DNA from: a bacterium
Lineage (GTDB): Bacteria; UBA10199; JADFYH01
Reading direction: 5' to 3'
Assembly: GCA_046346885.1 (NCBI GenBank)
Contig: JAXMHI010000003.1
Location: 93 to 64,092 of the forward strand
Length of the DNA stretch: 64,000 nucleotides
The notes beneath the pieces were generated by a model that saw only the letters and a program-made list of their open reading frames with translations, was not told where the DNA came from and ran no database searches. The translations under genes were made by a program, and so were the position numbers. Of this stretch, positions 1 to 64,000 are shown in pieces. Every line of letters starts with the position of its first letter. Positions within the stretch are counted from its first letter, which is position 1.

Positions 1-267
1 GGAAGCGAGCCGCCATAGTGGGGTGCTTCGGGCGAGGGGAGCGAGCGAGAGAACTCCGATTCGCCCCAAGCGAAAGGCGATTCCGCCGAGCATCATGCAT
101 GCGACGGATCTTAAATCGGTCGTTTCTTGGATGAACTCGCTGGTGAAACGGTCGAACTCCGCTTGGGTGGAAGAAACCCGTGAAGTTTCCGCGAGGGAGA
201 GGTGGGAGCATCTCGCAAGAAGCGGCGAGTTTGAGTCTAAAAAAACGTTCTGGGTGTCGAGTGGCAT
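1..267 (-). CDS. First 89 codons of family copy P1 (repeated N-terminal module); the gene runs off the window start
   Basis: My translation from the ATG at 267 gives MPLDTQNVFLDSNSPLLARCSHLSLAETSRVSSTQAEFDRFTSEFIQETTDLRSVACMMLGGIAFRLGRIGVLSLA. It aligns with the N-termini of 401..6010, 19332..23138 and 57337..59319. It is missing from the ORF track because it has no stop inside the window. Confidence 0.6.
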   Translation of the reverse strand, partial: MPLDTQNVFLDSNSPLLARCSHLSLAETSRVSSTQAEFDRFTSEFIQETTDLRSVACMMLGGIAFRLGRIGVLSLAPLARSTPLWRLAS

Positions 268-400
268 TCCACGGATCACCCCTGTGCCCGGCCTTCGGGT
301 GACGCAAAATGAAAAACGGTTATAGAAGCGTTTTCGGGGATTTTGAAGGAAGGTTGTGCGAAATTCCCTCGAGGAAAAGGCGACCGATTCACCGAAGAGA

Positions 401-3400
401 TCAGTGGGGCAATCTGCGGCCGAATAAATCGGCGAGCAAATCGTTAAAGTGGTCGTCGTGATTCACTTCCATCCGCTCCAATTGAGGAAGGAGTGCCTGG
501 CGGTGTTCGAGGTAGAAAATGGCTAAGGATTGCAACCCTTGCCTCGCGTTCTTTTGATACAATTCAATCTCCTTATTCATGTTAGGGAGATCCAATAAGT
601 CTGCTTTTTTGAGGAGTTGCAAGGTTAGAAGCAGGCTGAAATAAAGCGAATTTTCGCTTCGGCCACGGAAGCCGGGGGCATCGCGATAGCGATTTTCGAA
701 CATTTGAAGCGCTCCCATGGGTATTCTTTCAATCTCGGGTAATGAGGCGAGAATGGCCGGATAATTCAAGCCGTTTAAGAATTTTCTCCTTTCCCCTTGA
801 TAGGCGGCGATCAATCGGTTTCGAAAGGCCGGCAAGAGCAGGCTCGGAGAAACCCCCAAATACATTAAGCGCCCGCACAGGGGGTAATAGGCGCGGCTGA
901 ATTGGGAAGCGGCGTGCTTTTGGTCTTTGGTCGCCATGATGAGCTGCATCAAAGAAATTGAAAAATACACCATGAACGACGTTTGTTTTCTAGTTCGCAG
1001 GTCGTCTTCCGTGGGAGAGGGTTTTCTCCAGAGTTCGATCAGGTATGCCCTTTCGTTTTTGATATCCTCCTCCGAGCTGGGTTGAAAATGGGGGAGTTCC
1101 CACAGATCTCCTAAAATTCTCTCGTCTTCCCGCCAAGACTCTTCGAGGTAAGGCATGTCGCGGAGGGGCGTGTTCCAGACTCCGCTCCTGTTCTTGAGGT
1201 AAAAGGTGAGGATGCGATGGGAGAGGCCCGCGGGATTTTCCCCGGCGGGCACGGTAAAGAGCATTTGTAGGAAAGCGTTTCTCGCAGGGTGGCCTTCCTC
1301 CAATCTTAAGAGACGATGGGCCGCTTTTACCGTGGTTTCCATGCCCGGAATGCGCAGGGTGGGCACGTTTTGCAAGAAATCCGGCAAAAGAGGTCCTCGG
1401 TCGTTCATCCCTCGGATTTCGGGGAAGGCGGAAAGCAAGGCTTGCAGTTTTTCGGGAGAGGCGGAGAGAGATCTTAAATATTCTCCTCGCGCCTTCTCAT
1501 ATATCCTCGTCAGCTCCCGGGTCCTTTGGTGGAGGTAGTGGGGCAGGCTCACCCCTTGCGCGGCGGCCAGGCCCGCATCCCATAGTTCACGGAAGATCGC
1601 GGGAACGTCTCGGGGGGCGCCCTGATCTCGGGTTAAGAGATTGACGGGAAGATAGCTCAATTTTAAAAAGAGATAGCTCAGTTGAGGCAACTCGATTTCC
1701 GCGAAGCCCCGGAAGCGCTCCAGTAGGATAGGAATTCCCTTTTCGATTTGGGCATCCGTCCGCTGAAAGTCCAACTCGGGCATCTCCCGCTCCACTTTTT
1801 CGCGCAGGGCGGGGAGGGGGCGGGATAAATCGAGTGGGGCCTGTTCGGCGTCGGAAAAGGAAATTTCAGGCGAAGCTAAGATGGCCTCGCGGTGTTTCAA
1901 ATAAATTTCGGTTTGTCTTTCAAAAAGGGGAATCAGCAGGTCTTCTATTTCCTGTCGACATTTTTGGACATCCTCCGCGAACGGGGCGGGTTTGCCTTCC
2001 ACGAAACCCCTGGCGTCGAACTTCTCGCTGATCAGATCTAGAAATGATTTTCCCGACATGTCCTTTTCCGTCATGTGTTGCCGGGCGGCCCTCACCAACT
2101 CCTTTTCCGCCTCCCGAGGGATCTCTCTTCGGGTGATGAAGCGGTTCATCGCTCTTGCCGCTTTCGCGCCTTGCAAGGGAGGACCGTCTCCGCGGATTTC
2201 CGGGAGAGCTCCCAAGCGATCGAATAGAGAAGCGGGAAGCGACGGGGGATTTTCGACGGGGAAAACTTCCGTGTTAGGGGCGACGGCCTCCGCAATGGCG
2301 ACGGGGGCCTCGCCCTCTTCGGAGGAGGCTTGAGCTTCGCTGACGGTTTCCCACGACTCGATGGCCTCTAAAATCCGCTCCGATAAGAGCCTTTCCGGAC
2401 GGTGGAGGAAGTGATCGAAAAATCGCTCCAAATCCCGCAGGCGAAGGACCACTGCGTGCGAATCGGTCAAGTCTTTCTGGTCTACTCGCGCGCAATCGGA
2501 AAAATCCTTCCAAAACTGGGCCGTTTCCCGGTGGGTGACGGCCGCATCGACGGCGAGCGTGAAATTTTCCTCCAAGCTTCGGTATCGGTGCGAAAAATGG
2601 TTCAAGAGCTCTTGATAGATCACCTCGTAACCCTTGGCCACGTCTTCCCGGATGGAATCGTACGGGGCGAAGCGGTCGCCGACCGTCCGCAGGATGAGGG
2701 CTCTCAGCGGAAGGGGTTCCGGTCGGAAGAGGTGCGAGAAGGTGTGCTCCCGAAAAATTCGCTGAAGATCCCGTCCCAATTGCGCGGAGTCGTGAAAGCC
2801 GCTGTGGTAACGATGAAGGGAGACGAATTCGGGGATGAGCCACGAAAGGGCTTCCATGCTGCGTTCGTGGAGGTGGATTTGGTTCACCAGAACCCGGAGC
2901 AAATCCAAAGCGTAGGGTGAGTCTTCCGCGACGATCTGAAGTTCGGACAATCGTTCTTGGGCTTCCCGCAGGGAATGTTCAATTTGGGCCGGGGCGGGGC
3001 GTTCCCCCGTTTCCAATGTTTTCAGCAGAGGAGGCAGCGCGGCATACAGGAGCGGTTCGAAGAGCGTCCCTTCCGCTTCCGGAAATTGTCTTAAGTATTC
3101 TCCGATTCGGCCTTGCACCCAACGCTCCAAGCCTTGCGGCAAGAAAGGATCCGAGTCGTTTGTCCTTCTCGCCTCCAATCCGTAGATGCGGAGGACGGGA
3201 TTTCGAGAGTTGTATTCGGTGATCCTTTGATCGAGCTGTCGAAGAACGTTTTCCCTTTCGAAGTGGGGAAAAGACGGGAGCCTCTCTTCTAATATTTGAT
3301 GAATCAGCGCTGCGTCGTTCACCAATCCTCCCCGGGTGGTAAAGGGGTGGAGGCGGTAAAATTGATGGAGGTAATGGGCGAAGACCGCGTCGGAGAAGCC

Positions 3401-6010
3401 CTCGAGGCTTAAAGGAGCGGCTTGTCCGTTCTCGCCGGTGGGAAGCCCCACCCGTCTCATGAATTTCAAGAGCGGTGCGCGGAGAGCGGAAGGTTCGAAA
3501 TTCGAGGTGGGAGGAAGGTTTCGAACGATCGCCTCGTCTAACTTCTCCCCTTCGAAGCGAAGAAAGGGATGGCGCACATTCGCGAAATAATGCTCGAAGG
3601 CGGAGATGAACGGTACTGTCCGTTCGCCTAAGTTTTCCTCGCCGGCGAAGAAGGCCAGGTCCCGCCTCCAGTTTACGGATGCATGCGCGGGGAGGGCCGG
3701 TTCCGAATTTCCCCGGGTGAGGCGGTGGAAGAGCAGGCGCGAAGAGGGGTCGATGACCGGCGCGCTCCAAGAGGCGCCTTCCCGCTCCATTCGTTCGAAA
3801 CGTTGCCAGGTTTCCGGAGAGGGCAACGGGAGACCGTGGGAATTGAGGAAGCTTTCCATCAGGTTTCGGTGAAATTTTGGATGGGTTCCCCCGGGCAATA
3901 GCAGGTAACGCTCCGTCATGAGGGAGCGGAGGATCCTCAGCCGGACGATTTCCTGGAATTGGGCCGGCGAAAATTCACCCGAACGGGAGGCCAAGTCTCC
4001 CAAGACGACGGTTGCGCGAATTTCCGCCGAAAGAGGGTCGGCGGGCGCGAAGAGGACGCCGAGCGGTTGGGAGGAAGTGGGCGAGATGCCCTCGTAGCGG
4101 ATGGTTTGGTTTTTCAGCCGGATTTCTCCGCGGGTGCGGGCGTGCACGTAGGTCGCCTCGAAAAAACGAAAAAATTCCCGGTAAAAATTCTGCATCGCCC
4201 GCACGCGGTGGGGGGAAACCCAGGCGGGGTTTTGCCGAAGGTTCGCGAGGAGGGAGGCGTGTTCCGCGTGAGACTTTCGAAACTCTTCCAGCCGCCCCGA
4301 TAAATTTTCCCGCGTGATTTCCCCGGAAGGGAGCGGGATCTCTTCCATGCCCGTAAGCTCGAATTCGCGCATTCTTCCGTCCAACAAGCGAAAGGCTTCG
4401 TCCACCGTGCCGTCGACGGCGGAAGCGAAGGGCTCCCGCTCGAAAGGAATGCGGCGCGTGGTATCCAGGGAACGCAACGTTTCGCCGCTAGGTGCCAGGA
4501 CGATGCGGTAGCGGGAAGGTTTTTCGGAGGGTGCGTGAAGGGATTCGCCGTCGGCTCCCACGATGGGCATCGTGGTCTCGAAATAATTCCGGTAGCGCAG
4601 GAAGGTGAGGAAACGGTGTATTTCTTCCCTTTGTTCCCCGTTCGTCGAAAGCGCTTCTGCCAAGCGATCCAAGTTTTCCAAGTGCATTTTTCTCGTCCGG
4701 CCCTGCCGGTATTCGGACGCGGTGTTTTCGCTCACTTTCCAGGAGCGCGCCAAATCTCCGTCGGTGGCCCTTTCCGTCGCTTGCAGGCGTCCGCGAAGGA
4801 GGGTTTCAAGATTGAGATGGGCGTAATCGAGCTCCTTCATTTCTTGGGGAAAGCGAAGAATGAGGTCGCCGTTTTCGTCCGGTTCGAAACCTCGGAATTG
4901 TTCAGGGTGGGTGAGGCGAAGCGCGTCGAAGGGGTCGATCTCGAAACCCCGCGATCCGCCGTTAAGATAGCGGAGTACGCCTAAGAGAAGGTGGAGATCG
5001 CCGGGAACGTGCGGCCGTTCCCCTTCCTTTCCTTTGGAACCCCAATGGAAAATCGTGGCGCCGGTGACACCCAAATCCGCCGCGCTCAACTCTCCGCGGG
5101 TGATTTCGAGGCGGGTTAAGTATTCGCCCCAGCGCTCGCCGGGAAGTGGGATTTCGGGCCTCACTGGTGTTTTCGTAGACGCTTCCGAAAGAGGGCGGGG
5201 AAGGGCGTTGTTTTCTTGGGTCGGGTCTTTGATGGAGCTCATCCAGACCTGCGAGGGGGCGTTCACAACTTCAGAAGGGTTTTCATGAGTGGAAGAAATC
5301 TCAAGGGAGCCGGTTGCGGGTTGAAACCCTTCTTGTGGCCCTTCCAAAGAACGTAGGGGGAGGGGGGCTTCCGGCGTTTCCAACCCGGATTCGAAGGCAT
5401 GGATCCCCGGCATCACGAAATGGGCGAAACCCATTCCCACTCCCAACTGAAGATTGGTGGCCTCCGCGTGAAGGAATTGTTGCGCCAGTGTGCCCTCGGG
5501 TGCGGGGCCGAGCCCAAGCCTCGCCGTGAGATGATTGCCCGCCACCATCGCGGTATCTTGAAAGAGATGTTGTGCGATCACGTTTTGTCCCACCGCCGCG
5601 GCGCCGCCGATTTTGAGGAGGCCGAAGTTGAGGAATGAGGCGCGCCATCGATGCCAAAAACCCCCTTCTCCAGTCGAGGGAGTAGATTCCGGACGTAAAA
5701 TTCCATTCATCGCTTCAAACACCGTCACTTCGTTCGCCAATCCGATCGTATTGGCAAGCAAACGGAGGGGCAATCTTTGAGATCCTAAAATGGACATTGC
5801 TCCCATGCGCCCCAAACGGTACGCCACTCCCCCGGCCATCATGGCGGCCATCGAGCGCCAATCGGTGGCTTCCTGCACGAAATGGCTCACGAGGCCGTCC
5901 ATTTGCGCTTGCGCGGAAAAGAGGCGGGATTCTTGCGCGAGGGAAGTTTGGGAAAAGCGGAGAAGAAGCGTCTCGGAAGCGGAGAAAGAAAGTGAAGTGC
6001 CGGCAGTCAT
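401..6010 (-). CDS. 1869-aa protein, family copy P2: N-terminal module (aa 1-215), Pro/Ser linker, two XRE-like HTH motifs, then about 1400 aa of unrecognised sequence
   Basis: A single uninterrupted 5.6-kb ORF with an ATG start. N-module blocks include WRSMAAMMAGGVAYRLGRMG, WHRWRASFLNFGLLKIGG, GQNVIAQHLFQDTAMVAG and PEGTLAQQFLHAEATNLQL. HTH-like segments are ELSAADLGVTGATIFHWGSKG and GDLARSWKVSENTASEYRQG. Confidence 0.85.
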   Translation of the reverse strand: MTAGTSLSFSASETLLLRFSQTSLAQESRLFSAQAQMDGLVSHFVQEATDWRSMAAMMAGGVAYRLGRMGAMSILGSQRLPLRLLANTIGLANEVTVFEAMNGILRPESTPSTGEGGFWHRWRASFLNFGLLKIGGAAAVGQNVIAQHLFQDTAMVAGNHLTARLGLGPAPEGTLAQQFLHAEATNLQLGVGMGFAHFVMPGIHAFESGLETPEAPLPLRSLEGPQEGFQPATGSLEISSTHENPSEVVNAPSQVWMSSIKDPTQENNALPRPLSEASTKTPVRPEIPLPGERWGEYLTRLEITRGELSAADLGVTGATIFHWGSKGKEGERPHVPGDLHLLLGVLRYLNGGSRGFEIDPFDALRLTHPEQFRGFEPDENGDLILRFPQEMKELDYAHLNLETLLRGRLQATERATDGDLARSWKVSENTASEYRQGRTRKMHLENLDRLAEALSTNGEQREEIHRFLTFLRYRNYFETTMPIVGADGESLHAPSEKPSRYRIVLAPSGETLRSLDTTRRIPFEREPFASAVDGTVDEAFRLLDGRMREFELTGMEEIPLPSGEITRENLSGRLEEFRKSHAEHASLLANLRQNPAWVSPHRVRAMQNFYREFFRFFEATYVHARTRGEIRLKNQTIRYEGISPTSSQPLGVLFAPADPLSAEIRATVVLGDLASRSGEFSPAQFQEIVRLRILRSLMTERYLLLPGGTHPKFHRNLMESFLNSHGLPLPSPETWQRFERMEREGASWSAPVIDPSSRLLFHRLTRGNSEPALPAHASVNWRRDLAFFAGEENLGERTVPFISAFEHYFANVRHPFLRFEGEKLDEAIVRNLPPTSNFEPSALRAPLLKFMRRVGLPTGENGQAAPLSLEGFSDAVFAHYLHQFYRLHPFTTRGGLVNDAALIHQILEERLPSFPHFERENVLRQLDQRITEYNSRNPVLRIYGLEARRTNDSDPFLPQGLERWVQGRIGEYLRQFPEAEGTLFEPLLYAALPPLLKTLETGERPAPAQIEHSLREAQERLSELQIVAEDSPYALDLLRVLVNQIHLHERSMEALSWLIPEFVSLHRYHSGFHDSAQLGRDLQRIFREHTFSHLFRPEPLPLRALILRTVGDRFAPYDSIREDVAKGYEVIYQELLNHFSHRYRSLEENFTLAVDAAVTHRETAQFWKDFSDCARVDQKDLTDSHAVVLRLRDLERFFDHFLHRPERLLSERILEAIESWETVSEAQASSEEGEAPVAIAEAVAPNTEVFPVENPPSLPASLFDRLGALPEIRGDGPPLQGAKAARAMNRFITRREIPREAEKELVRAARQHMTEKDMSGKSFLDLISEKFDARGFVEGKPAPFAEDVQKCRQEIEDLLIPLFERQTEIYLKHREAILASPEISFSDAEQAPLDLSRPLPALREKVEREMPELDFQRTDAQIEKGIPILLERFRGFAEIELPQLSYLFLKLSYLPVNLLTRDQGAPRDVPAIFRELWDAGLAAAQGVSLPHYLHQRTRELTRIYEKARGEYLRSLSASPEKLQALLSAFPEIRGMNDRGPLLPDFLQNVPTLRIPGMETTVKAAHRLLRLEEGHPARNAFLQMLFTVPAGENPAGLSHRILTFYLKNRSGVWNTPLRDMPYLEESWREDERILGDLWELPHFQPSSEEDIKNERAYLIELWRKPSPTEDDLRTRKQTSFMVYFSISLMQLIMATKDQKHAASQFSRAYYPLCGRLMYLGVSPSLLLPAFRNRLIAAYQGERRKFLNGLNYPAILASLPEIERIPMGALQMFENRYRDAPGFRGRSENSLYFSLLLTLQLLKKADLLDLPNMNKEIELYQKNARQGLQSLAIFYLEHRQALLPQLERMEVNHDDHFNDLLADLFGRRLPH

Positions 6011-6135
6011 GCGAAGTTCGACCGTGTGCCCCGGCGGTTCGTGATTTTTTAATATTCGTAAGAGATTTCGCTCATTTTCGCAACCTCCCGCACAAAGTTG
6101 CGTTTAAAAAATAACTGTTTTAGAAAAGGGGCCTT

Positions 6136-6879
6136 ATGAAAAAAATCATCCTTTTGGGTTTGTTTCTTTCCCTCTCTTTCTCGGCTTTTTCTAAAGACAA
6201 AAAATCTCAAGAGATAACCCCGGAAACGGGCGGCGTTCCCGGACAAATCGGCGTGTCCGGCAACGGATATACGATCTATTTCGAAGGCGGAGTAATCGCG
6301 GAATGGTTTGGTTCGAAGATCACTTTGAAGGATGCAAAGAAGTCCCTTCCCGTCAATTTAAAGGAATCCGTCGAAGGACCCGGCGCAAAGGAAAGTTTGG
6401 GCGGCCAGATCATCGAACAAGATTTGGGCGGTACGCGTAAGAAGAAGGCGCCGCTCGCTTATAAAAACCCAAAAGTGCGCGAGATCAAACTGGCCACCGG
6501 CGGGGATCCGCTCAAGAGCTCCGGCATGCAGCCGAGCAAGGTGAGCGAAGAGAAAACACCGGAAGGGGGAACGGTTACCACCTCCGATTATCCCGACGGT
6601 TCGAAGAACGTCGTTTACGCCTCCCCGAATTTAAAAGAGGAAAATTCTTACGATAAACAAGGCACCCTCGTGTGGCGGAATATGGAGGGCGAAGACAAGG
6701 GCCTGCGCTACAAGAAAACCCAGTGGGAAGAGGGCAGCCTCATCCGCGAATTTTCCAACGTCGAGGGCACACTTTCGATGGTTTTCGACGCCCAGCGGGA
6801 TCTATACACCTTCACCTTCTTGAATTCGAAGCAGGAGACGGTGAAGGAAATCGTTTGCCGGAAGGGGGAGTGCGAGTGA
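6136..6879 (+). CDS. Secreted hypothetical protein (247 aa)
   Basis: ATG start with an upstream AAAGGGG. N-terminal signal peptide MKKIILLGLFLSLSFSAFS. I recognise no domain. Confidence 0.7.
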   Translation: MKKIILLGLFLSLSFSAFSKDKKSQEITPETGGVPGQIGVSGNGYTIYFEGGVIAEWFGSKITLKDAKKSLPVNLKESVEGPGAKESLGGQIIEQDLGGTRKKKAPLAYKNPKVREIKLATGGDPLKSSGMQPSKVSEEKTPEGGTVTTSDYPDGSKNVVYASPNLKEENSYDKQGTLVWRNMEGEDKGLRYKKTQWEEGSLIREFSNVEGTLSMVFDAQRDLYTFTFLNSKQETVKEIVCRKGECE

Positions 6880-6889
6880 TTTACGGGGG

Positions 6890-7840
6890 TTAATCCCGAA
6901 AGCTCTTCATGTACTTTTCGAACGACTCCTCCCCATCGAAGAGAGTCTTTGTGGATTGGAAAAATTCCGAGGGACGAACCGTCAGCACGGAGCACGGGCT
7001 GTAGCGTACGATTTGTTCGGCTACGCTTCCCATCACCAGATGCTTAAGGCCCGTTCGTCCGTGCGTGGCGAGTACGACGAGATCGATTTGGTTTTGGCGG
7101 ACCGCCTCCTGGATTTCCACCACCGGGCTTCCCAGGCGGACTTCCGGATGATGGGAAAGAGTGACCGCTTTTCCCCATTGGGAAAGCCTTTCCCGTGCCT
7201 GCTTTTTCAGTTCGTCTTCGAGAGAGGGTTTCGTCTCCAAGGCGACGAGGTCGAAGGCGTAGAGATCGCGAAGATCGACTACATGCAACAGGAAGAGCTC
7301 CGCTCCGAAATGGGAGCCGTATTCCATTGCCAGCTTCAAGGCGTCACGGCTGTAATCGGAAAAGTCGACGGGGACTAGGATTTTCTTGGGCAGGGTCGCT
7401 CCCGAGCCGCGGCAGACCCACACGGGCACGCCCGCTTGACGGATCACCTTTTCCGCCACGCTCCCCAATAAGACGTGTTTCAAACCAGTGATTCCCTTGG
7501 TGCCCATGACGATCAAATCGGCCCCTTCCTTTTCGGCGGCCAACAGGATCTCGACGGGGGCTTTTCCCCTTTTCACCACGGCTTCAAAATGAATTTTGGA
7601 GCGCTGCGCTTCGGGAACGAGCGAATGGATTTCCTCGTGAATCTTCTGTTTCAGGCGCGATTGCAGGTCTTTGGGAAGGACGATCAGTTTCAGCACCTCG
7701 TCGTCGGGGGTTCTTTCGATGACCGTGAGGATGAGCAGGCTCGCCTCGTGTTTCAGGGCCAATTGCAAGGCCGTATCGAGGGCCGGGCGGCTGTTTTCGG
7801 AAAAATCATAAGGAACCAGTATTTTTTTCGGGGTATTCAC
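6890..7840 (-). CDS. Tandem universal stress protein (two UspA domains)
   Basis: Two Usp-like halves, each with the pattern ILVP(Y/V)DFS ... DLIVMGT.G..G....LGSVAE.V.R...CPVL. Confidence 0.85.
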   Translation of the reverse strand: MNTPKKILVPYDFSENSRPALDTALQLALKHEASLLILTVIERTPDDEVLKLIVLPKDLQSRLKQKIHEEIHSLVPEAQRSKIHFEAVVKRGKAPVEILLAAEKEGADLIVMGTKGITGLKHVLLGSVAEKVIRQAGVPVWVCRGSGATLPKKILVPVDFSDYSRDALKLAMEYGSHFGAELFLLHVVDLRDLYAFDLVALETKPSLEDELKKQARERLSQWGKAVTLSHHPEVRLGSPVVEIQEAVRQNQIDLVVLATHGRTGLKHLVMGSVAEQIVRYSPCSVLTVRPSEFFQSTKTLFDGEESFEKYMKSFRD

Positions 7841-7930
7841 GCGGCCTCCTTTTTTCTCGTCAAAAGATGGAGGTTAATTTATATCTTAATTTCTTGCTTT
7901 TCAGAATCTCAAAAAGAAGAGGAGAACAAC

Positions 7931-8257
7931 ATGAGAAAAGTCATATTTTTGTGTTTGCTTGCCGCTTTTTCCGCCGCGGGTTGCTCGCGGAAAGCCACGG
8001 ATGAAAACGTCACCGCCAAAGTGGCTGAGGCGCTCTGCGCGAAAATGAAAGAATGCTCCCCTCAAGCGGCCATGCCGGGAGATACTTGCACCAATATGCT
8101 TAAGGTTTCCCTCTTAAAACCCCTTCAGGCCCACGGCAAAAGCGGAAAAGTGACCGAAAAGGAATTAAATGCCTGCGTGACGGAGGTGAAAGGCTTCAAC
8201 TGCCAAACCTTTTCGGGCCTAACCAACCCCGTGGCTTGTAGTTTCTTCAAGGAATAG
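7931..8257 (+). CDS. Small Cys-rich lipoprotein (108 aa)
   Basis: Internal ATG of ORF 7475..8257. MRKVIFLCLLAAFSAAGC carries a lipobox, and GAGGAG lies upstream. The 5' part of the tracked ORF is antisense to the usp gene. Confidence 0.65.
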   Translation: MRKVIFLCLLAAFSAAGCSRKATDENVTAKVAEALCAKMKECSPQAAMPGDTCTNMLKVSLLKPLQAHGKSGKVTEKELNACVTEVKGFNCQTFSGLTNPVACSFFKE

Positions 8258-8726
8258 TCGCTACGCAAGGCGGGAAGGTTCCGCCGCAAGGTACGGCGAT
8301 GGCGGTCGTTTGGCTGAACTCCGCTCCCACCACTTGCCGAAGGCCGATGATGTCGTTGGGTTGAACGACGTCCACCCTTAAATTGTTGAAGGAGCCGTCT
8401 GGATTTACGGGCACCTCGGCCGTGAAGGTTTGGGCGAGGGCCGGCCTCAAGAAGATCTTTTTCCAAAGCGAACAAGTCGTGTGATTGCAGTTGTTAGCCT
8501 GGACGGCGGCTCCCGATTGGACGGGCGTGGGAATGGCGCCCGGAGCGCCGTTGATGGTGACGGCTCCCGTGGAATCGGGCGGGGAAGCGGTCATTAGGTT
8601 GGCGACGGGCGCGGGAATCGAGGCGGGAGGCGCCGCTCCTCCTCCGCAACCGCTTAACGAGAATACATGACTTAAGAGGAGTAAGAAAAACGAAATGAAT
8701 AAAAAGACGCGCGTTTTCTTCATCAT
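8247..8726 (-). CDS. Lipoprotein, hypothetical (159 aa)
   Basis: Signal peptide plus lipobox: MMKKTRVFLFISFFLLLLSHVFSLSGC. Confidence 0.65.
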   Translation of the reverse strand: MMKKTRVFLFISFFLLLLSHVFSLSGCGGGAAPPASIPAPVANLMTASPPDSTGAVTINGAPGAIPTPVQSGAAVQANNCNHTTCSLWKKIFLRPALAQTFTAEVPVNPDGSFNNLRVDVVQPNDIIGLRQVVGAEFSQTTAIAVPCGGTFPPCVATIP

Positions 8727-8784
8727 GACCGACCTCGTTTCAACACCATGTTAAACTGATTAAATTCCAACACCAAACATAAAA

Positions 8785-8820
8785 TGAAGAAAAGGTCCCT
8801 GTCTTGTCGACAGGGACCTT
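8785..8820 (-). terminator. Rho-independent terminator after 8844..10334
   Basis: 10-bp stem GGTCCCTGTC/GACAGGGACC with loop TTGTC, followed on the minus strand by TTTTCTTCATTTT. Confidence 0.6.
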
Positions 8821-8843
8821 AAAGAAGGGATTCGCTATTTCAC

Positions 8844-10334
8844 CTAAGACAGGGAGCGCCCGGTCTTATGACGGTAGAGGAAGAATCCCAGGACCGACAT
8901 GAAAATACCGAAGAGAAGAGTCAAGCCTCTGGCCGACACCGGATTTCCGGCATTCAGAGAACAGCCGCCGCTGCTGCTCATTCCGTCGAAGGGATTTCCA
9001 GGAATCGTCTTTCTGGCCGCGATGGTGAGGGGGGATTGCTCGAGATCGATTCCCAGCCAAGATCCTCCTTGCGGAGTCAGTTCCGTGGCTGATTTTCTCA
9101 AAAGCTCCGCCAGGTTTAGAGAGCCCGAGGAACCAAAAAGCGCGATTTCATGGCTGTTGTCGCCGAAAAAGGCGTCCCATTTCGCGATTTCGACGCCGTA
9201 GTCGGGAGTGGAGGGCGAGTAGACGCCCGAGGCTTTCATCAGTCGGCTTACGAGGTCCACTTCCTCGGGGGGCAGGCAGGCCTTTCCCTCTGTTCCGCAA
9301 TCGGAGATGAATTTATTGAAGCGGTCTAGCGTCAAGTTGGGGAAAGCCGCATTTTGTCCCACGAGCGCCGGGTAGTTGATCGCTTCGATTTTTTGCTGAG
9401 CGGATTGGAAGGACTGAATGCCTTGCTGCAAAAGATTTTCCGCTTCGGTGATCTTGTTCTGATCCGCTCCGGGCAGGCTTCGTTCCTTTTCGAATGCTTG
9501 ATAGGCCTTTTCGACGGCGACTTCAAGATTCGATCCGGCCTGCCCGATGCCGTCCACGGGAGATTGCAGAGCCGTGTTTTGCAAGACATCCGAGAATGCG
9601 ACGAGGTTTGATGGAAAGGTGTTAAGTTCCGTTTTCAGGTCGCTGACGGCATTCAAAACTTCTTGATCTCGTCCCGCGGAATAGGCGGCCGCGCCCCTCG
9701 CAAACCCGATGAACATCCGAACTTCCTGCGACAAGAATTGAAGGGACTTGTCTCCCATGTCGCCCGCTGCATGGAAATCGTCCACCGTCATAGTTTGGCC
9801 GCTTCCGATGGAGACCAATTCCGGGATGAGCTGGTTCACCTCGTCGTCGGTGGCGGGGACGTAGATCGGGCCGTTGCCCACGTTCATGGCGCTGACGTCG
9901 CAAACGGGATCCCAACACCAGGAAATCAACCAGTCCGCGCCTTGTCCGATGAGTGTTCCGGCGGTAGCTCCGGCAAGGACCGCCGCGGCGACTCCGGAAA
10001 CGGTGGTGGCGGTGGCCAGCGTGGCTTCCGCCGCCGTGACGGCTGCGGCCGCCGATTCCATAGCCGCGACGGTCTCCGCCGTGGTTGCGGCGGCGGCGTT
10101 CGCAGCGGCGAAGGCCGCTTGGGCCGTCGCCAAGTCTTGTTTAGCCGCAGCGAGAGCTGCCGCCGCGGTGGCGACGGCGGCAGCAGCCGTTTTTGCCGCA
10201 TCCGCGAGGTAAGCCGTGTAGCTTTTGGCTTCATTCCAAAGACCGTCGGCCTTTGACGTGGCCACGCTTCCGAGGCTCGTATAAAGAATGAGCGCCGTTG
10301 CCACGGCTTTTCGAATTTTTGATTGAATGGACAT
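8844..10334 (-). CDS. Secreted Ala-rich protein (496 aa) with a C-terminal sorting-signal-like tail
   Basis: Signal peptide, then about 100 aa of poly-Ala/Thr coil. The C-terminus SSSGGCSLNAGNPVSARGLTLLFGIFMSVLGFFLYRHKTGRSLS is Gly-Gly-Cys, a TM helix and a basic cluster. GGAGG RBS present. Confidence 0.8.
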   Translation of the reverse strand: MSIQSKIRKAVATALILYTSLGSVATSKADGLWNEAKSYTAYLADAAKTAAAAVATAAAALAAAKQDLATAQAAFAAANAAAATTAETVAAMESAAAAVTAAEATLATATTVSGVAAAVLAGATAGTLIGQGADWLISWCWDPVCDVSAMNVGNGPIYVPATDDEVNQLIPELVSIGSGQTMTVDDFHAAGDMGDKSLQFLSQEVRMFIGFARGAAAYSAGRDQEVLNAVSDLKTELNTFPSNLVAFSDVLQNTALQSPVDGIGQAGSNLEVAVEKAYQAFEKERSLPGADQNKITEAENLLQQGIQSFQSAQQKIEAINYPALVGQNAAFPNLTLDRFNKFISDCGTEGKACLPPEEVDLVSRLMKASGVYSPSTPDYGVEIAKWDAFFGDNSHEIALFGSSGSLNLAELLRKSATELTPQGGSWLGIDLEQSPLTIAARKTIPGNPFDGMSSSGGCSLNAGNPVSARGLTLLFGIFMSVLGFFLYRHKTGRSLS

Positions 10335-10384
10335 AAGCTCCTCCTGATAATGGGTTAGTGTTTATAGGATTAAAAGGAGGGGGT

Positions 10385-10400
10385 TGCAGGCCGAATGCCA
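10385..10400 (-). promoter_or_regulatory. sigma54 (-24/-12) promoter for 8844..10334
   Basis: The minus strand reads TGGCATtcggcCTGCA. GG-to-GC spacing matches the consensus TGGCAC-N5-TTGCW exactly. It lies about 50 nt upstream of the ATG at 10334. Confidence 0.65.
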
Positions 10401-10549
10401 GTAAATCTAATTAATTGATATTAGTTATATTTTTAAAATTAAGAATAAATTTAAATTAAAAATAAACGTTTATTTTTTATAAAATACATTTATTGAATTT
10501 AAATTTGAATGCGATTTACTTTTAAAAATGTTCATTTAAAATTCCTTCT

Positions 10550-13500
10550 ATGAGTCCCGTCACGGGTCAAATCGACAACCGCTATTCTGTTATCCGCATG
10601 TTGGGTGAAGGGTTCACGGGAGAAGTATATTTAGTGGAGTCTTCGGAAGGCCGTTTCGCGCTGAAACTTCTCAAGCCCTTTTCCGATCGGCGTCTCGAGG
10701 AAAGCATCATCCGTGCTTTTAAATTCGAGTTCGGTTTTTTGAAGGATTTGAGACACCCGAACGTGGTCCGTATCCAAGATTTCGGGTTCGACGATACGCT
10801 AAGACGGTTTTACTTTACCGAAGAATATCTCGACGGGAAGCCGCTCAACGATTTTTGCAAGGGCGCCTCCCCCGAGCTGATCGGAAACCTTTTCATCCAA
10901 TCGATCGAGGGACTCCAAGCAATTCATCGGGCCCATATTCTTCACGGCGACCTTAAAGGCAGCAATCTTCTGGTGATCGAAGAGGAAGGCGGTCCGGTTA
11001 TCAAGATCATCGACTTGGGCCTTTCCGATCCCCGTTTTCCCTTTACCGCCGGTACGCCCTCGACGATGGCGCCGGAGAAGATTTTGAAAGACCACGTGGA
11101 CGAGCGCTCCGATCTTTATTCGTTGGGAGTGGTCTTCTACCAGATCTTCACCGGATCAAATCCCTTCATCGGGAAAAACGTGAAGGAGACTTACCAAGCC
11201 CATCTCGCTCTGAGACCGCCCAAGATCACCTTGAAAAATCCCCAGGTACCTTCTTATTGGAACGAGATTTTCGACTGCCTGCTCGAGAAGAACCCCGCCC
11301 ACCGCTACCGGGACGCGGGCGCGCTGCTCGAGGCTATCGACTTCGCCAAGCCGCAAAAAGCGGGGAAGAAAAAAGTAAAGCCCTGGCGGCCCGAGCGTTG
11401 GGTGGGGCGCGAAAAGATCGTTGAGGAAGTGAGCGGGAAGCTGAAGGCGTTCTTCGAGAAAAAAAACGGCCCCGCGAAGGTTTTATTGCTCTTGGGCGAG
11501 AAAGGGGTGGGGAAAAGCCGCATCGTACAGGAAGTGAAGTATCTTTTCCAAATGGAGAAAGTGGAAGTGTTCGAGTCGAAACCGGGCAGCCTCTTTCCCC
11601 CGTCTTCGGAAGAGCCTCTTCTATGGGTGGTCGACGAGGGATCGCGTTTTTCGCCGGAGGAGCGGTCGCAGATATTAATCAAGATGGAAAAAAATTCCCC
11701 GTCTTGGGCGGCGCTTCTCTCCCTTTTGCCGGAGGAGGGGGAAGATCTCCTTTCCGACTTCGAGAAAAAGGGGGTCGAGGTTTCCAGCGTCACCGTTCGC
11801 CCCTTCACGCGCGAGGACTTAAACGAGTTTTTGAAGGAGCTCACCGACGTGAAGGAGGTTCCCGATCCGTTCTTGGACGGCTTGTGGGAGAAGACTCACG
11901 GCAATCCCCGTCTGGTGATCGGCCTGCTTGAACACTTGGTCGCGGACAAACGGCTGGTCGACGCCCGCGGCCATTGGAACCTTTCCATTTTCAAGGAGGG
12001 CGGCTTCGATCTGAGACCCTTGCCCTTGGACCTCTCCGAGATCGACCAAGCTTTGGTCATCTTGCCTGCGGGCGATCACAAGAATCGCACCGAATTGTGG
12101 ATCAAGCGCAGCGAAGAGCTCCTTAAAAAGAATTTGATCGACGAAGCGAGCGAGTCGTTAAAAAAAGCGGAAGAGGAAACCCAAAAGGTTCAGGACCTCT
12201 CCCAAAAACTCCACTTCCGCTCGCGCATCTACGAGAAGGAGGGGTGGAAGCTCATCCGCGAAGGCCACTTCGACGAGGCCCACAACCGCATGGAGCGGGC
12301 CCTCGCCCTCTTGGAAGAAAGCACGGTGATGGACGAGGTGCTTGAAATCCGCCTCCATAATTTCGTTGCTTGGCTCTATTGCCAGGAGGGAAAGTTCGAC
12401 GAGGCCATCACGCTCTTCGAGGAACAGCAGCGTCGTGCGGAAAAACTTCCCCCTGCCGAACAGCAGCGCGTCCTCAATAACGAATTGGGGCAGGCGTATT
12501 TGATGAAAGGGGATCTGAAGCGGGCGATTTTCTTCCTCGAGGCGGCCTTCGATTTTTACGAGAAGGTCGGCGACTTGCCCAGCCGCATGAAGGGGCTCTA
12601 CAACTTGGCGGAAGCGCACGCGCAGGCCAAAGATTATTCCAGGGCGATCCAGTATTATCTGAAAGCCGCCGAGATGTCGCGATTCCACCGCAACTTCGAG
12701 CTTTTGCTGCGTGCCTACAATGGCTTGGGGAAAACTTTCCACCTTCAAGGGAACTACAACGAGGGCTTGAGTTATTACGAGCGCGCCTTGGAACTTGCCC
12801 GCTATCTCGAAGATTATTTGAGCGCCGCGGCCATCGCGCAAAACATCGGTTCCATCCAGTCGGAGCGTGGGGATTTCGAACCCGCCGATGCCCACTTCGA
12901 GCTTTCGCTCAAGATGCTGCGCAAGCTTTCCCAATTGAACGCCCACGCCAAATACCTCATCTGCCGAGCTTTGCTGGAGAAGGGCGATCTCTACCGCAAG
13001 CAGAAGAAATTCAAGGACGCGGAAGAGCTGATCCGCGACGCTTTCCAGCTCACCCAACAGGAAAGCTCCCTCGCTTCGTTCCGTTTCTGGGTGCTCTACA
13101 CCCAGTCGCAGTTGGAAAGAGACCAAGGGAATTTCGAGAAACTCAAAGACCTCATGGCCGAGCTGATGCCTCTGGCCGACGACGGCGAGAAGCGGGATCG
13201 TTGCCGCGAGTTGCTGCAGGACAAAACGATGACGCCGGTAGTGGCCCCTGCAGAAATCCATCGCACCCGCGCCGAAGCCATTCCCGCCTCACCTTCCCGT
13301 TCGGGGGCCTTGGAGGCCTTGATTCGGGTGGCGCGCTGGCTCGCCTCCGAAAAGGATCCCGAGCGGCTCTTGCCCCTCATCATCCGCCAGGCAACCGAGC
13401 TTTCCGGGGCGGAGGCGAGGTCGTGCTCTTGGAAGACGCGGGAGGCAAGATGGTCCCGCGCGCGAGCGTAAATTTGAGTTTGAACGAAACGCTCGCCCAG

Positions 13501-15079
13501 ATGAGCCAGAAGATGGCCGCTCAGGTTCTGGCTACGGGAGAGGTATTGCAGACGGGCAATGCCCAGCAAGACGACCGTTTCCGCATTTACGAATCCGTGG
13601 TGGATTTGGGGCTTCAATCGATTCTCGCCCTGCCCATCCGCAGCGAAAATCGGGTGATGGGCGTTCTCTCCCTGGTGCACCGCCACCGGATGAACGCATT
13701 TCAGGACGTCTCTCTCGAGCTCATGCTCGCCTTCGCCGACCAGGCGGGGATTGCGCTCGAGAACGCCCGTTTGGTGAAGAGCTTGGAAGAGGCGCAAGGT
13801 CGCCTGTCTAGGGATCTCCAACAAACCCAAGAAGAGCTGGATGAGGTCCGCCGGAATATTTCCGGGGCCGAGGTGCTCAAGCGTTTCATCGGCGAGAAGC
13901 TCATCAGCGGAAACAAGGCGATGGGCGAGTTGTTCAGCGTGGTGGAACGTCTGCGCGACACCGATCTTTCCGTGTTGCTTCATGGCGAATCGGGGACGGG
14001 CAAAGAACTTATCGCCCGCTCCCTCCACCGCAAGTCGCGGCGCGCTGCGAAGCCGTTCGTGGCGGTGAACTGCGCGGCCTTGCCGGCCAACCTCATCGAA
14101 AGCGAGCTCTTCGGTTACCGGGCCGGCGCCTTTACCGGGGCCACGCGAGACAAGAAAGGGCTCATCGAGGCGGCCCACGAAGGCACCCTCTTTCTCGACG
14201 AGATCGCCGAACTCGAATTGCCCCTGCAAGCCAAGCTGCTGCGCGTGCTCGAAGAGCGGGAGGTGACGCGCTTGGGGGACGTGAAACCCGTTGCCGTCGA
14301 TTTTCGCCTCATTTCCGCTTCGCACCGGAACTTGAAGGAAGAGATCGTCCTGCAGAAATTCCGCGAGGATCTTTTTTACCGCATCTGTGAGATCGAGCTA
14401 AAATTCCGCCGCTGCGCGAGAAAGGAAGATATCCCGCTGTTGGCTCAGGCCTTCATCGACGAATATCTCGGCAAAGAAGGGGGCGCAAAGAGAAGAAGGA
14501 GGAGGAGGAGAGGTGCGTTTAAGGAGGGATCTCTTAAAGCTTCTCATCGATTATTCTTGGCCCGGCAACTGAGGGAGTTGGAAAATGTGATTCGCGTCGC
14601 CACGGCGCTGCGCAAAGGGAGCATTTTGCACACCGAAGACGTTCCCGAAAGCGTGCGGGCTTCGTGGGGCGATGCGAAGAAAAAGGCATCGGCGATCTCC
14701 CCGCCGGAACCCCTCGCGACTTTTCCCCAAACGCCTCTCCTTCCACTTTGTTCGACCCGAAAAAAAGTTGGCAAGAAATGGAGACGGTGGCCCTCGCCAA
14801 ATCCCTCCTCCATTTTGGTTTCGACGTGAAAAAAGCCTCGGAGGCCTTAGGCTGCGCGGTTTCGAAGCTCTATCAGCGGATGCGGGAGTACGGGCTCGAA
14901 AAGCGGAAAGATGAATTTCAAACCCATCCTTTCATTTATTCTCCCAAGAGAGCTTCTTTGGAAACCCTCAAGCGGCAAGTGTTTGCGGGGCTTTAAAATA
15001 TTGTGAGAACAGCCCCTATCAAGCCGCCCGCCTTTTGAAAGTGAGTCCGGGGATGGTGTATCAGTGGATGCGTTCTTAA
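10550..15079 (+). pseudogene. Ser/Thr kinase - P-loop NTPase - TPR - GAF - sigma54 AAA+ - HTH regulator (EBP1), broken by at least 5 frameshifts (sequence error or pseudogene)
   Basis: Parts lie in ORFs 10550..13471, 13201..14829 and 14664..14996, plus an untracked tail ending LKYCENSPYQAARLLKVSPGMVYQWMRS* at 15079. It is collinear with intact paralog 46612..51369. Motifs: HGDLK, GEKGVGKS, GESGTGKE, GAFTGA (14125..14142), and DYSWPGN/RELENV split by a frame change. Confidence 0.8.
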
Positions 15080-15091
15080 CTTTCCTGGACC

Positions 15092-15105
15092 TTTACAATT
15101 TGTAT
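15092..15105. promoter_or_regulatory. Candidate activator (UAS) palindrome TTTACAATTTGTAT
   Basis: ACA-N3-TGT core about 93 nt upstream of the sigma54 -24 element at 15191. Same core as boxes 15421, 51407 and 56502. Confidence 0.35.
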
Positions 15106-15190
15106 CCTTAAAGGTTACAACCCGCGCGATAAAAGTAATTCATCCCCGCCTTATTTTTAAAAACCTAAATATTTTCAATGAGTTAATTTT

Positions 15191-15206
15191 TGGCATTTCC
15201 ATTGCT
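15191..15206 (+). promoter_or_regulatory. sigma54 (-24/-12) promoter
   Basis: TGGCATttccaTTGCT, with exact consensus spacing. Confidence 0.65.
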
Positions 15207-15215
15207 TTTAAGAAG

Positions 15216-15398
15216 GGGTGCACACGCAAAGTCATGGGGATGACTTTGGATGGAAAAAACTGGCCTGGGGAAAATATAGAAGGATGGCAAAAGAATTGAG
15301 AAGTTTCTGGCCCGAGAAAGGCTCGGACAGAAAAAAACAACCTAAGCCCTCCTCACTGAAAACGGCCTTTGTCAAAAGCAAAGGCCGTTTTGTTTTTT
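15216..15398 (+). ncRNA. Candidate sigma54-dependent small RNA (about 180 nt), or a very small ORF transcript
   Basis: Bounded by the sigma54 promoter at 15191 and an intrinsic terminator at 15359..15398. Internal hairpins are AAGTCAT-GGGG-ATGACTT and CCGAG-AAAGG-CTCGG. An unpaired CCCTCCTCA lies just before the terminator. No convincing RBS-plus-ORF is present. Confidence 0.4.
15359..15398 (+). terminator. Rho-independent terminator
   Basis: 13-bp stem AAAACGGCCTTTG/CAAAGGCCGTTTT with loop TCAAAAG, followed by a TTTTGTTTTTT tail. Confidence 0.75.
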
Positions 15399-15420
15399 GG
15401 ATTATCTTGTGCACTCGAAT

Positions 15421-15434
15421 TATACATTTTGTAA
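15421..15434. promoter_or_regulatory. Candidate activator (UAS) palindrome TATACATTTTGTAA
   Basis: ACATTTTGT core about 72 nt upstream of the sigma54 -24 element at 15499. Confidence 0.35.
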
Positions 15435-15498
15435 ATAGATTGTGCGTTATGGAATCTAATAATTTTAATAAATCGAATAAAATCAATAAGTTAAAATT

Positions 15499-15514
15499 TG
15501 GCATCCATGTTGCT
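15499..15514 (+). promoter_or_regulatory. sigma54 (-24/-12) promoter for 15563..16000
   Basis: TGGCATccatgTTGCT with exact consensus spacing, about 50 nt upstream of the ATG. Confidence 0.65.
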
Positions 15515-15562
15515 TTATAGAAAAGTGTCTCCACATGAGACAAGAAAGAGAAGGAGAAAATT

Positions 15563-16000
15563 ATGGCGACGAAAACGATGGGTTTAAGCTTTCATGACGG
15601 TAAATGTTACGCGCAGCAATTCGTGGATAATGGAAAAGGCGGAAAAGATTATCGTGAAGTGGAATGGGATTTAGCGAAGGGCAAGCCGGTGGTGCATACG
15701 CCGGAGAAAAAATCGGCGGAGATGGCGAAGGCCAAGGGCGGACTTTCCACTCTCGTGGGCGGCGGAAAACCCGCGACCACCCCTAAGAAGAATCTTTTCG
15801 ATCCTAAGCACCATAAACCGCAGTTCGCTTCGCCGACTTTCATGGCGGACGTGAAGGCGAATGCGACTCCCAACAAAAAGGGCAAGGTGGATGCTCCCGT
15901 GGTGAAACCGCTCACGGCCCCCGAAGTGACGCCCACCCCGATGACGAGATACGCGCTCGCCCACGGCACCTCGATCGGCTACGCGAAGAAGTCTGCTTAA
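15563..16000 (+). CDS. Lys/Pro-rich hypothetical protein (145 aa), no signal peptide
   Basis: ATG with an AAGGAG RBS 7 nt upstream. A terminator follows the ORF. I recognise no domain. Confidence 0.7.
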   Translation: MATKTMGLSFHDGKCYAQQFVDNGKGGKDYREVEWDLAKGKPVVHTPEKKSAEMAKAKGGLSTLVGGGKPATTPKKNLFDPKHHKPQFASPTFMADVKANATPNKKGKVDAPVVKPLTAPEVTPTPMTRYALAHGTSIGYAKKSA

Positions 16001-16042
16001 TTTTTGAATGGTCAGGTAGCGGCAAGGAAACTTGCTAAGAAG

Positions 16043-16082
16043 ACCCCGCGCAATCGTATGGTTCGCGGGGTTTTGCTTTTTT
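16043..16082 (+). terminator. Rho-independent terminator
   Basis: Stem CCCCGCG/CGCGGGG followed by TTTTGCTTTTTT. Confidence 0.6.
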
Positions 16083-16695
16083 ATTCCATGAGGACCGGGA
16101 GCAAATGAGGATCTATGCCTTCGGCGGTGAGGATTTTAAAGGTGGTGTCGAAGGCGTAAGGGATTTTCCAGAGGGCTCGATCGAAGATTTCCGGGTAAAG
16201 CTTCTTGAACCCCATCAAATAAAACCCTCCTTCTTGCGTGGGGCCGAATACGGCGTCTTCGTCTTTTAAAATCTCGAAGGCCTGCATGAAATGAGGTCGG
16301 CCGATGGAGGGCCGGTGGGAGGCGCCGAGCACGACCCTCTCGTAACGTTCGAACATGGTTTTGAAGATGTTTTCGAGCCGGTTGCCGAGAAAATCCCCTC
16401 GCTGAGGGGAAAGGCGAGGACTGAAAGCCATTTTCTTGTACTCCGCGACGGGGTAACGCGGGTCATAGAAGGCCAAGGCTTCATATTCTTTTCCGACGGG
16501 CCGGCAGCCGAGGAATGTTTTGCTCGCTTGTTCGAAAAAATGGGCAATGGCCTCTTCATTTCCTTCGCGCGTGGAGGAGCGGCGGTTCCAAGGGCCGTGA
16601 AGGGGCGAGGGGAGGAAAAGGGCCAAGCCGCATTCCTTCTTTTTCTTATGCGAAGAGGGGAGTGGCTTCTTTTTTTTGTGGGCGTGGTTTTTCAA
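16081..16695 (-). CDS. DUF2064-like (putative glycosyltransferase-fold) protein; start uncertain (TTG at 16695 assumed)
   Basis: The 3' third of tracked ORF 16081..17370. The C-terminal GPTQEGGFYLMGFKKLYPEIFDRALW...AFDTT resembles my recollection of the DUF2064 pattern (DGGYyLlGl...lF..i.Ws...v...T). The upstream part of that ORF is out of frame and overlaps dedA. Confidence 0.45.
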   Translation of the reverse strand: MKNHAHKKKKPLPSSHKKKKECGLALFLPSPLHGPWNRRSSTREGNEEAIAHFFEQASKTFLGCRPVGKEYEALAFYDPRYPVAEYKKMAFSPRLSPQRGDFLGNRLENIFKTMFERYERVVLGASHRPSIGRPHFMQAFEILKDEDAVFGPTQEGGFYLMGFKKLYPEIFDRALWKIPYAFDTTFKILTAEGIDPHLLPVLME

Positions 16696-17339
16696 TTTTC
16701 TTCCTTTTCGACGGGAATCTCGAAGTCTTCTTCCTTCGGTTCGGGGGCTTTTTGCCGCAAGCGGCTGATGACTTTGAAGCCGATGAAGAGAAAAAAGAGA
16801 GCCGCGATCACCCAAATGCCGTGTTCCACCCGCTTCACCCACACGATCAGTTGATCCAATTCTCCCCCGAAATGGTAGGCCAAATAGGTGAGGAGCGGGA
16901 TGGAGAGCAACGCGGCCGCTCCGTCGAAAAGGGCCATTTTTGAGAAGGGGATCTTGAAGGCTCCGGCGCTCAAGAAGATCGGCGCCCTGAGCCCCACCAA
17001 AAAGCGCGCGAAAAAAAGCGTGCGGCTCCCGTATTGATGGAAATAGTGGTTGATGGCCTTCACCCGCTTGGGCGTGAAAAGCCAGGTGAGGCGCCGGTGG
17101 GCGATGATATCCGAGCCGTAGCGCCGGCCGATTCCGTAGAGCAAGAAGTCGCCGATCATGGCTCCCGCGTAAAGAACGATCAGGGTAGGCAAGAAACGGG
17201 TTTCCCCTAAATAGGCCAGGTAGCCGCCGGTGATGATGACCAGGTCTTCCGGCAGGGGAAGGCCCGCGCCGCAAAGCAGGAGAATGACAAAAAGCCCTTG
17301 ATAATGATAGTCCCCGATGTGTTGAAGGATGGTCTCCAT
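16692..17339 (-). CDS. dedA: DedA/SNARE-associated family membrane protein
   Basis: 215 aa and multi-pass hydrophobic. Contains the DedA-type motif GLPLPEDLVIITGGYLA. Confidence 0.8.
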   Translation of the reverse strand: METILQHIGDYHYQGLFVILLLCGAGLPLPEDLVIITGGYLAYLGETRFLPTLIVLYAGAMIGDFLLYGIGRRYGSDIIAHRRLTWLFTPKRVKAINHYFHQYGSRTLFFARFLVGLRAPIFLSAGAFKIPFSKMALFDGAAALLSIPLLTYLAYHFGGELDQLIVWVKRVEHGIWVIAALFFLFIGFKVISRLRQKAPEPKEEDFEIPVEKEEN

Positions 17340-17373
17340 GGAGCGGAGAAAAGCATAGCAGCTCGTTCATAAA

Positions 17374-18420
17374 ATGTTTACACGAGATTTTTCATTCGAG
17401 TACCCGCAAGAATTGGTCGCCCAAGAGGGCCTCGCCGAGCGCGACGCCTCGCGCATGATGGCGCTCGACCGAGGCCGTCAAACCATTGCCCATCGGGTGT
17501 TTCGCGACTTACCTTCTTACTTCAATAAAGGCGACCTGCTTTTGCTCAACAACACCAAAGTCCTGCCCGCCCGGCTGTGGGGAAGGAAAAAGTCCGGCGG
17601 AAAGGTGGAGATCTTGCTCATCCGCCCTTGGCGAGGGCAGGCGTGGGAGTGTTGGGTCCGCTCTCTCAAGGGTTTGCAAGACGGAAGCGAGATTTTATTT
17701 TCAAGAAACGGCGCCGACTTCGCCGCCCGATTGCGTTTCGAGCCGGAAGAGAACCTAAAGACGATCGAGTTTCCTCCCGACGTTCCGGTTCTCGATTTCA
17801 TGCGCGAGCAAGGGGCGGCCCCTCTCCCGCCTTACATTAAGCGTCCGGAACCCCGAGTCGGCGACCGCGAACGCTATCAAACCGTCTTTGCCGAAAAAGA
17901 AGGGGCGATCGCCGCGCCGACCGCGTCGCTCCATTTTACGCCCCGAATCTTGAAAGAGCTTTCCGAGAAGGGAGTGGAAATTCGATATCTCACCCTTCAC
18001 GTGGGCATCGGCACCTTCCAGCCGGTCACCTCGGAAAATGTGGAGGATCACCGGATGCAGGAAGAGTTTTACGAGATTTCCGAAGAAACGGCGGAGGCCG
18101 TTCGGTGGGCAAAACGGGAAGGCCGCCCGGTGACGGCCGTCGGGACCACTTGCGTGAGGGCGGTAGAGTCTTATTTTCAAGATCCTTCCGTCGTTCCACC
18201 ATCGCCGGGGACGCTTCTCTCCACGCGGCTTTTTATCCATCCCGGCTATTCTTTCCAAATCGTCGACCGCTTTCTCACCAATTTCCACCAGCCGGAATCG
18301 ACTCCCCTTTTCTTGACGAGCGCCTTCGCGGGAAAAGAATTCCTCTTCCGCGCCTACGCGGAAGCGATCCGAGAGAAGTATCGCCTCTTCAGCTACGGCG
18401 ACTGCATGTGGATTTTCTGA
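17374..18420 (+). CDS. queA: S-adenosylmethionine:tRNA ribosyltransferase-isomerase
   Basis: 348 aa. FDFxYPxELIAQ-like N-terminus, VLPARL, PLPPYI and HFTP motifs, typical length. Confidence 0.9.
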   Translation: MFTRDFSFEYPQELVAQEGLAERDASRMMALDRGRQTIAHRVFRDLPSYFNKGDLLLLNNTKVLPARLWGRKKSGGKVEILLIRPWRGQAWECWVRSLKGLQDGSEILFSRNGADFAARLRFEPEENLKTIEFPPDVPVLDFMREQGAAPLPPYIKRPEPRVGDRERYQTVFAEKEGAIAAPTASLHFTPRILKELSEKGVEIRYLTLHVGIGTFQPVTSENVEDHRMQEEFYEISEETAEAVRWAKREGRPVTAVGTTCVRAVESYFQDPSVVPPSPGTLLSTRLFIHPGYSFQIVDRFLTNFHQPESTPLFLTSAFAGKEFLFRAYAEAIREKYRLFSYGDCMWIF

Positions 18421-18450
18421 AAATAAAAAAGGCCCCTTGCGGGGCCTTCT
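18421..18450. terminator. Bidirectional hairpin terminator between queA and 18504..19016
   Basis: AGGCCCC-TTGC-GGGGCCT, flanked by an A-run upstream and a T-containing tail downstream. On the minus strand it reads as stem plus TTTTTTATTTT. Confidence 0.6.
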
Positions 18451-18503
18451 AAAACTTTTCTCTTTTTTCCTGACCTTCTAAAGAGGGGTTTTAAACAACG
18501 TCG

Positions 18504-19016
18504 TTACATCTGCGGATCGGAAAGCGTCGCTTTCAAGGTCTTGAGCATTTGCGGATCGGAAAGCACCGTCTGCAAGGCCTTGATCATTTGGGGATCGGAA
18601 GCGGCCATCGTCTTCACCACGTTGTACATCTTCTCGTCGGCGAGCAGGGTGTTCACCGCGGTATCCTTGTCCATCTGGGGATCCGAAGAAGCGAACTCTT
18701 CTCCCTTGATCATCTGGGGATCGGAGGCCGTCAACATTTGAGGATCGGACGCGACGAGCATTTGAGGATCGGAAGAAACGGCGTTGGCCTTGATCATTTG
18801 GGGATCCGATTCCACCGTCTTTTCCAAGGGCAACATCTGAGGATCGGAATAAGCCCGCACCGCCTTATTCATTTGGGGATCCGAAAAGAATTGATTGAGC
18901 GCGCCGTAGAGAGTCGGTTTCGCCGCCCGAACCGTCGCTTGTCCTGAGAAGGCTTTTCCTTGGGCTCCCACCGTCGCAACCACTAAAGCTACTGCAACTA
19001 ACCACTTCCTGACCAT
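18504..19016 (-). CDS. Secreted repeat protein with 10 copies of the pentapeptide SDPQM (170 aa from the internal ATG)
   Basis: Signal peptide MVRKWLVAVALVVATVGAQG. An AAAAGGAGAAG RBS precedes the ATG at 19016. SDPQM recurs 10 times and the protein ends exactly in ...LSDPQM*. Confidence 0.8.
   Translation of the reverse strand: MVRKWLVAVALVVATVGAQGKAFSGQATVRAAKPTLYGALNQFFSDPQMNKAVRAYSDPQMLPLEKTVESDPQMIKANAVSSDPQMLVASDPQMLTASDPQMIKGEEFASSDPQMDKDTAVNTLLADEKMYNVVKTMAASDPQMIKALQTVLSDPQMLKTLKATLSDPQM
18507..18884 (-). repeat. Coding repeat: 15-nt unit TC(N)GATCC(N)CA(R)ATG, 10 copies, irregularly spaced
   Basis: On the plus strand, CAT(C/T)TG(C/A/G)GGATC(C/G)GA recurs 10 times between 18507 and 18884. 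Confidence 0.85.
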
Positions 19017-19069
19017 TTTACTTCTCCTTTTAACAAGGGTTATCAAAATCAACTGCTCCCCATTGCATA

Positions 19070-19085
19070 AGCAAATAATTTGCCA
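19070..19085 (-). promoter_or_regulatory. sigma54 (-24/-12) promoter for the SDPQM repeat gene
   Basis: The minus strand reads TGGCAAattatTTGCT with exact consensus spacing, about 55 nt upstream of the ATG at 19016. Confidence 0.65.
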
Positions 19086-19331
19086 AAACTTTTATTTTTA
19101 AAAAATGATATATTTTAATTAGTTATGAGTTTTTTGGAGAAAAGGGAAAGGGGAGTGAGTTCCCCATGGTAGGAGGGCAAGATTTGTTCCAAAATGTTAA
19201 TAAATAAATAATATTATATAGTTAAGTTGTTTTTTGTTCACAATTGAGCAAAAATGAAAATGATGGGCATACACCCCATTTTGAGATATCTTTTTGTAAA
19301 AAGTGAAAGATTTAAAGAGGTTGAGAGAGGA

Positions 19332-22300
19332 TTAGGGAGGAGGAAACTCAATCACCAAACGAAAGGTTCCATTGTATTCATCGGCCACATCCATATGGAC
19401 GTAAGTTCGAGAACAAGGGAGGGGTTGATTGCCTGAGGGAGTTCTCACGGATGCACCGGACATGACGATCGCATCGTTTTCCGCCACCGTGGAAGTAAAC
19501 TCACGCACGTTTCCAATCAAATCCAGTAGTCTTTGAATCCGGCCCTGCGCGTCCCGATATCCAAAAATGGAAAAGTCTCGGTAAAGGTCGGGGCCTAAAG
19601 GATGGGTGCCGATGGGGTGGGAATGGGTTCCTTTATCTAGATCGGCGTGTACCAGACGCGAAGCGAAGAAAGTTCTGCGGTAACGGTAACCCCATGGGAA
19701 GGACCAATCGAAGGTGTTGCGGGCGGCGATCTCTTTTTGTTCCGCAGAGACGATCTTGTAATTCCGTCGGTCGCGCACCGACCTCCAGTATCGATAAGCG
19801 TCCGCCGCTCGGTACGGAATTGCATGAATGGGTTGATTGTTCAAGATGGGGTCGCCACGGAGCGAGGGATGACTCGTGGGATCCGCAAGAGTAAAGATAC
19901 GATTTTGACCTTCTCCTTCGGACCGGATCCTCCAGTGGAACCGGGCGCCTTCGAACGCGGTTGCGAGAACCGATTCCCAGTCGGGGTTTTCGGGAAGGTT
20001 CCGGGGAGAGATCCGAGGTTGATCCCGCGGGATCAAATTTCTCAGCCGTTCAATGTGTCGGAAGGCCTCTTCGAATCGCCCTTGTCCGACCAGATGATTG
20101 ATTCCCCTCAATTGGCTTTCGATGAAGAGGCGGTATTCCCCCACGGTGATGGGATTGGAAATGGCGAAGGTGTTGAAGGAATGGGGGCGTTCCGGAAAAC
20201 TGATGACGAGGGCGGGGTCGTCGAAGCGATAGATATTATGTCCGATGACGCCTTTTCCGCCATGAACGAGTGAGAAGCCTTCGGGAACCGGCGGGGTCAA
20301 GCGCAGGTTCAAGTTTAGGGAACCCCGAGTGGCCGAACCCCGGTTTAAGATTCCTTGTCGAACTTGCGGAAGTGTGATGCGCAGAGGATAACGCATAAAC
20401 GCATAATCGGGATGCGATAGCTCGAGCACGTAGTACCCTGCCGGCAAGTTGAGTCGGTCTTGAATGTCGCTTAAGTTTCCTTCCAGAAGGGGAGCCCCTT
20501 CCCGGAAATAATCTTTTTCATATTCTTCGATGGGAATCACCCGCGCTTGGACATTTTCAGGGGTCATTTGGGGGTTTAAGTGGTCGGATATTTTTAATTG
20601 AACGCGGATTTGTCCTTCCAGCGCGTCCTTCATGCTGGTGGTGCGCTCGTTTTCCGTCGCCACGTCGTATTCGCGGATACGGTCGATGAGGGTTTGGCGC
20701 ACCTCGTCGGGCATCGTGTTGTCGGCATTGACGAGCCTCATCCAAGAGAGTTCGGCGATCATCTTTCTCGCCTCGGGCACGGGATCGGAATCGGTCAAGC
20801 GTCTGAGTTCCTGCACCGCGCTTTCCACCGCCTGGTCGAAGGCCGCCGGAATGTTCTTGAGGGCGTACAGAGGATCCAACATGCGTTTTTCCAAGTCTTC
20901 AGTGATCGGACGGTCGGTGCGATATTCACTCCAAGCGGCGTGAAGTTCTTGTTCCAGAGACCTGCGTCTTTCCAGCAGGCGGCGGATACGGATCATTTCG
21001 GCGCGGCCCCAAACAAGCAAAAGCGCCTCGCGTAATTTGCCGGCCGATTCAAAGCGTCGGGTCGGATCCGGGTCTAAGGCCCTTCGGCAGACTTCCTCGA
21101 TTTTATCGTAAAGTTCGAGTGGGTAGTCTCCCTGTATGACGTCCCGAAAGGCCGGGGGCTGCAGGAAGAAGTCGGGATGGGTGGAGAAGAAGCGTGCCTG
21201 TGACCCGTTTCTCCCATGGGTAAACGGGTTCTGCCCCGTTATCATTTCATACAGGATGGCACCCAAGGCGAAAACGTCGATGGAGCGCGGGTTTTCAATT
21301 TTCCGGTTTAGAAACCTCTCGGGGGCGATATAGCCTGGTGTTCCAAAAGAGACGCCCACCAGGGTAATGTCCTTTTCAAGGCGGTGAAAAAGTTCCGGAG
21401 AAACTTCTGGTCGGGGTTCGGCGGGAAGTTCCTCGAACGCTTTAGCCAAGCCCCAATCGACGATCCGGACCTCGCCGGTATCGGTGATACGGATATTGCC
21501 GGGCTTCAAGTCGCGGTGGACGATGCCGTCTCGGTGGGCGGATTCGATCCCCTCGCAAATGCGTAGAAAGATGTCGAGCTTCCTTTGGGCGCTGAGCGTC
21601 GACATCACGTCCGAGAGGTCGTTGCCGGGCAGGTATTCCATCACAGGAACGGTACGGCCATTGGGGAGCGTGATGAAGTCGTAGATCACGACCACGTGCC
21701 GTCGATCCATATTGGCGGTAATTTTTACCTCGTTGCGAAAACGAGCGTCCACTTCCACCGTATCTTTTTGGCTGCGATCCCGTTCGGGGCGCGGCACTTT
21801 GATCACCGCCAGACGCTCCAATTGCAGGTCTCTTACCTTGATCACGTGTCCGTAGCCGCCGGAGCCTAGATAATCCAATACTTGGTAGCGGCCTTCCAAC
21901 TCCATTCCCACTTGCAAGCCGGTTTCTTCCGGAGGAAGTCGCGTGACCAAGGATTGGGCTTCTTTTCGAGTGTCATGGTCGACGTCGGTCGGGTCTTGGG
22001 GGGCTTCCGGAGCTGGAGAAGGGGCCGCTTTTTGCCGAGGAACGGGAACGGCCACTCGTGTTTGGGCTTCTTGGGGGTCTTTGGCCGGGGAAGCAGCGGG
22101 GGAAGGAGGAGGAATTTCCGGGCGTTGTTCCACGACTTCCGCCGCCGGAGCGTCTAACGTGGTTGCGAGTTTCGGATCGGCGGGAGGAGTCGCCGGACGA
22201 GGGGGTGAGGGAGGAGAGTCCTTCCCCGCCAATTCGGGCGGACCGCCGACCATCGTAGTGGTGGCGGGTGCGTCGCGATTCGTGGGGAAACCGCTGTCCG

Positions 22301-23138
22301 CGGGTCCGTCGGGCTTATCCTTGTCATGGATGGAGGACATGGCGACGATGAGAGGACCCTTTTCCGGAAAAACTCGGTCTCCGCTTCTTCGTCCTTCGAG
22401 GTTCCCCCTCTGTCCGGTGGCGAGAGCCCAGGGAGCTCCTTCGCCTTCCGAATCGAAAAAGGAACTTCTTCCTTCCGTTTGGGGCGTTCGAAGGGTGAGT
22501 TCCAAGCCCCGTTCCAAGGCGGGAAGCCCCGGCGCGAAGGTGTGCACCAGGCTCATGCCGAAACTTAATTGCAAATTGGTGATTTCCGCGTGGAGAAATT
22601 GCTGGGCGAGCGTGCCTTCGGGCCCCGGAGAAATTCCCAACGCCGCGGTGGCGTGGTGGCCCAGCACCATGCCGGTGTCTTGCACGAAATGTTGAAGGAT
22701 GACGTTTTGGCCTTCGGCCAAGTGGCCGGCGAATTTCAAGGTTCCGAAACTGACGAACGAGTTGGCGAGCCCCTCGCGAAATCCGCCCCGGCCGTTCCAA
22801 CGCCAAAGATTGGGGTTGGAGGCGCCTTCGCCCGATAGGCCGAGCAGCGAGCGGTGGCTGGTTTCAAAGGCCAATACTTCGGCGCTTAATCCGATTCCGT
22901 AGGAAGCGGTTTGAATGAGGGACGCGGCTTGCCCCGCCCGGGAGGCCAAGGCCATCGTGCCGATTCGACCGAAACGGTAGGCAAGCCCGCCTATAGACAT
23001 GGCGGCCAAGCTTCTCCAATCGCTCGCCTGCTCCAAGAAGCCGCTGACCAAGCCATCCACTTGAGATTGGGCGGAACTCGGCTCCGCATAAGAGGCCAGC
23101 GTGTGAGAAGACAGCCTACTAAGAACCGTTTCCGTCAT
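19332..23138 (-). CDS. Family copy P3: N-terminal module, about 190-aa Pro-rich linker, Hanks Ser/Thr kinase, middle region, C-terminal FGE/SUMF1-like domain (1268 aa from the internal ATG)
   Basis: The start is moved to MTETVLSRL (ATG at 23138) by alignment with the other copies. Kinase motifs are GSGGYGHV, AVIKV, HRDLKPGN, DWGLA and GTPGYIAPE. The C-terminal HAIPYRAADAYRYW...FPWG...HPIG...GNVREF resembles FGE-sulfatase domains. Confidence 0.85.
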   Translation of the reverse strand: MTETVLSRLSSHTLASYAEPSSAQSQVDGLVSGFLEQASDWRSLAAMSIGGLAYRFGRIGTMALASRAGQAASLIQTASYGIGLSAEVLAFETSHRSLLGLSGEGASNPNLWRWNGRGGFREGLANSFVSFGTLKFAGHLAEGQNVILQHFVQDTGMVLGHHATAALGISPGPEGTLAQQFLHAEITNLQLSFGMSLVHTFAPGLPALERGLELTLRTPQTEGRSSFFDSEGEGAPWALATGQRGNLEGRRSGDRVFPEKGPLIVAMSSIHDKDKPDGPADSGFPTNRDAPATTTMVGGPPELAGKDSPPSPPRPATPPADPKLATTLDAPAAEVVEQRPEIPPPSPAASPAKDPQEAQTRVAVPVPRQKAAPSPAPEAPQDPTDVDHDTRKEAQSLVTRLPPEETGLQVGMELEGRYQVLDYLGSGGYGHVIKVRDLQLERLAVIKVPRPERDRSQKDTVEVDARFRNEVKITANMDRRHVVVIYDFITLPNGRTVPVMEYLPGNDLSDVMSTLSAQRKLDIFLRICEGIESAHRDGIVHRDLKPGNIRITDTGEVRIVDWGLAKAFEELPAEPRPEVSPELFHRLEKDITLVGVSFGTPGYIAPERFLNRKIENPRSIDVFALGAILYEMITGQNPFTHGRNGSQARFFSTHPDFFLQPPAFRDVIQGDYPLELYDKIEEVCRRALDPDPTRRFESAGKLREALLLVWGRAEMIRIRRLLERRRSLEQELHAAWSEYRTDRPITEDLEKRMLDPLYALKNIPAAFDQAVESAVQELRRLTDSDPVPEARKMIAELSWMRLVNADNTMPDEVRQTLIDRIREYDVATENERTTSMKDALEGQIRVQLKISDHLNPQMTPENVQARVIPIEEYEKDYFREGAPLLEGNLSDIQDRLNLPAGYYVLELSHPDYAFMRYPLRITLPQVRQGILNRGSATRGSLNLNLRLTPPVPEGFSLVHGGKGVIGHNIYRFDDPALVISFPERPHSFNTFAISNPITVGEYRLFIESQLRGINHLVGQGRFEEAFRHIERLRNLIPRDQPRISPRNLPENPDWESVLATAFEGARFHWRIRSEGEGQNRIFTLADPTSHPSLRGDPILNNQPIHAIPYRAADAYRYWRSVRDRRNYKIVSAEQKEIAARNTFDWSFPWGYRYRRTFFASRLVHADLDKGTHSHPIGTHPLGPDLYRDFSIFGYRDAQGRIQRLLDLIGNVREFTSTVAENDAIVMSGASVRTPSGNQPLPCSRTYVHMDVADEYNGTFRLVIEFPPP

Positions 23139-23228
23139 AAGAAAAAAAGGGAAATGCCTGAAAAATAAAAAATTATTCGATTGCCCTTCCTCTTCGGCAA
23201 CGCTTAAGAGAAGGTGCGAGGAAATTTT

Positions 23229-24370
<1,142 letters not shown>

Positions 24371-24409
24371 GCTTTTGGCGAAGGAAGGGATTCTTTTGAA
24401 AGGCTTTCC

Positions 24410-24779
24410 ATGACATGGTTTTGCAGGTATCGTGAGTTCTTTCGTTTCAACGGCGTGGGCTCAAGCGCAAGCGGGGCGTCAGGACAACCGGCTTCGATCT
24501 TCCGAGAGCCCCCTCTTTTGATGCTCCCGATCTTCTTGATTTTTACTTCATCATGGTGCGTCCCCAGCAGAAGCAGCAGAAGGAAGAATGAAGATGATCT
24601 GGGAAGCAAAAAGGAGACCCGGTGGTGACCACCTCCGGCATATACGCGCGTGTGGTCGGCGTCACCGATAAAATCCTCACCCACAAATTGCGGATAACAC
24701 GAAAGTTAAGGTCGATCGGGAAGCGGTGAGGGGAGTTGCAACCCCGCGAGCAGTTCTGAAAATAATAACAAATAATTAA
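24410..24779 (+). pseudogene. yajC: Preprotein translocase subunit YajC, spread over at least 4 reading frames
   Basis: YajC-like segments occur in different frames: STAWAQAQAG; ASGQPASIFREPPLLMLPIFLIF; YFIMVRPQQKQQKEE; KKGDPVVTTSGIYARVVGVTDKILT; IADNTKVKVDREAVRGVATPRAVLKIITNN*. The position between tgt and secD is canonical. Confidence 0.7.
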
Positions 24780-24838
24780 GGATTCCTTCTCCCTCTTTAG
24801 GTTGGCGATGCAAGAATGAGAAACTGTCTCTTCCTCAT

Positions 24839-26785
24839 ATGTCTCAATCGTGGCGTTTAAAGGTTTATCTCACCCTTTTCCTCGCATTGCTTTCCATTTA
24901 TGCGTTGGTGCCGACTTTCGGGCGCTTCAACGCGGTCCGGGAAGAAGCGGAGAAGAAAAATACCGGGACTCCTTGGTACATGAGTTGGTTTCCCGAAAAG
25001 GAACTCAACCTGGGCCTCGATCTTCGAGGCGGCATTTATCTCGAACTCGAGGTTTCCGTCGAAGAGGCCATCAATAACCGCCTCGATTTAATGGCGAGCG
25101 AGATCAACCGCTTCCTGAAAGGCGAGAATGTGGAAGGGGCGCAAGCCGACCGTATTCCCAAGACGCGCCGCATTCGAGTGCTGCTGCCGAATTCCTCCGC
25201 GATGGAAAAACTGAAGAATCACGTCGCCGATTTCTATCGGGGAGCCCTGAACGAGGAGCGGGGAGTGGGCGAACTCGTCTACAAGAGCGACGAGAAAGAC
25301 GAGGCGAAACTCCAGGCGTTTTATAACGAGCTTCTCACCGCCTTGAACGGAAAGAACGGCGTGGTCGACGTGGAGCGCTCCAGCGGATCGGATCTTTTCC
25401 GCATCGTGCTTAAATCGGGAGGGGATGCGGCCGAAGTCAAATCACTCGTTTCCTCCAAATTCCCCTCGCTCCATGAGACGACCGATTCGAACAAGGTGAT
25501 TTATCAGGCCGTTGACGCCTACGTGGAAAAATTCCGTGCCGACTCGGTGAAGCAGGCGGTGGAAACCATCCGCAACCGTATCGACCGTTACGGCGTGTCC
25601 GAGCCTTCCATCCGCCAACTGGGCGACAATCGGGTGGCCGTGGAATTGCCCGGCGTCACCGACCCGGACCGCGCCATCAGCATCGTGAAGAAGGCCGGTA
25701 AGCTCGAGTTCAAGATCGTCGACGAGTCGAAAAACGAAGAGGAAGTGAAGACGCTCGTCGCCCAACTCCGCAAAGACGGCAACATCCCCGAAGGTTTCTC
25801 CGAAGAGATCGTGGGCAAGATCAATGAGGCTGCCAAGGGCAAGATTCCTTCCGAAGATGAGATCCTCTTTGAGGTGCAGCGTGATCCCGTCACCGGAAAA
25901 ATAGTGGGAGGCACCCCCTATTTGCTCAAGCGAAAGGCGGAGGTGACCGGCGACATGCTACGCGCCGCCCAGGTGAGCGTGCAGAACAACGAGCCGTACG
26001 TAAGCCTCTCCTTCAATAACACCGGCACCAAGGCCTTCGGCGATTTAACGACCGCGAAAGTGGGAAAGCGCCTGGCGATTATCTTAGACGGAAACGTGAC
26101 GAAGGCGCCCGTCATCAAGGGCCCCATTCCCAACGGAGAGGCGCAAATCACCCTCGGTTTCGGCAACTATCAAGCGTTGATCAAAGAAGCGGAAGACTTG
26201 GTGCTGGTCCTAAGGGAAGGCGCCTTGCCGGCTTCTTTGAAGGAAATCACCAAGACCGTCATCGGCCCTTCCCTCGGGAAATCGGCCATTCATAACGGGC
26301 TCATTGCCGCGCTCATCGCGGGCATCACCGTCGTGGTGTTCATGATCCTTTACTATAAGGCTTCGGGTTTGATCGCCGACTTGGTTTTAGGTCTGAACGT
26401 GCTCCTCATCTTGGGTACGCTTTCTCTTTTCCAAGCGACCCTGACCCTGCCCGGCATCGCGGGTATCGTCTTGACCATGGGAATGGCGCTGGACGCGAAT
26501 ATCCTCATTTTCGAGCGCATCCGGGAAGAACTCAAGAGCGGCAAATCCGTCAAGGCGGCGGTAGACGCCGGTTTCTCCAACGCCTTTAGCGCCGTGGTCG
26601 ATACCCATCTCACCACCTTCCTCTCCGGGATGGTGCTCTACAACTTCGGGACGGGTCCCATCCGCGGTTTCGCCGTGACGCTGATGATCGGGGTGGTGAC
26701 CACGTTGTTTACGGCTTATTGGGTGACTCATTTAATTTACGATTATTTATTGGCGAAGGTGAAGATCCAGAAGGTGAGCATTTAG
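24839..26785 (+). CDS. secD: Protein translocase subunit SecD
   Basis: 648 aa. N-terminal TM helix, large periplasmic domain and C-terminal 5-TM block. LGLDLRGG motif. Synteny with yajC and secF. Confidence 0.92.
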   Translation: MSQSWRLKVYLTLFLALLSIYALVPTFGRFNAVREEAEKKNTGTPWYMSWFPEKELNLGLDLRGGIYLELEVSVEEAINNRLDLMASEINRFLKGENVEGAQADRIPKTRRIRVLLPNSSAMEKLKNHVADFYRGALNEERGVGELVYKSDEKDEAKLQAFYNELLTALNGKNGVVDVERSSGSDLFRIVLKSGGDAAEVKSLVSSKFPSLHETTDSNKVIYQAVDAYVEKFRADSVKQAVETIRNRIDRYGVSEPSIRQLGDNRVAVELPGVTDPDRAISIVKKAGKLEFKIVDESKNEEEVKTLVAQLRKDGNIPEGFSEEIVGKINEAAKGKIPSEDEILFEVQRDPVTGKIVGGTPYLLKRKAEVTGDMLRAAQVSVQNNEPYVSLSFNNTGTKAFGDLTTAKVGKRLAIILDGNVTKAPVIKGPIPNGEAQITLGFGNYQALIKEAEDLVLVLREGALPASLKEITKTVIGPSLGKSAIHNGLIAALIAGITVVVFMILYYKASGLIADLVLGLNVLLILGTLSLFQATLTLPGIAGIVLTMGMALDANILIFERIREELKSGKSVKAAVDAGFSNAFSAVVDTHLTTFLSGMVLYNFGTGPIRGFAVTLMIGVVTTLFTAYWVTHLIYDYLLAKVKIQKVSI

Positions 26786-26791
26786 AAGATT

Positions 26792-27709
26792 ATGCAAGTT
26801 ACACAAAAAGAAATTCCTTTCATGCAGAATCAGATGTTCTTGATCATCCTCTCGATTTTTCTGACGGTCGGGTCGCTGGTGTTCATCACGATACACGGCC
26901 TTAATTTCGGAATCGATTTCAAGGGTGGGATCAAGCTGCAATATAAGTTCAGCAAACCGGTGGAAAGCGGGCAAATCCAAGAGGCGGTGGAGAAGACGCT
27001 GCATGAGAAGGCCGTCGCCCAGCAGTTTGGCGACCCGACTCAGAACATGTTCGGCGTCGAGATCTTGAAGCCCAGCAAGGAGATCGCCGGCTTTTCACAA
27101 GAAGTCACCAAAGCCCTCGATTCCCAATTGGGGGCGGGTACGGCTACCCTCGTTAAAGAAGAGGCGGTGGGCCCTAAGGCGGGACAAGAGCTCAGGCGCA
27201 AGGGAGAGCTAGCGGTCATCGTCGCCTGGGTCTTGATCTTGATTTACTTGGGATATCGTTTCGATTTCTATTTTTCTCCCGGCGCCATCTTGGCCCTCAT
27301 TCACGATATCATCATCGTTTTGGGAGCTTTCGCCGTTACGGGAAGGGAGATCAACTTGACGGTGGTCGCTGCGTTTCTCACGATTATCGGTTATTCCGTC
27401 AATGATACGATCATCGTGTACGACCGCATCCGCGAAAATACGCGGAAGTACAAGTCGCTGCTTCTTTCCGACTTGGTGAACAAAAGCATTAATGAAACTT
27501 TGTCGCGCACCATCGTCACTTCCCTCGTGGTATTTTTCGTCGTCTTGGTGCTTTTCCTCAAAGGAGAAGGGGATATCCGCGATTTCGCGTTCGCCATGAT
27601 CGTGGGCGTGATCACCGGCACTTATTCCTCCATCTTCATCGCTTGTCCTTGTTACATCTTCTTGAAGAAGCACGGCCATCGTATCGGCCTTACCTCGGCC
27701 TCGACTTAA
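26792..27709 (+). CDS. secF: Protein translocase subunit SecF
   Basis: 305 aa. GIDFKGG motif and a SecF-type C-terminal TM bundle (YSVNDTIVVYDRIREN). Confidence 0.92.
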   Translation: MQVTQKEIPFMQNQMFLIILSIFLTVGSLVFITIHGLNFGIDFKGGIKLQYKFSKPVESGQIQEAVEKTLHEKAVAQQFGDPTQNMFGVEILKPSKEIAGFSQEVTKALDSQLGAGTATLVKEEAVGPKAGQELRRKGELAVIVAWVLILIYLGYRFDFYFSPGAILALIHDIIIVLGAFAVTGREINLTVVAAFLTIIGYSVNDTIIVYDRIRENTRKYKSLLLSDLVNKSINETLSRTIVTSLVVFFVVLVLFLKGEGDIRDFAFAMIVGVITGTYSSIFIACPCYIFLKKHGHRIGLTSAST

Positions 27710-27716
27710 ACAAGAG

Positions 27717-29450
27717 GTGCGTACGCATCCGATCAAACGCTGGCAGCTTTATCCCTCTCAAGAGCCAATTTCCCGTTCGCTTGCCGAGGCGCTTCGCCTT
27801 CCCCCTTTGTTGGGTCAGATTTTGGCCAATCGCGGATTCACCGATTTGGAGGCCGCCCACCGATTTCTTAATCCCCGCCTGGAAGATCTCGCCAATCCCT
27901 TTCTCATGAAGGACATGGAGAAGGCGGTCGTTCGCTTGGAGAAGGCCTTGGTCGAGAAGGAGCCCCTCACGATTTATGGGGATTATGACGTGGATGGAAC
28001 CACCGGTTCCTCCCTCCTTTATCTTTTTCTGCGCGAGCTGAAGGCCAACGTGGAAGTATACATCCCTCACCGCATTCAAGAGGGGTACGGCCTCAACATG
28101 CAGGCCCTCGAAAAATTGCGGGATCAAGGGCGGCGCTTGGTGGTCACCGTCGACAATGGCATTAGTTCGGTGAACGAGGCGGAGCGGGCCCGAACCTTGG
28201 GTTTAGACCTCATCATCATCGACCATCATCAAGTGCCCCCGAAGACGCCGTTCGCCGTCGCGATCTTAAACCCCAAACAGGAAGATTGCTCCCATCCCGG
28301 CAAGGAGCTGGCCGGGGTCGGCGTTGCCTTCCAGCTGGCCTTGGCTTTGCGGAATCACTTGCGGAAAAAGGGGTTTTTTCAAAATTTCCCCGAACCCAAT
28401 CTTAAGCGCTATTTAGACCTCGTCGCACTCGGGACCATCGCCGACTTGGTACCGCTCACCGGTCAAAATAGGATCTTGGTCAAAATGGGGCTCGATATTT
28501 TATCCGACAGCCAAAACCCGGGCGTTATGGCCTTGAAGGAAGTGGCCGGTGTGAAAGGCCCCGTTACGCCGGGACAGGTGGGATTTCGGCTTGGTCCCCG
28601 CATCAATGCCGCCGGCCGCTTGGATTCCGCCAAGGTGGGCTTCGAGATGCTCACTTGCCTAGATGAAAGCCTGGCGAGGGGGTTCGCGGCAAAGCTCGAT
28701 CAAGCGAACCGGGAGCGGCAAGCCTTGGAAGAGACCATTGTTAAACAGGCTTGCGAGCAAGTGGAGTCGCAAGGCATTCCCCAAAAGAAGCGCTCCATCT
28801 TCGTTTTCGATCCCGCGTGGCACGTGGGCGTCATCGGCATCGTTGCGAGCCGGTTGGTGGATCGATATTATTTGCCGACGATGGTGGGAACTCTCGAAGA
28901 AGGTAAAATTCGCTGCTCGGCCCGTTCCATTTCGGGCCTCGACCTTTACCAAACCTTGCAAGAGTGCGGGGAGTATCTCGAGAAGTTTGGGGGGCACCGT
29001 CAGGCGGCGGGACTCACCCTTCTGCATGCCAAGCGGGAGGAGTTTTGGGAGGCCTTCGATCGGAGCGTTCGGGCGAGGCTTACCGAGGAGCAATTCATTC
29101 CCCAAGTGAAAGTGGATGCGGCGATCGATCCGGAAGTCATCGAAGAGAGATTTGTCGAGGCTTTGGAGAGGCTTGCCCCTTTCGGGATGGGCAACCCAGA
29201 GCCTATTTTTTGGGGAAAGAACTTAAAGATTTCTAATCAGCAAAGGGTGGGAAGCGACCATCTCAAACTCACCTTTCGCACGCCCAAGCGTTTTTTGGAT
29301 GCCATTGGATTTGGGATGGGAAGCGCCGAATTTTCGTCCCCCGAATCGTTGGAGTGTGTCTTTTCCTGCCAGTTCAATGAGTGGAAGGGAGAAAGAAAAA
29401 TTCAACTCCGACTTATTGATTTTCCTCGTGTTTTTTCTCCTCTCCTTTGA
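27717..29450 (+). CDS. recJ: Single-stranded-DNA-specific exonuclease RecJ
   Basis: 577 aa with a GTG start. DHH motifs GDYDVDGTTG, DNGI and IIIDHH, plus the DHHA1 region. Confidence 0.9.
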   Translation: MRTHPIKRWQLYPSQEPISRSLAEALRLPPLLGQILANRGFTDLEAAHRFLNPRLEDLANPFLMKDMEKAVVRLEKALVEKEPLTIYGDYDVDGTTGSSLLYLFLRELKANVEVYIPHRIQEGYGLNMQALEKLRDQGRRLVVTVDNGISSVNEAERARTLGLDLIIIDHHQVPPKTPFAVAILNPKQEDCSHPGKELAGVGVAFQLALALRNHLRKKGFFQNFPEPNLKRYLDLVALGTIADLVPLTGQNRILVKMGLDILSDSQNPGVMALKEVAGVKGPVTPGQVGFRLGPRINAAGRLDSAKVGFEMLTCLDESLARGFAAKLDQANRERQALEETIVKQACEQVESQGIPQKKRSIFVFDPAWHVGVIGIVASRLVDRYYLPTMVGTLEEGKIRCSARSISGLDLYQTLQECGEYLEKFGGHRQAAGLTLLHAKREEFWEAFDRSVRARLTEEQFIPQVKVDAAIDPEVIEERFVEALERLAPFGMGNPEPIFWGKNLKISNQQRVGSDHLKLTFRTPKRFLDAIGFGMGSAEFSSPESLECVFSCQFNEWKGERKIQLRLIDFPRVFSPLL

Positions 29451-29564
29451 AAAATAAAAAATAACGCAATGCGCAAAAAAGAGGGTTGACATGAGTTGAC
29501 GCGACGTGTTACCCCTTTTTACGAAATCGATTTGTTTTTGTTTTTTCGAAAGGAGGGATCGGTA

Positions 29565-30104
29565 ATGCCATCCAAAAATTCCAAAAAAAGTCAGGGTAGA
29601 AAAAAAGACTTTTTGAAGAGCCGTTTAGATAAGATCAACACGGTCCTCAATCGAGTCGAAGGGGAAGTGGAATCTTTAGTCAAGCGTCTTGTACGCCAGG
29701 GAGAGCGGTCCAGTCGCGATCTTCGACGTCAGTTCGACGAAGTCCTTAAAAAAATCAAAAAAAACGACCTTTACACCAAAGCCCAAGAAAAAACCGGAGA
29801 CTTGGAACGCGAGTTCCGTCGCTTGGCTGACGATGTCGTCAGCAAAGTGAAAGGTCTCGAAATCGGGCCGAGCGGCTTCACCGCGAAAAAGTTGATCAAA
29901 GACGCCCGCAAGAGCCTGGATGGTTTCGTGAACTTGGTGGAGAAGAGCGATTTACTTTCTCTTGCCAAGAACAAGGCCGAGTCCACCCGAAATGAAATTC
30001 TCTCTTTCTTCAGCATCCCTTCCCAAACGGACGTGGAGAAGTTGGAGAAAAAGATCCAAAGTTTGGAAAAGCGCTTAGTGAATTTATCTTCGCGGGCCGC
30101 TTAA
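29565..30104 (+). CDS. Phasin-like coiled-coil protein (PHA granule-associated family); assignment tentative
   Basis: Internal ATG at 29565 with an AAAGGAGGGA RBS. Lys-rich helical protein. The C-terminal IPSQTDVEKLEKKIQSLEKRL matches the phasin-family tail as I remember it. Confidence 0.5.
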   Translation: MPSKNSKKSQGRKKDFLKSRLDKINTVLNRVEGEVESLVKRLVRQGERSSRDLRRQFDEVLKKIKKNDLYTKAQEKTGDLEREFRRLADDVVSKVKGLEIGPSGFTAKKLIKDARKSLDGFVNLVEKSDLLSLAKNKAESTRNEILSFFSIPSQTDVEKLEKKIQSLEKRLVNLSSRAA

Positions 30105-30175
30105 ATCTTTTTTAACAAGCTTACCTCCCTCGAAAAAGGGCTAGCTCCGAAAGGGGCGGCCCTTTTTGTTTTTTT

Positions 30176-30278
30176 GTTCGCCTTCGGGGATGCGTTTATA
30201 CTGCGTTGCCCTCCCTGCGACGTACTTTCAGTACGCCTCAGTCGGGCGCCTTGTTTAAACGCATCCCCGAAGGCGAAC
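30176..30278. repeat. Perfect 23-bp inverted repeat enclosing 57 nt; structured element of unknown nature
   Basis: GTTCGCCTTCGGGGATGCGTTTA (30176..30198) is the exact reverse complement of 30256..30278. The interior contains the hairpin CGTAC-TTTCA-GTACG. Confidence 0.8.
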
Positions 30279-30387
30279 GCCATTTGGGGAGGAGATTGAA
30301 AAGCATACTCTGCATTGCAGTTGGCAGCTTTTTTTGCCAGTAACCTTCCCATTGATTTCCATTTTGTACTTAAGTTAGTGAATTAAT

Positions 30388-31089
30388 ATGGCGAAAGAAC
30401 GGGCGATTGCGATTTTATCCGGGGGATTAGACTCCTCCGTCAGCCTTCTCAAGGCCTTAAAGGTTTATGAGGTGATTTTGGCGCTTACTTTCGATTATGG
30501 GCAACGGGCGGCGGCGCGTGAGATGAAGGCGGCAGAAGATTTTTGCGTGAGGGAGAAGATTCCCTTCGAAGTGTTGCATCTGCCCTGGTTGGCGAAATTG
30601 ACGAATACCTCGCTTGTCAATCGGGGCAAAGAAATTCCCAAGATTCCCCTCCTTGATTTGGACAACCCCGCGGTGGCTTCGGCGTCGGCCCATGCGGTTT
30701 GGGTGCCCAACCGAAACGGTTTGTTTCTCAATGTGGCCGCCTGCTTTGCCGACCGCTACGGCGCGAAGGTGTTGATTACCGGTTTTAATGAGGAAGAAGC
30801 GGCGACCTTTCCTGACAACTCCGCCGCCTTCACCGAAGCGGTCTCAAAGAGTCTCTTCTATTCCACCGAGGTGAAAACCCGAGTGGAGTCATTTACCCAG
30901 AACATGACGAAGGACCAAATCGTGAAAGAAGCCCTCGAGCTGAAACTCCCGCTGGAGAATCTTTGGAGTTGTTACGAAGGCGGAGAGAGGCCCTGCGGCA
31001 CTTGCGAATCTTGCTTACGTACGCGGCGGGCCTTCCAAAACAACGGGGTTTGGGAGACAATGAAGGGGCGCTTCCTCCACCACGGGTGA
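30388..31089 (+). CDS. queC: 7-cyano-7-deazaguanine synthase
   Basis: 233 aa. SGGLDSS PP-loop and the C-terminal CGTCESCLRTRRAF zinc motif. Confidence 0.92.
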   Translation: MAKERAIAILSGGLDSSVSLLKALKVYEVILALTFDYGQRAAAREMKAAEDFCVREKIPFEVLHLPWLAKLTNTSLVNRGKEIPKIPLLDLDNPAVASASAHAVWVPNRNGLFLNVAACFADRYGAKVLITGFNEEEAATFPDNSAAFTEAVSKSLFYSTEVKTRVESFTQNMTKDQIVKEALELKLPLENLWSCYEGGERPCGTCESCLRTRRAFQNNGVWETMKGRFLHHG

Positions 31090-31092
31090 AAG

Positions 31093-31659
31093 ATGTATTC
31101 CCTCACGACGAAATTCATTGAGAAAGAGATTCCCTATACGGGGGCGGAGCTTCGTTCCCATTTCATCTACGACTGCTTCGATCTTTTGGGCGATGCGGCG
31201 GTCGCATTCCTCGGCCCTTGCCGGGTTGATTTGGGACGGATGGTCGACTTGGAGGATGTGAAGCGCAAAAGCCCCATCTATTCCGAAAAAATGGTGCATT
31301 TCCTCGCTGAATTTTTCGGAATGGATTTGAGCCGTCTCGTGCTGCTTCAACGCCTTTGGGTCGCGCTCGTTTTTGAGGAACTCACAAAACGGAAAGTTGG
31401 AAAAGACCTCCGTCGAATCGGCGATGACCTTTACGACGGAAAGGAAAAACTCTCCGTCTCCATCGCTACGCTCACCCCCGTTTCCGGCGTCATCCATTTG
31501 GGCGTCAATATTTCTTCCCGCAACACGCCGGTGCCCACGCGAGGGCTGCAAGATTACGGCATTGATCCCGTCGATTTTTCCCAAGCCATCCTCAAGGCCT
31601 TCGCCTTCGAGGCGGAGTCCTCCGCGCGCGCGACTTGGAAGGTGAGGGGGGTACCGTGA
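31093..31659 (+). CDS. Uncharacterised 188-aa protein embedded in the que operon (possibly DUF366/COG2029-like; from memory, unverified)
   Basis: Starts 3 nt after the queC stop. Its stop overlaps the likely GTG start of queE (GTGA). It lacks the QueD CxxxHGH signature. Confidence 0.7.
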   Translation: MYSLTTKFIEKEIPYTGAELRSHFIYDCFDLLGDAAVAFLGPCRVDLGRMVDLEDVKRKSPIYSEKMVHFLAEFFGMDLSRLVLLQRLWVALVFEELTKRKVGKDLRRIGDDLYDGKEKLSVSIATLTPVSGVIHLGVNISSRNTPVPTRGLQDYGIDPVDFSQAILKAFAFEAESSARATWKVRGVP

Positions 31660-32402
31660 CCGAAGCCGCTCGGGCGAAGTTGGTCGAAATTTTCTCCTCT
31701 TTGCAGGGGGAAGGCACCCGCGTCGGGGAACGCATGAGTTTCGTCCGCTTCGAGGCCTGCGACCTCAAGTGCCGCTGGTGCGACACTCCCGAGAGTTTTT
31801 CGCCTCACGCGAAGTTTCGCGTCGAAGAGGTTCCCTTCTCGGGCGAGTGGCGGGAATATTCCAATCCGGTATCGGGAAAAGAAATCGAGAAATGGCTTTC
31901 CCTCTTTTCCGACACGTGGGTGAGTCTCACCGGCGGTGAACCGCTGCAACAGGTGGAATTCTTGGAAGAGTGGCTCCCGAGCGCTTCGAAAAAAAGCGAT
32001 TTTCTGCTGGAAACGAACGGCGTTTTGCCGGAAGCCCTTCGGCGGGTTCTTCCGTATGTGCGGCTGGTGAGCATGGATATGAAGCTGCCGAGTTCCGCGA
32101 AAACCGGCGAATTTTGGAAGGAGCACGAAGAGTTTCTAAGAATCGCCGTGAAAGCGCCAGAATGCAGCGTCAAATTGGTCGTTACTGAAGAAACGCTGGA
32201 AGAAGAGTTCGAAAGGGCGTTAAACTTGGTGAAAAAGGTGGAGGAAACGATCCCCGTCATTCTGCAACCGGCCTCCGCCACGAAATCGTTCAAGGGAGGT
32301 TTGAGTTTAAGCCGATTGGGGAGGTTTTCGGAAATTGCGCGGTCCGCTTTGAAAGGCGTACGGGTCATTCCGCAAACCCACAAGATGTTGGGAGTTTCGT
32401 GA
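31656..32402 (+). CDS. queE: 7-carboxy-7-deazaguanine synthase (radical SAM)
   Basis: EIFSSLQGEGTRVGERMSFVRFEACDLKCRWCDT (CX3CX2C). I prefer the GTG at 31656, which overlaps the upstream stop; the tracked ORF starts at 31635. Confidence 0.88.
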   Translation: MTEAARAKLVEIFSSLQGEGTRVGERMSFVRFEACDLKCRWCDTPESFSPHAKFRVEEVPFSGEWREYSNPVSGKEIEKWLSLFSDTWVSLTGGEPLQQVEFLEEWLPSASKKSDFLLETNGVLPEALRRVLPYVRLVSMDMKLPSSAKTGEFWKEHEEFLRIAVKAPECSVKLVVTEETLEEEFERALNLVKKVEETIPVILQPASATKSFKGGLSLSRLGRFSEIARSALKGVRVIPQTHKMLGVS

Positions 32403-33553
32403 TGCAAACGAGGGAGAAATATGAAGCTTTGGAGGGGCAATTCTTGGCGCCCTACGCCAGTACCTCGGGGCGCTCGGAGGGCAGGATCCATCCGGAAGAA
32501 GAGCACCCGCTCCGCAGCCGCTTCCAACGCGATCGCGACCGAATCATCCACAGCAAGGCCTTTCGCCGCTTGGAATATAAAACCCAGGTGTTCGTTAACC
32601 ATGAGGGCGACCACTACCGCACCCGCTTAACCCACAGCATCGAGGCCTCACAAATTTCCCGTTCGGTCGCCCGCATGCTCCGCTTGAACGAAGACTTGGC
32701 GGAGGCGATCGCTCTTTCCCACGACCTGGGCCATCCTCCCTTCGGCCATTCGGGAGAAGCGGTGATCAATTCCCTCATGGAGGGACACGGGGGGTTCGAG
32801 CATAACCGTCAATCCTTCCGCATCGTCACCTTCCTCGAACATTCCTATGCCGAGTTCCACGGCTTGAATTTAAGTTATGAAGTGCTCGAAGGCATCTGCA
32901 AGCACACCAAATCGTATGAGCTGCCCGACGGTAATCTCTTCGAGAGAAAGGGATGCTTCAGTTTGGAGGCGCAAGTCGTGAACTTGGCCGACGAGATCGC
33001 GTACAACAATCACGACCTAGACGACGGGTTGCGATCCCAAATGATTACCCTTCAACAACTGCGCGACGTGGAAATTTGGCAGGAGCTCTACGAGGAAGCG
33101 GAACATCGTTTGAAAGATTTCCCCGAGGCCTTCAAGGCCCAGGCGACGGTGAAGGCGCTCATCAACTTTTTGGTGACCCATTTGGTGGAAGAGGCGGAAA
33201 AGAAGATCAAGAGCCAGAAGATTCACACCTACGAAGACGTGAAGGAGCGCGGAGACGGAGTCATCTCTTTCAGTCCGGAGGTGCGCAAGAAGACTTCGGA
33301 GTTGAAGAAATTTCTCTTCGCCAACCTCTACCGCCATTACCGCGTGGAGCGCATGGCCGATAAGGGCAACCGCATCCTCAGAGACCTCTTCCACACGTAT
33401 GAGCACAACCCTCGCATTTTACCGCCGGAAGTGTATAAGAAGACGGAAGAGGAAGATCCCCATCGGGTGATCTGCGATTACGTGGCCGGCATGACCGACC
33501 GATTCGCCCTCGAGGAACACGATAAATTGTTCAACCCCCATTCCAAGGTTTAA
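32399..33553 (+). CDS. dgt: dGTP triphosphohydrolase-like HD-domain protein
   Basis: 384 aa. RLTHSIE...HDLGHPPFGH HD motif. The start overlaps the queE stop (GTGATG). Confidence 0.85.
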   Translation: MMQTREKYEALEGQFLAPYASTSGRSEGRIHPEEEHPLRSRFQRDRDRIIHSKAFRRLEYKTQVFVNHEGDHYRTRLTHSIEASQISRSVARMLRLNEDLAEAIALSHDLGHPPFGHSGEAVINSLMEGHGGFEHNRQSFRIVTFLEHSYAEFHGLNLSYEVLEGICKHTKSYELPDGNLFERKGCFSLEAQVVNLADEIAYNNHDLDDGLRSQMITLQQLRDVEIWQELYEEAEHRLKDFPEAFKAQATVKALINFLVTHLVEEAEKKIKSQKIHTYEDVKERGDGVISFSPEVRKKTSELKKFLFANLYRHYRVERMADKGNRILRDLFHTYEHNPRILPPEVYKKTEEEDPHRVICDYVAGMTDRFALEEHDKLFNPHSKV

Positions 33554-33565
33554 GGAAAGGCCTCT

Positions 33566-33814
33566 ATGAAAGACCAAAACGTCGAAGTGTTGCTCAACAC
33601 GCCCCTATTATCGACCGCCACCCGCGAGGAAATCCGCTCCCGCCCCATCCTCGACAATATACTGAAGCTCAACGGCAAGATTGTTCAAGAATACGAGGCC
33701 GGCGTCTTGATGACGGTGAAGAGCATCGGATCCGAGAAGGGGACGGATAAAAACCCGCCTTTTTCACAGGTTTTCGTCCCTTTCCATAAGGTGGACCACA
33801 TCATTTTCGTTTGA
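33566..33814 (+). CDS. Hypothetical protein (82 aa)
   Basis: ATG ORF with an AAGGAAAGG upstream. No recognisable motif. Confidence 0.45.
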   Translation: MKDQNVEVLLNTPLLSTATREEIRSRPILDNILKLNGKIVQEYEAGVLMTVKSIGSEKGTDKNPPFSQVFVPFHKVDHIIFV

Positions 33815-33824
33815 TGTAAGAAGA

Positions 33825-36614
<2,790 letters not shown>

Positions 36615-36650
36615 GATGAGGTCCTTCGAATGAATGGTGAATGAGGTCTG

Positions 36651-37091
36651 TTATTTCGCCTTCGCCAATAAAGATTCGTAGCCCACTCCCTCTCCGTTTT
36701 CCGTATTGGCGGGGAATCCATGTTGCGCCCAGCCGGCGACGGCTTCCCCCGTCATGGGGTCCCTGCCGCCGCCCCAGCCGCCCTGCATGTTGAAAAGATT
36801 TTGAAATCCCAGCTGGGCCAGCGCCTCGCAGGCCTTTTGGGAGCGCCCTCCCGCCATGCACCCGACGATGAGGGTTTTATCCTTCGGTAAGACGGCGGCG
36901 GCCACCTTGGCGAAGTCGGGGTTGGGGGTCATTTGTTGGTTTTCGTTCAAGTGAAGGAGGGGAATATTCAAGGCCCGAACGGGATGCCCCCGGACGAATT
37001 CGGGGACGGAGCGGACGTCGACGTAAATGACTTCGTGGTCTTGATCGAGCATTTCTTTCGCTTTATCGGGCCGAATTTGTTCAATGGCCAT
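36651..37091 (-). CDS. Rhodanese-domain sulfurtransferase
   Basis: 146 aa with the active-site loop CMAGGRS. Confidence 0.8.
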   Translation of the reverse strand: MAIEQIRPDKAKEMLDQDHEVIYVDVRSVPEFVRGHPVRALNIPLLHLNENQQMTPNPDFAKVAAAVLPKDKTLIVGCMAGGRSQKACEALAQLGFQNLFNMQGGWGGGRDPMTGEAVAGWAQHGFPANTENGEGVGYESLLAKAK

Positions 37092-37301
37092 GATCTCTCC
37101 TCTTTTCTCTCATAGTTAACGTAAGCTTTCCCGGGAGGCAACATGCAATTTAGGCGAATGGCCGGGGTTCGAGGCGGCCAAAGTTCTCAAAAACGCCGGA
37201 TTTGCAATGTGGACAAAATCCTTTTATGATAGATAAATTGAATATAGCGCCTGATGCAAGGCCTCTCCCGTCCCGGGAGGAACTCCAAAAGAAAGAAATC
37301 C

Positions 37302-38357
37302 ATGGACTTGAAAAAAATCACGAATACCAACGTGGGCGGTTATTACCTGCTCCCTTCCCCCAACGAGATCGAAAAGGCCATGCCGCCCTCCGAAACCTCC
37401 TTAACGACCGTTTTCGAGGGGCGAAAGGACATCGAGAAGATTTTGGACGGAAAAGACAAGCGGCTCTTCGTCGTGATCGGTCCTTGTTCCATCCATGATC
37501 CCAAGGCGGCCTATGAATACGCGGAAAAATTGAAAAAAATCGCCGACCGGGTGAAAGAGCACCTTCTCTTGGTGATGCGGGTTTATTTCGAAAAACCGAG
37601 GACGACCGTCGGTTGGAAGGGGCTCATCAACGACCCCCACATGGACGACTCCTTCAAGATCGAGGAAGGCATCAAGCTCGCCCGCAAGGTGCTGTTGCAT
37701 ATTACGGGAATGGGTTTGCCAACGGCCACGGAAGCGCTCGATCCCATCACCCCTCAATATCTCTCCGAGTTGATTTGCTGGTCGGCGATCGGCGCGAGGA
37801 CCACCGAATCGCAAACCCACCGGGAAATGGCGAGCGGCCTTTCCACGCCGGTGGGATTCAAGAACGGCACCGACGGCAACATTCAGGTGGCGATCAACGC
37901 CATGAAATCGGCGTTGAGCTCCCACCATTTTTTGGGCATCGATGCGGACGGGCGCATCTCCGTGTTCAAGACCCGCGGCAATGCATACAGCCACGTGGTA
38001 TTGCGGGGCGGCAACAGCCAGCCTAACTACGATCCCGAAAGCGTGAAGAAGTGCGAGGAGGCCTTGGAGAAAGAGGGTCTTCGCAAAAAGATCATGATCG
38101 ACTGCAGCCACGGCAATTCCAACAAGGACCATCGCCGCCAGCCGGCCGTTTTCGAGTCGGTGATCGAACAGGTAGTGAAGGGCAACGAATCGATCGTCGG
38201 GATGATGGTGGAAAGCAACCTCGAAGAGGGCAATCAATCCATTCCCCAAGACCTCTCCCAACTCAAATACGGCGTTTCGGTAACCGACAAGTGCATCGAT
38301 TGGAAGACGACGGAAGAGATGCTCTTGAAGGGATGCGAAATGCTCAAGAAAAGGTAA
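37302..38357 (+). CDS. 3-deoxy-7-phosphoheptulonate (DAHP) synthase, class I
   Basis: RLFVVIGPCSIHD, KPRTTVGWKGLINDP and IDCSHGNS. I chose the internal ATG at 37302 because it gives the usual distance of about 58 aa to the GPCS motif. Confidence 0.9.
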   Translation: MDLKKITNTNVGGYYLLPSPNEIEKAMPPSETSLTTVFEGRKDIEKILDGKDKRLFVVIGPCSIHDPKAAYEYAEKLKKIADRVKEHLLLVMRVYFEKPRTTVGWKGLINDPHMDDSFKIEEGIKLARKVLLHITGMGLPTATEALDPITPQYLSELICWSAIGARTTESQTHREMASGLSTPVGFKNGTDGNIQVAINAMKSALSSHHFLGIDADGRISVFKTRGNAYSHVVLRGGNSQPNYDPESVKKCEEALEKEGLRKKIMIDCSHGNSNKDHRRQPAVFESVIEQVVKGNESIVGMMVESNLEEGNQSIPQDLSQLKYGVSVTDKCIDWKTTEEMLLKGCEMLKKR

Positions 38358-38360
38358 ACC

Positions 38361-38699
38361 ATGCAACCCCGCTCCGTAACCCGTGATGGAAATTGCGTCC
38401 GAATCGTGTGGGAAGACGGGCACGAAAGCGTCTACGAACTGCACTATCTGCGCCGAAAATGCCCCTGCGTGATGTGCAAGAACGCTCCGCAGCGCAGCCC
38501 CGACGGGGGCGTGGAGCTCCCCAGCTTTCAGGCGGGTCCGCCGCTCGACTTGGTCAAGAGCGAGCCCGTGGGCCGCTATGCCATTCAGTTCGCCTTCAAC
38601 GACGGCCACGACACGGGCATTTATTCCTTCGACCATCTCCGTAAGGTCTGCCCCTGCCCCGATTGCGCGCCGACGCAGGTGAATATTCCCTCTACTTAG
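38361..38699 (+). CDS. DUF971 family protein
   Basis: 112 aa with the pattern VRIVWEDGHESVYELHYLRRKCPCVMC...GRYAIQFAFNDGHDTGIYSFDHLR. Confidence 0.75.
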   Translation: MQPRSVTRDGNCVRIVWEDGHESVYELHYLRRKCPCVMCKNAPQRSPDGGVELPSFQAGPPLDLVKSEPVGRYAIQFAFNDGHDTGIYSFDHLRKVCPCPDCAPTQVNIPST

Positions 38700-39225
38700 A
38701 AAATTGTTCCGAGTGTTGCCGGTGGGTCTGCCAGTTTTGCGAATAGACTTTGGCGAGCTGTGGATCCCTCAGGATGAGCACGTTTTCGGCGTTTTTCTCT
38801 TGGGCCGCTTTGGTGAAGTTGAAGGAGCCGGTGATGACCGTTTTTCCATCCACGATCACGACTTTATTGTGGGCCGTCTGATGATTCCCGTCGAGATAAA
38901 GGGGAATCCCCGCTTCGAGGAGGATTTTGCTTTGGGTAAATTCTTTTAAGAAATTATCGCGGTCGAGGATCACCTCCACCCGCACCCCGCGCTTTTGAGC
39001 GGCCGCTAAGGCTTTCGCGATGGGATAAGAGGTAAAGGAGAAGGCCTGCATTTGGAGGGTTTCCTTCGCTTGATCGATCTCCCGGTCGATTTGCGAGGTG
39101 CAATTGTTATCGGGGGTAAAGCAGGCGACGGCGGGGTCTTGTGCTAGGCATGCGGCGAAGGGCAGGCCGAAAGGAAAGACGCAACAAAGAAGGGCAAAAT
39201 AGGCGATGCGAAACATGTTCGGCAT
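38692..39225 (-). CDS. Secreted phospholipase D-family nuclease (Nuc-like)
   Basis: Signal peptide plus a single HKD motif, HNKVVIVDGKTVITGSFNFT. Confidence 0.85.
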   Translation of the reverse strand: MPNMFRIAYFALLCCVFPFGLPFAACLAQDPAVACFTPDNNCTSQIDREIDQAKETLQMQAFSFTSYPIAKALAAAQKRGVRVEVILDRDNFLKEFTQSKILLEAGIPLYLDGNHQTAHNKVVIVDGKTVITGSFNFTKAAQEKNAENVLILRDPQLAKVYSQNWQTHRQHSEQFSK

Positions 39226-39322
39226 CGTAGCATAAAATCTTACTTATACTTCGTAAAATTACCCATCGTTTACCGTTTAGTCTTTTTGAAGATCTACAAG
39301 AAGAGGTTCTGAAGCATCGGTT

Positions 39323-39601
39323 TTATTTCATGATGAGGGGGAGGCAAGGTTCCGCCTCTTTCATCATATCGTCTTGGCTGGCCTTCGCCAAATCAACGAG
39401 GCTGGGATATTTTTTCTCGAGATTTTGTTCGTAGCAGCTGCAATATGATTTCAGCTTCGTTGCGTCCAGATTTCCGGATTTCGAGGATTCCGTCACGCAA
39501 CCGTTGACCAAATGATCCCGGTCTCCCTGACTCCAACCCTTCTTTCCAGAACAGCCCATGGTTAAAAGAATCAGCGCCGGTACGATCCACATTGATTTCA
39601 T
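39323..39601 (-). CDS. Small lipoprotein (92 aa)
   Basis: Internal ATG at 39601. MKSMWIVPALILLTMGC carries a lipobox. Confidence 0.6.
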   Translation of the reverse strand: MKSMWIVPALILLTMGCSGKKGWSQGDRDHLVNGCVTESSKSGNLDATKLKSYCSCYEQNLEKKYPSLVDLAKASQDDMMKEAEPCLPLIMK

Positions 39602-39666
39602 AAATCCCCCCTGATCCAAATGGGTTCAATTTGCGGTGAGAATAGGAGTTTGCTTCGCCCGTTTTT

Positions 39667-40599
39667 TTATTTCTGCCCACCGCATTCCGATGAATCCGAA
39701 AGCGGCGTCAGATCAATGTAGATTTTTCCCGAGCCGGTACGCGAACCGACGGGAGAGTGGCCTGTAGCGCTTCCCATGGTGGCAATTCTCGGTTTGTCCG
39801 TATCGATGCCTTCGATTTGGTAGGAACCACCCCCCTCTGCCGTCACTGACATTCCGGCAGCAGACACGTTAAAGGTTCCAGCGTTGGTGGAAGACGGAGT
39901 AAAATTGAATTTGTAACCGATGATCGAGCCATTCACCGTGAAGGGTTTTTCCAGGTCGCAAATAGTCCCAGAGAAAACCATATCCGCGACTTTTCCACTT
40001 GCTTGGTATCCACAGCGTAAACTCGCTATAGCGGTGCGCAACGCCTTGATCTGCGCACCGTAGGCTTCGACTTCCTCCATTGCCCGATCGGCGCCATGCA
40101 TATCTTCATAAGGTAGAAAGCCTATTTTTTGACAAAAGTTGATATGCGTTTTTTCATGCGCCCGAATCGCCTCCGCTATTCCGGGGCATTCGGCGCCATC
40201 GGTGGCAGCCGCCAATGCCGCGATTGAGGATGGAGACATGCGGCAAAGCTCCTCGACGGTATACTTGTTCGCCGAAGCCGAGGCATCATAGAGATCGCGT
40301 CCCGAGGGGATATAATCCACCTGCCCCGGTCCTTTATTGCCAGGAACCGCTTCGAGGCCATGGCGCGCATCCCCGTCGGCAAATTTCTGCAGAGCGATGG
40401 TCGACGCACCTTTGCCCAGCTTGCGAAGTTCATTCGCCTGGTTGCGGAAAGCCTCCTGCAGCTTCATCGCGTTGCGCAACTCGGCCTGTAGGGACTTAAG
40501 ACTTCCGCAATCGCATTTGTCTTTGCCCTTGGCTGTGGCCGTGGACGGTAATGCCACGAAGGTCACCGCCAACAGGAGAATTGAAGTGGTGAGTTTCAT
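39667..40599 (-). CDS. Secreted hypothetical protein (310 aa) containing an HEKTH (HExxH) motif
   Basis: Signal peptide MKLTTSILLLAVTFVALPSTATA. HEKTH lies at 40144..40158. No other protease-family features are recognised. Confidence 0.7.
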   Translation of the reverse strand: MKLTTSILLLAVTFVALPSTATAKGKDKCDCGSLKSLQAELRNAMKLQEAFRNQANELRKLGKGASTIALQKFADGDARHGLEAVPGNKGPGQVDYIPSGRDLYDASASANKYTVEELCRMSPSSIAALAAATDGAECPGIAEAIRAHEKTHINFCQKIGFLPYEDMHGADRAMEEVEAYGAQIKALRTAIASLRCGYQASGKVADMVFSGTICDLEKPFTVNGSIIGYKFNFTPSSTNAGTFNVSAAGMSVTAEGGGSYQIEGIDTDKPRIATMGSATGHSPVGSRTGSGKIYIDLTPLSDSSECGGQK

Positions 40600-40614
40600 T
40601 TCTGAACTACAGGT

Positions 40615-41451
40615 TTAATTGATCGCCCCGACGCCTTGCAGCACCTGCTTCGCCAGCGCCTTGCTGTCCGCCAGGGTCTGAGGGTTTTTGGCCAAGTTGC
40701 CGATCATTGCGCCGGTTAATACGGAGCTCTCGTAGAGTTCCTGCTTCTTAGCGGCCGGGAGGGCACGGAAGCTGGGAGACCCCGCCAGGATATCATTGAC
40801 GTCGTAGATGAATTTCTCCATCACCGTATCCGATATATCTTTCCCGGTGTGTACCTGAGCACTCACGCCGATCATAAATCCGATCGCATAGGCGACGTTA
40901 TTTTTCCGCCCTTCCTTCTCGAAGGCATCCATCATCCCGTTGAAGGTCTGCAGCAGTTGCGCCTGATTTTCCTGCGGTCCCTTTGCCGCATAGACCGCGG
41001 GCAGCACCCGCTGTTGCCCCGAAAAATCGCTGGCGCTAATCGGGAAATGCTGGGGAGGCGCGGCCGACATAGGCGCAGAGGGAGAATTGGGGGGTGAGGC
41101 CGGCGTAGGAGCCGGGCGGTAATTGGGATTATTATACTCAGGCTTGCTGGAATAGGAAGGCGCGGTGCTCATCGGTCGATCCGGCATGCCATGCTGATAT
41201 TGCTCAAAAAGGTTTGTATTGGAAGCGCGACCCCGCTGCGAAGGCAGCGTCCCGAGCAGCTGACTCTGAGTGAGTCTCCGCTGCATGCTGAACATAATGG
41301 AGGAGTCGAGGGTGGCCGACATCGGATTGTTGAAACTATTTCCGGTAAACGGACTCGTCCAGGTATTCTGCGCTGACACCGGCATGACGCCCAAAACCGA
41401 AACCAATAGAAAACCGATGGCCCCGTTGCGGATGCATGAAACTTTTTTCAT
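40615..41451 (-). CDS. Secreted hypothetical protein (278 aa), Pro-rich centre
   Basis: Signal peptide ending VSAQ. It lies 15 nt upstream of the next gene, so a likely operon. Confidence 0.7.
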   Translation of the reverse strand: MKKVSCIRNGAIGFLLVSVLGVMPVSAQNTWTSPFTGNSFNNPMSATLDSSIMFSMQRRLTQSQLLGTLPSQRGRASNTNLFEQYQHGMPDRPMSTAPSYSSKPEYNNPNYRPAPTPASPPNSPSAPMSAAPPQHFPISASDFSGQQRVLPAVYAAKGPQENQAQLLQTFNGMMDAFEKEGRKNNVAYAIGFMIGVSAQVHTGKDISDTVMEKFIYDVNDILAGSPSFRALPAAKKQELYESSVLTGAMIGNLAKNPQTLADSKALAKQVLQGVGAIN

Positions 41452-41654
41452 AGCATGCCCTCCCTCTAAACCTTAGATTAATAACACATTTTAAACGAGA
41501 ATGAAAGAAATGGAAGAAGAAGGTTCGCACCCGGGGGCAGCGAGGTTTTCTGGAAAAGATACTCTCGAACCGCGTCTTTGATTCTCCACCTGTCCGATAG
41601 GAAATGAAAAAGCCATTCCGGATATTCTCCGAAATGGCCTTCTTGTCCAACTGA

Positions 41655-41727
41655 CTCCGGCTGCTGGACTCGAACCAGCGACCTAGCGGTTAACAGCCGC
41701 TTGCTCTACCGACTGAGCTAAGCCGGA
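41655..41727 (-). tRNA. tRNA-Asn (anticodon GTT)
   Basis: 73-nt cloverleaf folded by hand. Acceptor TCCGGCT/AGCCGGA, D stem GCTC/GAGC, anticodon stem AGCGG/CCGCT with loop CTGTTAA, T stem GCTGG/CCAGC with loop TTCGAGT. CCA is not encoded. Confidence 0.93.
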
Positions 41728-41759
41728 ATAAAAAAGAACGGCTTATGATGATAAGCCGT
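41728..41759 (-). terminator. Rho-independent terminator after the outer-membrane protein gene
   Basis: ACGGCTTAT-CATC-ATAAGCCGT on the minus strand, followed by TCTTTTTTAT. Confidence 0.6.
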
Positions 41760-41816
41760 CCGAAAACGGATCGGAAGTACTAAATTTCTAATTCCAAGTC
41801 AACGGAAGCTTCATCC

Positions 41817-43508
41817 CTAAAACTCGAACATGAGCGTCGAGCGAAGGGCGAAGGCCGGGTTGGCCTTGTCAAAAATGATCGGGTTTATGGGGTTGCCGGT
41901 GAGGGTGGTGTTGCCCAAGTCGTCATTTTTGATGTCGAAGACGCCGCCGGGGAGGAAGAAGGCGCCGGTTAAGTTCCAGAAGACGTGATCCAAGAACTTG
42001 GCCTCGACGATGAGGTCGGTTTCAAGTCCGTACCACTTGCTGTTGTTGACCACCCGGGGAAGCGTCGGCACGCCGGTGATCTCCGCGAAGTTCAAATCCA
42101 AGGCGCGGGAAGGGGCCCAAGCGGTGACGACGTGGGCGCCAACCTTGATCCATTGCGCTTGAGGAATTACGCGCGAGAGGTCGAATTTATGCTTGTAGGT
42201 GGCGCCGATATAAACCGCGTTGTTCACGAAGTTGGAGGTGATCGGTTTGTTGCCCAGCTTGGTTTGGCCGTTCACCTGAATCGCGGGGGAAGTGCCCAGG
42301 GGCTCTTGGAAGAGGAGTAGGCCGACGTGATAGTCGGGCCTGAAGCCGAACTGGGTGATGCGGTTGGAGAGCGGAGAAGAATCGCCTTGGGCGAAACCGG
42401 AGATGAACTTCCATTCTTCGTTGCCGTGGTTGCCTTCCACCTCCATGGCGCCCATGTTCACCGAAAGATCGTTGGATCCTTTCAAGCAAACGGGGTTGGG
42501 GAGGGGGTTTTGGAAGCCGGCGGGAACTTGCACCGCGTCGATGCAGACGCCCGTGCCGATCTTTCCGCCGAGGTAAACGTATTCCGCCTGAATCTTGATG
42601 GGGTCATGTTCCCACTTCACGTAACCATCGATGTAGAAGGCCGCCGTGTTGCCGTCGTTGCCCGCGGGAATCCGGTTGCCGCTCGCGTCCAACGCGGTGG
42701 TGGTCGTTCCCTTCGTGCCGCCGCGCAAACGCAAGCCGGCATAGGTGCCGACTTCCAAGTGGGGGCGTTGATAGAGCAAGGCTTGGGTGAACTGATAGGT
42801 GTCGTGGGCGGCGCCGGTGACGGGGCCTTCCAGCAGGTTGATGGCCGGCACGCCCGAGTTTTGGAAGGCGAAGTCGACCAAGGTGGCGAAGGCCAGGTTG
42901 GAGCCATTTTTAAAGTCCCATTTGCCGATGTAGAGGAAGCGGTCGAAGGTGTCTCCGAAGAGGCTGTCCCAATCGTTTCCGTCATTCTGGAAGATGCCTA
43001 AGCCCCAATGGGAAGGCTGACGGCCCAAGCGGAATTTCCCGATGGGAGTGAGCAAGTCGACATACAAGCGGCGAAGGTTTACGTTTCCGCCGCCGCCGGT
43101 GACGATGTCACCGCCCCGGCCGCCCGTCACGCCGAAGGCGCCGTTGGCGCCGGGAAGGCTTAAGGTACCGGTAATGGGGTTAAAGACGTTCAGCTGACGC
43201 GTGTCGTTGCTGCCGAACATGACGTCATCCAAGAAATCGATTTGGGCTTGGAAGGAGATGTTGTCGCTCACCTTCAGGGCGGGATCCAAGCGGAAGCGTT
43301 GGATACCGTAGAAGAGGGTGCCGAAGCGGTTGTTGTCGCCTTGCAGCCCTTGGCTGATGTTGGAGCCCTTCTGCAAATCCAGATTGTGCGAAGCTTCTAG
43401 GCGGAGTCGGTAGTAACCGTGGGCCGAGAAATCGAGGGCAAAAGAGGAAGCGGGCCCGAATAAGGAAGCCAGTGCTGCAAGCGAAATAAGGAACTTCTTC
43501 ATCAACAA
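41817..43508 (-). CDS. Outer-membrane beta-barrel (porin-like) protein
   Basis: Signal peptide, alternating beta-strand pattern, and a C-terminal ...LRSTLMFEF ending in aromatic Phe. Confidence 0.75.
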   Translation of the reverse strand: MLMKKFLISLAALASLFGPASSFALDFSAHGYYRLRLEASHNLDLQKGSNISQGLQGDNNRFGTLFYGIQRFRLDPALKVSDNISFQAQIDFLDDVMFGSNDTRQLNVFNPITGTLSLPGANGAFGVTGGRGGDIVTGGGGNVNLRRLYVDLLTPIGKFRLGRQPSHWGLGIFQNDGNDWDSLFGDTFDRFLYIGKWDFKNGSNLAFATLVDFAFQNSGVPAINLLEGPVTGAAHDTYQFTQALLYQRPHLEVGTYAGLRLRGGTKGTTTTALDASGNRIPAGNDGNTAAFYIDGYVKWEHDPIKIQAEYVYLGGKIGTGVCIDAVQVPAGFQNPLPNPVCLKGSNDLSVNMGAMEVEGNHGNEEWKFISGFAQGDSSPLSNRITQFGFRPDYHVGLLLFQEPLGTSPAIQVNGQTKLGNKPITSNFVNNAVYIGATYKHKFDLSRVIPQAQWIKVGAHVVTAWAPSRALDLNFAEITGVPTLPRVVNNSKWYGLETDLIVEAKFLDHVFWNLTGAFFLPGGVFDIKNDDLGNTTLTGNPINPIIFDKANPAFALRSTLMFEF

Positions 43509-43640
43509 CCTCCACTCGTCGTTTGAAAGGCCTTTACGATGCTTTAAAAATTTTTATGAATCTTAAGGGCTAGGTAAAAATTAAATCCTTTTGTAACGGG
43601 AAAACCTAGGGGTGTCAATGAGTTATTGGTAGAACTTCAA

Positions 43641-43684
43641 TAAAAAAGGCGTCCGTCTTTCGATAGAGACGGACGCCTTTTGGT
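43641..43684 (-). terminator. Rho-independent terminator after groEL
   Basis: 11-bp stem GGCGTCCGTCT/AGACGGACGCC, followed on the minus strand by TTTTTTATT. Confidence 0.75.
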
Positions 43685-43716
43685 TTTGGATACTTCCGTG
43701 GCTGAAGGGGGACGGT

Positions 43717-45712
<1,996 letters not shown>

Positions 45713-45982
45713 AGGGCATCTCCTCCTTAAAGGAATTTTCACTATTTTGGGTTAATAACCGGTTTTATTTTTGTCAGAGATAAAGGTTAACTCGGCGGAA
45801 CTTAAAGGCTTTCAATTGGTTGATAGATCTAACTTTGATTCTTTAAGGTCGATCGGAATTCAAGTTACGAATCGCTCCAACACCGAGCCGAGGGTGATAT
45901 AAACATTTGCTAGGGCTTGTCAAGAGGGCTTGTGGGGCAAAAAAACGGCTTTTTTTGAGGTGATAATGGGGGTGAAAGGGGG

Positions 45983-46255
45983 CTAAAACTTCCGTTTCTG
46001 GGCTTCTTCCTCGTAATATTTTTTATATAAAATTTCCCACTCGCGGGATCCTTCCGGAACGCCCCGTTTTAAAGAAACGATCTTCTGCCGAACCGCATCG
46101 TCGATTTGGTCGTCGGTCTGAAGATAGTGGAGAACGGTCTGCTTGATCACCTTTAAGGCTTCGTCTTCGTCGGAATAATCAAGCAAGTCGTCTTTATAAA
46201 GACCGTCGCAGACCAAATGGCAGAGATGCGAAATTCTTTCTTCGGAGAGTTTCAT
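45983..46255 (-). CDS. DUF507 family protein
   Basis: 90 aa (MKLSEERISHLCHLV...); paralogous to the adjacent gene. Confidence 0.65.
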   Translation of the reverse strand: MKLSEERISHLCHLVCDGLYKDDLLDYSDEDEALKVIKQTVLHYLQTDDQIDDAVRQKIVSLKRGVPEGSREWEILYKKYYEEEAQKRKF

Positions 46256-46262
46256 ATCTTTA

Positions 46263-46544
46263 TTATACGATGAAATTCTTTTCCTTCACGATCTGCTTTT
46301 TAATCATCTGAAACACTTTTTGCCGGTCCATCTGACCGCTGGCGATTTGGGCCTGGTATTGTTCCATGAGCTTGCGTACTTGCTCGTCGATCTTGTCTTC
46401 TTCGAGCATGTTTTTGGTGACGATCTCGCCGATGCGCGAAAGGATTTTTTCCTCCGGCACCTTGAAGGTGGCGAGTTTTTTCGCCTGCAGGGCGCTCACC
46501 ACGAGACGGGAAATTTTGTCGATTTGTTCTTTCTTAAGGCGCAT
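46263..46544 (-). CDS. DUF507 family protein
   Basis: Internal ATG at 46544 (MRLKKEQIDKISRLVV...). The tracked longer ORF would overlap the upstream regulator gene. Confidence 0.65.
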   Translation of the reverse strand: MRLKKEQIDKISRLVVSALQAKKLATFKVPEEKILSRIGEIVTKNMLEEDKIDEQVRKLMEQYQAQIASGQMDRQKVFQMIKKQIVKEKNFIV

Positions 46545-46611
46545 GGGTGATAGGCATCCTGCCTTGTTTGAAGAGGGCTGGCAAGAAGGATTGTCGACGT
46601 TTTGATGGTTC

Positions 46612-49600
46612 CTATTTTTTTCCCATTCTTTCCTCAATATAAGCTTTCATCTCCATTCGACTCGTGGGCACACCGTGTTTTGTCATCTGGGTATAGAGAT
46701 AGCGTCGAGAAATTCCTAAATTTTTGGCGGCGAACCCCTTGTGATAACCGTTGTCGTAAAGGGCTTTGAGCAGCAGGCGTTTTTCTTCCGGCAAAGCGGA
46801 GGAGGGAGCGGTGATGAAGGGGGTTTTTTCTTCCTTCTTGGGGACACCAAACGGAACTTTCGCGCCTCCCCCGAAAAGCACCTTCTTGAAATGGAAAGAC
46901 TTGGGGATGATCTTACCCTTCTGGTGAAAGAGGGAAGCGGTGCGCAGCGTATTTTCCAACTCCCTTACGTTCCCCGGCCAGGGGTAATCCATTAAAAGTT
47001 CGAAGGACTCCGGCGCCATCTCGTAGGGTTCGCGTTTTTCTTCCTTCGCCGACTTCTTCAAGAAATGTTGGGCGAGCAGGGGAAGGTCTTCCAGCCGTTC
47101 CCGCAAGGGGGGCAAAACGACCGTTACGCCGTTTAAACGGTAAAATAAATCCTCCCGAAATTTTTTCTCGGCGATGAGGGCCTGCAGGTCTTGGTTGGAA
47201 GCGGAAACCACGCGCACATCCACCCGGATCACCTCATTGGAGCCGAGCGGACGGATTTCCCCCTCTTGAAGGAAGCGCAAGAGCTTGGCCTGCATGGCCC
47301 CGCTCATGTCGGCGATTTCGTCCAAAAAAATCGTGCCGCCGTTCGCGTATTCGAGGAGTCCTTTCTTGTCGCGGTCCGCATGGGTAAAGGAGCCGCGTTT
47401 GTGGCCGAAGAGCTCCGATTCCAAAAGGGTCTCGGGCAAGGCCGAGCAGTTCTCGCTGACGAAGGGTTTTTTCGCCCGGGAACTGTTGAAGTGCAGCACC
47501 CGAGCGATCATCTCTTTTCCCGTGCCCGATTCTCCGTAGATCCAAACGGGCACCTTCGTTTCGATGAGCCGGTCCACCAGCGACAGCACTTCGAGCATGG
47601 CGGGCGATTGGCCGACGATGTCTTTATATTGATGGATGAGTTTCTGCCGCTGGTCCTCCACTTCCCGTTTCAGGGCGATCATCTCGGAGGCCTGCACTTC
47701 CACGGCCCGGCTTAAACTTTCGTTGGCCTTTTCCAGTTCTTCGATCATCTGGGCTTTTTGAAGACCCAAGGCCGCCTGATCGGCGAACATTTGAAGGAGA
47801 TTCAAGTCGGCTCCCCGAAAAAGCCCCGTTTCGTAGCGGTGGTCCAAATACAAGGCGCCGAGGATTCCTTTCGTGCCTTTCAGCGGAAGGGCGAGGATCG
47901 ATTTCAACTCCAGTTGATGCACGCTGGGCGCCGCTTCGAAGCGCCGGTCTTGCAAGGCGTTGTCGGTCACCACCGCCTCGCCCGTCTTCATCGCCTCGCG
48001 GACGGAGGATAAGCTCAACGTGAAATCCTGGCTTTCCAGAAGCTCCTTCGCCACGTTGCGGGCCGCTTTCACCTCGAAACCGGGGAGGGGCCCCCGCGAA
48101 TTTTCGCTTCGGATCACGAGAAACCCCCGTTCGGCGTTCGAAAGTCCCATTGCAGCGTCCATGAGGCGGATTAAGACCTCGTCTAAGTTTGTGGAGCTTA
48201 AGATTTCTCTCGTGAGAGCGGTAAGCTTTTGCAAGGCGTCCATGTTTTTTCTCCCGGAGCTCCCCATTGAAAGAGGGGACGACGTTTTCTCCGTTCCTAA
48301 AATATATTTCTGGTAATCCGCCCGTTCCTCGAAAGAGATTTTAAAGGGATCGGGAAGAGTTTGGTAAGTTTCCGTTAAAAGGGTTTGAAGGGTAGGGGAG
48401 TCTTTTTCCAAAAAAGCCCTCAAAAGTCGTTGCTCCAAGTCCCAAGGTTCGGCGGGTCTCTTTTCGTCGAAGGAAAAAGGAATCCGGGGAAGGCGGGAGA
48501 GAAAATCGTCTCCTTCCTTGATGAGGTCTATTTGAAACCTTATTTCCTTTCGCCGTTGCGTAAAGGCCGGATCTTCCGTTTTTTGCGCCAAGGCTTCGCT
48601 GAAAGCTTGTTCCGATCTTTTGAAGCGCCCTATCGAGGCTTCCGCCAAGGCCAGTTGGAGAAGATTCAACCCCCTTTCGAAGGCATTTCCCAAGAAGGCG
48701 AAGATCTCACGGGCCTTCTCCAATTCCTCCAAGGCTAAATGGAAATTCGCCCTGCGGCAGGCCATGACTCCGATGTTTTGATGGACGCGGGCCAGCGAAA
48801 CGTCGTCCCGGTGTTCGAAAGCGACCTGCAGAGCCCGGGCGTAGGCATGGTCCATCGCCTCCATTTTTCCCAACTTTAAAGCTAAGTTTCCGCGTTCGAG
48901 GGCGATCGAAAAAAGACCCTTATGATTTTGAAGCGATTGAAAGATTTTTTCAGAGGTCTCCAGAAAACCTAAGGCGCCTTCCCAGTCTTTCCTCTGAACC
49001 GCCAAAAGGGCCTCGTATTGCAGTACCTCCGCTTGGGGCGCGCTTTCTTCAGGAAGAAGTGCGAGGGCCGCGGCGAAATGTTCTTGAGCGGATGAAAGCG
49101 CCTCGTTCTCCAGATCCAAACGTCCGAGTAAGGCATGGGCGCGGGCGAGAAAAGGGCGGTGGGATTCGCTTTGAGGGGCTCCCGCCTTCAAACACTCTTC
49201 CCATCGTCGCCGGGCTTCTTTCCCGTTTCCCATATTTTGGTGAAGTACACCGGTAATTTGCCAATACTTTATCGGGTTGAGCCTCAAAGGATCCGTGGGA
49301 AATTTCTCGAACCACTGTTCCAAAGTATTTAAGGCCTGCGAAAAAAGTCCGAGCCGACCATAGGCGTTGGCGATGAGGCGCAAGAGCATTTCCTGACCCG
49401 TCCACTCCTCGGTGAGGGAAAAACACTTTTCATAGAGTGCGATGGCGGAAGGATCTTCCTCGCGGAGGGTGTAAACATCGCCCGCCCGCAATGCCCAAGA
49501 GAGCCGCTGGGGATGATGCGGAACTCGTACGGCGTGATGGGCCAAGGCCAGACAAAGATCGGGAGGGAGATCTTGATTCGCCGGGATTTCTTTTTCCAGA

Positions 49601-51369
49601 AGGCGGAGCCACGCTTCGTGCGGAACCTCCGGGGGAACGGGGGAGCTTTGCAAGACCCTTTCCGCCTGAGGGGGGTGGGCGAAGCAATAGACTTCGCGTT
49701 CTCCCTCAAAATCCGTCCGGATGAAGCTTAAATGGCGAAGGGCTTGTAGCTTTTCACGGAGTTCCGCCGGCTTAAGACCCGTGAGGATCAGTAATTCTTC
49801 GAAAGCGGCACCCTGGAATGCGGCGGCCAAGAAGGCGAGGATCTTTTTTTCTTTCTCGCCCTGCCGACTCCACCGGTCCTCAAAGAGCTCTTCCGAAGTC
49901 TTGGAGAGGCCGATTCGTCGCAGCTCTGAGACGGTAAAGCGTTTCTTTTTTAAAATTCCGGAAAGTTGAATTCCGCGCGCCAGATCCGTGATCACCTGCG
50001 GATTTCCTTGGGAAAGCGCTTGGAGTTCTTGAAGTGCTTCGGGCGGGAACTCGCGGTTCAAAAGAGCCTTGAAGAGCAGGCCGGTGTTTCGAACGTCGAG
50101 ATTTTCGAGCTTGAGGTCGAGGACATGGGGCTGCCTCGCCAAATATAAGAAAGAACCCAACTGCGTAGGCTCTATTTTTTCGTCGTTGTATTCTAAGACG
50201 ACGGAGCCGGAAGGTTTCGAAGAGGAACGCAGAAACCGATACAGTTCTTCCCGATGGCTGGGTTTTAAGGTTTCGGCGGATGGAATCATGCGGACTTCCC
50301 CCTCCGCAAAACCTTCCAGGATTTCTTTCTTCGCGTGAGGGGGATGTTTCGTGGCCCGGGTTCCTTGAAGCGAAAGTTGGAAAAATAGCTCGCGCAAGAA
50401 ACGGCTTTTTCCCGTCCCCGTCAAACCGTGGAGCAACACGATGGCCCGCTGATTTTCCAGCCTTGTTTTTTGAAGGAAGTTGAAGAAATCCTCCCACTTT
50501 TTCTCCACTCCGAACATTTGAAAGGAATGGAGGACGTTTGCCTTGCTTTCCTCTTCGTTTTCCTCCTTCTCTTGCCGCAACGCCTCCCGGGCGTCCTTTG
50601 CCGATTGAAGACGTGAGGAAAGATCCGGTGCGATCATCCGTTCCACCACTCGAGCGGCTGTGGGAGACAGAGGGGGGCATAATTTTTTAAGGCTTTGGAC
50701 CTCGGAAGAGAACAAACCCTTTAGGTCTTTCGCGTCGCCGCGGGGGTGTCGCCCGGTAAAGGCTTGGTAGAAAACGGTGCCCAACGAGAAAAGATCGCTC
50801 GCCGGCAAACGCTCGCCGTCCATCGCTTCGGGGGCCATATAGGGAAGGGTTCCCCGGGGTTGGGAGGGAAGAGGGGAGGTGAAATGGTGCGAGACGGTGG
50901 CCAAGCCGAAATCCACCAATTTGAGACGCCCCTTTTCATCGATCAAGAGGTTCCCGGGTTTCAAATCCCCGTGAAGAACGCCTTGTCCGTGAAGATATTC
51001 CAGCGCATCCAAGGCTTCTTCCAGCCAGCGAACCATCGTTCGGGGCTCCGCGGAGGAAGCCGCGTCCAAGATCGGAGCTCCGGGTATGTACTCCATCCAA
51101 AAGCTCGGTTTTTTTTCCCTTGAGGAAGAAGGTTCCAACCCCTTCATCTCTTCACTTGTTTTCGAGAACCCCATGATTTCCACAAGCCCCGGATGTTTGA
51201 GTTTGGAAAGAAGATGAACCTCGCCCTCGAACAAAGGGAGCAGGGTGGGGGAAGAATTTTCTAAAATTTTTAAGGCGAAGACTTTTCCTTGCCCATCATA
51301 AGCCCGATAGACGGAACCCATGGCCCCCGACCCAACCAGTCGGTCCACTGTGAGAATGTCTTGAGACAT
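46612..51369 (-). CDS. Intact 1585-aa fusion regulator (EBP2): Ser/Thr kinase, P-loop NTPase, TPR-like repeats, GAF, sigma54-interaction AAA+ domain, Fis-type HTH
   Basis: Kinase motifs GSGAMGSV, FALKIL, HGDLKPGN, DFGLA and GTLPYMAPE. Walker A GLTGTGKS. GAF region. AAA+ motifs GESGTGKE, GSFTHA (47377..47394), IFLDEI and WPGNVRELEN. HTH FAAKNLGISRRYLYTQM. Confidence 0.9.
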   Translation of the reverse strand: MSQDILTVDRLVGSGAMGSVYRAYDGQGKVFALKILENSSPTLLPLFEGEVHLLSKLKHPGLVEIMGFSKTSEEMKGLEPSSSREKKPSFWMEYIPGAPILDAASSAEPRTMVRWLEEALDALEYLHGQGVLHGDLKPGNLLIDEKGRLKLVDFGLATVSHHFTSPLPSQPRGTLPYMAPEAMDGERLPASDLFSLGTVFYQAFTGRHPRGDAKDLKGLFSSEVQSLKKLCPPLSPTAARVVERMIAPDLSSRLQSAKDAREALRQEKEENEEESKANVLHSFQMFGVEKKWEDFFNFLQKTRLENQRAIVLLHGLTGTGKSRFLRELFFQLSLQGTRATKHPPHAKKEILEGFAEGEVRMIPSAETLKPSHREELYRFLRSSSKPSGSVVLEYNDEKIEPTQLGSFLYLARQPHVLDLKLENLDVRNTGLLFKALLNREFPPEALQELQALSQGNPQVITDLARGIQLSGILKKKRFTVSELRRIGLSKTSEELFEDRWSRQGEKEKKILAFLAAAFQGAAFEELLILTGLKPAELREKLQALRHLSFIRTDFEGEREVYCFAHPPQAERVLQSSPVPPEVPHEAWLRLLEKEIPANQDLPPDLCLALAHHAVRVPHHPQRLSWALRAGDVYTLREEDPSAIALYEKCFSLTEEWTGQEMLLRLIANAYGRLGLFSQALNTLEQWFEKFPTDPLRLNPIKYWQITGVLHQNMGNGKEARRRWEECLKAGAPQSESHRPFLARAHALLGRLDLENEALSSAQEHFAAALALLPEESAPQAEVLQYEALLAVQRKDWEGALGFLETSEKIFQSLQNHKGLFSIALERGNLALKLGKMEAMDHAYARALQVAFEHRDDVSLARVHQNIGVMACRRANFHLALEELEKAREIFAFLGNAFERGLNLLQLALAEASIGRFKRSEQAFSEALAQKTEDPAFTQRRKEIRFQIDLIKEGDDFLSRLPRIPFSFDEKRPAEPWDLEQRLLRAFLEKDSPTLQTLLTETYQTLPDPFKISFEERADYQKYILGTEKTSSPLSMGSSGRKNMDALQKLTALTREILSSTNLDEVLIRLMDAAMGLSNAERGFLVIRSENSRGPLPGFEVKAARNVAKELLESQDFTLSLSSVREAMKTGEAVVTDNALQDRRFEAAPSVHQLELKSILALPLKGTKGILGALYLDHRYETGLFRGADLNLLQMFADQAALGLQKAQMIEELEKANESLSRAVEVQASEMIALKREVEDQRQKLIHQYKDIVGQSPAMLEVLSLVDRLIETKVPVWIYGESGTGKEMIARVLHFNSSRAKKPFVSENCSALPETLLESELFGHKRGSFTHADRDKKGLLEYANGGTIFLDEIADMSGAMQAKLLRFLQEGEIRPLGSNEVIRVDVRVVSASNQDLQALIAEKKFREDLFYRLNGVTVVLPPLRERLEDLPLLAQHFLKKSAKEEKREPYEMAPESFELLMDYPWPGNVRELENTLRTASLFHQKGKIIPKSFHFKKVLFGGGAKVPFGVPKKEEKTPFITAPSSALPEEKRLLLKALYDNGYHKGFAAKNLGISRRYLYTQMTKHGVPTSRMEMKAYIEERMGKK

Positions 51370-51406
51370 GGGGTTATTTTAGTGGGAATAGGATAGGGAG
51401 TCCATC

Positions 51407-51422
51407 ATTCACATTTTGTGAT
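51407..51422. promoter_or_regulatory. Palindromic box ATTCACATTTTGTGAT upstream of EBP2 (candidate operator or autoregulatory site)
   Basis: TCACA-N3-TGTGA, 38-53 nt upstream of the ATG at 51369. The same 16-mer occurs at 56502..56517. Confidence 0.4.
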
Positions 51423-51468
51423 CTAATGGCCGAGTGGTGATTTTAACTATATGAAATATATTATTTAT

Positions 51469-52962
51469 TTAAGGTATTAAGAGAGGTTCCGAGAAAATTA
51501 GAGCCCGAACGAAGAGTTGAGATTTCATCGCGCAGTCGATATCTTCATTCGACAATTCCATGGCGCCGTCGGGACCGATTTTCTGAAGGGCTAGTTGGCA
51601 TCGCGAACGGTCCGAGTCTTCTTTGCCCAAGTTCAAAAATTCAAGTTCGGGATCGTGGAGAAGAAAAACAAAGAGCCCTTTTTTAATCGAGAGATTGGGG
51701 AAGGAAATGTTTTTTTCCGAACGAGGGTCGGAGGCGGGGTCGAGGGGGAATTCCCAAACCTTTGCGGGGCCGAATCCCCTGTCTTTGAGGGCGCCGGCGG
51801 GAAGCGACAATAAAGAGTTCATCGCGCTATAGAGATGGTCTTGCCGTGAAAGGCTTCTTGCCTCCAATGCCGGCGCTTTCTCGAAATAGACGACGCGCAT
51901 TTTAAGAATTTTTCCCGCTTCCACGGGTCGGTATTCGTCGACCTCTTTTTGCTCGTTCCAAAAAACTTTCTTGAGCAAGGCCTCCGAAAATTTCGCATTG
52001 GAAGGGTTGAAGGGCAAGACCACGTCGCCGTCCTTGAATGCGCCGTCTCCGACGAAACTAACGAGATAGGGGATTCGGTCCGATCCCGCCTTTCCCACAT
52101 CGGGAATGGAACCTAGAATGCCGCCTTGCCCGTTATGGGCCACTTCTCCGGGGCCGACCTCTTTTTTCATCATCCGGACGCTGCTGGTCCCTCCGCCGGC
52201 ACCTCCGACGTTGGAGGAGACCCCGCCGCCTGCGCCGGGCGAGACCGTCGCGTTGGAACCGCCGCTCGGCGTTCCGCTTGCGCCTTTGTCTTTTCCGCCT
52301 TGCGCGTTCGTCGCGTTTTCTTTTCCGGAATCCGGTTGAACCTTTAGAGACACCGAAACTCCCGAGTTCACGACGGGAGAAACGGCCGGAATTCCCGAGG
52401 ATTTGTTTAAAACTTGCACTTCCGCCTTCTGTGGATTGACGGGCGTGGGAGTCGCCGCGGAGTGGACGGGTGCCGTCGAAGGAGGTGAATTATTTTGGGA
52501 AGTCAGGAGGAGATTGGAGCCCTTTACCGGTTCTTGAGAAGTAAGGGGCGTTTCTCCCGCTCCTCCTATTTGCAAAGGAGGCGCCCCATTTTTAAGGGCG
52601 ATCACCTCGTTGTCGGCTGAAGGTTGAACATTATTTGTCTGATAACGGAGAGGGACCGTGGGAACCTTATATAAAACGGTGGGGGGTGGCCGATCCGAGC
52701 TGGAAGGGGTTGGCGCATCGAGGGGGGCGGAAGAATCCTCTTTTTTGATTTCTAATGGAGAGGCCTTCGTTTTCTTTTCTTCCAATAAAACCGTTTTAGA
52801 TTTTCGCGGAGTTTCCAACGAGGTTTTAATCGCTTGGGTCGCCGGAAGGGATTTGTTGGAAGGAGGGGTTTCCCCTTGAGAAGGGGACTTCTGCCCGCAA
52901 CCTACCACCAGGCAGGCGGCCAAAAGAGAAACCGAAAAAAAAGTGAAAAACCTTCGAAACAT
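51469..52962 (-). CDS. Lipoprotein with a long Pro/Ser/Gly-rich low-complexity region (497 aa)
   Basis: Internal ATG at 52962. MFRRFFTFFSVSLLAACLVVGC carries a lipobox. Confidence 0.7.
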   Translation of the reverse strand: MFRRFFTFFSVSLLAACLVVGCGQKSPSQGETPPSNKSLPATQAIKTSLETPRKSKTVLLEEKKTKASPLEIKKEDSSAPLDAPTPSSSDRPPPTVLYKVPTVPLRYQTNNVQPSADNEVIALKNGAPPLQIGGAGETPLTSQEPVKGSNLLLTSQNNSPPSTAPVHSAATPTPVNPQKAEVQVLNKSSGIPAVSPVVNSGVSVSLKVQPDSGKENATNAQGGKDKGASGTPSGGSNATVSPGAGGGVSSNVGGAGGGTSSVRMMKKEVGPGEVAHNGQGGILGSIPDVGKAGSDRIPYLVSFVGDGAFKDGDVVLPFNPSNAKFSEALLKKVFWNEQKEVDEYRPVEAGKILKMRVVYFEKAPALEARSLSRQDHLYSAMNSLLSLPAGALKDRGFGPAKVWEFPLDPASDPRSEKNISFPNLSIKKGLFVFLLHDPELEFLNLGKEDSDRSRCQLALQKIGPDGAMELSNEDIDCAMKSQLFVRALIFSEPLLIP

Positions 52963-53043
52963 GTCCCCCCTTTTTAACTTATTATACCGTGTTTCACCCA
53001 TCTCTATTATCCGTTTTTTGTCGCATCAAGTTTCGTTTTTTAA

Positions 53044-53080
53044 AGAAAAACTCAATCCCCCTCCCAGCACGGGAGGGGGA
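53044..53080 (-). terminator. Hairpin terminator after 53102..54901
   Basis: TCCCCCTCCC-loop-GGGAGGGGGA, with a T-rich tract downstream on the minus strand. Confidence 0.5.
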
Positions 53081-53101
53081 AGTCGCTGATGCGGGAGATC
53101 C

Positions 53102-54901
53102 CTATTCCACCTCAACCTTGGGATCGGGATCCTCGTGCCACACTTCTTGGCGTTCGGGGAGATTCGGAAAGTCCGCGCCCAGCACGTACTTCGTCTCCGA
53201 CCAAGCTTTCTTTGCGGAATTATTCACCTGGCTGGGTAAGGCCCCCTTGATCTTGATTTTCTTGGCATCCCCCGTGATGAAATAAGTGACCGTCTTTTTG
53301 GGGTCGCCGTTTTTCAAGACTTCCACCTTGTAACGCCCCTTTTCATCCTTTGTTACGTTCACCACGTCTCGAAAACTCGACGCAAAAATCGTAACTTCTC
53401 CGGAGGTGAAAATGTCGTGTTCCCGTACGGTGAGGGGGTCGTCGAAATAGGTGTGGAGGCTGACGTTCGTTGAATCCTGGCCGTTCGAGCCGTCATAGAT
53501 GGCCACGTCGTTTTCCAAGGCGTCCGGGATATTATCGTCCTTTGATTGAGGATTGACCGGCGCATCGGGACCTCCTGCTCCCTTACCGTTCGAATCTCCT
53601 ACGACATCCACCTTCGTGGCGCCCGGTTTCGAAGGATCGAGCTCATGGGAGGGATTCGATTTTTCCGGCGCCGGAACACCGGTAGGAGGCGTCGTCGAAG
53701 GTGCCGTCGATCCTGCTCCTGCGGGAGCGGAAGGAGAAGTGGCGGAGGTTCCGAAGACGGCTTTTTTAGCGACCGCATCGGGTGCACGCCCTTTCCCGGA
53801 AAGAGAAGGGGGGGTGCCTTTCGAAAGGTTGCCGAAATCGATTCGGCTTTTGTCGCCGGCGAAGTGGAGTTTTTTCACTAAGGCACCGTCGATGTCGATC
53901 GTTTCCTTTACCTTGTTGTTTTTGTAATCCTCGTCGTTCGCGTACACCTTCAACACATATTTCGAGGGAGGACCTTTCTCGTAATCCATCCGGAAATATT
54001 CGTCGTTCGACGTGGGGGTGATCGTCACCTCGCCGTTCGCCTTCACGCGGGTTTTTTTGCCGCTGCCGCTCGGAACGGGGGAGATGTCGAAATCTTTACC
54101 GTCATACACGCGGGTGTTTCCTTCCATTTTAGTGGGAGGATCTCCTTGCGGAGTTGTGGCGGATGTCTCGTCCGTCAAGTTTCCGAAATTCACTTTTTGG
54201 GAGAGAGGGCTTGAAGCGAGAGCCGTATCTGGGGTGAAGGGCTTTGAGTCTCCATCCGGCGTGAGAATCCGAATGTTGCTCGTCTCCTTGAAATCATGCT
54301 TTACGAATACGCGGCGACTGCCGTCGGGCAGGTTCACCGTGATTTTCAGCATCTTGGCGGGGGCGGGGAGAGAATCGTCCGCCAAAAGCTCCAACTGGCC
54401 GTTCGCATGAAAGGGAATGCGCAGGGTGAGATCGTCTTGAAAGAAATCTTTCTCGCGCGAATCGCCGTCGTGAAGTCGTACGGTCACGTCGGCGCCGTCG
54501 GTCCCGTCGTATTTTATCCGGGTGTTATCGCCCCAAATCACTTCTCCCGTTTGGTCCATCGGAGCATTTCCCATTCCGAGACCGCCCCCCATAAGACCTC
54601 CCAGGGGATCCCAAGAGGAAGAATCGTCGCCCATTTGCTGAAGATACTGATGGGCCGTGGCGAGATAAGAGTCGATCGTGGCCAAAGCTTGGGGGTCATT
54701 CAAGTGGGTCTGTCGGTAAGAGAGCAGCATCGCCTCGTAGCGGTGCATGTATTGGATGTACGCTTGGGTGGAGTCCCCCGAGCCGTACGAGGCATCGTAG
54801 CGGCCGTAAGAAGGTGCTGTGCCTGCGTATCCGGCGGTGTCGTAAGGATTCATTCCATAATCGGGAGCTGGATTCGAAACGGATGCTGAAACGGAACTCA
54901 T
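53102..54901 (-). CDS. Hypothetical 599-aa protein with no signal peptide and three apparent 85-aa beta-rich repeats
   Basis: AGGAGG RBS. The modules start IKYDGTDG, RVYDGKDF and AIYDGSNG. Each is followed by (A/S)xG(Q/E)(L/V)x(L/I) and a Lys-rich strand pair. Confidence 0.75.
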   Translation of the reverse strand: MSSVSASVSNPAPDYGMNPYDTAGYAGTAPSYGRYDASYGSGDSTQAYIQYMHRYEAMLLSYRQTHLNDPQALATIDSYLATAHQYLQQMGDDSSSWDPLGGLMGGGLGMGNAPMDQTGEVIWGDNTRIKYDGTDGADVTVRLHDGDSREKDFFQDDLTLRIPFHANGQLELLADDSLPAPAKMLKITVNLPDGSRRVFVKHDFKETSNIRILTPDGDSKPFTPDTALASSPLSQKVNFGNLTDETSATTPQGDPPTKMEGNTRVYDGKDFDISPVPSGSGKKTRVKANGEVTITPTSNDEYFRMDYEKGPPSKYVLKVYANDEDYKNNKVKETIDIDGALVKKLHFAGDKSRIDFGNLSKGTPPSLSGKGRAPDAVAKKAVFGTSATSPSAPAGAGSTAPSTTPPTGVPAPEKSNPSHELDPSKPGATKVDVVGDSNGKGAGGPDAPVNPQSKDDNIPDALENDVAIYDGSNGQDSTNVSLHTYFDDPLTVREHDIFTSGEVTIFASSFRDVVNVTKDEKGRYKVEVLKNGDPKKTVTYFITGDAKKIKIKGALPSQVNNSAKKAWSETKYVLGADFPNLPERQEVWHEDPDPKVEVE

Positions 54902-54940
54902 GATTTTATCCTCCTAAAATTTAGTTGATCCTTCGGGAGT

Positions 54941-54976
54941 CTTTAAAAACGTCCCGCGAAAATTCGCGGGACGTTT
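54941..54976 (-). terminator. Hairpin between 55002..56336 and 53102..54901 (terminator or attenuator)
   Basis: AAACGTCCCGCG-AATTTT-CGCGGGACGTTT followed by TTTAAAG on the minus strand. Confidence 0.55.
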
Positions 54977-55001
54977 CAGGGTAAGGGTGGGTTTAAGGTT
55001 T

Positions 55002-56336
55002 TTAAAAAAGATCCTTGATGTCTTTCCAAGCCTCTTTCGCCGCGTCTTTGGCGACGCTGATCATGGCGCCGTCTTGAGCTCCCTCATAGGCGCCGACGGG
55101 GCCGCCCAGGACGAAGCCGGTGACGGCGCCTTCCCAGCCGGCGTCAACGGCCGCGGATACGGTTTTTTTGAAAGTGCTTCGGTTGTCGTCATCTTCCGTC
55201 GGGTATTTGGCTTCGTTCATCCAGGAAGGTTTGTCGACTCCATGCGGAATCACCGCCTTGGGCAACTCCGTTTGCGGCCAGCCCGGCTCCTTGCTGAATT
55301 GGATTTGTCCCGTGGAGTTATTGACGACGTTGGAAGAGGATTGCCCCATCGTCACCACGCCCGGGTTGTTGTCGTCCGCCGTCGCCTTTGTGCCGTACAG
55401 GACCGTGAGAATTTTGGCCGTCTCTCCCGCCAACTGCGAACGGGCGTTCATTAGGGCCTTTCCGGCAGGGCCCTTGCCTTGGGTTTCGTCGTAGAGTTTT
55501 TTGAAGGAGGGACACACTTCCTTTTCCGGATCGTCGCTCTTTGCCTTGTCGTTGTATTTTTCACATTCGTCCTTGAGCTTGCCGGTCGCTTCGTCAAACT
55601 TCGCCGAGGCCGATTTCACTTCGTCCCTCATCTGCGTCAAGTTTTCGAAGGCGGGATCGTTTAAAAGCGCCGCCACTTGGGCATTGGGAGGTTGGGGGAG
55701 ATTCGCAGGGTCGAGATCGTATTTCTTGAAAAGGTCGACGATTTCTTCGTGAGAAAGGCCCGTCGTTTCTTCCATTTTTTTAACCGTCGAAGGTTTTGTG
55801 TTCGCGGCGTTTACTTTTTCTTGGAAGGTCTTGAATTGTTCCTGCACGTCCTTTCGGTTCGGATGGAGCTCCATCTGGTGAAGAAGCTTTCGCCCCTCCG
55901 ATTGAAAAGCCTCTTTCTCTTCTTCGTCCAAGTTTTTCATGCCTTCGATCTCTGAGATAAACTGTTCGGCGCTGTCTTGAAAAACACCGTCACGCTCCCC
56001 GCTTTCCAGGCTCTCCGCTTGGAGCGCATAAATTTTCCCCGCCAAGGCTTGGGGTAGAGGACCTTTTTGGTGGCCGATCTCCGCCAGAAGTTTCGGGACT
56101 TCGCGATTTTGAGGGGCTGAAGATTGAAGATCCTTCAATAAACTTCTTGCGTCTTCGTAGGTGAGAGGTACGGTGCCTCCGATTTTTTTCGAATCGCCTT
56201 GCGAATATCGGTCTTGCGAATCTCCGTCCTCAATATCGTTCAAGAAGTCTCCGTCTAACTCCCCAATATCCTCCATTTCCCAGTCGTCGTTTTGGGGTTG
56301 TGATCGGTATTGATTTCCATTCACGGCATTCGTCAT
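55002..56336 (-). CDS. Hypothetical acidic 444-aa protein, no signal peptide, Gly-zipper-like C-terminus
   Basis: Internal ATG at 56336 with a GGAGAGG RBS. The N-terminus is Asp/Glu-rich. The C-terminus is AVDAGWEGAVTGFVLGGPVGAYEGAQDGAM. Confidence 0.75.
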   Translation of the reverse strand: MTNAVNGNQYRSQPQNDDWEMEDIGELDGDFLNDIEDGDSQDRYSQGDSKKIGGTVPLTYEDARSLLKDLQSSAPQNREVPKLLAEIGHQKGPLPQALAGKIYALQAESLESGERDGVFQDSAEQFISEIEGMKNLDEEEKEAFQSEGRKLLHQMELHPNRKDVQEQFKTFQEKVNAANTKPSTVKKMEETTGLSHEEIVDLFKKYDLDPANLPQPPNAQVAALLNDPAFENLTQMRDEVKSASAKFDEATGKLKDECEKYNDKAKSDDPEKEVCPSFKKLYDETQGKGPAGKALMNARSQLAGETAKILTVLYGTKATADDNNPGVVTMGQSSSNVVNNSTGQIQFSKEPGWPQTELPKAVIPHGVDKPSWMNEAKYPTEDDDNRSTFKKTVSAAVDAGWEGAVTGFVLGGPVGAYEGAQDGAMISVAKDAAKEAWKDIKDLF

Positions 56337-56390
56337 ATTCCTCTCCTTTTTTAAACATCGGCCCACTAGCGGGCTTTCGAGAGAAATAAA

Positions 56391-56406
56391 AGCAAGCGGA
56401 ATGCCA
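56391..56406 (-). promoter_or_regulatory. sigma54 (-24/-12) promoter for 55002..56336 (and possibly 53102..54901)
   Basis: The minus strand reads TGGCATtccgcTTGCT with exact consensus spacing, about 55 nt upstream of the ATG at 56336. Confidence 0.7.
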
Positions 56407-56501
56407 TTATTTAATTATTTGAAATTATTATATTTTTTAAATTTTAGAAAAAAAAGAGGAAATGGTGAATTGAGTACAATGGGAAGTTATTTGATCTGAT
56501 A

Positions 56502-56517
56502 ATTCACATTTTGTGAT
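56502..56517. promoter_or_regulatory. Candidate UAS palindrome ATTCACATTTTGTGAT
   Basis: TCACA-N3-TGTGA centred about 105 nt upstream of the sigma54 -24 element at 56391..56406. It overlaps the last codons of the PHP gene. Confidence 0.45.
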
Positions 56518-57358
56518 TTTGTCGATGGGCAGCGTTTCGAAGCTTTTCCAAGGCTTCTACCGGCATCGGCAAGCTGCCTAAGGCCGAATTTTTTTCTCCC
56601 TTCAGCCCGTGAAAGTCCGATCCGCCCGTTACGAGGAGGCCGTTTTCTTTAGCCCAATAGGCGAAGGCTTGCATTTGGGATTTTTTGTGGTTGGGGTGGT
56701 AAGCCTCGATGGCGGGTAATCCCTCGTTCTTGAGAAGATCCGGAATCGATTTGTTGCGCAGTAAGCCGGGATGGGCGAGAGAAGCAATGCCGCCGCAATT
56801 TTTAATTTTTTGAAGGACGGAAGAAGCCTCCGGAAAGGCACGCGGCACGTAACCGGAGTTGCCGGGCGAAAGGTAAAGGCGGAACGCCTCCTTCATGTTA
56901 GGCGCGTAGCCTAAGCGAACCAATGCCTGGGCCACGTGGGGACGGCCCGGCGTACGGGTGTCGATTAAAGTCGCTTCCACGTCCTTTTTTTCGATCAACA
57001 CGCCGTGCTCGTTCAGCCGGGCGATCATCGCATCGAGGCGCGTCAATCGGTCTCTCCTTTGTTCTTCGAGAAAATTTAAAAATTCGGCGTTACGCCAATC
57101 GATGAAATAGGCGAGCAGGTGAACTTCTTCTTCCCCCCATCGGGAGGAGATCTCGATGCCGGGGATCCATTCAATGCCCGCTTCTTCGCAGAAGAGTTGA
57201 ATTTGCGGAAGACCTTCCACGGTGTCGTGGTCGGTGACGCTTAAGACGTCGACTTTTCTTTTTTTCGCCAAAGAAACCAATTTTTCAGGGGACAGGCGCC
57301 CGTCGGAGAAGCTCGTGTGGCTATGAAGGTCGATTTTCACAAGGCTTCGGTTCTCCAA
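56504..57358 (-). CDS. PHP-domain metal-dependent phosphoesterase (TrpH/YciV-like)
   Basis: IDLHSHTSFSDG, VLSVTDHDT and GGSDFHG motifs. Confidence 0.85.
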   Translation of the reverse strand: MENRSLVKIDLHSHTSFSDGRLSPEKLVSLAKKRKVDVLSVTDHDTVEGLPQIQLFCEEAGIEWIPGIEISSRWGEEEVHLLAYFIDWRNAEFLNFLEEQRRDRLTRLDAMIARLNEHGVLIEKKDVEATLIDTRTPGRPHVAQALVRLGYAPNMKEAFRLYLSPGNSGYVPRAFPEASSVLQKIKNCGGIASLAHPGLLRNKSIPDLLKNEGLPAIEAYHPNHKKSQMQAFAYWAKENGLLVTGGSDFHGLKGEKNSALGSLPMPVEALEKLRNAAHRQNHKM

Positions 57359-59319
57359 TTAATTTTATTGCCTTGCCAGAAGAAAACAAGCCGTTGCCCA
57401 CGGCGCCGGGTCTGCGGATCCGTCGCGTTCGGCATTTCAATGATGATGTTCTTTCCTTGGGGCAGGGGGTGCCGCGAACTTTGAAGCCACTTGGCATAAT
57501 TTTCGGGGTGGAGATGGGAGCCCGTGTAAATGACGGGGTTCCATTGGTTGTTTTCCAGTCTTTTCTGCATGTGTTCGAAGACTTGTATGACGGTGGAAGC
57601 GGGAGCAACCTCTTCTTGTGCGGGCGACGGAGGAGGGACGGGTGGCCGTGCTCCAGGGCCGGCATCTGGGGCCGGTGTTCGAATTTCTATTTTCGCTCGA
57701 TTCACTTGAATGGTGGATCGGTCAGCTTGCGTCCTTTCGAAGAGAAAGGCGGTGTTGGGTCCGATCAGCGCGACACAAAGGACGACGTTTGCTGGAATGC
57801 TGTTATTTTGCAAAAAACGGGTCACATCGATGCGGATTTGAACAATTTGTTGATTCTCCAAGTTGGAACCGGAAGAGGCATGGGCCACTACCACCGGAGA
57901 GCCAGGATTTTCCCGAAGGTGTTCCTCAAAAGCCCGAAGAATGACTTGGGTTGCGGTCGACGAGGTACTGATGACGGCCTTAAGCTGGGTATGGGGAGGC
58001 ACTCCTTCGATTTGTGCGGTGGTGCCGTCTTTCAGCTCGACGGAAAAGACGGGAGTTCCGGGTTGTGACGGGCCTTGAATCGTGGAGAGCGATTGCCGGG
58101 TTTTAGCCAACCAAGCGGCGCTCGTGTCGGCATCGAGTCCGGTGCTTTCGAAAGGGATGATGGTCATGCCTATTTCTGATCTTCGCGGAGAGAGAGCATA
58201 GGCTGTTTTACGGGCTCTGAAAGCGAGACCAATCACGGTTCCTTCAGGAAGGCGGCCGCTTTTTTGTTGTTCAGCGAGCATTCTGCGAATCCCGTCGGTG
58301 AGTGACTGTCTTTCCGCCGCATTACAATTCTCCATCTTGAAATGGATCAGCATGGGGCGTTGGGAGCGGCTCTTTAAACCTTGTTCGACCCGTGCGTGCA
58401 GGCTCTGGATAGCCTCTTGCGAGTCCTCCTCCAACGTAAGGATTTCCGCGTTTCTGAAGATGTCTTGATAGTAGCGGGATCCCCCCCCGGCGGGGTTTTC
58501 AGAGGACATGGCCACTATGAAAGGCTTTTGCGGTTCTAAGGTGTCGTGGGGAAGAAAAGGGATCGCCTCCGTATCCGGGCGGGACGACGCGCCTGCGAAA
58601 GCCCTTTCCGGTCCGGTGAATTCGGAGAGAGCAAAAGAGTGAGGGGGAACTCCGAAAGGTTGGCGACCGTGAGTTTGTAGGGAGAGATCGAGGTTTCGTT
58701 CTAAGAGTTCCATTGTCGGGGCCGCGGTTCCGACCAATCCCATTCCCGCCGCCAGTTGTAGGTTCGTCACTTCCGCGTGAAGCAGTTGTTCCGCGAGGCT
58801 CCCCTCCGGAGCCGGCGTCCATCCGAGCTGCCCCGTCGCTTGATGGCCGGCGACCATCGCCGCATCTTGAAACGCGTGTCGCACCAGCACGTTTTGGCCG
58901 GCCGCGAAGGCTCCGCCCATTTTCAGAAGGCCGAATTGGACGAACGAGGTGCGCCAACGCTCCCAGTAGGAACGCCCGGCCCGCGACTGTTCGGGCGACA
59001 ATAAATCGTTCACCCCTTGAAAGGCCGTCACTTCGGAGGCCAGTCCGATTCCATAAGAAGCGACCTGGAGCAGGGGCGCCGCTTGTTGAGCCCTCGACGC
59101 CAAAGCCAAGACGCCCAGGCGCCCGAAGCGGTAGAAGAGAGAACCGGTCGCCATGGCGGCCAACGTTCGAAAGTTGCCCGCCTCCTCCGTAAAGCTCGAA
59201 ACCGCCGAATCCACTTGTCTTTGAAATGCAGACAAAGGTTCGCTTTGGGACAGTTCGAAATTGGAGAATCGATGAAGAACGCTCGAAGACAAATCGGAGT
59301 TCATGGAATTAAAATACAT
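57337..59319 (-). CDS. Family copy P4: N-terminal module plus an unrecognised 440-aa C-terminal region (660 aa)
   Basis: FRTLAAMATGSLFYRFGRLG, WERWRTSFVQFGLLKMGG, GQNVLVRHAFQDAAMVAG and PEGSLAEQLLHAEVTNLQL. The 3' end overlaps the PHP gene start by 22 nt. Confidence 0.85.
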   Translation of the reverse strand: MYFNSMNSDLSSSVLHRFSNFELSQSEPLSAFQRQVDSAVSSFTEEAGNFRTLAAMATGSLFYRFGRLGVLALASRAQQAAPLLQVASYGIGLASEVTAFQGVNDLLSPEQSRAGRSYWERWRTSFVQFGLLKMGGAFAAGQNVLVRHAFQDAAMVAGHQATGQLGWTPAPEGSLAEQLLHAEVTNLQLAAGMGLVGTAAPTMELLERNLDLSLQTHGRQPFGVPPHSFALSEFTGPERAFAGASSRPDTEAIPFLPHDTLEPQKPFIVAMSSENPAGGGSRYYQDIFRNAEILTLEEDSQEAIQSLHARVEQGLKSRSQRPMLIHFKMENCNAAERQSLTDGIRRMLAEQQKSGRLPEGTVIGLAFRARKTAYALSPRRSEIGMTIIPFESTGLDADTSAAWLAKTRQSLSTIQGPSQPGTPVFSVELKDGTTAQIEGVPPHTQLKAVISTSSTATQVILRAFEEHLRENPGSPVVVAHASSGSNLENQQIVQIRIDVTRFLQNNSIPANVVLCVALIGPNTAFLFERTQADRSTIQVNRAKIEIRTPAPDAGPGARPPVPPPSPAQEEVAPASTVIQVFEHMQKRLENNQWNPVIYTGSHLHPENYAKWLQSSRHPLPQGKNIIIEMPNATDPQTRRRGQRLVFFWQGNKINWRTEAL

Positions 59320-59440
59320 AATTCACCGTTATCCGTGTGCCTTGCTTTTTAAGTTGGAAAAAGATTGAGGTAAGGCTCGGTCGTCCGAAAGCGAAGTTGC
59401 GGATTATTTTTACGGCGAAACCGAGAGCTTTTTTCGTTCC

Positions 59441-60928
59441 CTAGACTCCGGTCAGTAAACGACAGAGGGTTCTTACCATAATCCCCGTTCCCCCCTTGGG
59501 GGCATAGGCCCAGGGTTTATTGGCCCAACTGGGGCCGGCGATATCGATGTGGGCCCAGGGGATGTCGTCGACGAATTCCTGCAGGAAAAGGCCGCCGTTG
59601 ATGGTGCCGCCGTACGGGCCTCCGATGTTCTGGATGTCGGCGACGCTGCTTTTCATCTCTTCTTTATAATCCTCCACCAAAGGAAGTTCCCAAAGGTTCT
59701 CGCCCGCCTTTTTGCCCGTATCGATCATTTTTTGGATGAGCTCGGGATTGTTTCCCAAGATGGCGGAATAAAGATCGCCCAAAGCCACCAAACAGGCGCC
59801 GGTTAAGGTGGCGAGGTTGATCATCCAGTCGGGCTTTTGTTTGGCCGCGTAGGCCAGGGCATCGGCCAGAATGAGGCGGCCTTCGGCGTCGGTGTTGAGC
59901 ACTTCCACCGTTTTTCCGTTGTGCATCTTCAACACGTCGCCCGGGCGCATGGCGCCGCCGCCCGGCATATTTTCCGCGGAAGGGATGTAGGCGCGCACCT
60001 CCACCTTCGGCTTCAAGGCTTTCAGGGTTTTCATCACGCCGAGCAGCGTCGCCGCGGCGCTCATGTCGTCCTTCATCGTCTCCATGCTCTTGGCGGGCTT
60101 GAGCGACAAGCCGCCGGAATCGAAGGTGACTCCCTTGCCCACCAGCGCGATCCTTTTCTTCGGTTTGCCGGAAGGCCGGTACACCATCTCGATCAGCACT
60201 GGGGGAAAACGGGAACCCTTGCCCACTCCCAAAATGCCTCCCATGCCCATCCGTTTTAGGTCGGAGATTTTGAAGACGCGTGTGCGGATTCCGGGGATTT
60301 TTTGCGCCTCGCGGGCCAAGAACTCGGGCGGCTTGTCGGCCGCCGGTGTGTTGATGAGGTCCCGCGTATAGTTGGTGGCTTGGGAAACGATTTGGCCGAC
60401 GGAGATCCCCTTGGTGAGGGCGGCTTTTTCGGAGGAAGAAGCGGTGGTGAGAAGAACCTGGCTTAAGGTGGCGCCGTTTTCCTTTTTCGATTTGTAACGG
60501 GTGAAACGATAAGTGCCGAGTACGAAGCCTTCGGTCAGCGCCTGGGCGATCTCTTCCGGAGAACTTAAGTCCTTGCAGGTTTCCGGAGCGTTGAACACCA
60601 CCTTTTTCGCCTTAAGACCTTCCGCCGCCTGGGCCAATTTGCCGGCCGCTTTTCTTAAAAATTCCAAATTGAATTTTTTGGATTCGCCCAGACCGACGAT
60701 GAATACGTAAGGCGCCTTGATTTTATGGTGGGTGTGGAAAACCTTGATCTCGCCCGCTTTGCCTTTAAACTCCTCCTTCTTCAAGGTTTGCGAGACGATG
60801 CCGGCGAGGAGTTTGTCGAGGCGGTCTAAGCTCGAGTTTTTCTCGATTTTACCGTTTAAAAGGCCTAAGGCCAAAATGTCGGAGGGGATTTTTTCGGGTT
60901 TATCGGAGGTGCAGGTGATTTGAAGCAT
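59441..60928 (-). CDS. pepA: Leucyl aminopeptidase (M17)
   Basis: 495 aa. VGKGVTFDSGG and NTDAEGRLILADAL motifs. Confidence 0.93.
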   Translation of the reverse strand: MLQITCTSDKPEKIPSDILALGLLNGKIEKNSSLDRLDKLLAGIVSQTLKKEEFKGKAGEIKVFHTHHKIKAPYVFIVGLGESKKFNLEFLRKAAGKLAQAAEGLKAKKVVFNAPETCKDLSSPEEIAQALTEGFVLGTYRFTRYKSKKENGATLSQVLLTTASSSEKAALTKGISVGQIVSQATNYTRDLINTPAADKPPEFLAREAQKIPGIRTRVFKISDLKRMGMGGILGVGKGSRFPPVLIEMVYRPSGKPKKRIALVGKGVTFDSGGLSLKPAKSMETMKDDMSAAATLLGVMKTLKALKPKVEVRAYIPSAENMPGGGAMRPGDVLKMHNGKTVEVLNTDAEGRLILADALAYAAKQKPDWMINLATLTGACLVALGDLYSAILGNNPELIQKMIDTGKKAGENLWELPLVEDYKEEMKSSVADIQNIGGPYGGTINGGLFLQEFVDDIPWAHIDIAGPSWANKPWAYAPKGGTGIMVRTLCRLLTGV

Positions 60929-61025
60929 TTTGGTTTTCCTCGCTTTGGTAATAGGATAATGAATTTGCCTGACGCGAAGAAAAAACTATAACAAGGGAGT
61001 TTCTTATTTCAAAGGGGAAATTCCG

Positions 61026-61835
61026 ATGGGAAAAGTCTTAAAAAAGAGGCTCTTTCACTGCCTGAATTGGGTCCGTGAGGGAGCGGTCGCCGAGATCCGC
61101 TTGAATCGCCCGGAGGCGCTGAACGCCTTTAACGTCGAATTGGCCGAAGAATTGGGCCGGGCTTTGAACCGGGCGGCAAAAGAGAAAGAGGTGCGCGCCG
61201 TCGTGATTCGGGGAGAGGGCCGCGCTTTTTCGGCGGGCGGGGATTTGAAGATGTTCCACCGCATGCTTCCCCGCGCGGACCGAGGTTTCCATAAAATCAG
61301 CGCCTTGCTTCACTCGGCCGTCAAGACGATCCGCACGATGCCCAAACCGGTGATCGCCGGCGTTCACGGCCCCGCCTTCGCGGCGGCCTTCGGGCTCACC
61401 CTCGCCTGCGATCTGATTTTGGCCTCCGAATCGTCTACCTTTTCCGCTTCCTACATCAATGTGGCCCTGACTCCCAACGGCAGTGCGACGCTTTACTTGC
61501 CGCGTCTCGTCGGATGCCACCGGGCCTCCGAATTGTTTTTTACGGGACGGGTGCTGACGGCGAAGGAAGCCTTGCAATGGGGGATTGTGAACCGGGTCGT
61601 GAAAGACGGGAAATTCGAAAAAGCCCTTTCGGATTGGGCCCGCGATTTGGCATCCCGCCCGACTTTGAGTATCGGCCGCACGAAAGAATTGCTCAACCGC
61701 TCGTTAAGCCTTCCCATCGTCTCCCATCTGGAAGCGGAGAAGAATGCGATCGCCTGGTCCTCCACCACCCCCGATTTTACGGAAGGGGTGAGTGCTTTCG
61801 TAAAGAAACGAAAGCCGCAATTCAAGGGGCGTTAA
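61026..61835 (+). CDS. Enoyl-CoA hydratase/isomerase family protein
   Basis: 269 aa. Crotonase-fold motifs FSAGGDLK and the GPAFAAAFGL oxyanion-hole region. Confidence 0.88.
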   Translation: MGKVLKKRLFHCLNWVREGAVAEIRLNRPEALNAFNVELAEELGRALNRAAKEKEVRAVVIRGEGRAFSAGGDLKMFHRMLPRADRGFHKISALLHSAVKTIRTMPKPVIAGVHGPAFAAAFGLTLACDLILASESSTFSASYINVALTPNGSATLYLPRLVGCHRASELFFTGRVLTAKEALQWGIVNRVVKDGKFEKALSDWARDLASRPTLSIGRTKELLNRSLSLPIVSHLEAEKNAIAWSSTTPDFTEGVSAFVKKRKPQFKGR

Positions 61836-61856
61836 AAACGGAAATTCGCGTACGTT

Positions 61857-62120
61857 TTACCGGAAGTACGCAAATAAACTCGAAATGAAGCCTTGATTTT
61901 GAGAGGCGGTTAATTCACGAAAACGATTCAAAACGTCCTCTCGGCTGGTTCCGCAAGGGGCGACCACGTCGTAGCTGATGCCGAGTTCTTCGTTTTCTCC
62001 GTAGATGTGGCGGGGTTCTCCGCAAATGCTGGGATCGAAGTCGTCTGAATGGTCGTTTTGGGAATGGTTTTGAACGGGCGGGATGTTATTGCGATCGTTC
62101 TGTGCAATGGCGGCGGCCAT
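61857..62120 (-). CDS. Hypothetical small protein (87 aa)
   Basis: ATG preceded by GAGGAGG at ideal spacing. No recognisable motif. Confidence 0.5.
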   Translation of the reverse strand: MAAAIAQNDRNNIPPVQNHSQNDHSDDFDPSICGEPRHIYGENEELGISYDVVAPCGTSREDVLNRFRELTASQNQGFISSLFAYFR

Positions 62121-62297
62121 AATTCCTCCTCAAGAGATTTTGTCTCTCTCCAACCAACAAGCTTTATCGGCAGTCTCGGCGAAAAGTTGCGGACCGGGAC
62201 TAAGAAAATTGCCTGATTCGAAACGACCGCAACTTCTTAAAATGTGATCCGATATGGCTTTTCGAGGCGGGCTTAGATTTTACCTAGGGGCATAGGT

Positions 62298-63689
62298 ATG
62301 AAATCTAATCCCGCCTTTTATTTTGGGGTCGGCGAAAATTCGGAAAACATTCTCACGCGGTCCTCTAACCTTTCCCAAGCTCCTTCCTTTACGGCGGCTC
62401 AAGAAGGAGCCGATCGAGCGGTTTCTTCTTTTTTGGAAGGCGCGACGGCAGATCCTGACGTTGTTCGCCGATGTCATGGGCGGCCTTGCCTACCGATTCG
62501 GCCGAATCGGTACCCTACTACTCACTTCATTTCAGGAACCGAAGCGGTCTTTTTCCTTTTGGTTCGGGGCGGTTCTTGCCTGGCAGGATTCGGGACTGAA
62601 TCCATGGTTTTCGCAGGGTGCAGCAGGCGTTGAAAAAGCGGAAGGCAAAACTCCCGTCTTAAGCTTTTCACAAGTGGGCTCACGCTGCGCTCACTTTTGG
62701 CTCCTCTTAAAATCCTACCCGCCTTATTTCAGGAGCAAATTTTTCCCCTTCGCCATCTTCTCGCCGATGTCGGCATGATTGCGGGAAGCCATTTGGCATA
62801 CAGTTGAGGCAGGGAGAAACCGAGGAGAGATTGTTTCAGCATTTTTCCTGGCGGGAACGATGAATTGGCAGATGAAGGCGGGCTTGAGGTTTCTATACGG
62901 CGCCGCGCGGTTCGTCGCGTTTGAAGCCGCTTTGGATCTTGAGATCCGTTCGAGGGAATTAAATTTGCCGGTCGGCAAAAGGGCTTTCCGTACTTTTCTT
63001 CGCGGTGAAACAAGGAGCGTTTGAAATTCGCCTACTACCTTTTAAATGTCGGCGGAAGGAGAGGAGGCGGTTCTGGGAAAAAAAGCGGGGGCGGGATTGA
63101 AAAAAATTCCCGCTCCATCAACCCCGATGAATATTCGGAAACCATCTTGAAACTTGCAGCACTGGAACATTGGGAGACCAATCCCGAAGGGAAAATCGAG
63201 ACTCGTTCGTTTGAGGGGATGCTTTCCTCCGATTGCTTGAGCGCCGTCTACACCTCGGGGCCCGGCATTTACCTCTCCAGTTGCGGCGTTCGAATTCCCA
63301 TTCGCGATTTCCAGGCCTTCTGGGACGCCGCCCACTCCCGTGCTTCCGCCCCCAAGACCTTCCAAGAACTGAAAGGATACTATTTCATGGCGGAAATTGG
63401 GAACGAGAGGATCAGGCGTTCCGCTCCCATTTCAGGAACAGGCGGAAGACACATCCATCGGAGAGCGGTCGAAGAATACCGACGGGGAGACGCGGAAGCC
63501 GCCGTCCGGTGGTTGAAAGGAGAGTTGAAACCCTTCGTCGGTAATATTTACGGGGATTCGTTGAATTCCTTCGCCCCTTGGGTTGCCTTTGGTTTGGGAT
63601 TAGACCTTATTCTTGACCCCCGAGTGGCCCATGCGGCGGCGCTGGTTTCGGAGCATTCCTTTCTCCTTCCCTTTTACCCCTCGGGCTGA
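62298..63689 (+). pseudogene. Family copy P5: N-terminal module scattered over at least 4 frames, followed by an open 222-codon C-terminal part
   Basis: Module blocks occur in different frames: RAVSSFLEGATA (frame of 62298), LFADVMGGLAYRFGRIGTLLL (frame of 62323), ADVGMIAGSHLAYS (untracked frame), LFQHF / FLAGTMNWQMKAGL. ORF 63021..63689 continues as the cargo region. Confidence 0.6.
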
Positions 63690-64000
63690 CGACGCTCGCT
63701 TTGGGAGGATGTTTCATTGGGCGGCCGGGAAAATAAAGATGCTGTCTAGGGATGCGATCGGGAGAAGAGAAACCCTTAGTTGCCGAAATTAGCAGCCCTA
63801 TCGGACCTCCGTTCAGCGAATCTTAGGGAACGAACGAGGATCCACTGCTTCAAAGTGGTTCCAATCCCGGGTATCACGGGAACGGGATCCTTAAGAAAAT
63901 CGTCTTGAATCGGCGGGTAACCGTCGAAGGATTTGAATCCGGGTTCGGAAATTGGGCCTGCTTTCATCAACGGTAAGTTAGAGGTCCATCCGAATCACCG

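Follow-up and report, generated by a model that had tools for sequence, protein, structure and literature searches.

Fusions of a kinase with an FGE/C-type-lectin domain occur commonly in several phyla, Myxococcota, Cyanobacteria and Planctomycetes among them, and to our knowledge the ligand is known for none of them. What the dead FGE domain senses is a long-standing question, which becomes directly testable with synthetic peptides in the UBA10199 lineage, where a candidate ligand is encoded next door to the kinase in the form of a short repeated motif of paralog-specific sequence. Our analysis confirmed that P3, encoded in a 64,000-nt stretch of DNA (hereafter the window), is a real signalling protein of 1268 residues from an uncultured bacterium of the candidate phylum UBA10199. 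It combines the known kinase-FGE/C-type-lectin architecture with new lineage-specific features. That kinase-FGE fusions had been described before, as stated in an earlier reading made from the DNA alone (hereafter the sequence-only reading), is borne out by the literature (bioRxiv 10.1101/2025.01.12.632604; PMC7517822). The FGE folds of kinases are regarded as always C-terminal, non-catalytic and presumably ligand-binding (PMC7517822, PMC7159879, bioRxiv 10.1101/2025.01.12.632604), and C-terminal CLec/FGE-fold domains on Ser/Thr kinases have been proposed to be ligand-binding or autoinhibitory modules (PMC7517822).

Positions 19332..23240 of the minus strand form a single uninterrupted ORF containing P3, in which the ATG at 23138 gives the 1268-aa product; according to the ORF list and its translation the gene is intact (19332..23138, minus strand, 1268 codons plus the stop at 19332-19334). 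Comparison with paralogs reveals that this ATG matches the family-typical start M-x-[DE]-[ST]-[VI]-L-[ST]-R, which in P3 reads MTETVLSR. The start indeed has no Shine-Dalgarno sequence (upstream of it we read ...cccttttttt ctt ATG), as had been remarked from the sequence; the missing element is not a family trait, because an SD-like 4-mer precedes the start in 39 of the 68 paralogs. The neighbours of P3 in the ORF list of the window are queA and tgt. The encoded protein starts with an N-terminal module (N-module) and a Pro-rich linker, continues with an RD Hanks kinase and a helical region, and ends with a beta-sandwich and, at its C-terminus, an FGE fold. The sequence-only reading was supported in each of its elements: an N-module, a linker rich in Pro, an RD Hanks kinase that is complete, and a divergent C-terminus resembling FGE/SUMF1. 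A hydrophobicity scan of P3 detected neither a signal peptide nor a transmembrane segment, hence the protein is predicted to be most likely cytoplasmic.

The Hanks-type RD Ser/Thr kinase domain (aa 411-707; 21018..21908, minus strand) was identified with the Pfam profile PF00069 (aa 418-696, E=3.4e-39, 135.3 bits against a cut-off of 31.7). It retains the glycine-rich GSGGYG (425), the AVIK Lys (K447), E470, HRDLKPGN (541-548), D561 and GTPGYIAPE (599-607), and H541-R542-D543 places it in the RD subclass. The inspection of the DNA had called this kinase complete on the strength of HRDLKPGN, DWGLA and GTPGYIAPE, and all three are present, with DWG (561) replacing DFG. The glycine-rich loop, K447, E470, D543, K545, N548, D561 and APE are invariant across five homologs, and judged from these residues the domain looks catalytically competent. 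More specifically named kinase models from PADLOC and NCBIfam (PD-T4-6, mad6, PknB, LanL, PglW) also matched, only within the kinase domain, and are uninformative as to the system in which P3 acts. A class III/IV lanthipeptide synthetase was rejected: the LanL and LanKC models cover the kinase region alone, far below their cut-offs (70.5 and 36.7 bits against 650 and 575), with no match to an N-terminal phospho-Ser/Thr lyase or a C-terminal cyclase on either side of it.

The kinase is followed by a helical region (aa 708-837; 20628..21017, minus strand), conserved in the family including an AxKMIAELSW motif, and by a beta-sandwich (aa 838-945; 20304..20627, minus strand) with a weak Pfam match to the EMC7 beta-sandwich. 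Generic bacterial kinase-FGE fusions (for example the STK-FGE/CLec proteins of the 'Proteo1' bSTK family and the cyanobacterial STK-CLec DGR targets) share this post-kinase order with P3: they possess a counterpart of the helical region, a beta-sandwich at the same position and a C-terminal FGE fold. They differ from P3 and its family in what precedes the kinase, since only this family has there an N-module of 215 aa joined to a long linker rich in Pro.

The C-terminal domain (aa 946-1268; 19335..20303, minus strand) has the FGE/SUMF1, C-type-lectin-like fold. The strings AADAYRYW, FPWG, HPIG and GNVREF, from which this relationship had been guessed, all occur in the translation of P3. A significant match to PF03781, on which the guess had been made to depend, was narrowly missed for P3 alone (E=0.0028, 17.8 bits against a curated cut-off of 23.3), and a six-frame search reached 23.3 bits when adjacent stretches were summed; homologs, a profile comparison with the PDB and a high-confidence fold match nevertheless overturn this negative outcome. 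PF03781 was matched by five of five family members at E<=0.1 (best 2.5e-11), and the two closest outside homologs have precomputed PF03781 matches. The family profile identified ToxD (3.8e-9), pFGE/SUMF2 (3.7e-7) and PvdO (1.2e-5) in the PDB. A first model (model 1; aa 711-1268, 5-row alignment, pLDDT 57) showed long helices in the helical region (local pLDDT about 55-83) and was unusable for the FGE core. A second AlphaFold model (model 2), built from a 56-row alignment in place of the five rows, reached pLDDT 95.2 and pTM 0.93 for the C-terminal region, with an all-beta sandwich at pLDDT mostly >90, and Foldseek aligned it with probability 1.00 (TM about 0.6 on target length) to pFGE, PvdO, FGE, EgtB/OvsA, CalU17, PorK and ToxD. 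Among solved structures, those nearest to it in sequence are non-catalytic members (ToxD, pFGE, PvdO and PorK), and active FGEs are recovered at the fold level only.

The catalytic Cys pair, whose presence had been left for checking, is absent: the only Cys residues of P3 are 528, 684 and 1242, and Cys1242, the single one in the FGE-fold domain, is not conserved, its position being taken by S, D, G or A in the four homologs nearest to P3. 'FGE-like' in P3 thus denotes a fold and not an enzyme. That P3 is a genuine FGE fused to a kinase, maturing sulfatases, as the fold and the FPWG, GNVxE and GxS motifs might suggest, is effectively refuted by the missing pair, by the grouping of its sequence with non-catalytic relatives, and by the lack of a clear sulfatase client with C/S-x-P-x-R in the 82%-complete assembly, where only two marginal, partial PF00884 matches were found. 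The best fold and profile matches, pFGE/SUMF2 and PvdO, have likewise lost the Cys pair and retained the scaffold, although they are stand-alone secretory or periplasmic proteins rather than kinase fusions and share only 14-19% identity with P3. pFGE retains the binding of sulfatase-derived peptides. Having lost its copper-binding Cys pair, the domain of P3 may act as a binding module, in parallel with pFGE/SUMF2, with PvdO and with the C-type-lectin domains found on other bacterial kinases. The description of FGS domains as direct binders (PMC7159879) and the proposed ligand-binding role of CLec/FGE folds on kinases (PMC7517822) favour this view.

In some STK-CLec proteins this fold is a DGR target; P3 is not DGR-diversified. 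Neither a reverse transcriptase (no PF00078 match) nor a template repeat (the final 260 nt of the P3 gene have no further copy) was found in the 82%-complete assembly, and we rejected this possibility. The equivalent of the ligand-contacting variable region of CLec domains (aa 1240-1259) exceeds the average variability of the domain only slightly (about 2.3 against 2.08 bits), and variability peaks in the 1040-1079 insert. A clear signal of specificity determination is thus lacking, which counts against the motif recognition proposed below. FGS domains of prokaryotic conflict systems, which are always C-terminal, are reported to bind molecules of invaders directly (PMC7159879), which lends some appeal to a conflict or defence sensor akin to these systems and to single-gene kinase defences, in which the dead FGE fold would recognise a phage protein, the kinase would trigger the response, and the exported repeat protein encoded downstream of P3 (see below) would be an alarm signal or unrelated. 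In its favour, the paralogs are diversified, and the PADLOC models PD-T4-6 and mad6 match aa 412-719 (1e-52 to 2e-48). These matches, however, span a generic kinase domain only, P3 is flanked by queA and tgt and not by a defence island, neither a DGR nor an RT was found in the 82%-complete assembly, and vertical inheritance together with a co-diversifying partner fits self-signalling better than invader sensing; we judge this explanation very unlikely.

Upstream of the kinase, P3 departs from its generic relatives. The N-module (aa 1-216; 22491..23138, minus strand) is a helical-looking, lineage-specific head without a match to any Pfam family. Its paralogs occur elsewhere in the window (5378-5977, 58501-59292 and 40-222), and 93 matches were found across the whole 2.76-Mb assembly; the expansion is lineage-restricted, and the orthologous kinases of other genera carry the module in a more divergent form. 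It was rightly singled out as the standout feature, since it sets the UBA10199 lineage apart from generic kinase-FGE fusions. A role as a membrane anchor was rejected, given a maximum KD19 of 1.08 and no TM-grade segment. The linker that follows (aa 217-410; 21909..22490, minus strand) is Pro-rich, as had been noted, and also rich in Ala; it contains 18% Pro (8% in the whole of P3) and 12% Ala, includes PPSPPRPATPPADPK and PSPAPEAPQDP, cannot be aligned among paralogs, and is probably disordered. EADs and PE/PPE heads likewise place one N-terminal helical module on dozens of unrelated C-terminal domains per genome. The N-module differs from them in matching no Pfam family, and no associated core or secretion system was identified; an EAD is also smaller than this module of about 215 aa. 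We infer that the N-module, as a lineage-specific head common to about 90 other proteins, probably brings the kinase to a shared site or complex, and P3 gives one member of this roughly 90-protein family a defined functional context. Alternatively, it could be a PE/PPE-like export tag for an uncharacterised route, P3 being a secreted or translocated effector that meets a co-exported repeat protein outside the cell or in another cell. About 90 N-module proteins with unrelated cargo in one 2.8-Mb genome, in a lineage-restricted expansion, form a pattern typical of effector families, and P3 would then share a compartment with its Sec-exported partner. A kinase requires ATP, which is not available extracellularly, secretion-system genes are absent beside P3 and the N-module is not hydrophobic, and we consider such an effector highly improbable.

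The gene downstream of P3 (18504..19016, minus strand) encodes this partner, a protein of 170 aa with a signal peptide and ten SDPQM repeats, which terminates on the motif. A Cohesin_HEAT match reported for it by Pfam was judged spurious, as it comprises 26 residues inside the repeat region. A sigma54-type -24/-12 promoter (TGGCAA-N5-TTGCT; 19070..19085, minus strand) lies 68 nt upstream of the partner ATG, and in most related loci (at least 13) the peptide gene is preceded by such an element at a distance of 59-69 nt. No part of the locus is more informative than this adjacent repeat-peptide gene, which lies outside the interval considered in the sequence-only reading. A same-strand signal-peptide ORF lies downstream of all three paralogs in this genome, whose cassettes carry the motifs SDPQM, PPQT and GPQF, as well as downstream of both outside homologs from the protein search. 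The pairing was scored on those loci of other genera in which the 3' end of the kinase gene and sufficient downstream DNA are available; among them, nearly every UBA10199 relative has the kinase gene followed by a signal-peptide gene. The partner usually bears 4-10 short x-x-P-x-M/F/T repeats; about 20 loci have SDPQM, SDPIM, Q[DE]PQM, YEPQM, ATPDM, xGPDM, xEPNM, PPQT or GPQF repeats, and in roughly half of them the protein terminates exactly on the motif. At three loci (L045, L054 and L063) the downstream exported protein has another repeat or none.

In the phylogenetic tree the P3 family is a long-branched separate clade, monophyletic with respect to generic kinase-FGE fusions (support 100/100), and the motif classes track the kinase clades: the family is vertically inherited and the partner co-diversifies with it. 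None of the four generic fusions that we sampled has a small repeat-peptide neighbour; two have no same-strand neighbour, and in the other two, which are sister sequences, the neighbour encodes a beta-helix lipoprotein of ~800 aa. The small-peptide partner thus appears specific to the UBA10199 family, and this dedicated downstream gene is a further difference from generic STK-FGE/CLec proteins. Literature searches on the motif strings and on UBA10199 returned no description of this cassette. The conserved adjacency might alternatively reflect co-regulation instead of physical recognition.

The pairing of kinase and repeat protein points to an undescribed kinase-peptide signalling pair. We propose that P3 supplies the kinase of a two-gene cassette conserved in UBA10199 and that its dead FGE fold senses the partner motif and controls the kinase, and we give this proposal an even chance of being correct. 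The likely ligand of the FGE fold would be the short x-x-P-x-M motif, present in 4-10 copies in the Sec-exported downstream protein and formally similar to the FGE substrate motif C-x-P-x-R; its binding could control kinase activity or steer the kinase towards its targets. P3 appears cytoplasmic whereas its partner has a clear Sec signal peptide, so that their encounter needs either re-import or recognition prior to export. Correspondingly, the ligand may be excised peptides re-imported into the cell, as in Rap-Phr, or the unfolded precursor of the partner before it is exported.

In a different explanation, P3 would act on the repeat protein while this is still in the cytoplasm, ahead of its Sec export, in the manner of RiPP or sulfatase maturation: the FGE fold would dock each x-x-P-x-M unit, as bacterial FGE does on unfolded sulfatase precursors, and the kinase would phosphorylate nearby Ser/Thr/Tyr, yielding a repeat protein, or peptides, secreted in phosphorylated or otherwise modified form. 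Modification of Sec substrates prior to export is established for bacterial FGEs and anSMEs, and the compartment problem would be solved. Several motifs contain a hydroxyl residue (SDPQM, YEPQM, ATPDM, PPQT), whereas Ser, Thr and Tyr are all missing from the Q[DE]PQM, GPQF and xEPNM units. RiPP enzymes built around a kinase are known, and their LanL and LanKC models do match P3, but over the kinase domain alone and far under the cut-offs (70 against 650 bits); a lyase, cyclase or protease partner is absent, and the FGE fold has no redox site. We regard pre-export modification as unlikely.

Sensing of the motif by the dead FGE fold of P3, in its re-import form, resembles the Rap-Phr/RRNPP cassettes of Bacillota. 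There too a receptor gene is followed by the gene of a small Sec-exported precursor with its own promoter, the short active unit is at the C-terminal end of the precursor, and peptide sequences differ among paralogous cassettes; P3-type loci have the adjacent signal-peptide gene and, in about half, the C-terminal motif of an RRNPP-type propeptide. They differ in that the candidate receptor combines a Hanks kinase and an FGE fold and is not a TPR protein (Pfam and NCBIfam profile searches gave no TPR match in P3), in the 4-10 motif copies of the precursor, in that processing and import are putative here (neither an importer nor a processing protease accompanies the cassette), and in the host, a candidate phylum formerly binned as Deltaproteobacteria. 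Tentatively, this could be a new, non-Bacillota type of peptide signalling, in which a sigma54-driven exported polyprotein is cut to x-x-P-x-M pentapeptides that are sensed intracellularly by an FGE-fold pheromone receptor on a Hanks kinase, a possibility that we rate as somewhat unlikely. If true, the paralogous SDPQM, PPQT and GPQF cassettes of one genome would be orthogonal channels, and the FGE fold would have evolved from a C-x-P-x-R-modifying enzyme to a pheromone receptor. Confirmation of motif sensing by the dead FGE fold would in itself mean that an enzyme fold has been re-used as a peptide receptor and that an uncultured phylum once counted as 'deltaproteobacterial' joins those with peptide-based signalling, and it would offer a functional handle on the FGE domains that hundreds of other kinases carry. 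The precursors of yeast alpha-factor and of fungal ustiloxin-type RiPPs are eukaryotic and have Kex2-type dibasic processing sites, whereas no conserved cleavage site is evident in the repeat-bearing partners of the paralogs and related loci; they share with the P3 partner a signal peptide, tandem motif copies with variable spacers, and a last motif copy that ends at the stop codon.

P3, the kinase-FGE protein of the window, is encoded by an unbroken reading frame (window 19332..23240, minus strand, in the ORF list), which translates into 1268 residues when read from the ATG at 23138. We predict that this ATG is the true start, because at least 20 paralogs from the same genome open at their own ATG with M-x-[DE]-[ST]-[VI]-L-[ST]-R, matching MTETVLSR of P3. 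The sequence 5' of the ATG (...CCCTTTTTTTCTT) is pyrimidine-rich and contains no Shine-Dalgarno, as the sequence-only reading had stated; this is not a property of the family, since 39 of 68 members carry an SD-like 4-mer. The adjoining peptide gene has a strong AAGGAG.

P3 begins with the lineage-specific N-module (aa 1–216), followed by a linker (aa 217–410; 18% Pro, 12% Ala) that cannot be aligned among paralogs and is, judging from its composition, probably disordered. The Hanks kinase (aa 411–707) matches PF00069 with 135 bits (E=3e-39), and its Gly loop, K447, E470, HRDLKPGN, D561 and APE are unchanged across five homologs, which bears out the earlier identification of a complete RD kinase; the Mg-binding triplet is DWG, not DFG. 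Generic kinase matches in PADLOC are the one argument for regarding P3 as a conflict or defence sensor, a role that we consider very doubtful. The kinase is followed by a helical region (aa 708–837), a beta-sandwich (aa 838–945) and the FGE-fold domain (aa 946–1268). In the common, generic kinase-FGE fusions of other phyla (~850 aa), the part behind the kinase is likewise ordered helices, sandwich, FGE, and the C-terminal two-thirds of P3 therefore belong to this widespread architecture as one of its divergent branches. Published descriptions of the architecture, which the sequence-only reading had called known, exist (bioRxiv 10.1101/2025.01.12.632604; PMC7517822). The original observation was confirmed and its interpretation supported; P3 represents a new form of an already known kinase-FGE/C-type-lectin architecture.

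The FGE/SUMF1-like character of the C-terminus held at the level of the fold, although P3's own match to PF03781 (17.8 bits, E=0.0028) falls short of the curated threshold of 23.3 bits and, taken strictly, would come close to failing the sequence-only reading's own criterion of a significant FGE-sulfatase hit. Three independent lines of evidence identify the domain as FGE-like. First, PF03781 is matched by all five close family members (best 2.5e-11), and precomputed matches exist for both homologs from outside the genome. Second, the family profile retrieves solved structures of ToxD (3.8e-9), pFGE/SUMF2 (3.7e-7) and PvdO (1.2e-5), as well as PorK/GldK. Third, an AlphaFold model of aa 838–1268, built from a 56-row alignment (mean pLDDT 95.2, pTM 0.93), was matched by Foldseek to pFGE, PvdO, copper-bound FGEs, EgtB/OvsA, CalU17, PorK and ToxD (probability 1.00 each, target-normalised TM ~0.6).

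An active FGE is defined by a copper-binding Cys pair, the presence of which in P3 had been raised as a question. The whole of P3 contains three cysteines (528, 684, 1242). Of these the FGE domain has just Cys1242, a position at which the nearest homologs carry S, D, G or A; the pair is therefore absent. From these residues we predict that the FGE-fold domain is not an enzyme. Its nearest solved relatives by sequence are proteins of this fold that are non-catalytic, active FGEs surface only at the fold level, and the sulfatase family has just two matches in P3's own 82%-complete genome assembly, both marginal and partial. It is thus extremely improbable that P3 is a true FGE. Neither a reverse transcriptase nor a second copy of the 3' end of the P3 gene was found in the same 82%-complete assembly, and hence P3 was ruled out as a DGR-diversified CLec kinase.

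The N-module, which had been singled out as the unusual feature of P3, is indeed absent from the generic kinase-FGE fusions. No Pfam match to it was found. It occurs in three further copies within the window and is matched 93 times across the assembly (2.76 Mb, 82% complete); orthologous kinases of other genera carry a homologous, more divergent version. Our phylum-wide survey revealed large expansions in a few genera only: first-look candidates number 94 in P3's own genome (genus g1), 43–77 in g3, 13–18 in g4 and 17–58, as divergent versions, in family f9, and at most two, with no significant match, in g2, g5 and g6, sister genera of the same family. This distribution indicates either a recent lineage-specific amplification or loss in these sister genera. 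The lineages with expansions largely overlap those that carry the kinase-peptide cassette described below. Because the N-module is not hydrophobic (its maximal 19-residue Kyte-Doolittle mean, 1.08, is too low for a membrane helix) and P3 has no signal peptide, we treat it as a putative intracellular address or assembly domain; that it is instead an export tag, with P3 as a secreted effector, seems to us improbable. Outside the window but in P3's own genome, a 690-aa frame (G000:C9:46667-48676, plus strand) contains an N-module and then an FGE-sulfatase domain (PF03781, 74.7 bits; 96.7 bits frame-summed) without a kinase between them, so a dead-FGE sensor may also sit directly on an N-module. 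The window also holds an N-module remnant or partial copy (62323-62778, plus strand), with a 24-residue piece at 62458-62529 that is 67% identical, and an N-terminal piece (40-222, minus strand) that runs off the window start.

The 170-aa ORF directly downstream of P3 (window 18504..19016, minus strand) encodes a protein that has a typical Sec signal peptide, repeats the motif SDPQM ten times and closes with this motif at its C-terminus. The same arrangement recurs in P3's own genome, where two full-architecture paralogs in tandem on contig C24 are each followed by their own small signal-peptide ORF, with (G/P)PQF x5 and (A/P)PQT x9. The family thus has a local hot spot at this locus (L034, G000:C24:73620-82759), where two complete cassettes carry the motifs GPQF and PPQT; beyond the cassettes, on the opposite strand, come a gene resembling CorA and a further gene with an N-module. 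Among 5.8 billion proteins only two outside homologs of P3 were found, and their contigs have the same arrangement, with SDPIM repeats ending in SDPVM* and with GQDPQM x5 ending in GQDPQM*. Those relatives that have names are MAGs, under the labels UBA10199-1 and "Deltaproteobacteria bacterium". Searches of all species genomes of the phylum detected the mid+FGE module in 16 of 93, and a small exported protein follows at every locus that contains the 3' end of the gene and sufficient downstream DNA. Its repeats are SDPQM, Q[DE]PQM, YEPQM, ATPDM, xGPDM or xEPNM; at a few loci they are of the GGI[TND] type or missing. Literature searches on the motif strings and on UBA10199 found no published description of the cassette. 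Paralogous genes with common motifs such as YHPYWEADGHLD and no Pfam match on record flank the cassette of a soil-metagenome ortholog on both sides (L031:1976-3754 and L031:8712-9647).

A sigma54-type -24/-12 element (TGGCAY-N5-TTGCW) is located 59–69 nt 5' of the peptide gene at 13 or more loci; in the window it reads TGGCAA-N5-TTGCT (~19070-19085), and it is also present at one of the C24 paralogs and at L031. With an element of its own, the peptide gene appears to be a separately controlled unit rather than a mere tail of the kinase operon. Maximum-likelihood analysis of the C-terminal halves shows the UBA10199 family as monophyletic against the generic fusions (100/100), and the motif classes track the kinase clades (SDPQM and SDPIM together, YEPQM and Q[DE]PQM in a clade each). 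To judge from the sequences, the kinase and its peptide share a joint history of inheritance and divergence.

What is conserved in the partner is a unit of five residues, X-X-P-X-(M/F/T); the spacers from one unit to the next are freely variable, and in about half of the proteins the stop codon comes right behind the last unit. Repeated units, variable spacers and a terminal unit are also the anatomy of yeast alpha-factor, a multi-copy peptide precursor, and Phr-type propeptides are similar. The C-X-P-X-R of FGE is spaced around its Pro like the partner motif. In our preferred reading, which we consider about as likely as not, the dead FGE fold would be a recognition module for X-X-P-X-(M/F/T), binding of which would control or direct the kinase. 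The peptides might be cut out outside the cell and re-imported, in a Rap-Phr-like manner, or the unfolded precursor might be recognised before export, in the way in which bacterial FGE recognises sulfatases. A RiPP-like modification before export is unlikely; there are repeat units that contain no Ser, Thr or Tyr at all, which speaks against it. As to recognition by the FGE fold, variability of the presumed contact segment is barely above the domain average and gives no clear signal. In kinase-CLec proteins the C-terminal domain has been proposed to be ligand-binding and possibly autoinhibitory, with a ligand known for none (PMC7517822; PMC7159879). The UBA10199 lineage merits follow-up in that it offers a candidate ligand in the gene next to the kinase, which makes the role of dead FGE domains on kinases a question of peptide binding.

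Behind generic kinase-FGE fusions of other phyla (the sister sequences P0057 and P0060) we found an ~800-aa lipoprotein-like beta-helix protein (L064:3302-5644, L065:3301-5697, L071:5048-7495). It bears a tandem hexapeptide array [FIWY]-P-G-[DE]-x-[WF] in 4, 7 and ~6 copies, the number differing between near-identical genomes; no neighbour with a short Pro-repeat array was found at two other sampled generic fusions. There are thus hints that the pairing of kinase-FGE proteins with exported short Pro-repeat proteins may reach beyond UBA10199.

On the plus strand beside P3, the reading frame of tgt (queuine tRNA-ribosyltransferase, window 23214-24268) is in two pieces, 23214..24047 and, in another frame and overlapping the first, 23942..24268. 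Taken together, they resemble a single gene that is frameshifted near 24000; the genes flanking it are intact.

Follow-up and report, generated by a model that had tools for sequence, protein, structure and literature searches.

Sigma-54 activators are textbook examples of modular signal input, which reaches them through receiver, GAF, PAS, V4R or PRD domains. Jelsbak, Givskov and Kaiser are said to have described, in 2005, FHA-domain sigma-54 activators of M. xanthus that stand under the control of Ser/Thr kinases acting in trans. Among the activators with a GAF domain, repression of the AAA+ domain by the GAF domain is described for NorR (PMC2941729) and for PexR (PMC12754779). The D. vulgaris protein DVU2894 is a single-component sigma-54 activator with the loop GAFTHA, for which a flagellar regulon has been predicted (PMC4641369). 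Bacterial STAND proteins have been described as being mainly transcription activators and Ser/Thr kinases (PMC6468293).

The 64-kb stretch of DNA analysed here (the window) encodes a protein in which these elements are combined. The gene at 46612..51369 probably specifies a signalling hub in one polypeptide, that is a STAND-switched sigma-54 activator with a kinase, and a second copy elsewhere in the window would be an old paralogue in decay.

Domain organisation and enzymatic cores of the intact gene

The reading frame of the intact gene is uninterrupted over 1585 codons, and the product is identical to a database protein (P0001) recorded as 'MAG: sigma 54-interacting transcriptional regulator [bacterium]'. 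Its features are as follows.

46612..51369 (-), intact gene for a kinase-STAND NTPase-TPR-GAF-sigma-54 AAA+-HTH protein of 1585 aa (ORF and Pfam/NCBIfam matches)
50599..51348 (-), Hanks-type Ser/Thr kinase, residues 8-257 (Pkinase PF00069, E 1.3e-39)
50965..50973 (-), non-RD catalytic loop HGD, residues 133-135 (translation)
49645..50517 (-), modelled STAND nucleotide-binding oligomerisation domain (NBD, helical domain, winged helix), approximately residues 285-575 (AF2 model, 6mfv_A match)
50404..50427 (-), STAND P-loop GLTGTGKS, residues 315-322 (sequence)
48298..49629 (-), TPR-like alpha-solenoid sensor of about 440 aa, approximately residues 581-1024 (TPR_12 and model)
47761..48192 (-), GAF domain, residues 1060-1203 (GAF_2, E 1e-13; GAF, E 1e-12; aligns with the NifA GAF domain)
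47620..47760 (-), predicted helical linker of coiled-coil type, approximately residues 1204-1250 (from the sequence QKAQMIEELEKANESLSRAVEVQASEMIALKREVEDQRQKL)
46900..47619 (-), sigma-54 AAA+ domain and lid, residues 1251-1490 (Sigma54_activat PF00158, AAA_lid_14)
47377..47394 (-), L1 loop GSFTHA, residues 1326-1331 (translation)
46678..46785 (-), Fis-type HTH, residues 1529-1564 (HTH_8, 23.2 bits against a cut-off of 22)

The domain list given in the original prediction was correct, since Pfam and NCBIfam searches and an AlphaFold2 model of residues 1-1045 (pLDDT 88.8, pTM 0.79) agree on it, and translation places the motifs HGD and GSFTHA, and GAFTGA in the second copy, exactly where they had been located. 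It had also been proposed that a signalling cassette replaces the receiver domain of NtrC-type activators. This idea has to be abandoned because the C-terminal 546 aa, which align end to end with A. vinelandii NifA (9qq6_C, E 1e-78), already make up a complete GAF-AAA+-HTH activator; no receiver has been replaced, and the N-terminal PknK/MalT-like kinase-STAND-TPR module is an addition to a complete NifA-like GAF activator. Alignments of 24-40 homologues (21-57% identity) show little or no variation in the catalytic residues of the kinase and of the AAA+ domain or in the P-loop and GxP motif of the STAND domain, a pattern that indicates purifying selection on three enzymatic activities.

The kinase domain has the Hanks-type feature set of Gly-rich loop, Lys, alpha-C Glu, HxD, Asn, DFG, APE and subdomain XI Arg, and when modelled it matches the kinase domains of M. 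tuberculosis PknB and PknA with TM values of 0.70-0.83. Residues K34, H133, D135, N140, D153, P180, E181 and R253 are invariant among the 24-40 homologues, and over 40 sequences reaching down to 21% identity E50 is kept in at least 90%, with the Gly-rich loop, DFG (D153) and APE invariant or nearly so. The HRD of RD kinases is replaced by HGD at residues 133-135, and translation bore out the earlier observation that both copies are non-RD in this way. HGD is found in 34 of the 37 nearest homologues, the exceptions being P0035-P0037 with HRD, HCD and HRD, respectively, and among more distant kinase-activator fusions it is mixed with HRD, HCD, HLD and HAD. Judged from these alignments, HGD characterises the fusion family as a whole and is not peculiar to this gene.

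It might be argued that the kinase domain serves regulation or scaffolding rather than phosphotransfer, as a pseudokinase or a nucleotide sensor, and that the protein is simply an activator with a large sensor. The dominance of HGD in the family would be consistent with this, as would the substitution of HGDLSP for HGDLKP in many subfamily members and the finding that none of the neighbouring genes tested encodes a partner phosphatase or an FHA protein. However, non-RD kinases are usually active without phosphorylation of the activation loop, and near-invariance of the catalytic residues over 40 sequences is the pattern expected of a working kinase; we regard a purely regulatory role as quite improbable. 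The conservation pattern suggests that the kinase is probably catalytically competent, as a non-RD enzyme.

The STAND domain is less apparent at the level of primary sequence. In Pfam the P-loop GLTGTGKS gave matches that were all below threshold, to AAA_16 (30.7 bits, cut-off 32.6) and to nSTAND6, and a PDB sequence search with residues 270-1045 retrieved generic TPR proteins with no STAND among them, so that a structure model was needed for its identification. The top PDB match of the model of residues 1-1045 is 6mfv_A, the STAND protein PH0952 with a TPR sensor (E 3.5e-13 over 761 columns). The modelled secondary structure runs from the strands and helices of an NBD through a helical domain and a winged helix (helix 523-546, strand segment 550-563) into the TPR solenoid, and conserved STAND motifs are present as Walker A GxxGxGK[ST]R, a Walker-B-like hhhLE[WY]ND[DE] and GxP (G455, P457). 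By these structural features of the model the segment is a STAND NTPase, and the STAND-like cassette that had been predicted is thereby borne out. Since the Walker B motif is atypical (LE[WY]ND[DE]), NTP hydrolysis is not assured. The adjoining sensor contains three stretches of TPR_12 in Pfam and is modelled as an unbroken series of 22 helices, most of it at a pLDDT over 90; TPR proteins were also retrieved by the PDB sequence search.

The GSFTHA activator half and candidate sigma-54 promoters

Pfam assigns residues 1251-1417 to Sigma54_activat (E 1.5e-69) and residues 1423-1490 to AAA_lid_14 (E 2.4e-20). Walker A GESGTGKE, Walker B D1350/E1351, N1392, R1405, R1411, R1423 and R1425 are invariant in homologues, and the domain thus possesses the Walker A, Walker B, sensor I, arginine fingers and sensor II of a sigma-54 activator. 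As for DNA binding, HTH_8 scores above its cut-off and -24/-12 promoters lie near the orthologues.

Compared with GAFTGA, the loop GSFTHA keeps Phe and Thr and has His in place of the second Gly. The translations confirm GSFTHA in the intact copy and GAFTGA in the frameshifted one, as originally described; the view of GSFTHA as an anomaly did not survive, since all but one of the 37 nearest homologues have G[AS]FTHA and GAFTHA is recorded as a natural variant in DVU2894, where it was judged compatible with activation (PMC4641369). On this comparative evidence GSFTHA is the norm of its family and not a defect of this gene.

The loop nevertheless raises the alternative that the protein is not sigma-54-dependent and acts as an ATP-dependent repressor, as a sigma-70 activator, or as a kinase with a DNA-localising tail. 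Rhodobacter NtrC acts with sigma-70-type polymerase, and older NtrC mutant work reportedly found that substitutions of the second Gly of GAFTGA can abolish activation with the ATPase kept, so that tolerance of His rests here on conservation and one comparative-genomics paper. His at loop position 5 is also rare, being present in 1 of 80 listed loci from species-representative genomes, and dual repressor-activators have been reported, for example PexR (PMC12754779). The palindrome found at the sigma-70-like promoter of the gene itself would point to repression there at the least. The loop Phe and Thr and the flanking ESELFGH are, however, strictly conserved among homologues and the ATPase residues are all invariant, and position 5 is naturally variable (Asp, Ser, His) in otherwise normal activators, both among the species-representative loci and in a published comparison (PMC4641369).

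Promoter positions also argue for dependence on sigma-54. Sigma-54 promoters are strongly enriched beside orthologue genes: of seven orthologue loci, five (L081, L082, L083, L085 and L088) have one in the 300 nt that precede the gene, at no more than one mismatch, a search for which shuffled sequences gave about 0.06 chance matches per kb, and loci L084 and L086 have no adjacent sigma-54 promoter. Elements related to the palindrome (ACAAAATGWGAAY) precede the orthologue genes of L081, L086 and L088 and are absent at L082, L083 and L085; in L081, the interval that separates the gene from a divergent sigma-54 promoter holds six tandem TCACA half-sites. The corresponding elements of the window are listed here.

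51376..51421 (-), promoter region of the intact gene, with palindrome TCACAAAATGTGAAT at 51407..51421 and a sigma-70-like TGGACT-17-TAAAAT at 51404..51376
56392..56406 (-), sigma-54 promoter TGGCATTCCGCTTGC (promoter search)
56502..56516 (-), identical 15-mer palindrome, 96-110 nt upstream of promoter 56392
53056..56366 (-), candidate target operon of two genes, 55002..56366 and 53102..54901 (ORFs)
53080..53056 (-), strong terminator closing the candidate operon
15094..15104 and 15191..15205 (+), palindrome TACAATTTGTA and sigma-54 promoter TGGCATTTCCATTGC
15423..15433 and 15499..15513 (+), palindrome TACATTTTGTA and sigma-54 promoter TGGCATCCATGTTGC, upstream of ORF 15563..16000
19071..19085 and 19177..19191 (-), two sigma-54-like promoters upstream of the SDPQM-repeat gene 18504..19052

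The intact gene has no directly adjoining sigma-54 promoter in the window, the nearest being 5 kb upstream. The exact 15-mer palindrome (TCACA-N3-TGTGA) occurs only twice in the 64 kb, where the chance of a repeated 15-mer is not small (an estimated 4 or so pairs expected). One occurrence directly adjoins the -35 hexamer in the sigma-70-like promoter of the intact gene and is a candidate operator there; the other is as far from promoter 56392 as enhancers typically are and is a candidate binding site for the protein encoded by the intact gene. Taking the conservation of the loop and the placement of these promoters together, we consider it very unlikely that the GSFTHA protein works independently of sigma-54.

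The palindromes upstream of 15191 and 15499 are of the form TACA-N3-TGTA, and the difference from the TCACA-N3-TGTGA of 56392 and the intact gene suggests separate putative enhancers. The sigma-54-driven genes, including the two of the candidate operon, have no Pfam or NCBIfam family, and an Rfam search of small-RNA candidates returned no known family. In L086, a homologue of the operon's 454-aa product (E 1e-12) is encoded some 4 kb upstream of the orthologue.

A distant paralogue with a GAFTGA loop

The second copy has the following features.

10550..15079 (+), copy 2, its domains ordered as in the intact gene and spread over three listed ORFs (ORFs, Pfam)
10550..13471 (+), intact kinase-STAND-TPR ORF of copy 2 (ORF list)
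14125..14142 (+), L1 loop GAFTGA of copy 2 (translation)

A frameshifted second copy had been predicted and does exist, yet it contains seven frame changes rather than one (near 13400, 14400, 14425, 14475, 14570, 14650 and 14988), all within the GAF, AAA+, lid and HTH half, and at 25-40% identity it is distant from the intact gene. Against the close orthologues of copy 1 (P0002-P0009, with P0001 itself left out) identity is approximately 25-29% in the N-terminal part and 40% in the C-terminal part. The best homologue of copy 2 is P0051, with 35-42% identity and with HGD and GAFTGA; there is no homology between the genes that lie divergently beside the two, 8844..10334 in the case of copy 2 and its counterpart in L087 in the case of P0051. 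This low identity indicates that copy 2 is not a recent duplicate but an old paralogue. Since the frame changes are confined to the activator half, that half is, as far as the reading frames tell, most likely a pseudogene.

The window comes from a MAG, and the frame changes could be assembly or sequencing errors, in which case both copies would be functional and the GAFTGA copy would be the main activator of 15191, 15499, 19071 and 19177. Three of the seven changes do fall at short homopolymers (G4 near 13400, G5 near 14475 and A5 near 14650), and two pairs are mutually compensating, for which reason ORF 13201..14829 stays open. Walker A, GAFTGA, Walker B and the arginine fingers can be read in frame, and TACA-N3-TGTA is found only upstream of 15191 and 15499, resembling a dedicated enhancer for copy 2. 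However, the density of seven changes per 1.7 kb compares with none in the 2.9-kb N-terminal ORF of the same copy and none in four other ORFs of 929-1869 aa, which together cover about 17 kb, and the housekeeping genes of the window are intact. Insertions and deletions are also mixed, the cases outside homopolymers being the lost G of a GTG near 14570 and the change near 14988, the sensor II motif PPLRE[KR] reads FRRCARK, and WPGNVRELEN is broken. We judge it unlikely that both copies function.

Copy 2 is thus probably an old paralogue from the GAFTGA-loop subfamily whose kinase-STAND-TPR ORF is still open. The question, posed earlier, of which copy activates the promoters is largely answered: the GAFTGA copy is broken and its sensor II garbled, and the GSFTHA copy is intact with orthologues beside sigma-54 promoters. 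Copy 2 shows a route of decay in which the activator half is lost and the kinase-STAND half retained.

A recurrent architecture, its proposed mechanism and known systems

Dozens of sequence clusters, belonging to several phyla of mostly uncultured bacteria, share the kinase-STAND-TPR-activator architecture. It is spread among the listed matches of a scan of species-representative genomes, Polyangiaceae and Bradymonadales being represented, and the clade with the loop His is absent from these matches. Neighbourhoods are poorly conserved, with weak local synteny among the closest relatives and mostly genes without an assigned function. The architecture is routinely annotated automatically, and several homologues have been named 'PknK' by the JGI pipeline. 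Kinase-sigma-54 fusions are reportedly mentioned in the myxobacterial kinome study of Perez (2008) or in the Sorangium genome paper. No paper on a kinase-sigma-54 activator fusion was found in the literature, in line with the expectation that the architecture is experimentally uncharacterised. It is recurrent and appears to be a real protein family lacking experimental characterisation in the literature that we found.

The steps by which such a protein might work, in an order that we infer, are these. At rest the STAND core would be closed and ADP-bound, with the GAF domain and linker keeping the AAA+ domain non-hexameric. The TPR sensor would bind a ligand or partner protein, the GAF domain perhaps binding a second, small-molecule signal, upon which the STAND core would open, exchange ADP for ATP and multimerise, raising the local concentration of the C-terminal halves. 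An AAA+ ring could then form on palindromic enhancers of the ACA-W3-TGT type, and the GSFTHA loop, with its Phe and Thr kept, would engage sigma-54 and open promoters such as 56392 (-). The clustered kinase domains, which being non-RD would need no activation-loop phosphate, may phosphorylate themselves in trans or other proteins as a second output. Judging from where the palindrome lies, binding of the protein to the sigma-70-type promoter of its own gene is also probable and would amount to autoregulation.

A more speculative extension, which we would not expect to hold, is that STAND multimerisation directly templates the sigma-54 AAA+ ring and switches on the non-RD kinase by clustering, and that the clade-fixed loop His is a determinant of specificity or regulation. 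This residue could be part of a lock on the L1 loop controlled by the GAF or kinase domain, or could match a diverged sigma-54 Region I. If templating were true, each polypeptide would contribute to two coupled NTPase rings with two outputs, transcription and phosphorylation, and a STAND-templated ring with a kinase would be a form of control not yet described for enhancer-binding proteins. A whole kinase-STAND-TPR cassette as input would bring together, in one chain, phosphorylation of the Hanks type, oligomerisation driven by a ligand as in NLRs, and the remodelling of RNA polymerase by an AAA+ domain, and since His replaces the second Gly throughout the clade, the family is a natural experiment on the GAFTGA loop. 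The outcome here is a defined set of parts, comprising the protein, candidate enhancers and candidate target promoters.

In its C-terminal half the protein has the GAF-linker-AAA+-HTH order common to NifA, NorR, FhlA and M. xanthus PexR, with all of the AAA+ motifs present. It is not a NifA equivalog, since TIGR01817 scores 374.7 bits against an equivalog cut-off of 528.85, and there are no nif genes in the 64-kb window. It differs from NifA and the other GAF-type activators in 1040 additional N-terminal residues (kinase, STAND and TPR) and in its L1 loop GSFTHA. The His at position 5 of this loop is shared with D. vulgaris DVU2894, with which it was compared by the loop. The M. xanthus FHA-domain activators likewise link Hanks-type kinase signalling to sigma-54 activation; there the kinase and activator are separate and coupled through FHA, whereas the present protein unites the two in one chain and has no FHA domain.

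The N-terminal half is closest in structure to P. horikoshii PH0952 (6mfv), the best match for residues 1-1045, and in the PDB search its sequence similarity to solved STANDs was undetectable. M. tuberculosis PknK and the MalT-type STANDs likewise have an N-terminal effector, then a NOD (NBD-HD-WHD) and then a sensor (TPR or SUPR), the likeness to PknK (Rv3080c) being one of layout and of the JGI pipeline name on some homologues. In contrast to PknK and MalT, which have no sigma-54 AAA+ output, the present protein has an effector at each end and a second NTPase ring.

Architecture of the intact fusion protein

The minus-strand gene at 46612..51369 (the intact copy) had been predicted to encode a fusion of a kinase, a P-loop NTPase, TPR repeats, a GAF domain, a sigma-54 AAA+ domain and a helix-turn-helix. 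The ORF is open over 1585 codons and the Pfam matches bear the fusion out, with the kinase and AAA+ assignments, the two on which it might have failed, both strongly supported. Translation also places the GSFTHA loop and the GAFTGA loop of the paralogous copy 2 exactly where they had been reported. An identical protein from a MAG is in GenBank as 'sigma 54-interacting transcriptional regulator [bacterium]'.

Pfam domains of the intact copy, and motifs located by translation
residues 8-257, Pkinase (E 1.3e-39)
three stretches, TPR_12
residues 1060-1203, GAF
residues 1251-1417, Sigma54_activat (E 1.5e-69)
residues 1423-1490, AAA_lid_14
residues 1529-1564, HTH_8
50965..50973 (-), HGD of the kinase catalytic loop, intact copy
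47377..47394 (-), GSFTHA, intact copy
14125..14142 (+), GAFTGA, copy 2

The P-loop GLTGTGKS (residues 315-322) gave AAA_16 and nSTAND6 matches below the Pfam threshold. An AlphaFold2 model of residues 1-1045 (mean pLDDT 88.8, pTM 0.79) places in order a kinase fold, a P-loop domain of five strands (308-315, 339-341, 358-362, 388-395, 416-421), then a helical domain, a winged helix with helices at 523-546 and a hairpin at 550-563, and 22 successive helices reaching residue 1024. When this model was compared with the PDB using Foldseek, the first-ranked match was 6mfv_A (E 3.5e-13, 761 columns), the Pyrococcus STAND protein PH0952 with a TPR sensor, as expected for the proposed STAND-like cassette; the kinase domains of M. 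tuberculosis PknB and PknA came next (target TM-scores 0.70-0.83). Conserved among homologues are P-loop residues G315, G318, G320 and R323 (K321 in 21 of 24 sequences), a Walker-B-like LE[WY]ND[DE] and a GxP motif (G455, P457). Since the modelled fold and these motifs agree, the middle part is a true STAND NOD followed by a TPR sensor. Kinase residues K34, H133, D135, N140, D153, P180, E181 and R253 are invariant in an alignment of 40 homologues down to 21% identity, and because of this conservation the kinase is very probably active.

The C-terminal 546 residues match A. vinelandii NifA (9qq6_C, E 1.1e-78) from one end to the other, through GAF, AAA+ and HTH, and the AAA+ catalytic positions are all invariant within the family. 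Because the TIGR01817 score (374.7 bits) lies under the cut-off of 528.85, this half is best described as NifA-like rather than NifA. The suggestion that the cassette had replaced a receiver domain is inexact: as the activator half aligns over its whole length, the kinase-STAND-TPR module was gained at the N-terminus of a complete GAF-type activator. An exhaustive search with residues 1-1045, clustered at 50% identity, found 32 clusters matching the entire module. Twenty-four are 1425-1704 aa long, leaving room for an activator half, and eight are 972-1266 aa, several of them stopping near residue 1010, at the module boundary. Two further homologues (P0098, P0106) combine kinase, TPR and GAF without an AAA+ domain. 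The cluster lengths support a modular joint between the two halves.

The variant loop and the decayed paralogue

GSFTHA had been suspected of being a defective loop, a puzzle that disappears once relatives are compared. Among the 37 nearest homologues (identity 31-57%, most of them full length) ESELFGHK[KR]G[AS]FTHA is nearly unchanged, position 5 of the loop being His in 36 and Gln in one, and HGD is present in 34. In remoter fusions of kinase and activator the loop is of the GAFTGA type, and HGD occurs alongside HRD, HCD and HLD. The non-RD HGD and the variant loop are thus family traits, not peculiarities of this gene. Since the His is fixed over wide divergence, in a domain where every catalytic residue is also fixed, it is probably a functional feature and no lesion. 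Among 80 listed loci of species-representative genomes GSFTHA occurs once, GAFTDA six times and GAFTSA three times, so position 5 is naturally variable and His there is rare, not unique. GAFTHA (DVU2894) is listed in a regulome study of D. vulgaris among the variants expected to retain activation (PMC4641369).

Copy 2 (10550..15079, +) has as its best homologue P0051 (35-42% identity), which carries HGD and GAFTGA; against close orthologues of the intact copy (P0002-P0009) identity is about 25-29% N-terminally and about 40% C-terminally. With such low identity and this best match, the two genes are old paralogues from different subfamilies. Copy 2 retains GAFTGA, as originally predicted, but three-frame inspection against homologues revealed seven frame changes, all in its last 1.7 kb, which break sensor II and WPGNVRELEN.

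Frame changes in copy 2 (+)
~13400, inside GAF
~14400 and ~14425, compensating pair, sensor II IPPLRE[KR] becomes FRRCARK
~14475 and ~14570, second pair, ~33 residues garbled, WPGNVRELEN broken
~14650, single change
~14988, precedes the last Fis-type helix-turn-helix (end 15079)

Three of the sites lie at short homopolymers, which lends something to the idea of an assembly error. We consider such an error unlikely: the 973-codon kinase-STAND-TPR ORF of copy 2, four other ORFs (929-1869 codons) and the housekeeping genes of the window contain no frame changes, and by our calculation seven random events in a 4.5-kb gene would all fall in its last 37% with a chance of about 0.001. Real pseudogenisation of the activator half is the simplest account. 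The N-terminal ORF is still open and possibly still expressed.

Sigma-54 promoters, candidate enhancers and neighbouring genes

A scan of the window (up to one mismatch) gave five sigma-54 promoter-like sites. This count alone is not significant (at least five in 19 of 100 shuffles); all five are intergenic and correctly oriented, with AT-rich DNA before each.

Promoter-like sites and candidate enhancers
15191 (+), 15499 (+), 19071 (-), 19177 (-), 56392 (-), sigma-54 promoter-like sites
96-110 nt upstream of 56392, first copy of TCACAAAATGTGAAT
51407..51421, second copy of TCACAAAATGTGAAT, abutting a sigma-70-like TGGACT-17-TAAAAT before the intact gene
15094..15104 and 15423..15433, TACA-N3-TGTA, candidate copy 2 enhancer

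The 15-mer TCACAAAATGTGAAT, the candidate enhancer of the intact copy, contains the palindrome TCACA-N3-TGTGA and has only these two exact matches in the window. The related pattern ACAAAATGWGAAY (up to one mismatch) matches seven times in about 190 kb, five of the matches being the two window sites or lying just upstream of orthologues of the intact gene (L081, L086, L088). The TACA-N3-TGTA sites, the only two in the window (a number reached in 0 of 100 shuffles), lie 66-97 nt upstream of promoters 15191 and 15499, which directly follow copy 2. We infer that the two paralogues have different enhancer types with a common ACA-W3-TGT core, in which case promoter 56392 would belong to the intact copy. 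The unit driven from this promoter contains two genes without a Pfam or NCBIfam family and closes at a strong terminator (53080..53056).

Seven orthologue loci were scanned for TGGCAC-N5-TTGC (up to one mismatch). In five of them a promoter lies within 300 nt upstream of the gene: L081 and L085 have it in divergent orientation, L082, L083 and L088 in the direction of the gene. Since shuffles yield about 0.06 matches per kb, chance falls far short of explaining the association. L081 has six tandem TCACA half-sites between the gene and its divergent promoter.

In L082 (871..975), L083 (5853..5950) and L088 (5852..5950) the sigma-54 promoter just upstream of the activator gene precedes a conserved ~80-nt transcript (82% identity), with an AGAAAAT..CCCCAACC..GC hairpin showing compensatory changes and a T-run, and then by a TTGAC-type sigma-70 promoter of the activator gene itself. 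The element resembles a sigma-54-dependent small RNA or leader kept across these loci; it matches nothing in Rfam and has no counterpart ahead of the window's intact gene. Promoter 15191 (+), directly after the decayed copy 2, precedes no ORF; the region 15191..15410 (+) holds instead a structured RNA of about 190 nt (MFE -58.8 kcal/mol, z -2.9; 14-bp hairpin and U-run near 15360..15405), again without an Rfam match, which looks like a sigma-54-dependent small RNA.

Other features of the window
401..6010 (-), 1869-aa ORF, no Pfam family at E 1e-4
10386..10400 (-), possible sixth sigma-54 promoter TGGCATTCGGCCTGC (2 mismatches), 52 nt upstream of gene 8844..10334 and divergent from copy 2 across a very AT-rich spacer
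18504..19052 (-), 182 aa, signal-peptide-like start, ~12 copies of SDPQM(I/L)K, no real family matched; downstream of the tandem promoters 19071 and 19177
19332..23240 (-), third large Ser/Thr kinase, 1302 aa, RD-type loop HRDLKPGN, Pro/Ala-rich N-terminal half, long C-terminal region without Pfam match
46263..46637 (-), DUF507 gene directly 3' of the intact gene, then groES (45407..45742) and groEL (43717..45387)

Counting this third kinase along with those of the two fusion genes, Hanks-type kinases are unusually frequent in the window. The copy-2-like gene of L087 likewise has a divergent sigma-54 promoter; its divergent gene and 8844..10334 are not homologous. The listed TTG start of DUF507 overlaps the activator stop by 26 nt, and since the Pfam match starts at residue 32, the Met there (~46544) is probably the true start. 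The DUF507-groES-groEL arrangement is not conserved in the orthologue loci. The closest of these (L082, L083, L086 and L088) have, 3' of the activator gene, one to three convergent genes whose products are about 240-290 aa long and match no Pfam family; the window lacks a counterpart there. A comparison of L082, L083 and L086 found these genes mutually homologous (E down to 1e-26), and L088 has the same layout.

A candidate mechanism and known systems

In STAND proteins, inducer binding turns a closed ADP form into an open ATP multimer, effectors being placed at either terminus (PMC6468293), and in GAF-type activators the GAF domain represses AAA+ until signalled, as in NorR (PMC2941729) and PexR (PMC12754779). 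By analogy, a signal at the TPR sensor, perhaps with a second at GAF, would open the STAND core, whose multimerisation would favour AAA+ ring assembly on a palindromic enhancer and cluster the kinase domains; being non-RD, these would need no activation-loop phosphate. The order of steps is taken from those systems. What the data show directly is purifying selection on three enzymatic modules, a STAND-TPR fold, a NifA-like activator half and the genomic link to sigma-54 promoters.

The possibility had been raised that the architecture is a common, already characterised family. It is common, recurring in dozens of clusters and in MAGs labelled Bradymonadales, Polyangiaceae, Myxococcales, Rhodothermales, Calditrichia, KSB1, Nitrospirales and Edwardsbacteria, but it is annotated generically by pipelines, and a literature search for kinase-sigma-54-activator fusions found no paper describing or testing it. 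The family is a sound target for biochemistry. Its parts are all of known kinds: NifA-like activators, PknK/MalT-like STAND kinases and loop variants. The intact copy shares GAF-AAA+-HTH with NifA, although it falls below the NifA equivalog cut-off, and its middle part shares the NOD and sensor layout of MalT-type regulators and STAND kinases (PMC6468293).

What the first reader, a model, noticed from the sequence alone, without database searches (positions are those of the whole stretch)
56502..56517. ACA-N3-TGT palindromes positioned 70-110 nt upstream of the sigma54 promoters and in front of the regulator gene: candidate activator binding sites
The identical 16-mer ATTCACATTTTGTGAT occurs at 56502..56517, about 105 nt upstream of promoter 56391, and at 51407..51422, 38-53 nt upstream of the EBP2 start codon. 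Related boxes are TATACATTTTGTAA at 15421..15434 (72 nt upstream of promoter 15499) and TTTACAATTTGTAT at 15092..15105 (93 nt upstream of promoter 15191). A one-mismatch box, CCAAAATGT at 19189..19197, lies about 109 nt upstream of promoter 19070. Promoter 10385 has only a half-site, ACATTT, at 10486..10491. This is the classical UAS distance for bacterial enhancer-binding proteins, and the site before EBP2 would fit autoregulation. Caveat: the degenerate core is expected about twice per 64 kb by chance, more often in AT-rich spacers, and I could not exhaustively scan the coding DNA by eye.
Basis: partly seen in the sequence, partly recalled or inferred. Interest (0 to 1): 0.6.

Follow-up and report, generated by a model that had tools for sequence, protein, structure and literature searches.

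The report
Enhancer boxes for kinase-fused sigma-54 activators
The short ACA-N3-TGT palindromes are real and very probably the DNA docking sites from which an unusual kinase-fused activator protein switches on sigma-54 promoters in an uncultivated wastewater bacterium; this is a classical mechanism, but the motif and the regulator family have not been described.

Summary

- **The sites.** The 16-mer ATTCACATTTTGTGAT occurs exactly twice (0.02 expected). ACAWWWTGT occurs five times, four of them in AT-rich spacers (0.07-0.17 expected). An independent short-read assembly of the same sample reads identically at these sites.
- **Independent test.** I used 25 non-redundant sigma-54 promoters next to homologous kinase-fused activator genes in other metagenomes. 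Among 832 gapped palindromes, ACA-N3-TGT was by far the most enriched (16 found, 0.46 expected).
- **Position.** Box centres sit at helically phased distances from the -24 element (about 71, 82, 92, 103 and 125 nt). The window's boxes, at 71, 92 and 104, fall on the same register.
- **Control.** Loci with other activator types have no such box.
- **Refinements.**
  - The conserved unit is a half-site, TTGTG(A/C) or TGTAA. It can be inverted, everted or tandem.
  - The boxes belong to the EBP2 type. EBP1 orthologues carry a different motif, ATTCAAAT.
  - The box before EBP2 abuts a sigma-70-like -35 element, and that layout is conserved in relatives.
  - The box at 19189 is out of register. The half-site at 10486 has no comparative support.

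This is a new member of a known kind. No binding or expression data exist.

The parts
56502..56517 (.). UAS box ATTCACATTTTGTGAT (TCACA-N3-TGTGA). Its centre is 104 nt upstream of the T of TGGCA of P56391. It overlaps the stop codon of the PHP-domain ORF 56504..57358(-).
56391..56406 (-). Sigma-54 promoter TGGCATTCCGCTTGCT. It drives the operon 56336->51469.
56411..56427 (-). Conserved A/T-rich motif AATTTCAAATAATTAAA, which resembles the IHF consensus. TTCAA starts 17 nt upstream of TGGCA.
51469..56336 (-). Target operon of three orphan genes (444, 599 and 510 aa). The 510-aa product has a lipoprotein-like signal. None has a Pfam or NCBIfam family.
51407..51422 (.). Second copy of the identical 16-mer. 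It ends 2 nt upstream of the -35 of the EBP2 promoter and lies 38-53 nt before the EBP2 start codon. It is a candidate autoregulatory site.
51376..51404 (-). Sigma-70-like promoter of EBP2: TGGACT, 17-nt spacer, TAAAAT. The -10 ends 6 nt before the ATG, so the mRNA may be leaderless.
46612..51369 (-). EBP2, 1585 aa: Ser/Thr kinase, STAND/AAA_16, TPR, GAF, sigma-54 AAA+ and a Fis-type HTH. The recognition helix reads LGISRRYLYTQM. The L1 loop is GSFTHA.
15092..15105 (.). UAS box TTTACAATTTGTAT. Its centre is 92 nt upstream of P15191.
15117..15125 (.). Weak half-box ACAACCCGC at register 70 of P15191. This is my reading of the sequence and was not tested statistically.
15191..15206 (+). Sigma-54 promoter TGGCATTTCCATTGCT.
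15218..15399 (+). Candidate sigma-54-dependent small RNA of about 180 nt. It ends in an intrinsic terminator (15359-15399) and has a CCCUCCUCA stretch just 5' of that terminator.
15402..15412 (.). Half-box TCTTGTGC at register 93 of P15499. This is my reading of the sequence.
15421..15434 (.). UAS box TATACATTTTGTAA. Its centre is 71 nt upstream of P15499.
15499..15514 (+). Sigma-54 promoter TGGCATCCATGTTGCT. It drives the 145-aa orphan gene 15563..16000.
19189..19197 (.). One-mismatch box (ACATTTTGG on the minus strand), 108 nt upstream of P19085. It is off the register and its role is doubtful.
19070..19085 (-). Sigma-54 promoter TGGCAAATTATTTGCT. It drives the secreted SDPQM-repeat protein 18504..19019.
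10385..10400 (-). Sigma-54 promoter TGGCATTCGGCCTGCA, divergent from EBP1. The CTGCA -12 element is conserved in EBP1-orthologue loci. It has no ACA-N3-TGT box.
10492..10510 (-). ATTCAAATTTAAATTCAAT, 100-106 nt upstream of P10400. It is a candidate EBP1-type UAS of a different motif class.
10550..15078 (+). EBP1, with the same architecture plus two tandem Fis-type HTH motifs. The window breaks it with frameshifts that are assembly errors. It is one intact ORF in the short-read contig L053.

Best explanation
The ACA-N3-TGT boxes are upstream activator sequences (enhancers) for the EBP2-type regulator. EBP2 is a 1585-aa sigma-54 activator with an N-terminal Ser/Thr kinase, a STAND NTPase, TPR repeats, a GAF domain, an AAA+ domain and a Fis-type HTH.

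**Proposed mechanism (inferred).**
1. The C-terminal Fis-like HTH docks on half-sites TTGTG(A/C) or TGTAA. In this genome they are paired as a compact inverted repeat, TCACA-N3-TGTGA or TACA-N3-TGTA.
2. The boxes sit on one face of the helix, 71, 92 or 104 nt upstream of the -24 element.
3. An A/T-rich, IHF-consensus-like element directly upstream of -24 helps the DNA bend.
4. The AAA+ ring contacts sigma-54 holoenzyme and opens the promoter. The kinase, STAND, TPR and GAF modules gate this step.

**Targets in the window.**
- An orphan three-gene operon (P56391).
- A small RNA (P15191).
- A 145-aa orphan gene (P15499).

**The copy at 51407.** It abuts the -35 of a sigma-70-like promoter of the EBP2 gene. 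This gives autoregulation of unknown sign. No terminator separates the operon from EBP2, so read-through from P56391 could add positive feedback.

**Shown here:** sequence presence, enrichment, phasing, conservation and linkage to the regulator gene.
**Inferred:** binding by EBP2, activation and autoregulation.
For: **In the window**
- The exact 16-mer occurs twice.
- Four boxes lie in 1.26 kb of spacers against 0.07 expected.

**In relatives only**
- ACA-N3-TGT ranks first of 832 gapped palindromes in the -40..-220 zones of 25 non-redundant promoters: 16 observed against 0.46 expected, z = 22.

**In window plus relatives (family loci)**
- Density is 3.68 per kb in those zones against 0.051 per kb in the other 196 kb.
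- The top 5-mers are CACAA/TTGTG, GCACA and TCACA.

**Phasing**
- Box centres in relatives cluster at 71, 81-83, 90-93, 103 and 124-125 nt.
- Rayleigh R is 0.88 at a 10.7-bp period, p about 1e-5, and 0 of 20000 random sets reach it.
- The window boxes fall within 1.4 bp of that phase.

**Linkage to the regulator**
- In many contigs the boxes lie in the spacer between the regulator gene and a divergent sigma-54 promoter.
- The HTH recognition helix is identical in EBP2 and its closest relatives. It differs by Y to N and Q to K in the clade whose boxes read ACAnnnTGTGC.
- A TGT(G/A)AA half-site sits 3-4 nt before the -35 of the regulator gene in W, L012, L032, L054 and L056.

**Controls**
- 29 loci with other activators have 0 boxes in 2979 bp of equivalent zones.
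- EBP1 orthologues have none and share another motif.

**Precedent**
- The GAF-type activator NorR uses three compact GT-N7-AC sites (PMC2831303).
- The nearest solved DNA-binding domain is the Fis-like domain of Aquifex NtrC4.
Against: - There are no binding, expression or transcription-start data. The only public runs found are DNA.
- Only 3 of the 5 window promoters carry a perfect box. P19085 has an off-register one-mismatch box and P10400 has none.
- In the hold-out set of four closer relatives (L054-L057), none of the 6 sigma-54 promoters has a perfect ACA-N3-TGT box in its zone. Across all clade-A loci, 10 of 17 promoters lack even a TGTGA(A/T) half-site.
- The P15191 and P15499 boxes read TACA rather than TCACA. 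An unseen paralogue elsewhere in the genome could bind them.
- A 9-13 bp dyad is short for a standard HTH dimer.
- EBP2 has GSFTHA in place of the canonical GAFTGA loop.
- Some promoter sets from relatives are orthologous and so not fully independent.
Confidence: 0.75

Rival explanations
1. The boxes are real cis-regulatory sites, but a different protein binds them. It could be another EBP paralogue with a similar Fis-type HTH encoded outside the window, or an accessory factor. It could bind all the boxes or only the TACA-type boxes at 15092 and 15421.
For: - The TACA-type boxes differ from the 16-mer at 4 of 15 positions.
- Genomes of this group carry several such regulators. The window has two, and L057 also carries an FHA-type activator.
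- Only 64 kb of a 275-kb contig was seen.
Against: - Across many contigs the boxes track the EBP2-type gene itself.
- Next to the -35 of EBP2-orthologue genes, TGTAAA replaces TGTGAA in L032 and L054. This suggests the same protein tolerates G or A at that position.
- EBP1, the only other candidate in the window, has its own motif.
Confidence: 0.15
2. The boxes are sites for a CRP/FNR-type or other global regulator that recognises TGTGA/TCACA. They would modulate the sigma-54 promoters rather than serve as the activator's own enhancer.
For: - The half-site TGTGA is the CRP half-site (from my own knowledge).
- L056 has TGTGA-N7-TCACA and TGTGA-N11-TCACA arrangements.
Against: - The window sites have the opposite orientation and spacing, TCACA-N3-TGTGA, not TGTGA-N6-TCACA.
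- No N6 arrangement was seen.
- The sites sit at enhancer distances, are phased with -24, and occur only in loci of this regulator family.
Confidence: 0.04
3. The boxes are chance palindromes in AT-rich spacers, or remnants of a short duplicated sequence, and have no function.
For:
- A fifth copy lies inside a coding region at 57842.
Against: - Shuffles of the spacers themselves never reach the observed count.
- Similarity between the two 16-mer sites does not extend beyond about 19 nt.
- The independent enrichment, phasing and control results from relatives cannot be explained by chance.
Confidence: 0.03

Closest known systems
NorR enhancer sites (GT-N7-AC, three copies) at norVW / hmp promoters
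   Same: - NorR is a GAF-AAA+-HTH sigma-54 activator.
- It uses compact 11-bp inverted repeats in multiple copies upstream of a -24/-12 promoter, together with an IHF site (PMC2831303).
- The window core CA-N7-TG has the same span.
- NorR is among the best NCBIfam matches for the GAF-AAA+ part (299 bits).
   Different: - The bases and arm orientation differ.
- EBP2 scores below the NorR cut-off of 476 bits and carries about 1050 extra N-terminal residues (kinase, STAND, TPR).
- In this window there is one full box per promoter plus a weak half-box, not three.
- Relatives show direct-repeat arrays that are not described for NorR.
NifA UAS (TGT-N10-ACA)
   Same: - NifA is the best-scoring named family for the GAF-AAA+-HTH part of EBP2 (375 bits).
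- Its UAS is also built from TGT/ACA triplets and lies about 100 nt upstream of -24/-12 promoters with IHF between them (from my own knowledge).
   Different: - The score is below the NifA cut-off of 529 bits.
- The arms are swapped and the spacer is 3 nt, not 10. ACA-N10-TGT and TGT-N11/12-ACA are only weakly enriched.
- There is no nif context.
NtrC / NtrC4 Fis-type DNA-binding domains and their 17-bp dyads
   Same: - The HTH fold class is the same. The nearest solved structures are the Aquifex NtrC4 DNA-binding domain, 2m8g and 4l5e.
- The logic of enhancers placed 80-150 nt upstream is the same.
   Different: - NtrC sites are TGCACC-N5-GGTGCA, with half-sites one helical turn apart (from my own knowledge).
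- Here the half-sites are 7-8 bp apart, or arranged as direct repeats.
- EBP2 has no receiver domain.
Kinase-fused sigma-54 activators annotated in MAGs ('sigma 54-interacting transcriptional regulator', 'PknK')
   Same: At least 90 clusters in public data share the Pkinase, AAA_16, TPR, GAF, Sigma54_activat and HTH_8 architecture.
   Different: They carry only automatic annotation. My literature searches found no described binding motif, regulon or experimental study. The library is incomplete, so this is not proof that none exists.

Membership tests
Upstream activator sequence (enhancer) of a sigma-54 promoter | Lies upstream, roughly 70-150 nt, of a -24/-12 (GG-N10-GC) promoter. | tested here: met
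   Box centres are 71, 92 and 104 nt from the T of TGGCA at three promoters that match TGGCAY-N5-TTGCT.
Upstream activator sequence (enhancer) of a sigma-54 promoter | Is enriched at such promoters relative to the rest of the genome. | tested here: met
   - Density is 3.68 per kb against 0.051 per kb.
- It ranks first of 832 palindromes in relatives.
- Genome-wide data for the source organism were not available.
Upstream activator sequence (enhancer) of a sigma-54 promoter | Its position depends on the face of the helix relative to the promoter. | tested here: met
   - Rayleigh R is 0.88 at 10.7 bp, and 0 of 20000 random sets reach it.
- Paired boxes lie 21-22 bp apart.
- This is a sequence-level test only.
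Upstream activator sequence (enhancer) of a sigma-54 promoter | A cognate activator with a DNA-binding domain is encoded nearby, and the site travels with that gene. | tested here: met
   - EBP2 with HTH_8 is adjacent.
- Boxes lie in the spacer next to the orthologous gene in many contigs.
- They are absent from non-family loci.
Upstream activator sequence (enhancer) of a sigma-54 promoter | Dyad symmetry and/or multiple copies that support oligomer assembly. | tested here: inconclusive
   - The window has one perfect dyad per promoter plus weak half-boxes in register.
- Relatives have 2-3 boxes or arrays of up to six half-sites.
Upstream activator sequence (enhancer) of a sigma-54 promoter | A DNA-bending element, such as an IHF site, lies between the enhancer and the promoter. 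| tested here: inconclusive
   - A conserved WTTCAA-N4-TTAA lies 13-17 nt upstream of TGGCA in 14 of 32 promoters, and P15499 matches WATCAANNNNTTR exactly.
- It sits unusually close to -24.
- No IHF gene was seen.
Upstream activator sequence (enhancer) of a sigma-54 promoter | The activator binds it directly and it is needed for transcription. | not testable with these tools
   This needs EMSA or DAP-seq and reporter assays. No RNA runs hold this sequence.
NifA / NorR equivalogs (NCBIfam) | Whole-protein score above the curated cut-off. | tested here: not met
   NifA scores 375 bits against a cut-off of 529. NorR scores 299 bits against 476.
Canonical sigma-54 activator AAA+ domain | A Sigma54_activat domain with the GAFTGA L1 loop. 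| tested here: inconclusive
   - The domain matches PF00158 at 1.5e-69.
- The loop is GSFTHA in EBP2 and GAFTHA in clade B. F and T are kept, but the second G is H.
- EBP1 has GAFTGA.

The most novel reading that the evidence does not exclude
The DNA-binding unit of these kinase-fused activators may be a single half-site, TGTGA(A/T), rather than a dimer-type dyad. Promoters would recruit the hexamer through freely arranged half-sites on one helical face. The arrangements seen are an inverted pair 3 bp apart in this window, everted pairs, and in L056 six tandem copies at about 11-bp spacing, roughly one per protomer. The same regulator would also drive C-rich small RNAs that look complementary to ribosome-binding sites, placed next to its own gene (window 15218-15399, and L005, L054, L055 and L014). 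A eukaryote-like kinase/STAND sensor would then control both a sigma-54 regulon of orphan envelope proteins and a post-transcriptional arm.
Probability: 0.3. Interest if true: 0.6.

Novelty: new member of a known kind. Interest (0 to 1): 0.4.

Why it matters
If the boxes are what they appear to be, they give a usable regulatory code for a widespread but unstudied class of very large sigma-54 activators. These proteins fuse a eukaryote-like Ser/Thr kinase and a STAND/TPR module to the GAF-AAA+-HTH core, and they occur in the UBA10199-like lineage of uncultivated bacteria.

The code has three parts: the half-site, the register of 71/82/92/103/125 nt, and the A/T-rich element next to -24. With it, the regulons of these regulators can be predicted directly from metagenomes. 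So far those regulons consist of orphan secreted or lipoproteins and small RNAs. The regulator-site pair is also small enough to test in a heterologous host.

It does not change how sigma-54 activation is understood.

Tried and rejected
- **Orthologues of the target gene.** The 444-aa product of the P56391 operon has no homologue in 5.8 billion proteins. Phylogenetic footprinting of that exact promoter was therefore impossible.
- **Longer repeat or mobile-element boundary.** Similarity between the two 16-mer sites stops after about 19 nt, in both direct and inverted comparison. Rejected.
- **Terminator hairpins.** No terminator-like site occurs at either 16-mer. The stem would be 5 bp with 2 G-C pairs. 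Rejected.
- **A hidden sigma-54 promoter served by the 51407 box.** I read both strands at 71-104 nt from the box and found none. The relaxed scan also found none.
- **Wider clade-A consensus.** A search for TTYACATTYYRTGAW at up to 3 mismatches gave 32 hits against 22 expected. It added nothing convincing.
  - The hit at 62234 has no promoter nearby.
- **Rfam.** There is no family for the candidate small RNA, and no sequence homologue in the fetched loci.
- **EBP1 as a pseudogene.** Rejected. The frameshifts are window assembly errors.
- **Extending beyond the window.** Only 4.4 kb on the left and 0.8 kb on the right could be obtained. Neither holds a new promoter or box.
- **Literature on kinase-fused activators.** Five searches found nothing specific. 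Perez et al. 2008 (PMC2572974) is not held.
- **Binding motif of EBP1.** Only a tentative ATTCAAAT motif was found, in 4 of 5 orthologous spacers.

Full report
**1. Observation**

- The 16-mer ATTCACATTTTGTGAT occurs exactly twice, at 51407 and 56502. There is no further match at up to two mismatches, and 0.02 are expected.
- The degenerate core ACAWWWTGT occurs five times against 0.65 expected.
- Four of the five copies lie in AT-rich intergenic spacers. When only those spacers are shuffled with dinucleotide content preserved, 0.07-0.17 copies are expected, and none of 5000 shuffles reaches four.
- The -24/-12 elements are confirmed. There are four strong ones (15191+, 15499+, 19085-, 56406-) and one with a CTGCA -12 element (10400-).
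- The window carries patches of indel errors at 13419-14988 and 62449-63707 relative to short-read contigs of the same wastewater run. Those contigs are identical to the window across all the spacers that hold boxes.

**2. Context**

EBP2 (46612..51369, minus strand, 1585 aa) has these domains in order: Ser/Thr kinase, AAA_16/STAND, TPR, GAF, Sigma54_activat and HTH_8.

EBP1 (10550..15078) has the same architecture. Its apparent frameshifts are assembly errors. The short-read contig L053 has one intact ORF, which ends in two tandem Fis-type HTH motifs.

The promoters drive the following:
- P56391 drives three orphan genes (444, 599 and 510 aa). The first has no homologue in the whole protein collection.
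- P15191 is followed after about 180 nt by a strong intrinsic terminator. There is no credible ORF and no Rfam match, so it probably makes a small RNA.
- P15499 drives a 145-aa orphan gene.
- P19085 drives a secreted protein made of SDPQM repeats.

**3. Independent test in relatives**

Scans of GTDB genomes and JGI metagenomes with EBP2 returned contigs that encode the same kinase-fused regulator at 35-58% identity. Several are from MAGs labelled UBA10199 or "Deltaproteobacteria". These loci are dense in sigma-54 promoters.

I used only relatives, with no window sequence. For 25 non-redundant promoters I counted all 832 palindromes of the form XYZ-N(0-12)-rc(XYZ) in the zone 40-220 nt upstream.
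- ACA-N3-TGT came first by a wide margin: 16 observed against 0.46 expected, z = 22.
- Second was CAA-N1-TTG, which is its inner part.
- Box density is 3.68 per kb in these zones against 0.051 per kb in the remaining 196 kb of family loci.
- The most enriched 5-mers are CACAA/TTGTG, GCACA and TCACA.
- In 29 control loci that encode other activators or kinases, 19 promoter-like sites have no box in 2979 bp of equivalent zones.

**4. Geometry**

Box centres lie at fixed distances from the T of TGGCA: about 71, 81-83, 90-93, 103 and 124-125 nt.
- The commonest layout is a pair at 71 and 92-93 nt, which is 21-22 bp apart.
- For 15 perfect boxes from relatives, the Rayleigh statistic is 0.88 at a 10.7-bp period, p about 1e-5. 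No random set out of 20000 reaches it.
- The three perfect window boxes, at 71, 92 and 104 nt, fall within 1.4 bp of the phase set by the relatives.
- P15191 and P15499 each also have a weak half-box at the complementary register, 70 and 93 nt (my reading).
- The one-mismatch box of P19085 is at 108 nt, about 4 bp off the register.
- Fourteen of 32 promoters, including three in the window, carry WTTCAA-N4-TTAA 13-17 nt upstream of TGGCA. P15499 matches the IHF consensus WATCAANNNNTTR exactly. This could be a bending site, but it sits unusually close to -24.

**5. Which regulator**

Several lines link the boxes to the EBP2 type.
- In relatives the boxes usually lie in the spacer between the regulator gene and a divergent sigma-54 promoter.
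- The recognition helix LGISRRYLYTQM is identical in EBP2 and in L004-L007 (clade A).
  - The promoter-bearing clade-A contigs are the window, L012 and L032.
  - Their boxes read TTYACATTYYRTGAW.
- Clade B (L001-3, 8, 10, 11) has LGISRRNLYTKL. Its boxes read ACAnnnTGTGC with G/C in the spacer.
- EBP1 has a different HTH. Its orthologues (50-67% identity, L058-L061) keep the divergent promoter with the CTGCA -12 element. They have no ACA-N3-TGT box. In 4 of 5 spacers they share ATTCAAAT, 93-118 nt upstream.

The boxes are therefore EBP2-type sites.

**6. Hold-out test and refinement**

I fetched four further clade-A loci (L054-L057, 48-54% identity) after fixing the prediction. They did not show perfect ACA-N3-TGT boxes in their zones. 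They show the half-site TGTGA(A/T) in various arrangements:
- Six direct copies at 84, 95, 109, 120, 131 and 142 nt (L056 P9736).
- TGTGA-N7-TCACA and TGTGA-N11-TCACA (L056 P18652).
- A single AATTGTGAAC at 95 nt (L055 P2370).

Across all clade-A loci, half-site density is 8.7 per kb in the zones against 0.34 per kb elsewhere. Even so, 10 of the 17 clade-A promoters have none, so other activators must serve them.

The conserved recognition unit is therefore the half-site. The neat dyad with an A/T spacer is the form it takes in this genome.

**7. The box in front of EBP2**

The 51407 copy ends 2 nt upstream of the -35 of a sigma-70-like promoter (TGGACT, 17-nt spacer, TAAAAT).
- The same layout, TGT(G/A)AA followed 3-4 nt later by TTGAC, recurs in L012, L032, L054 and L056.
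- In L012 and L032 the box centre is 45-50 nt from the start codon, as in the window.
- In those relatives the box also serves a divergent sigma-54 promoter. The window has no such promoter on either strand.
- Autoregulation is therefore the simplest role for this copy. Its sign is unknown.
- No terminator lies between the operon and EBP2, so read-through from P56391 is possible.

**8. Comparison with known systems**

The logic is that of classical enhancer-dependent sigma-54 promoters.
- The closest analogue is NorR. It is a GAF-type activator that needs three compact GT-N7-AC dyads plus IHF (PMC2831303).
- NifA is the best-scoring named family for the GAF-AAA+-HTH part, at 375 bits against a cut-off of 529. 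EBP2 is not an equivalog of any named activator.
- The nearest solved DNA-binding domain is the Fis-like domain of Aquifex NtrC4.
- The kinase-fused architecture is common in metagenomes, with at least 90 clusters, but it is annotated only generically.
- I found no paper that describes its binding motif or regulon. The library is incomplete.

**9. Verdict**

The finding is a new member of a known kind: a well-supported predicted enhancer motif for an uncharacterised family of sigma-54 activators.

Binding, activation and autoregulation remain inferences.
- I put the probability that these are functional enhancer elements of this promoter class at about 0.85.
- I put the probability that EBP2 itself binds them at about 0.7-0.75.

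Interest is moderate, at 0.4.

Noticed in passing
window 13419-14988 and 62449-63707: The window has clustered indel errors relative to short-read (Logan) contigs of the same run. There are 16 gap positions (12 indel events) in EBP1 and 54 gap positions (40 indel events) in the 62298.. gene. Both genes are intact in the short-read contigs: L053 has a 1356-aa partial ORF and L052 has a 664-aa gene. Elsewhere the two assemblies are identical. Apparent pseudogenes in this window should not be trusted.
   Followed up: yes
window 15218-15399 (+); L005 ~9854-9940; L054 ~890-970; L055 ~9871-9950; L014 downstream of 1554(-): - These are sigma-54 promoters followed by 45-180 nt and an intrinsic terminator, with no ORF.
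- They are candidate activator-dependent small RNAs.
- Each has a C-rich unpaired stretch just 5' of the terminator: CCCUCCUCA in the window, CCCCAACCCUUC in L005 and L055. This could pair with ribosome-binding sites.
- In L005, L054 and L055 the RNA lies directly upstream of the EBP2-orthologue gene.
- There is no Rfam family. The window RNA has no sequence homologue in the loci.
   Followed up: partly
window 14830-15078 (intact reading in L053:3-4073): EBP1 ends in two tandem Fis-type HTH motifs: ...ALAKSLLHFGFDVKKASEALGCAVSKLYQRMREYGL... and ...LKYCENSPYQAARLLKVSPGMVYQWMRS. This is unusual for a sigma-54 activator.
   Followed up: partly
window 10492-10510; L058, L060, L061 divergent spacers: ATTCAAAT(T) recurs 93-118 nt upstream of the conserved promoter, with its CTGCA -12 element, that is divergent from EBP1 orthologues. 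It is a candidate EBP1-type enhancer motif, distinct from ACA-N3-TGT. The motif is rare elsewhere in those loci (1-3 copies).
   Followed up: partly
window 15174-15190, 15482-15498, 56411-56427, 10407-10419: A conserved AATTTCAA-N4-TTAA element (IHF-consensus-like) lies 13-17 nt upstream of TGGCA in 14 of 32 family promoters. It is unusually close to the -24 element for an IHF site. It might instead be a lineage-specific promoter extension.
   Followed up: partly
L056 ~9820-9880 (upstream of P9736, minus strand): Six direct repeats of (A/G)TGTGA(A/T) lie at 84, 95, 109, 120, 131 and 142 nt from the promoter, mostly 11 bp apart. They sit between a sigma-54 promoter and the EBP2-orthologue gene.
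   Followed up: partly
window 47350-47370 region (EBP2 residues ~1326-1331): The sigma-54-contacting L1 loop of EBP2 reads GSFTHA (GAFTHA in clade B) instead of the canonical GAFTGA. The variant is conserved across the family. EBP1 keeps GAFTGA.
   Followed up: no
window 51369-51381: The -10 of the predicted EBP2 promoter ends 6 nt before the ATG, and there is no Shine-Dalgarno sequence. The EBP2 mRNA may be leaderless. L012 has the same layout. L056 does not.
   Followed up: partly
window 401-6010(-), 19332-23240(-), 57337-59319(-), 62298-64292(+); L043 1-192: These large orphan proteins form a paralogous family with a shared N-terminal segment of about 60 aa (...SAQxQVDGLVSxFxxEAxDWRSLAAM...). 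One of them is fused to a Ser/Thr kinase (19332..23240). A homologous N-terminus is the product of the sigma-54 target gene in L043.
   Followed up: partly
window 18504-19019 (-): This secreted protein is made of about 12 repeats of the pentapeptide SDPQM spaced by short linkers. It is under sigma-54 promoter P19085 and has no meaningful family match.
   Followed up: no
window 57842-57850: The fifth ACAATTTGT copy lies inside the coding region of 57337..59319, with no promoter in register. It is probably a chance occurrence.
   Followed up: partly
window 19231-19245: CAATTGTGAACA, about 155 nt upstream of P19085, repeats the AATTGTGAAC half-site that L055 has 95 nt upstream of its P2370. This could be the real, more distal site of P19085, rather than the off-register box at 19189.
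   Followed up: no
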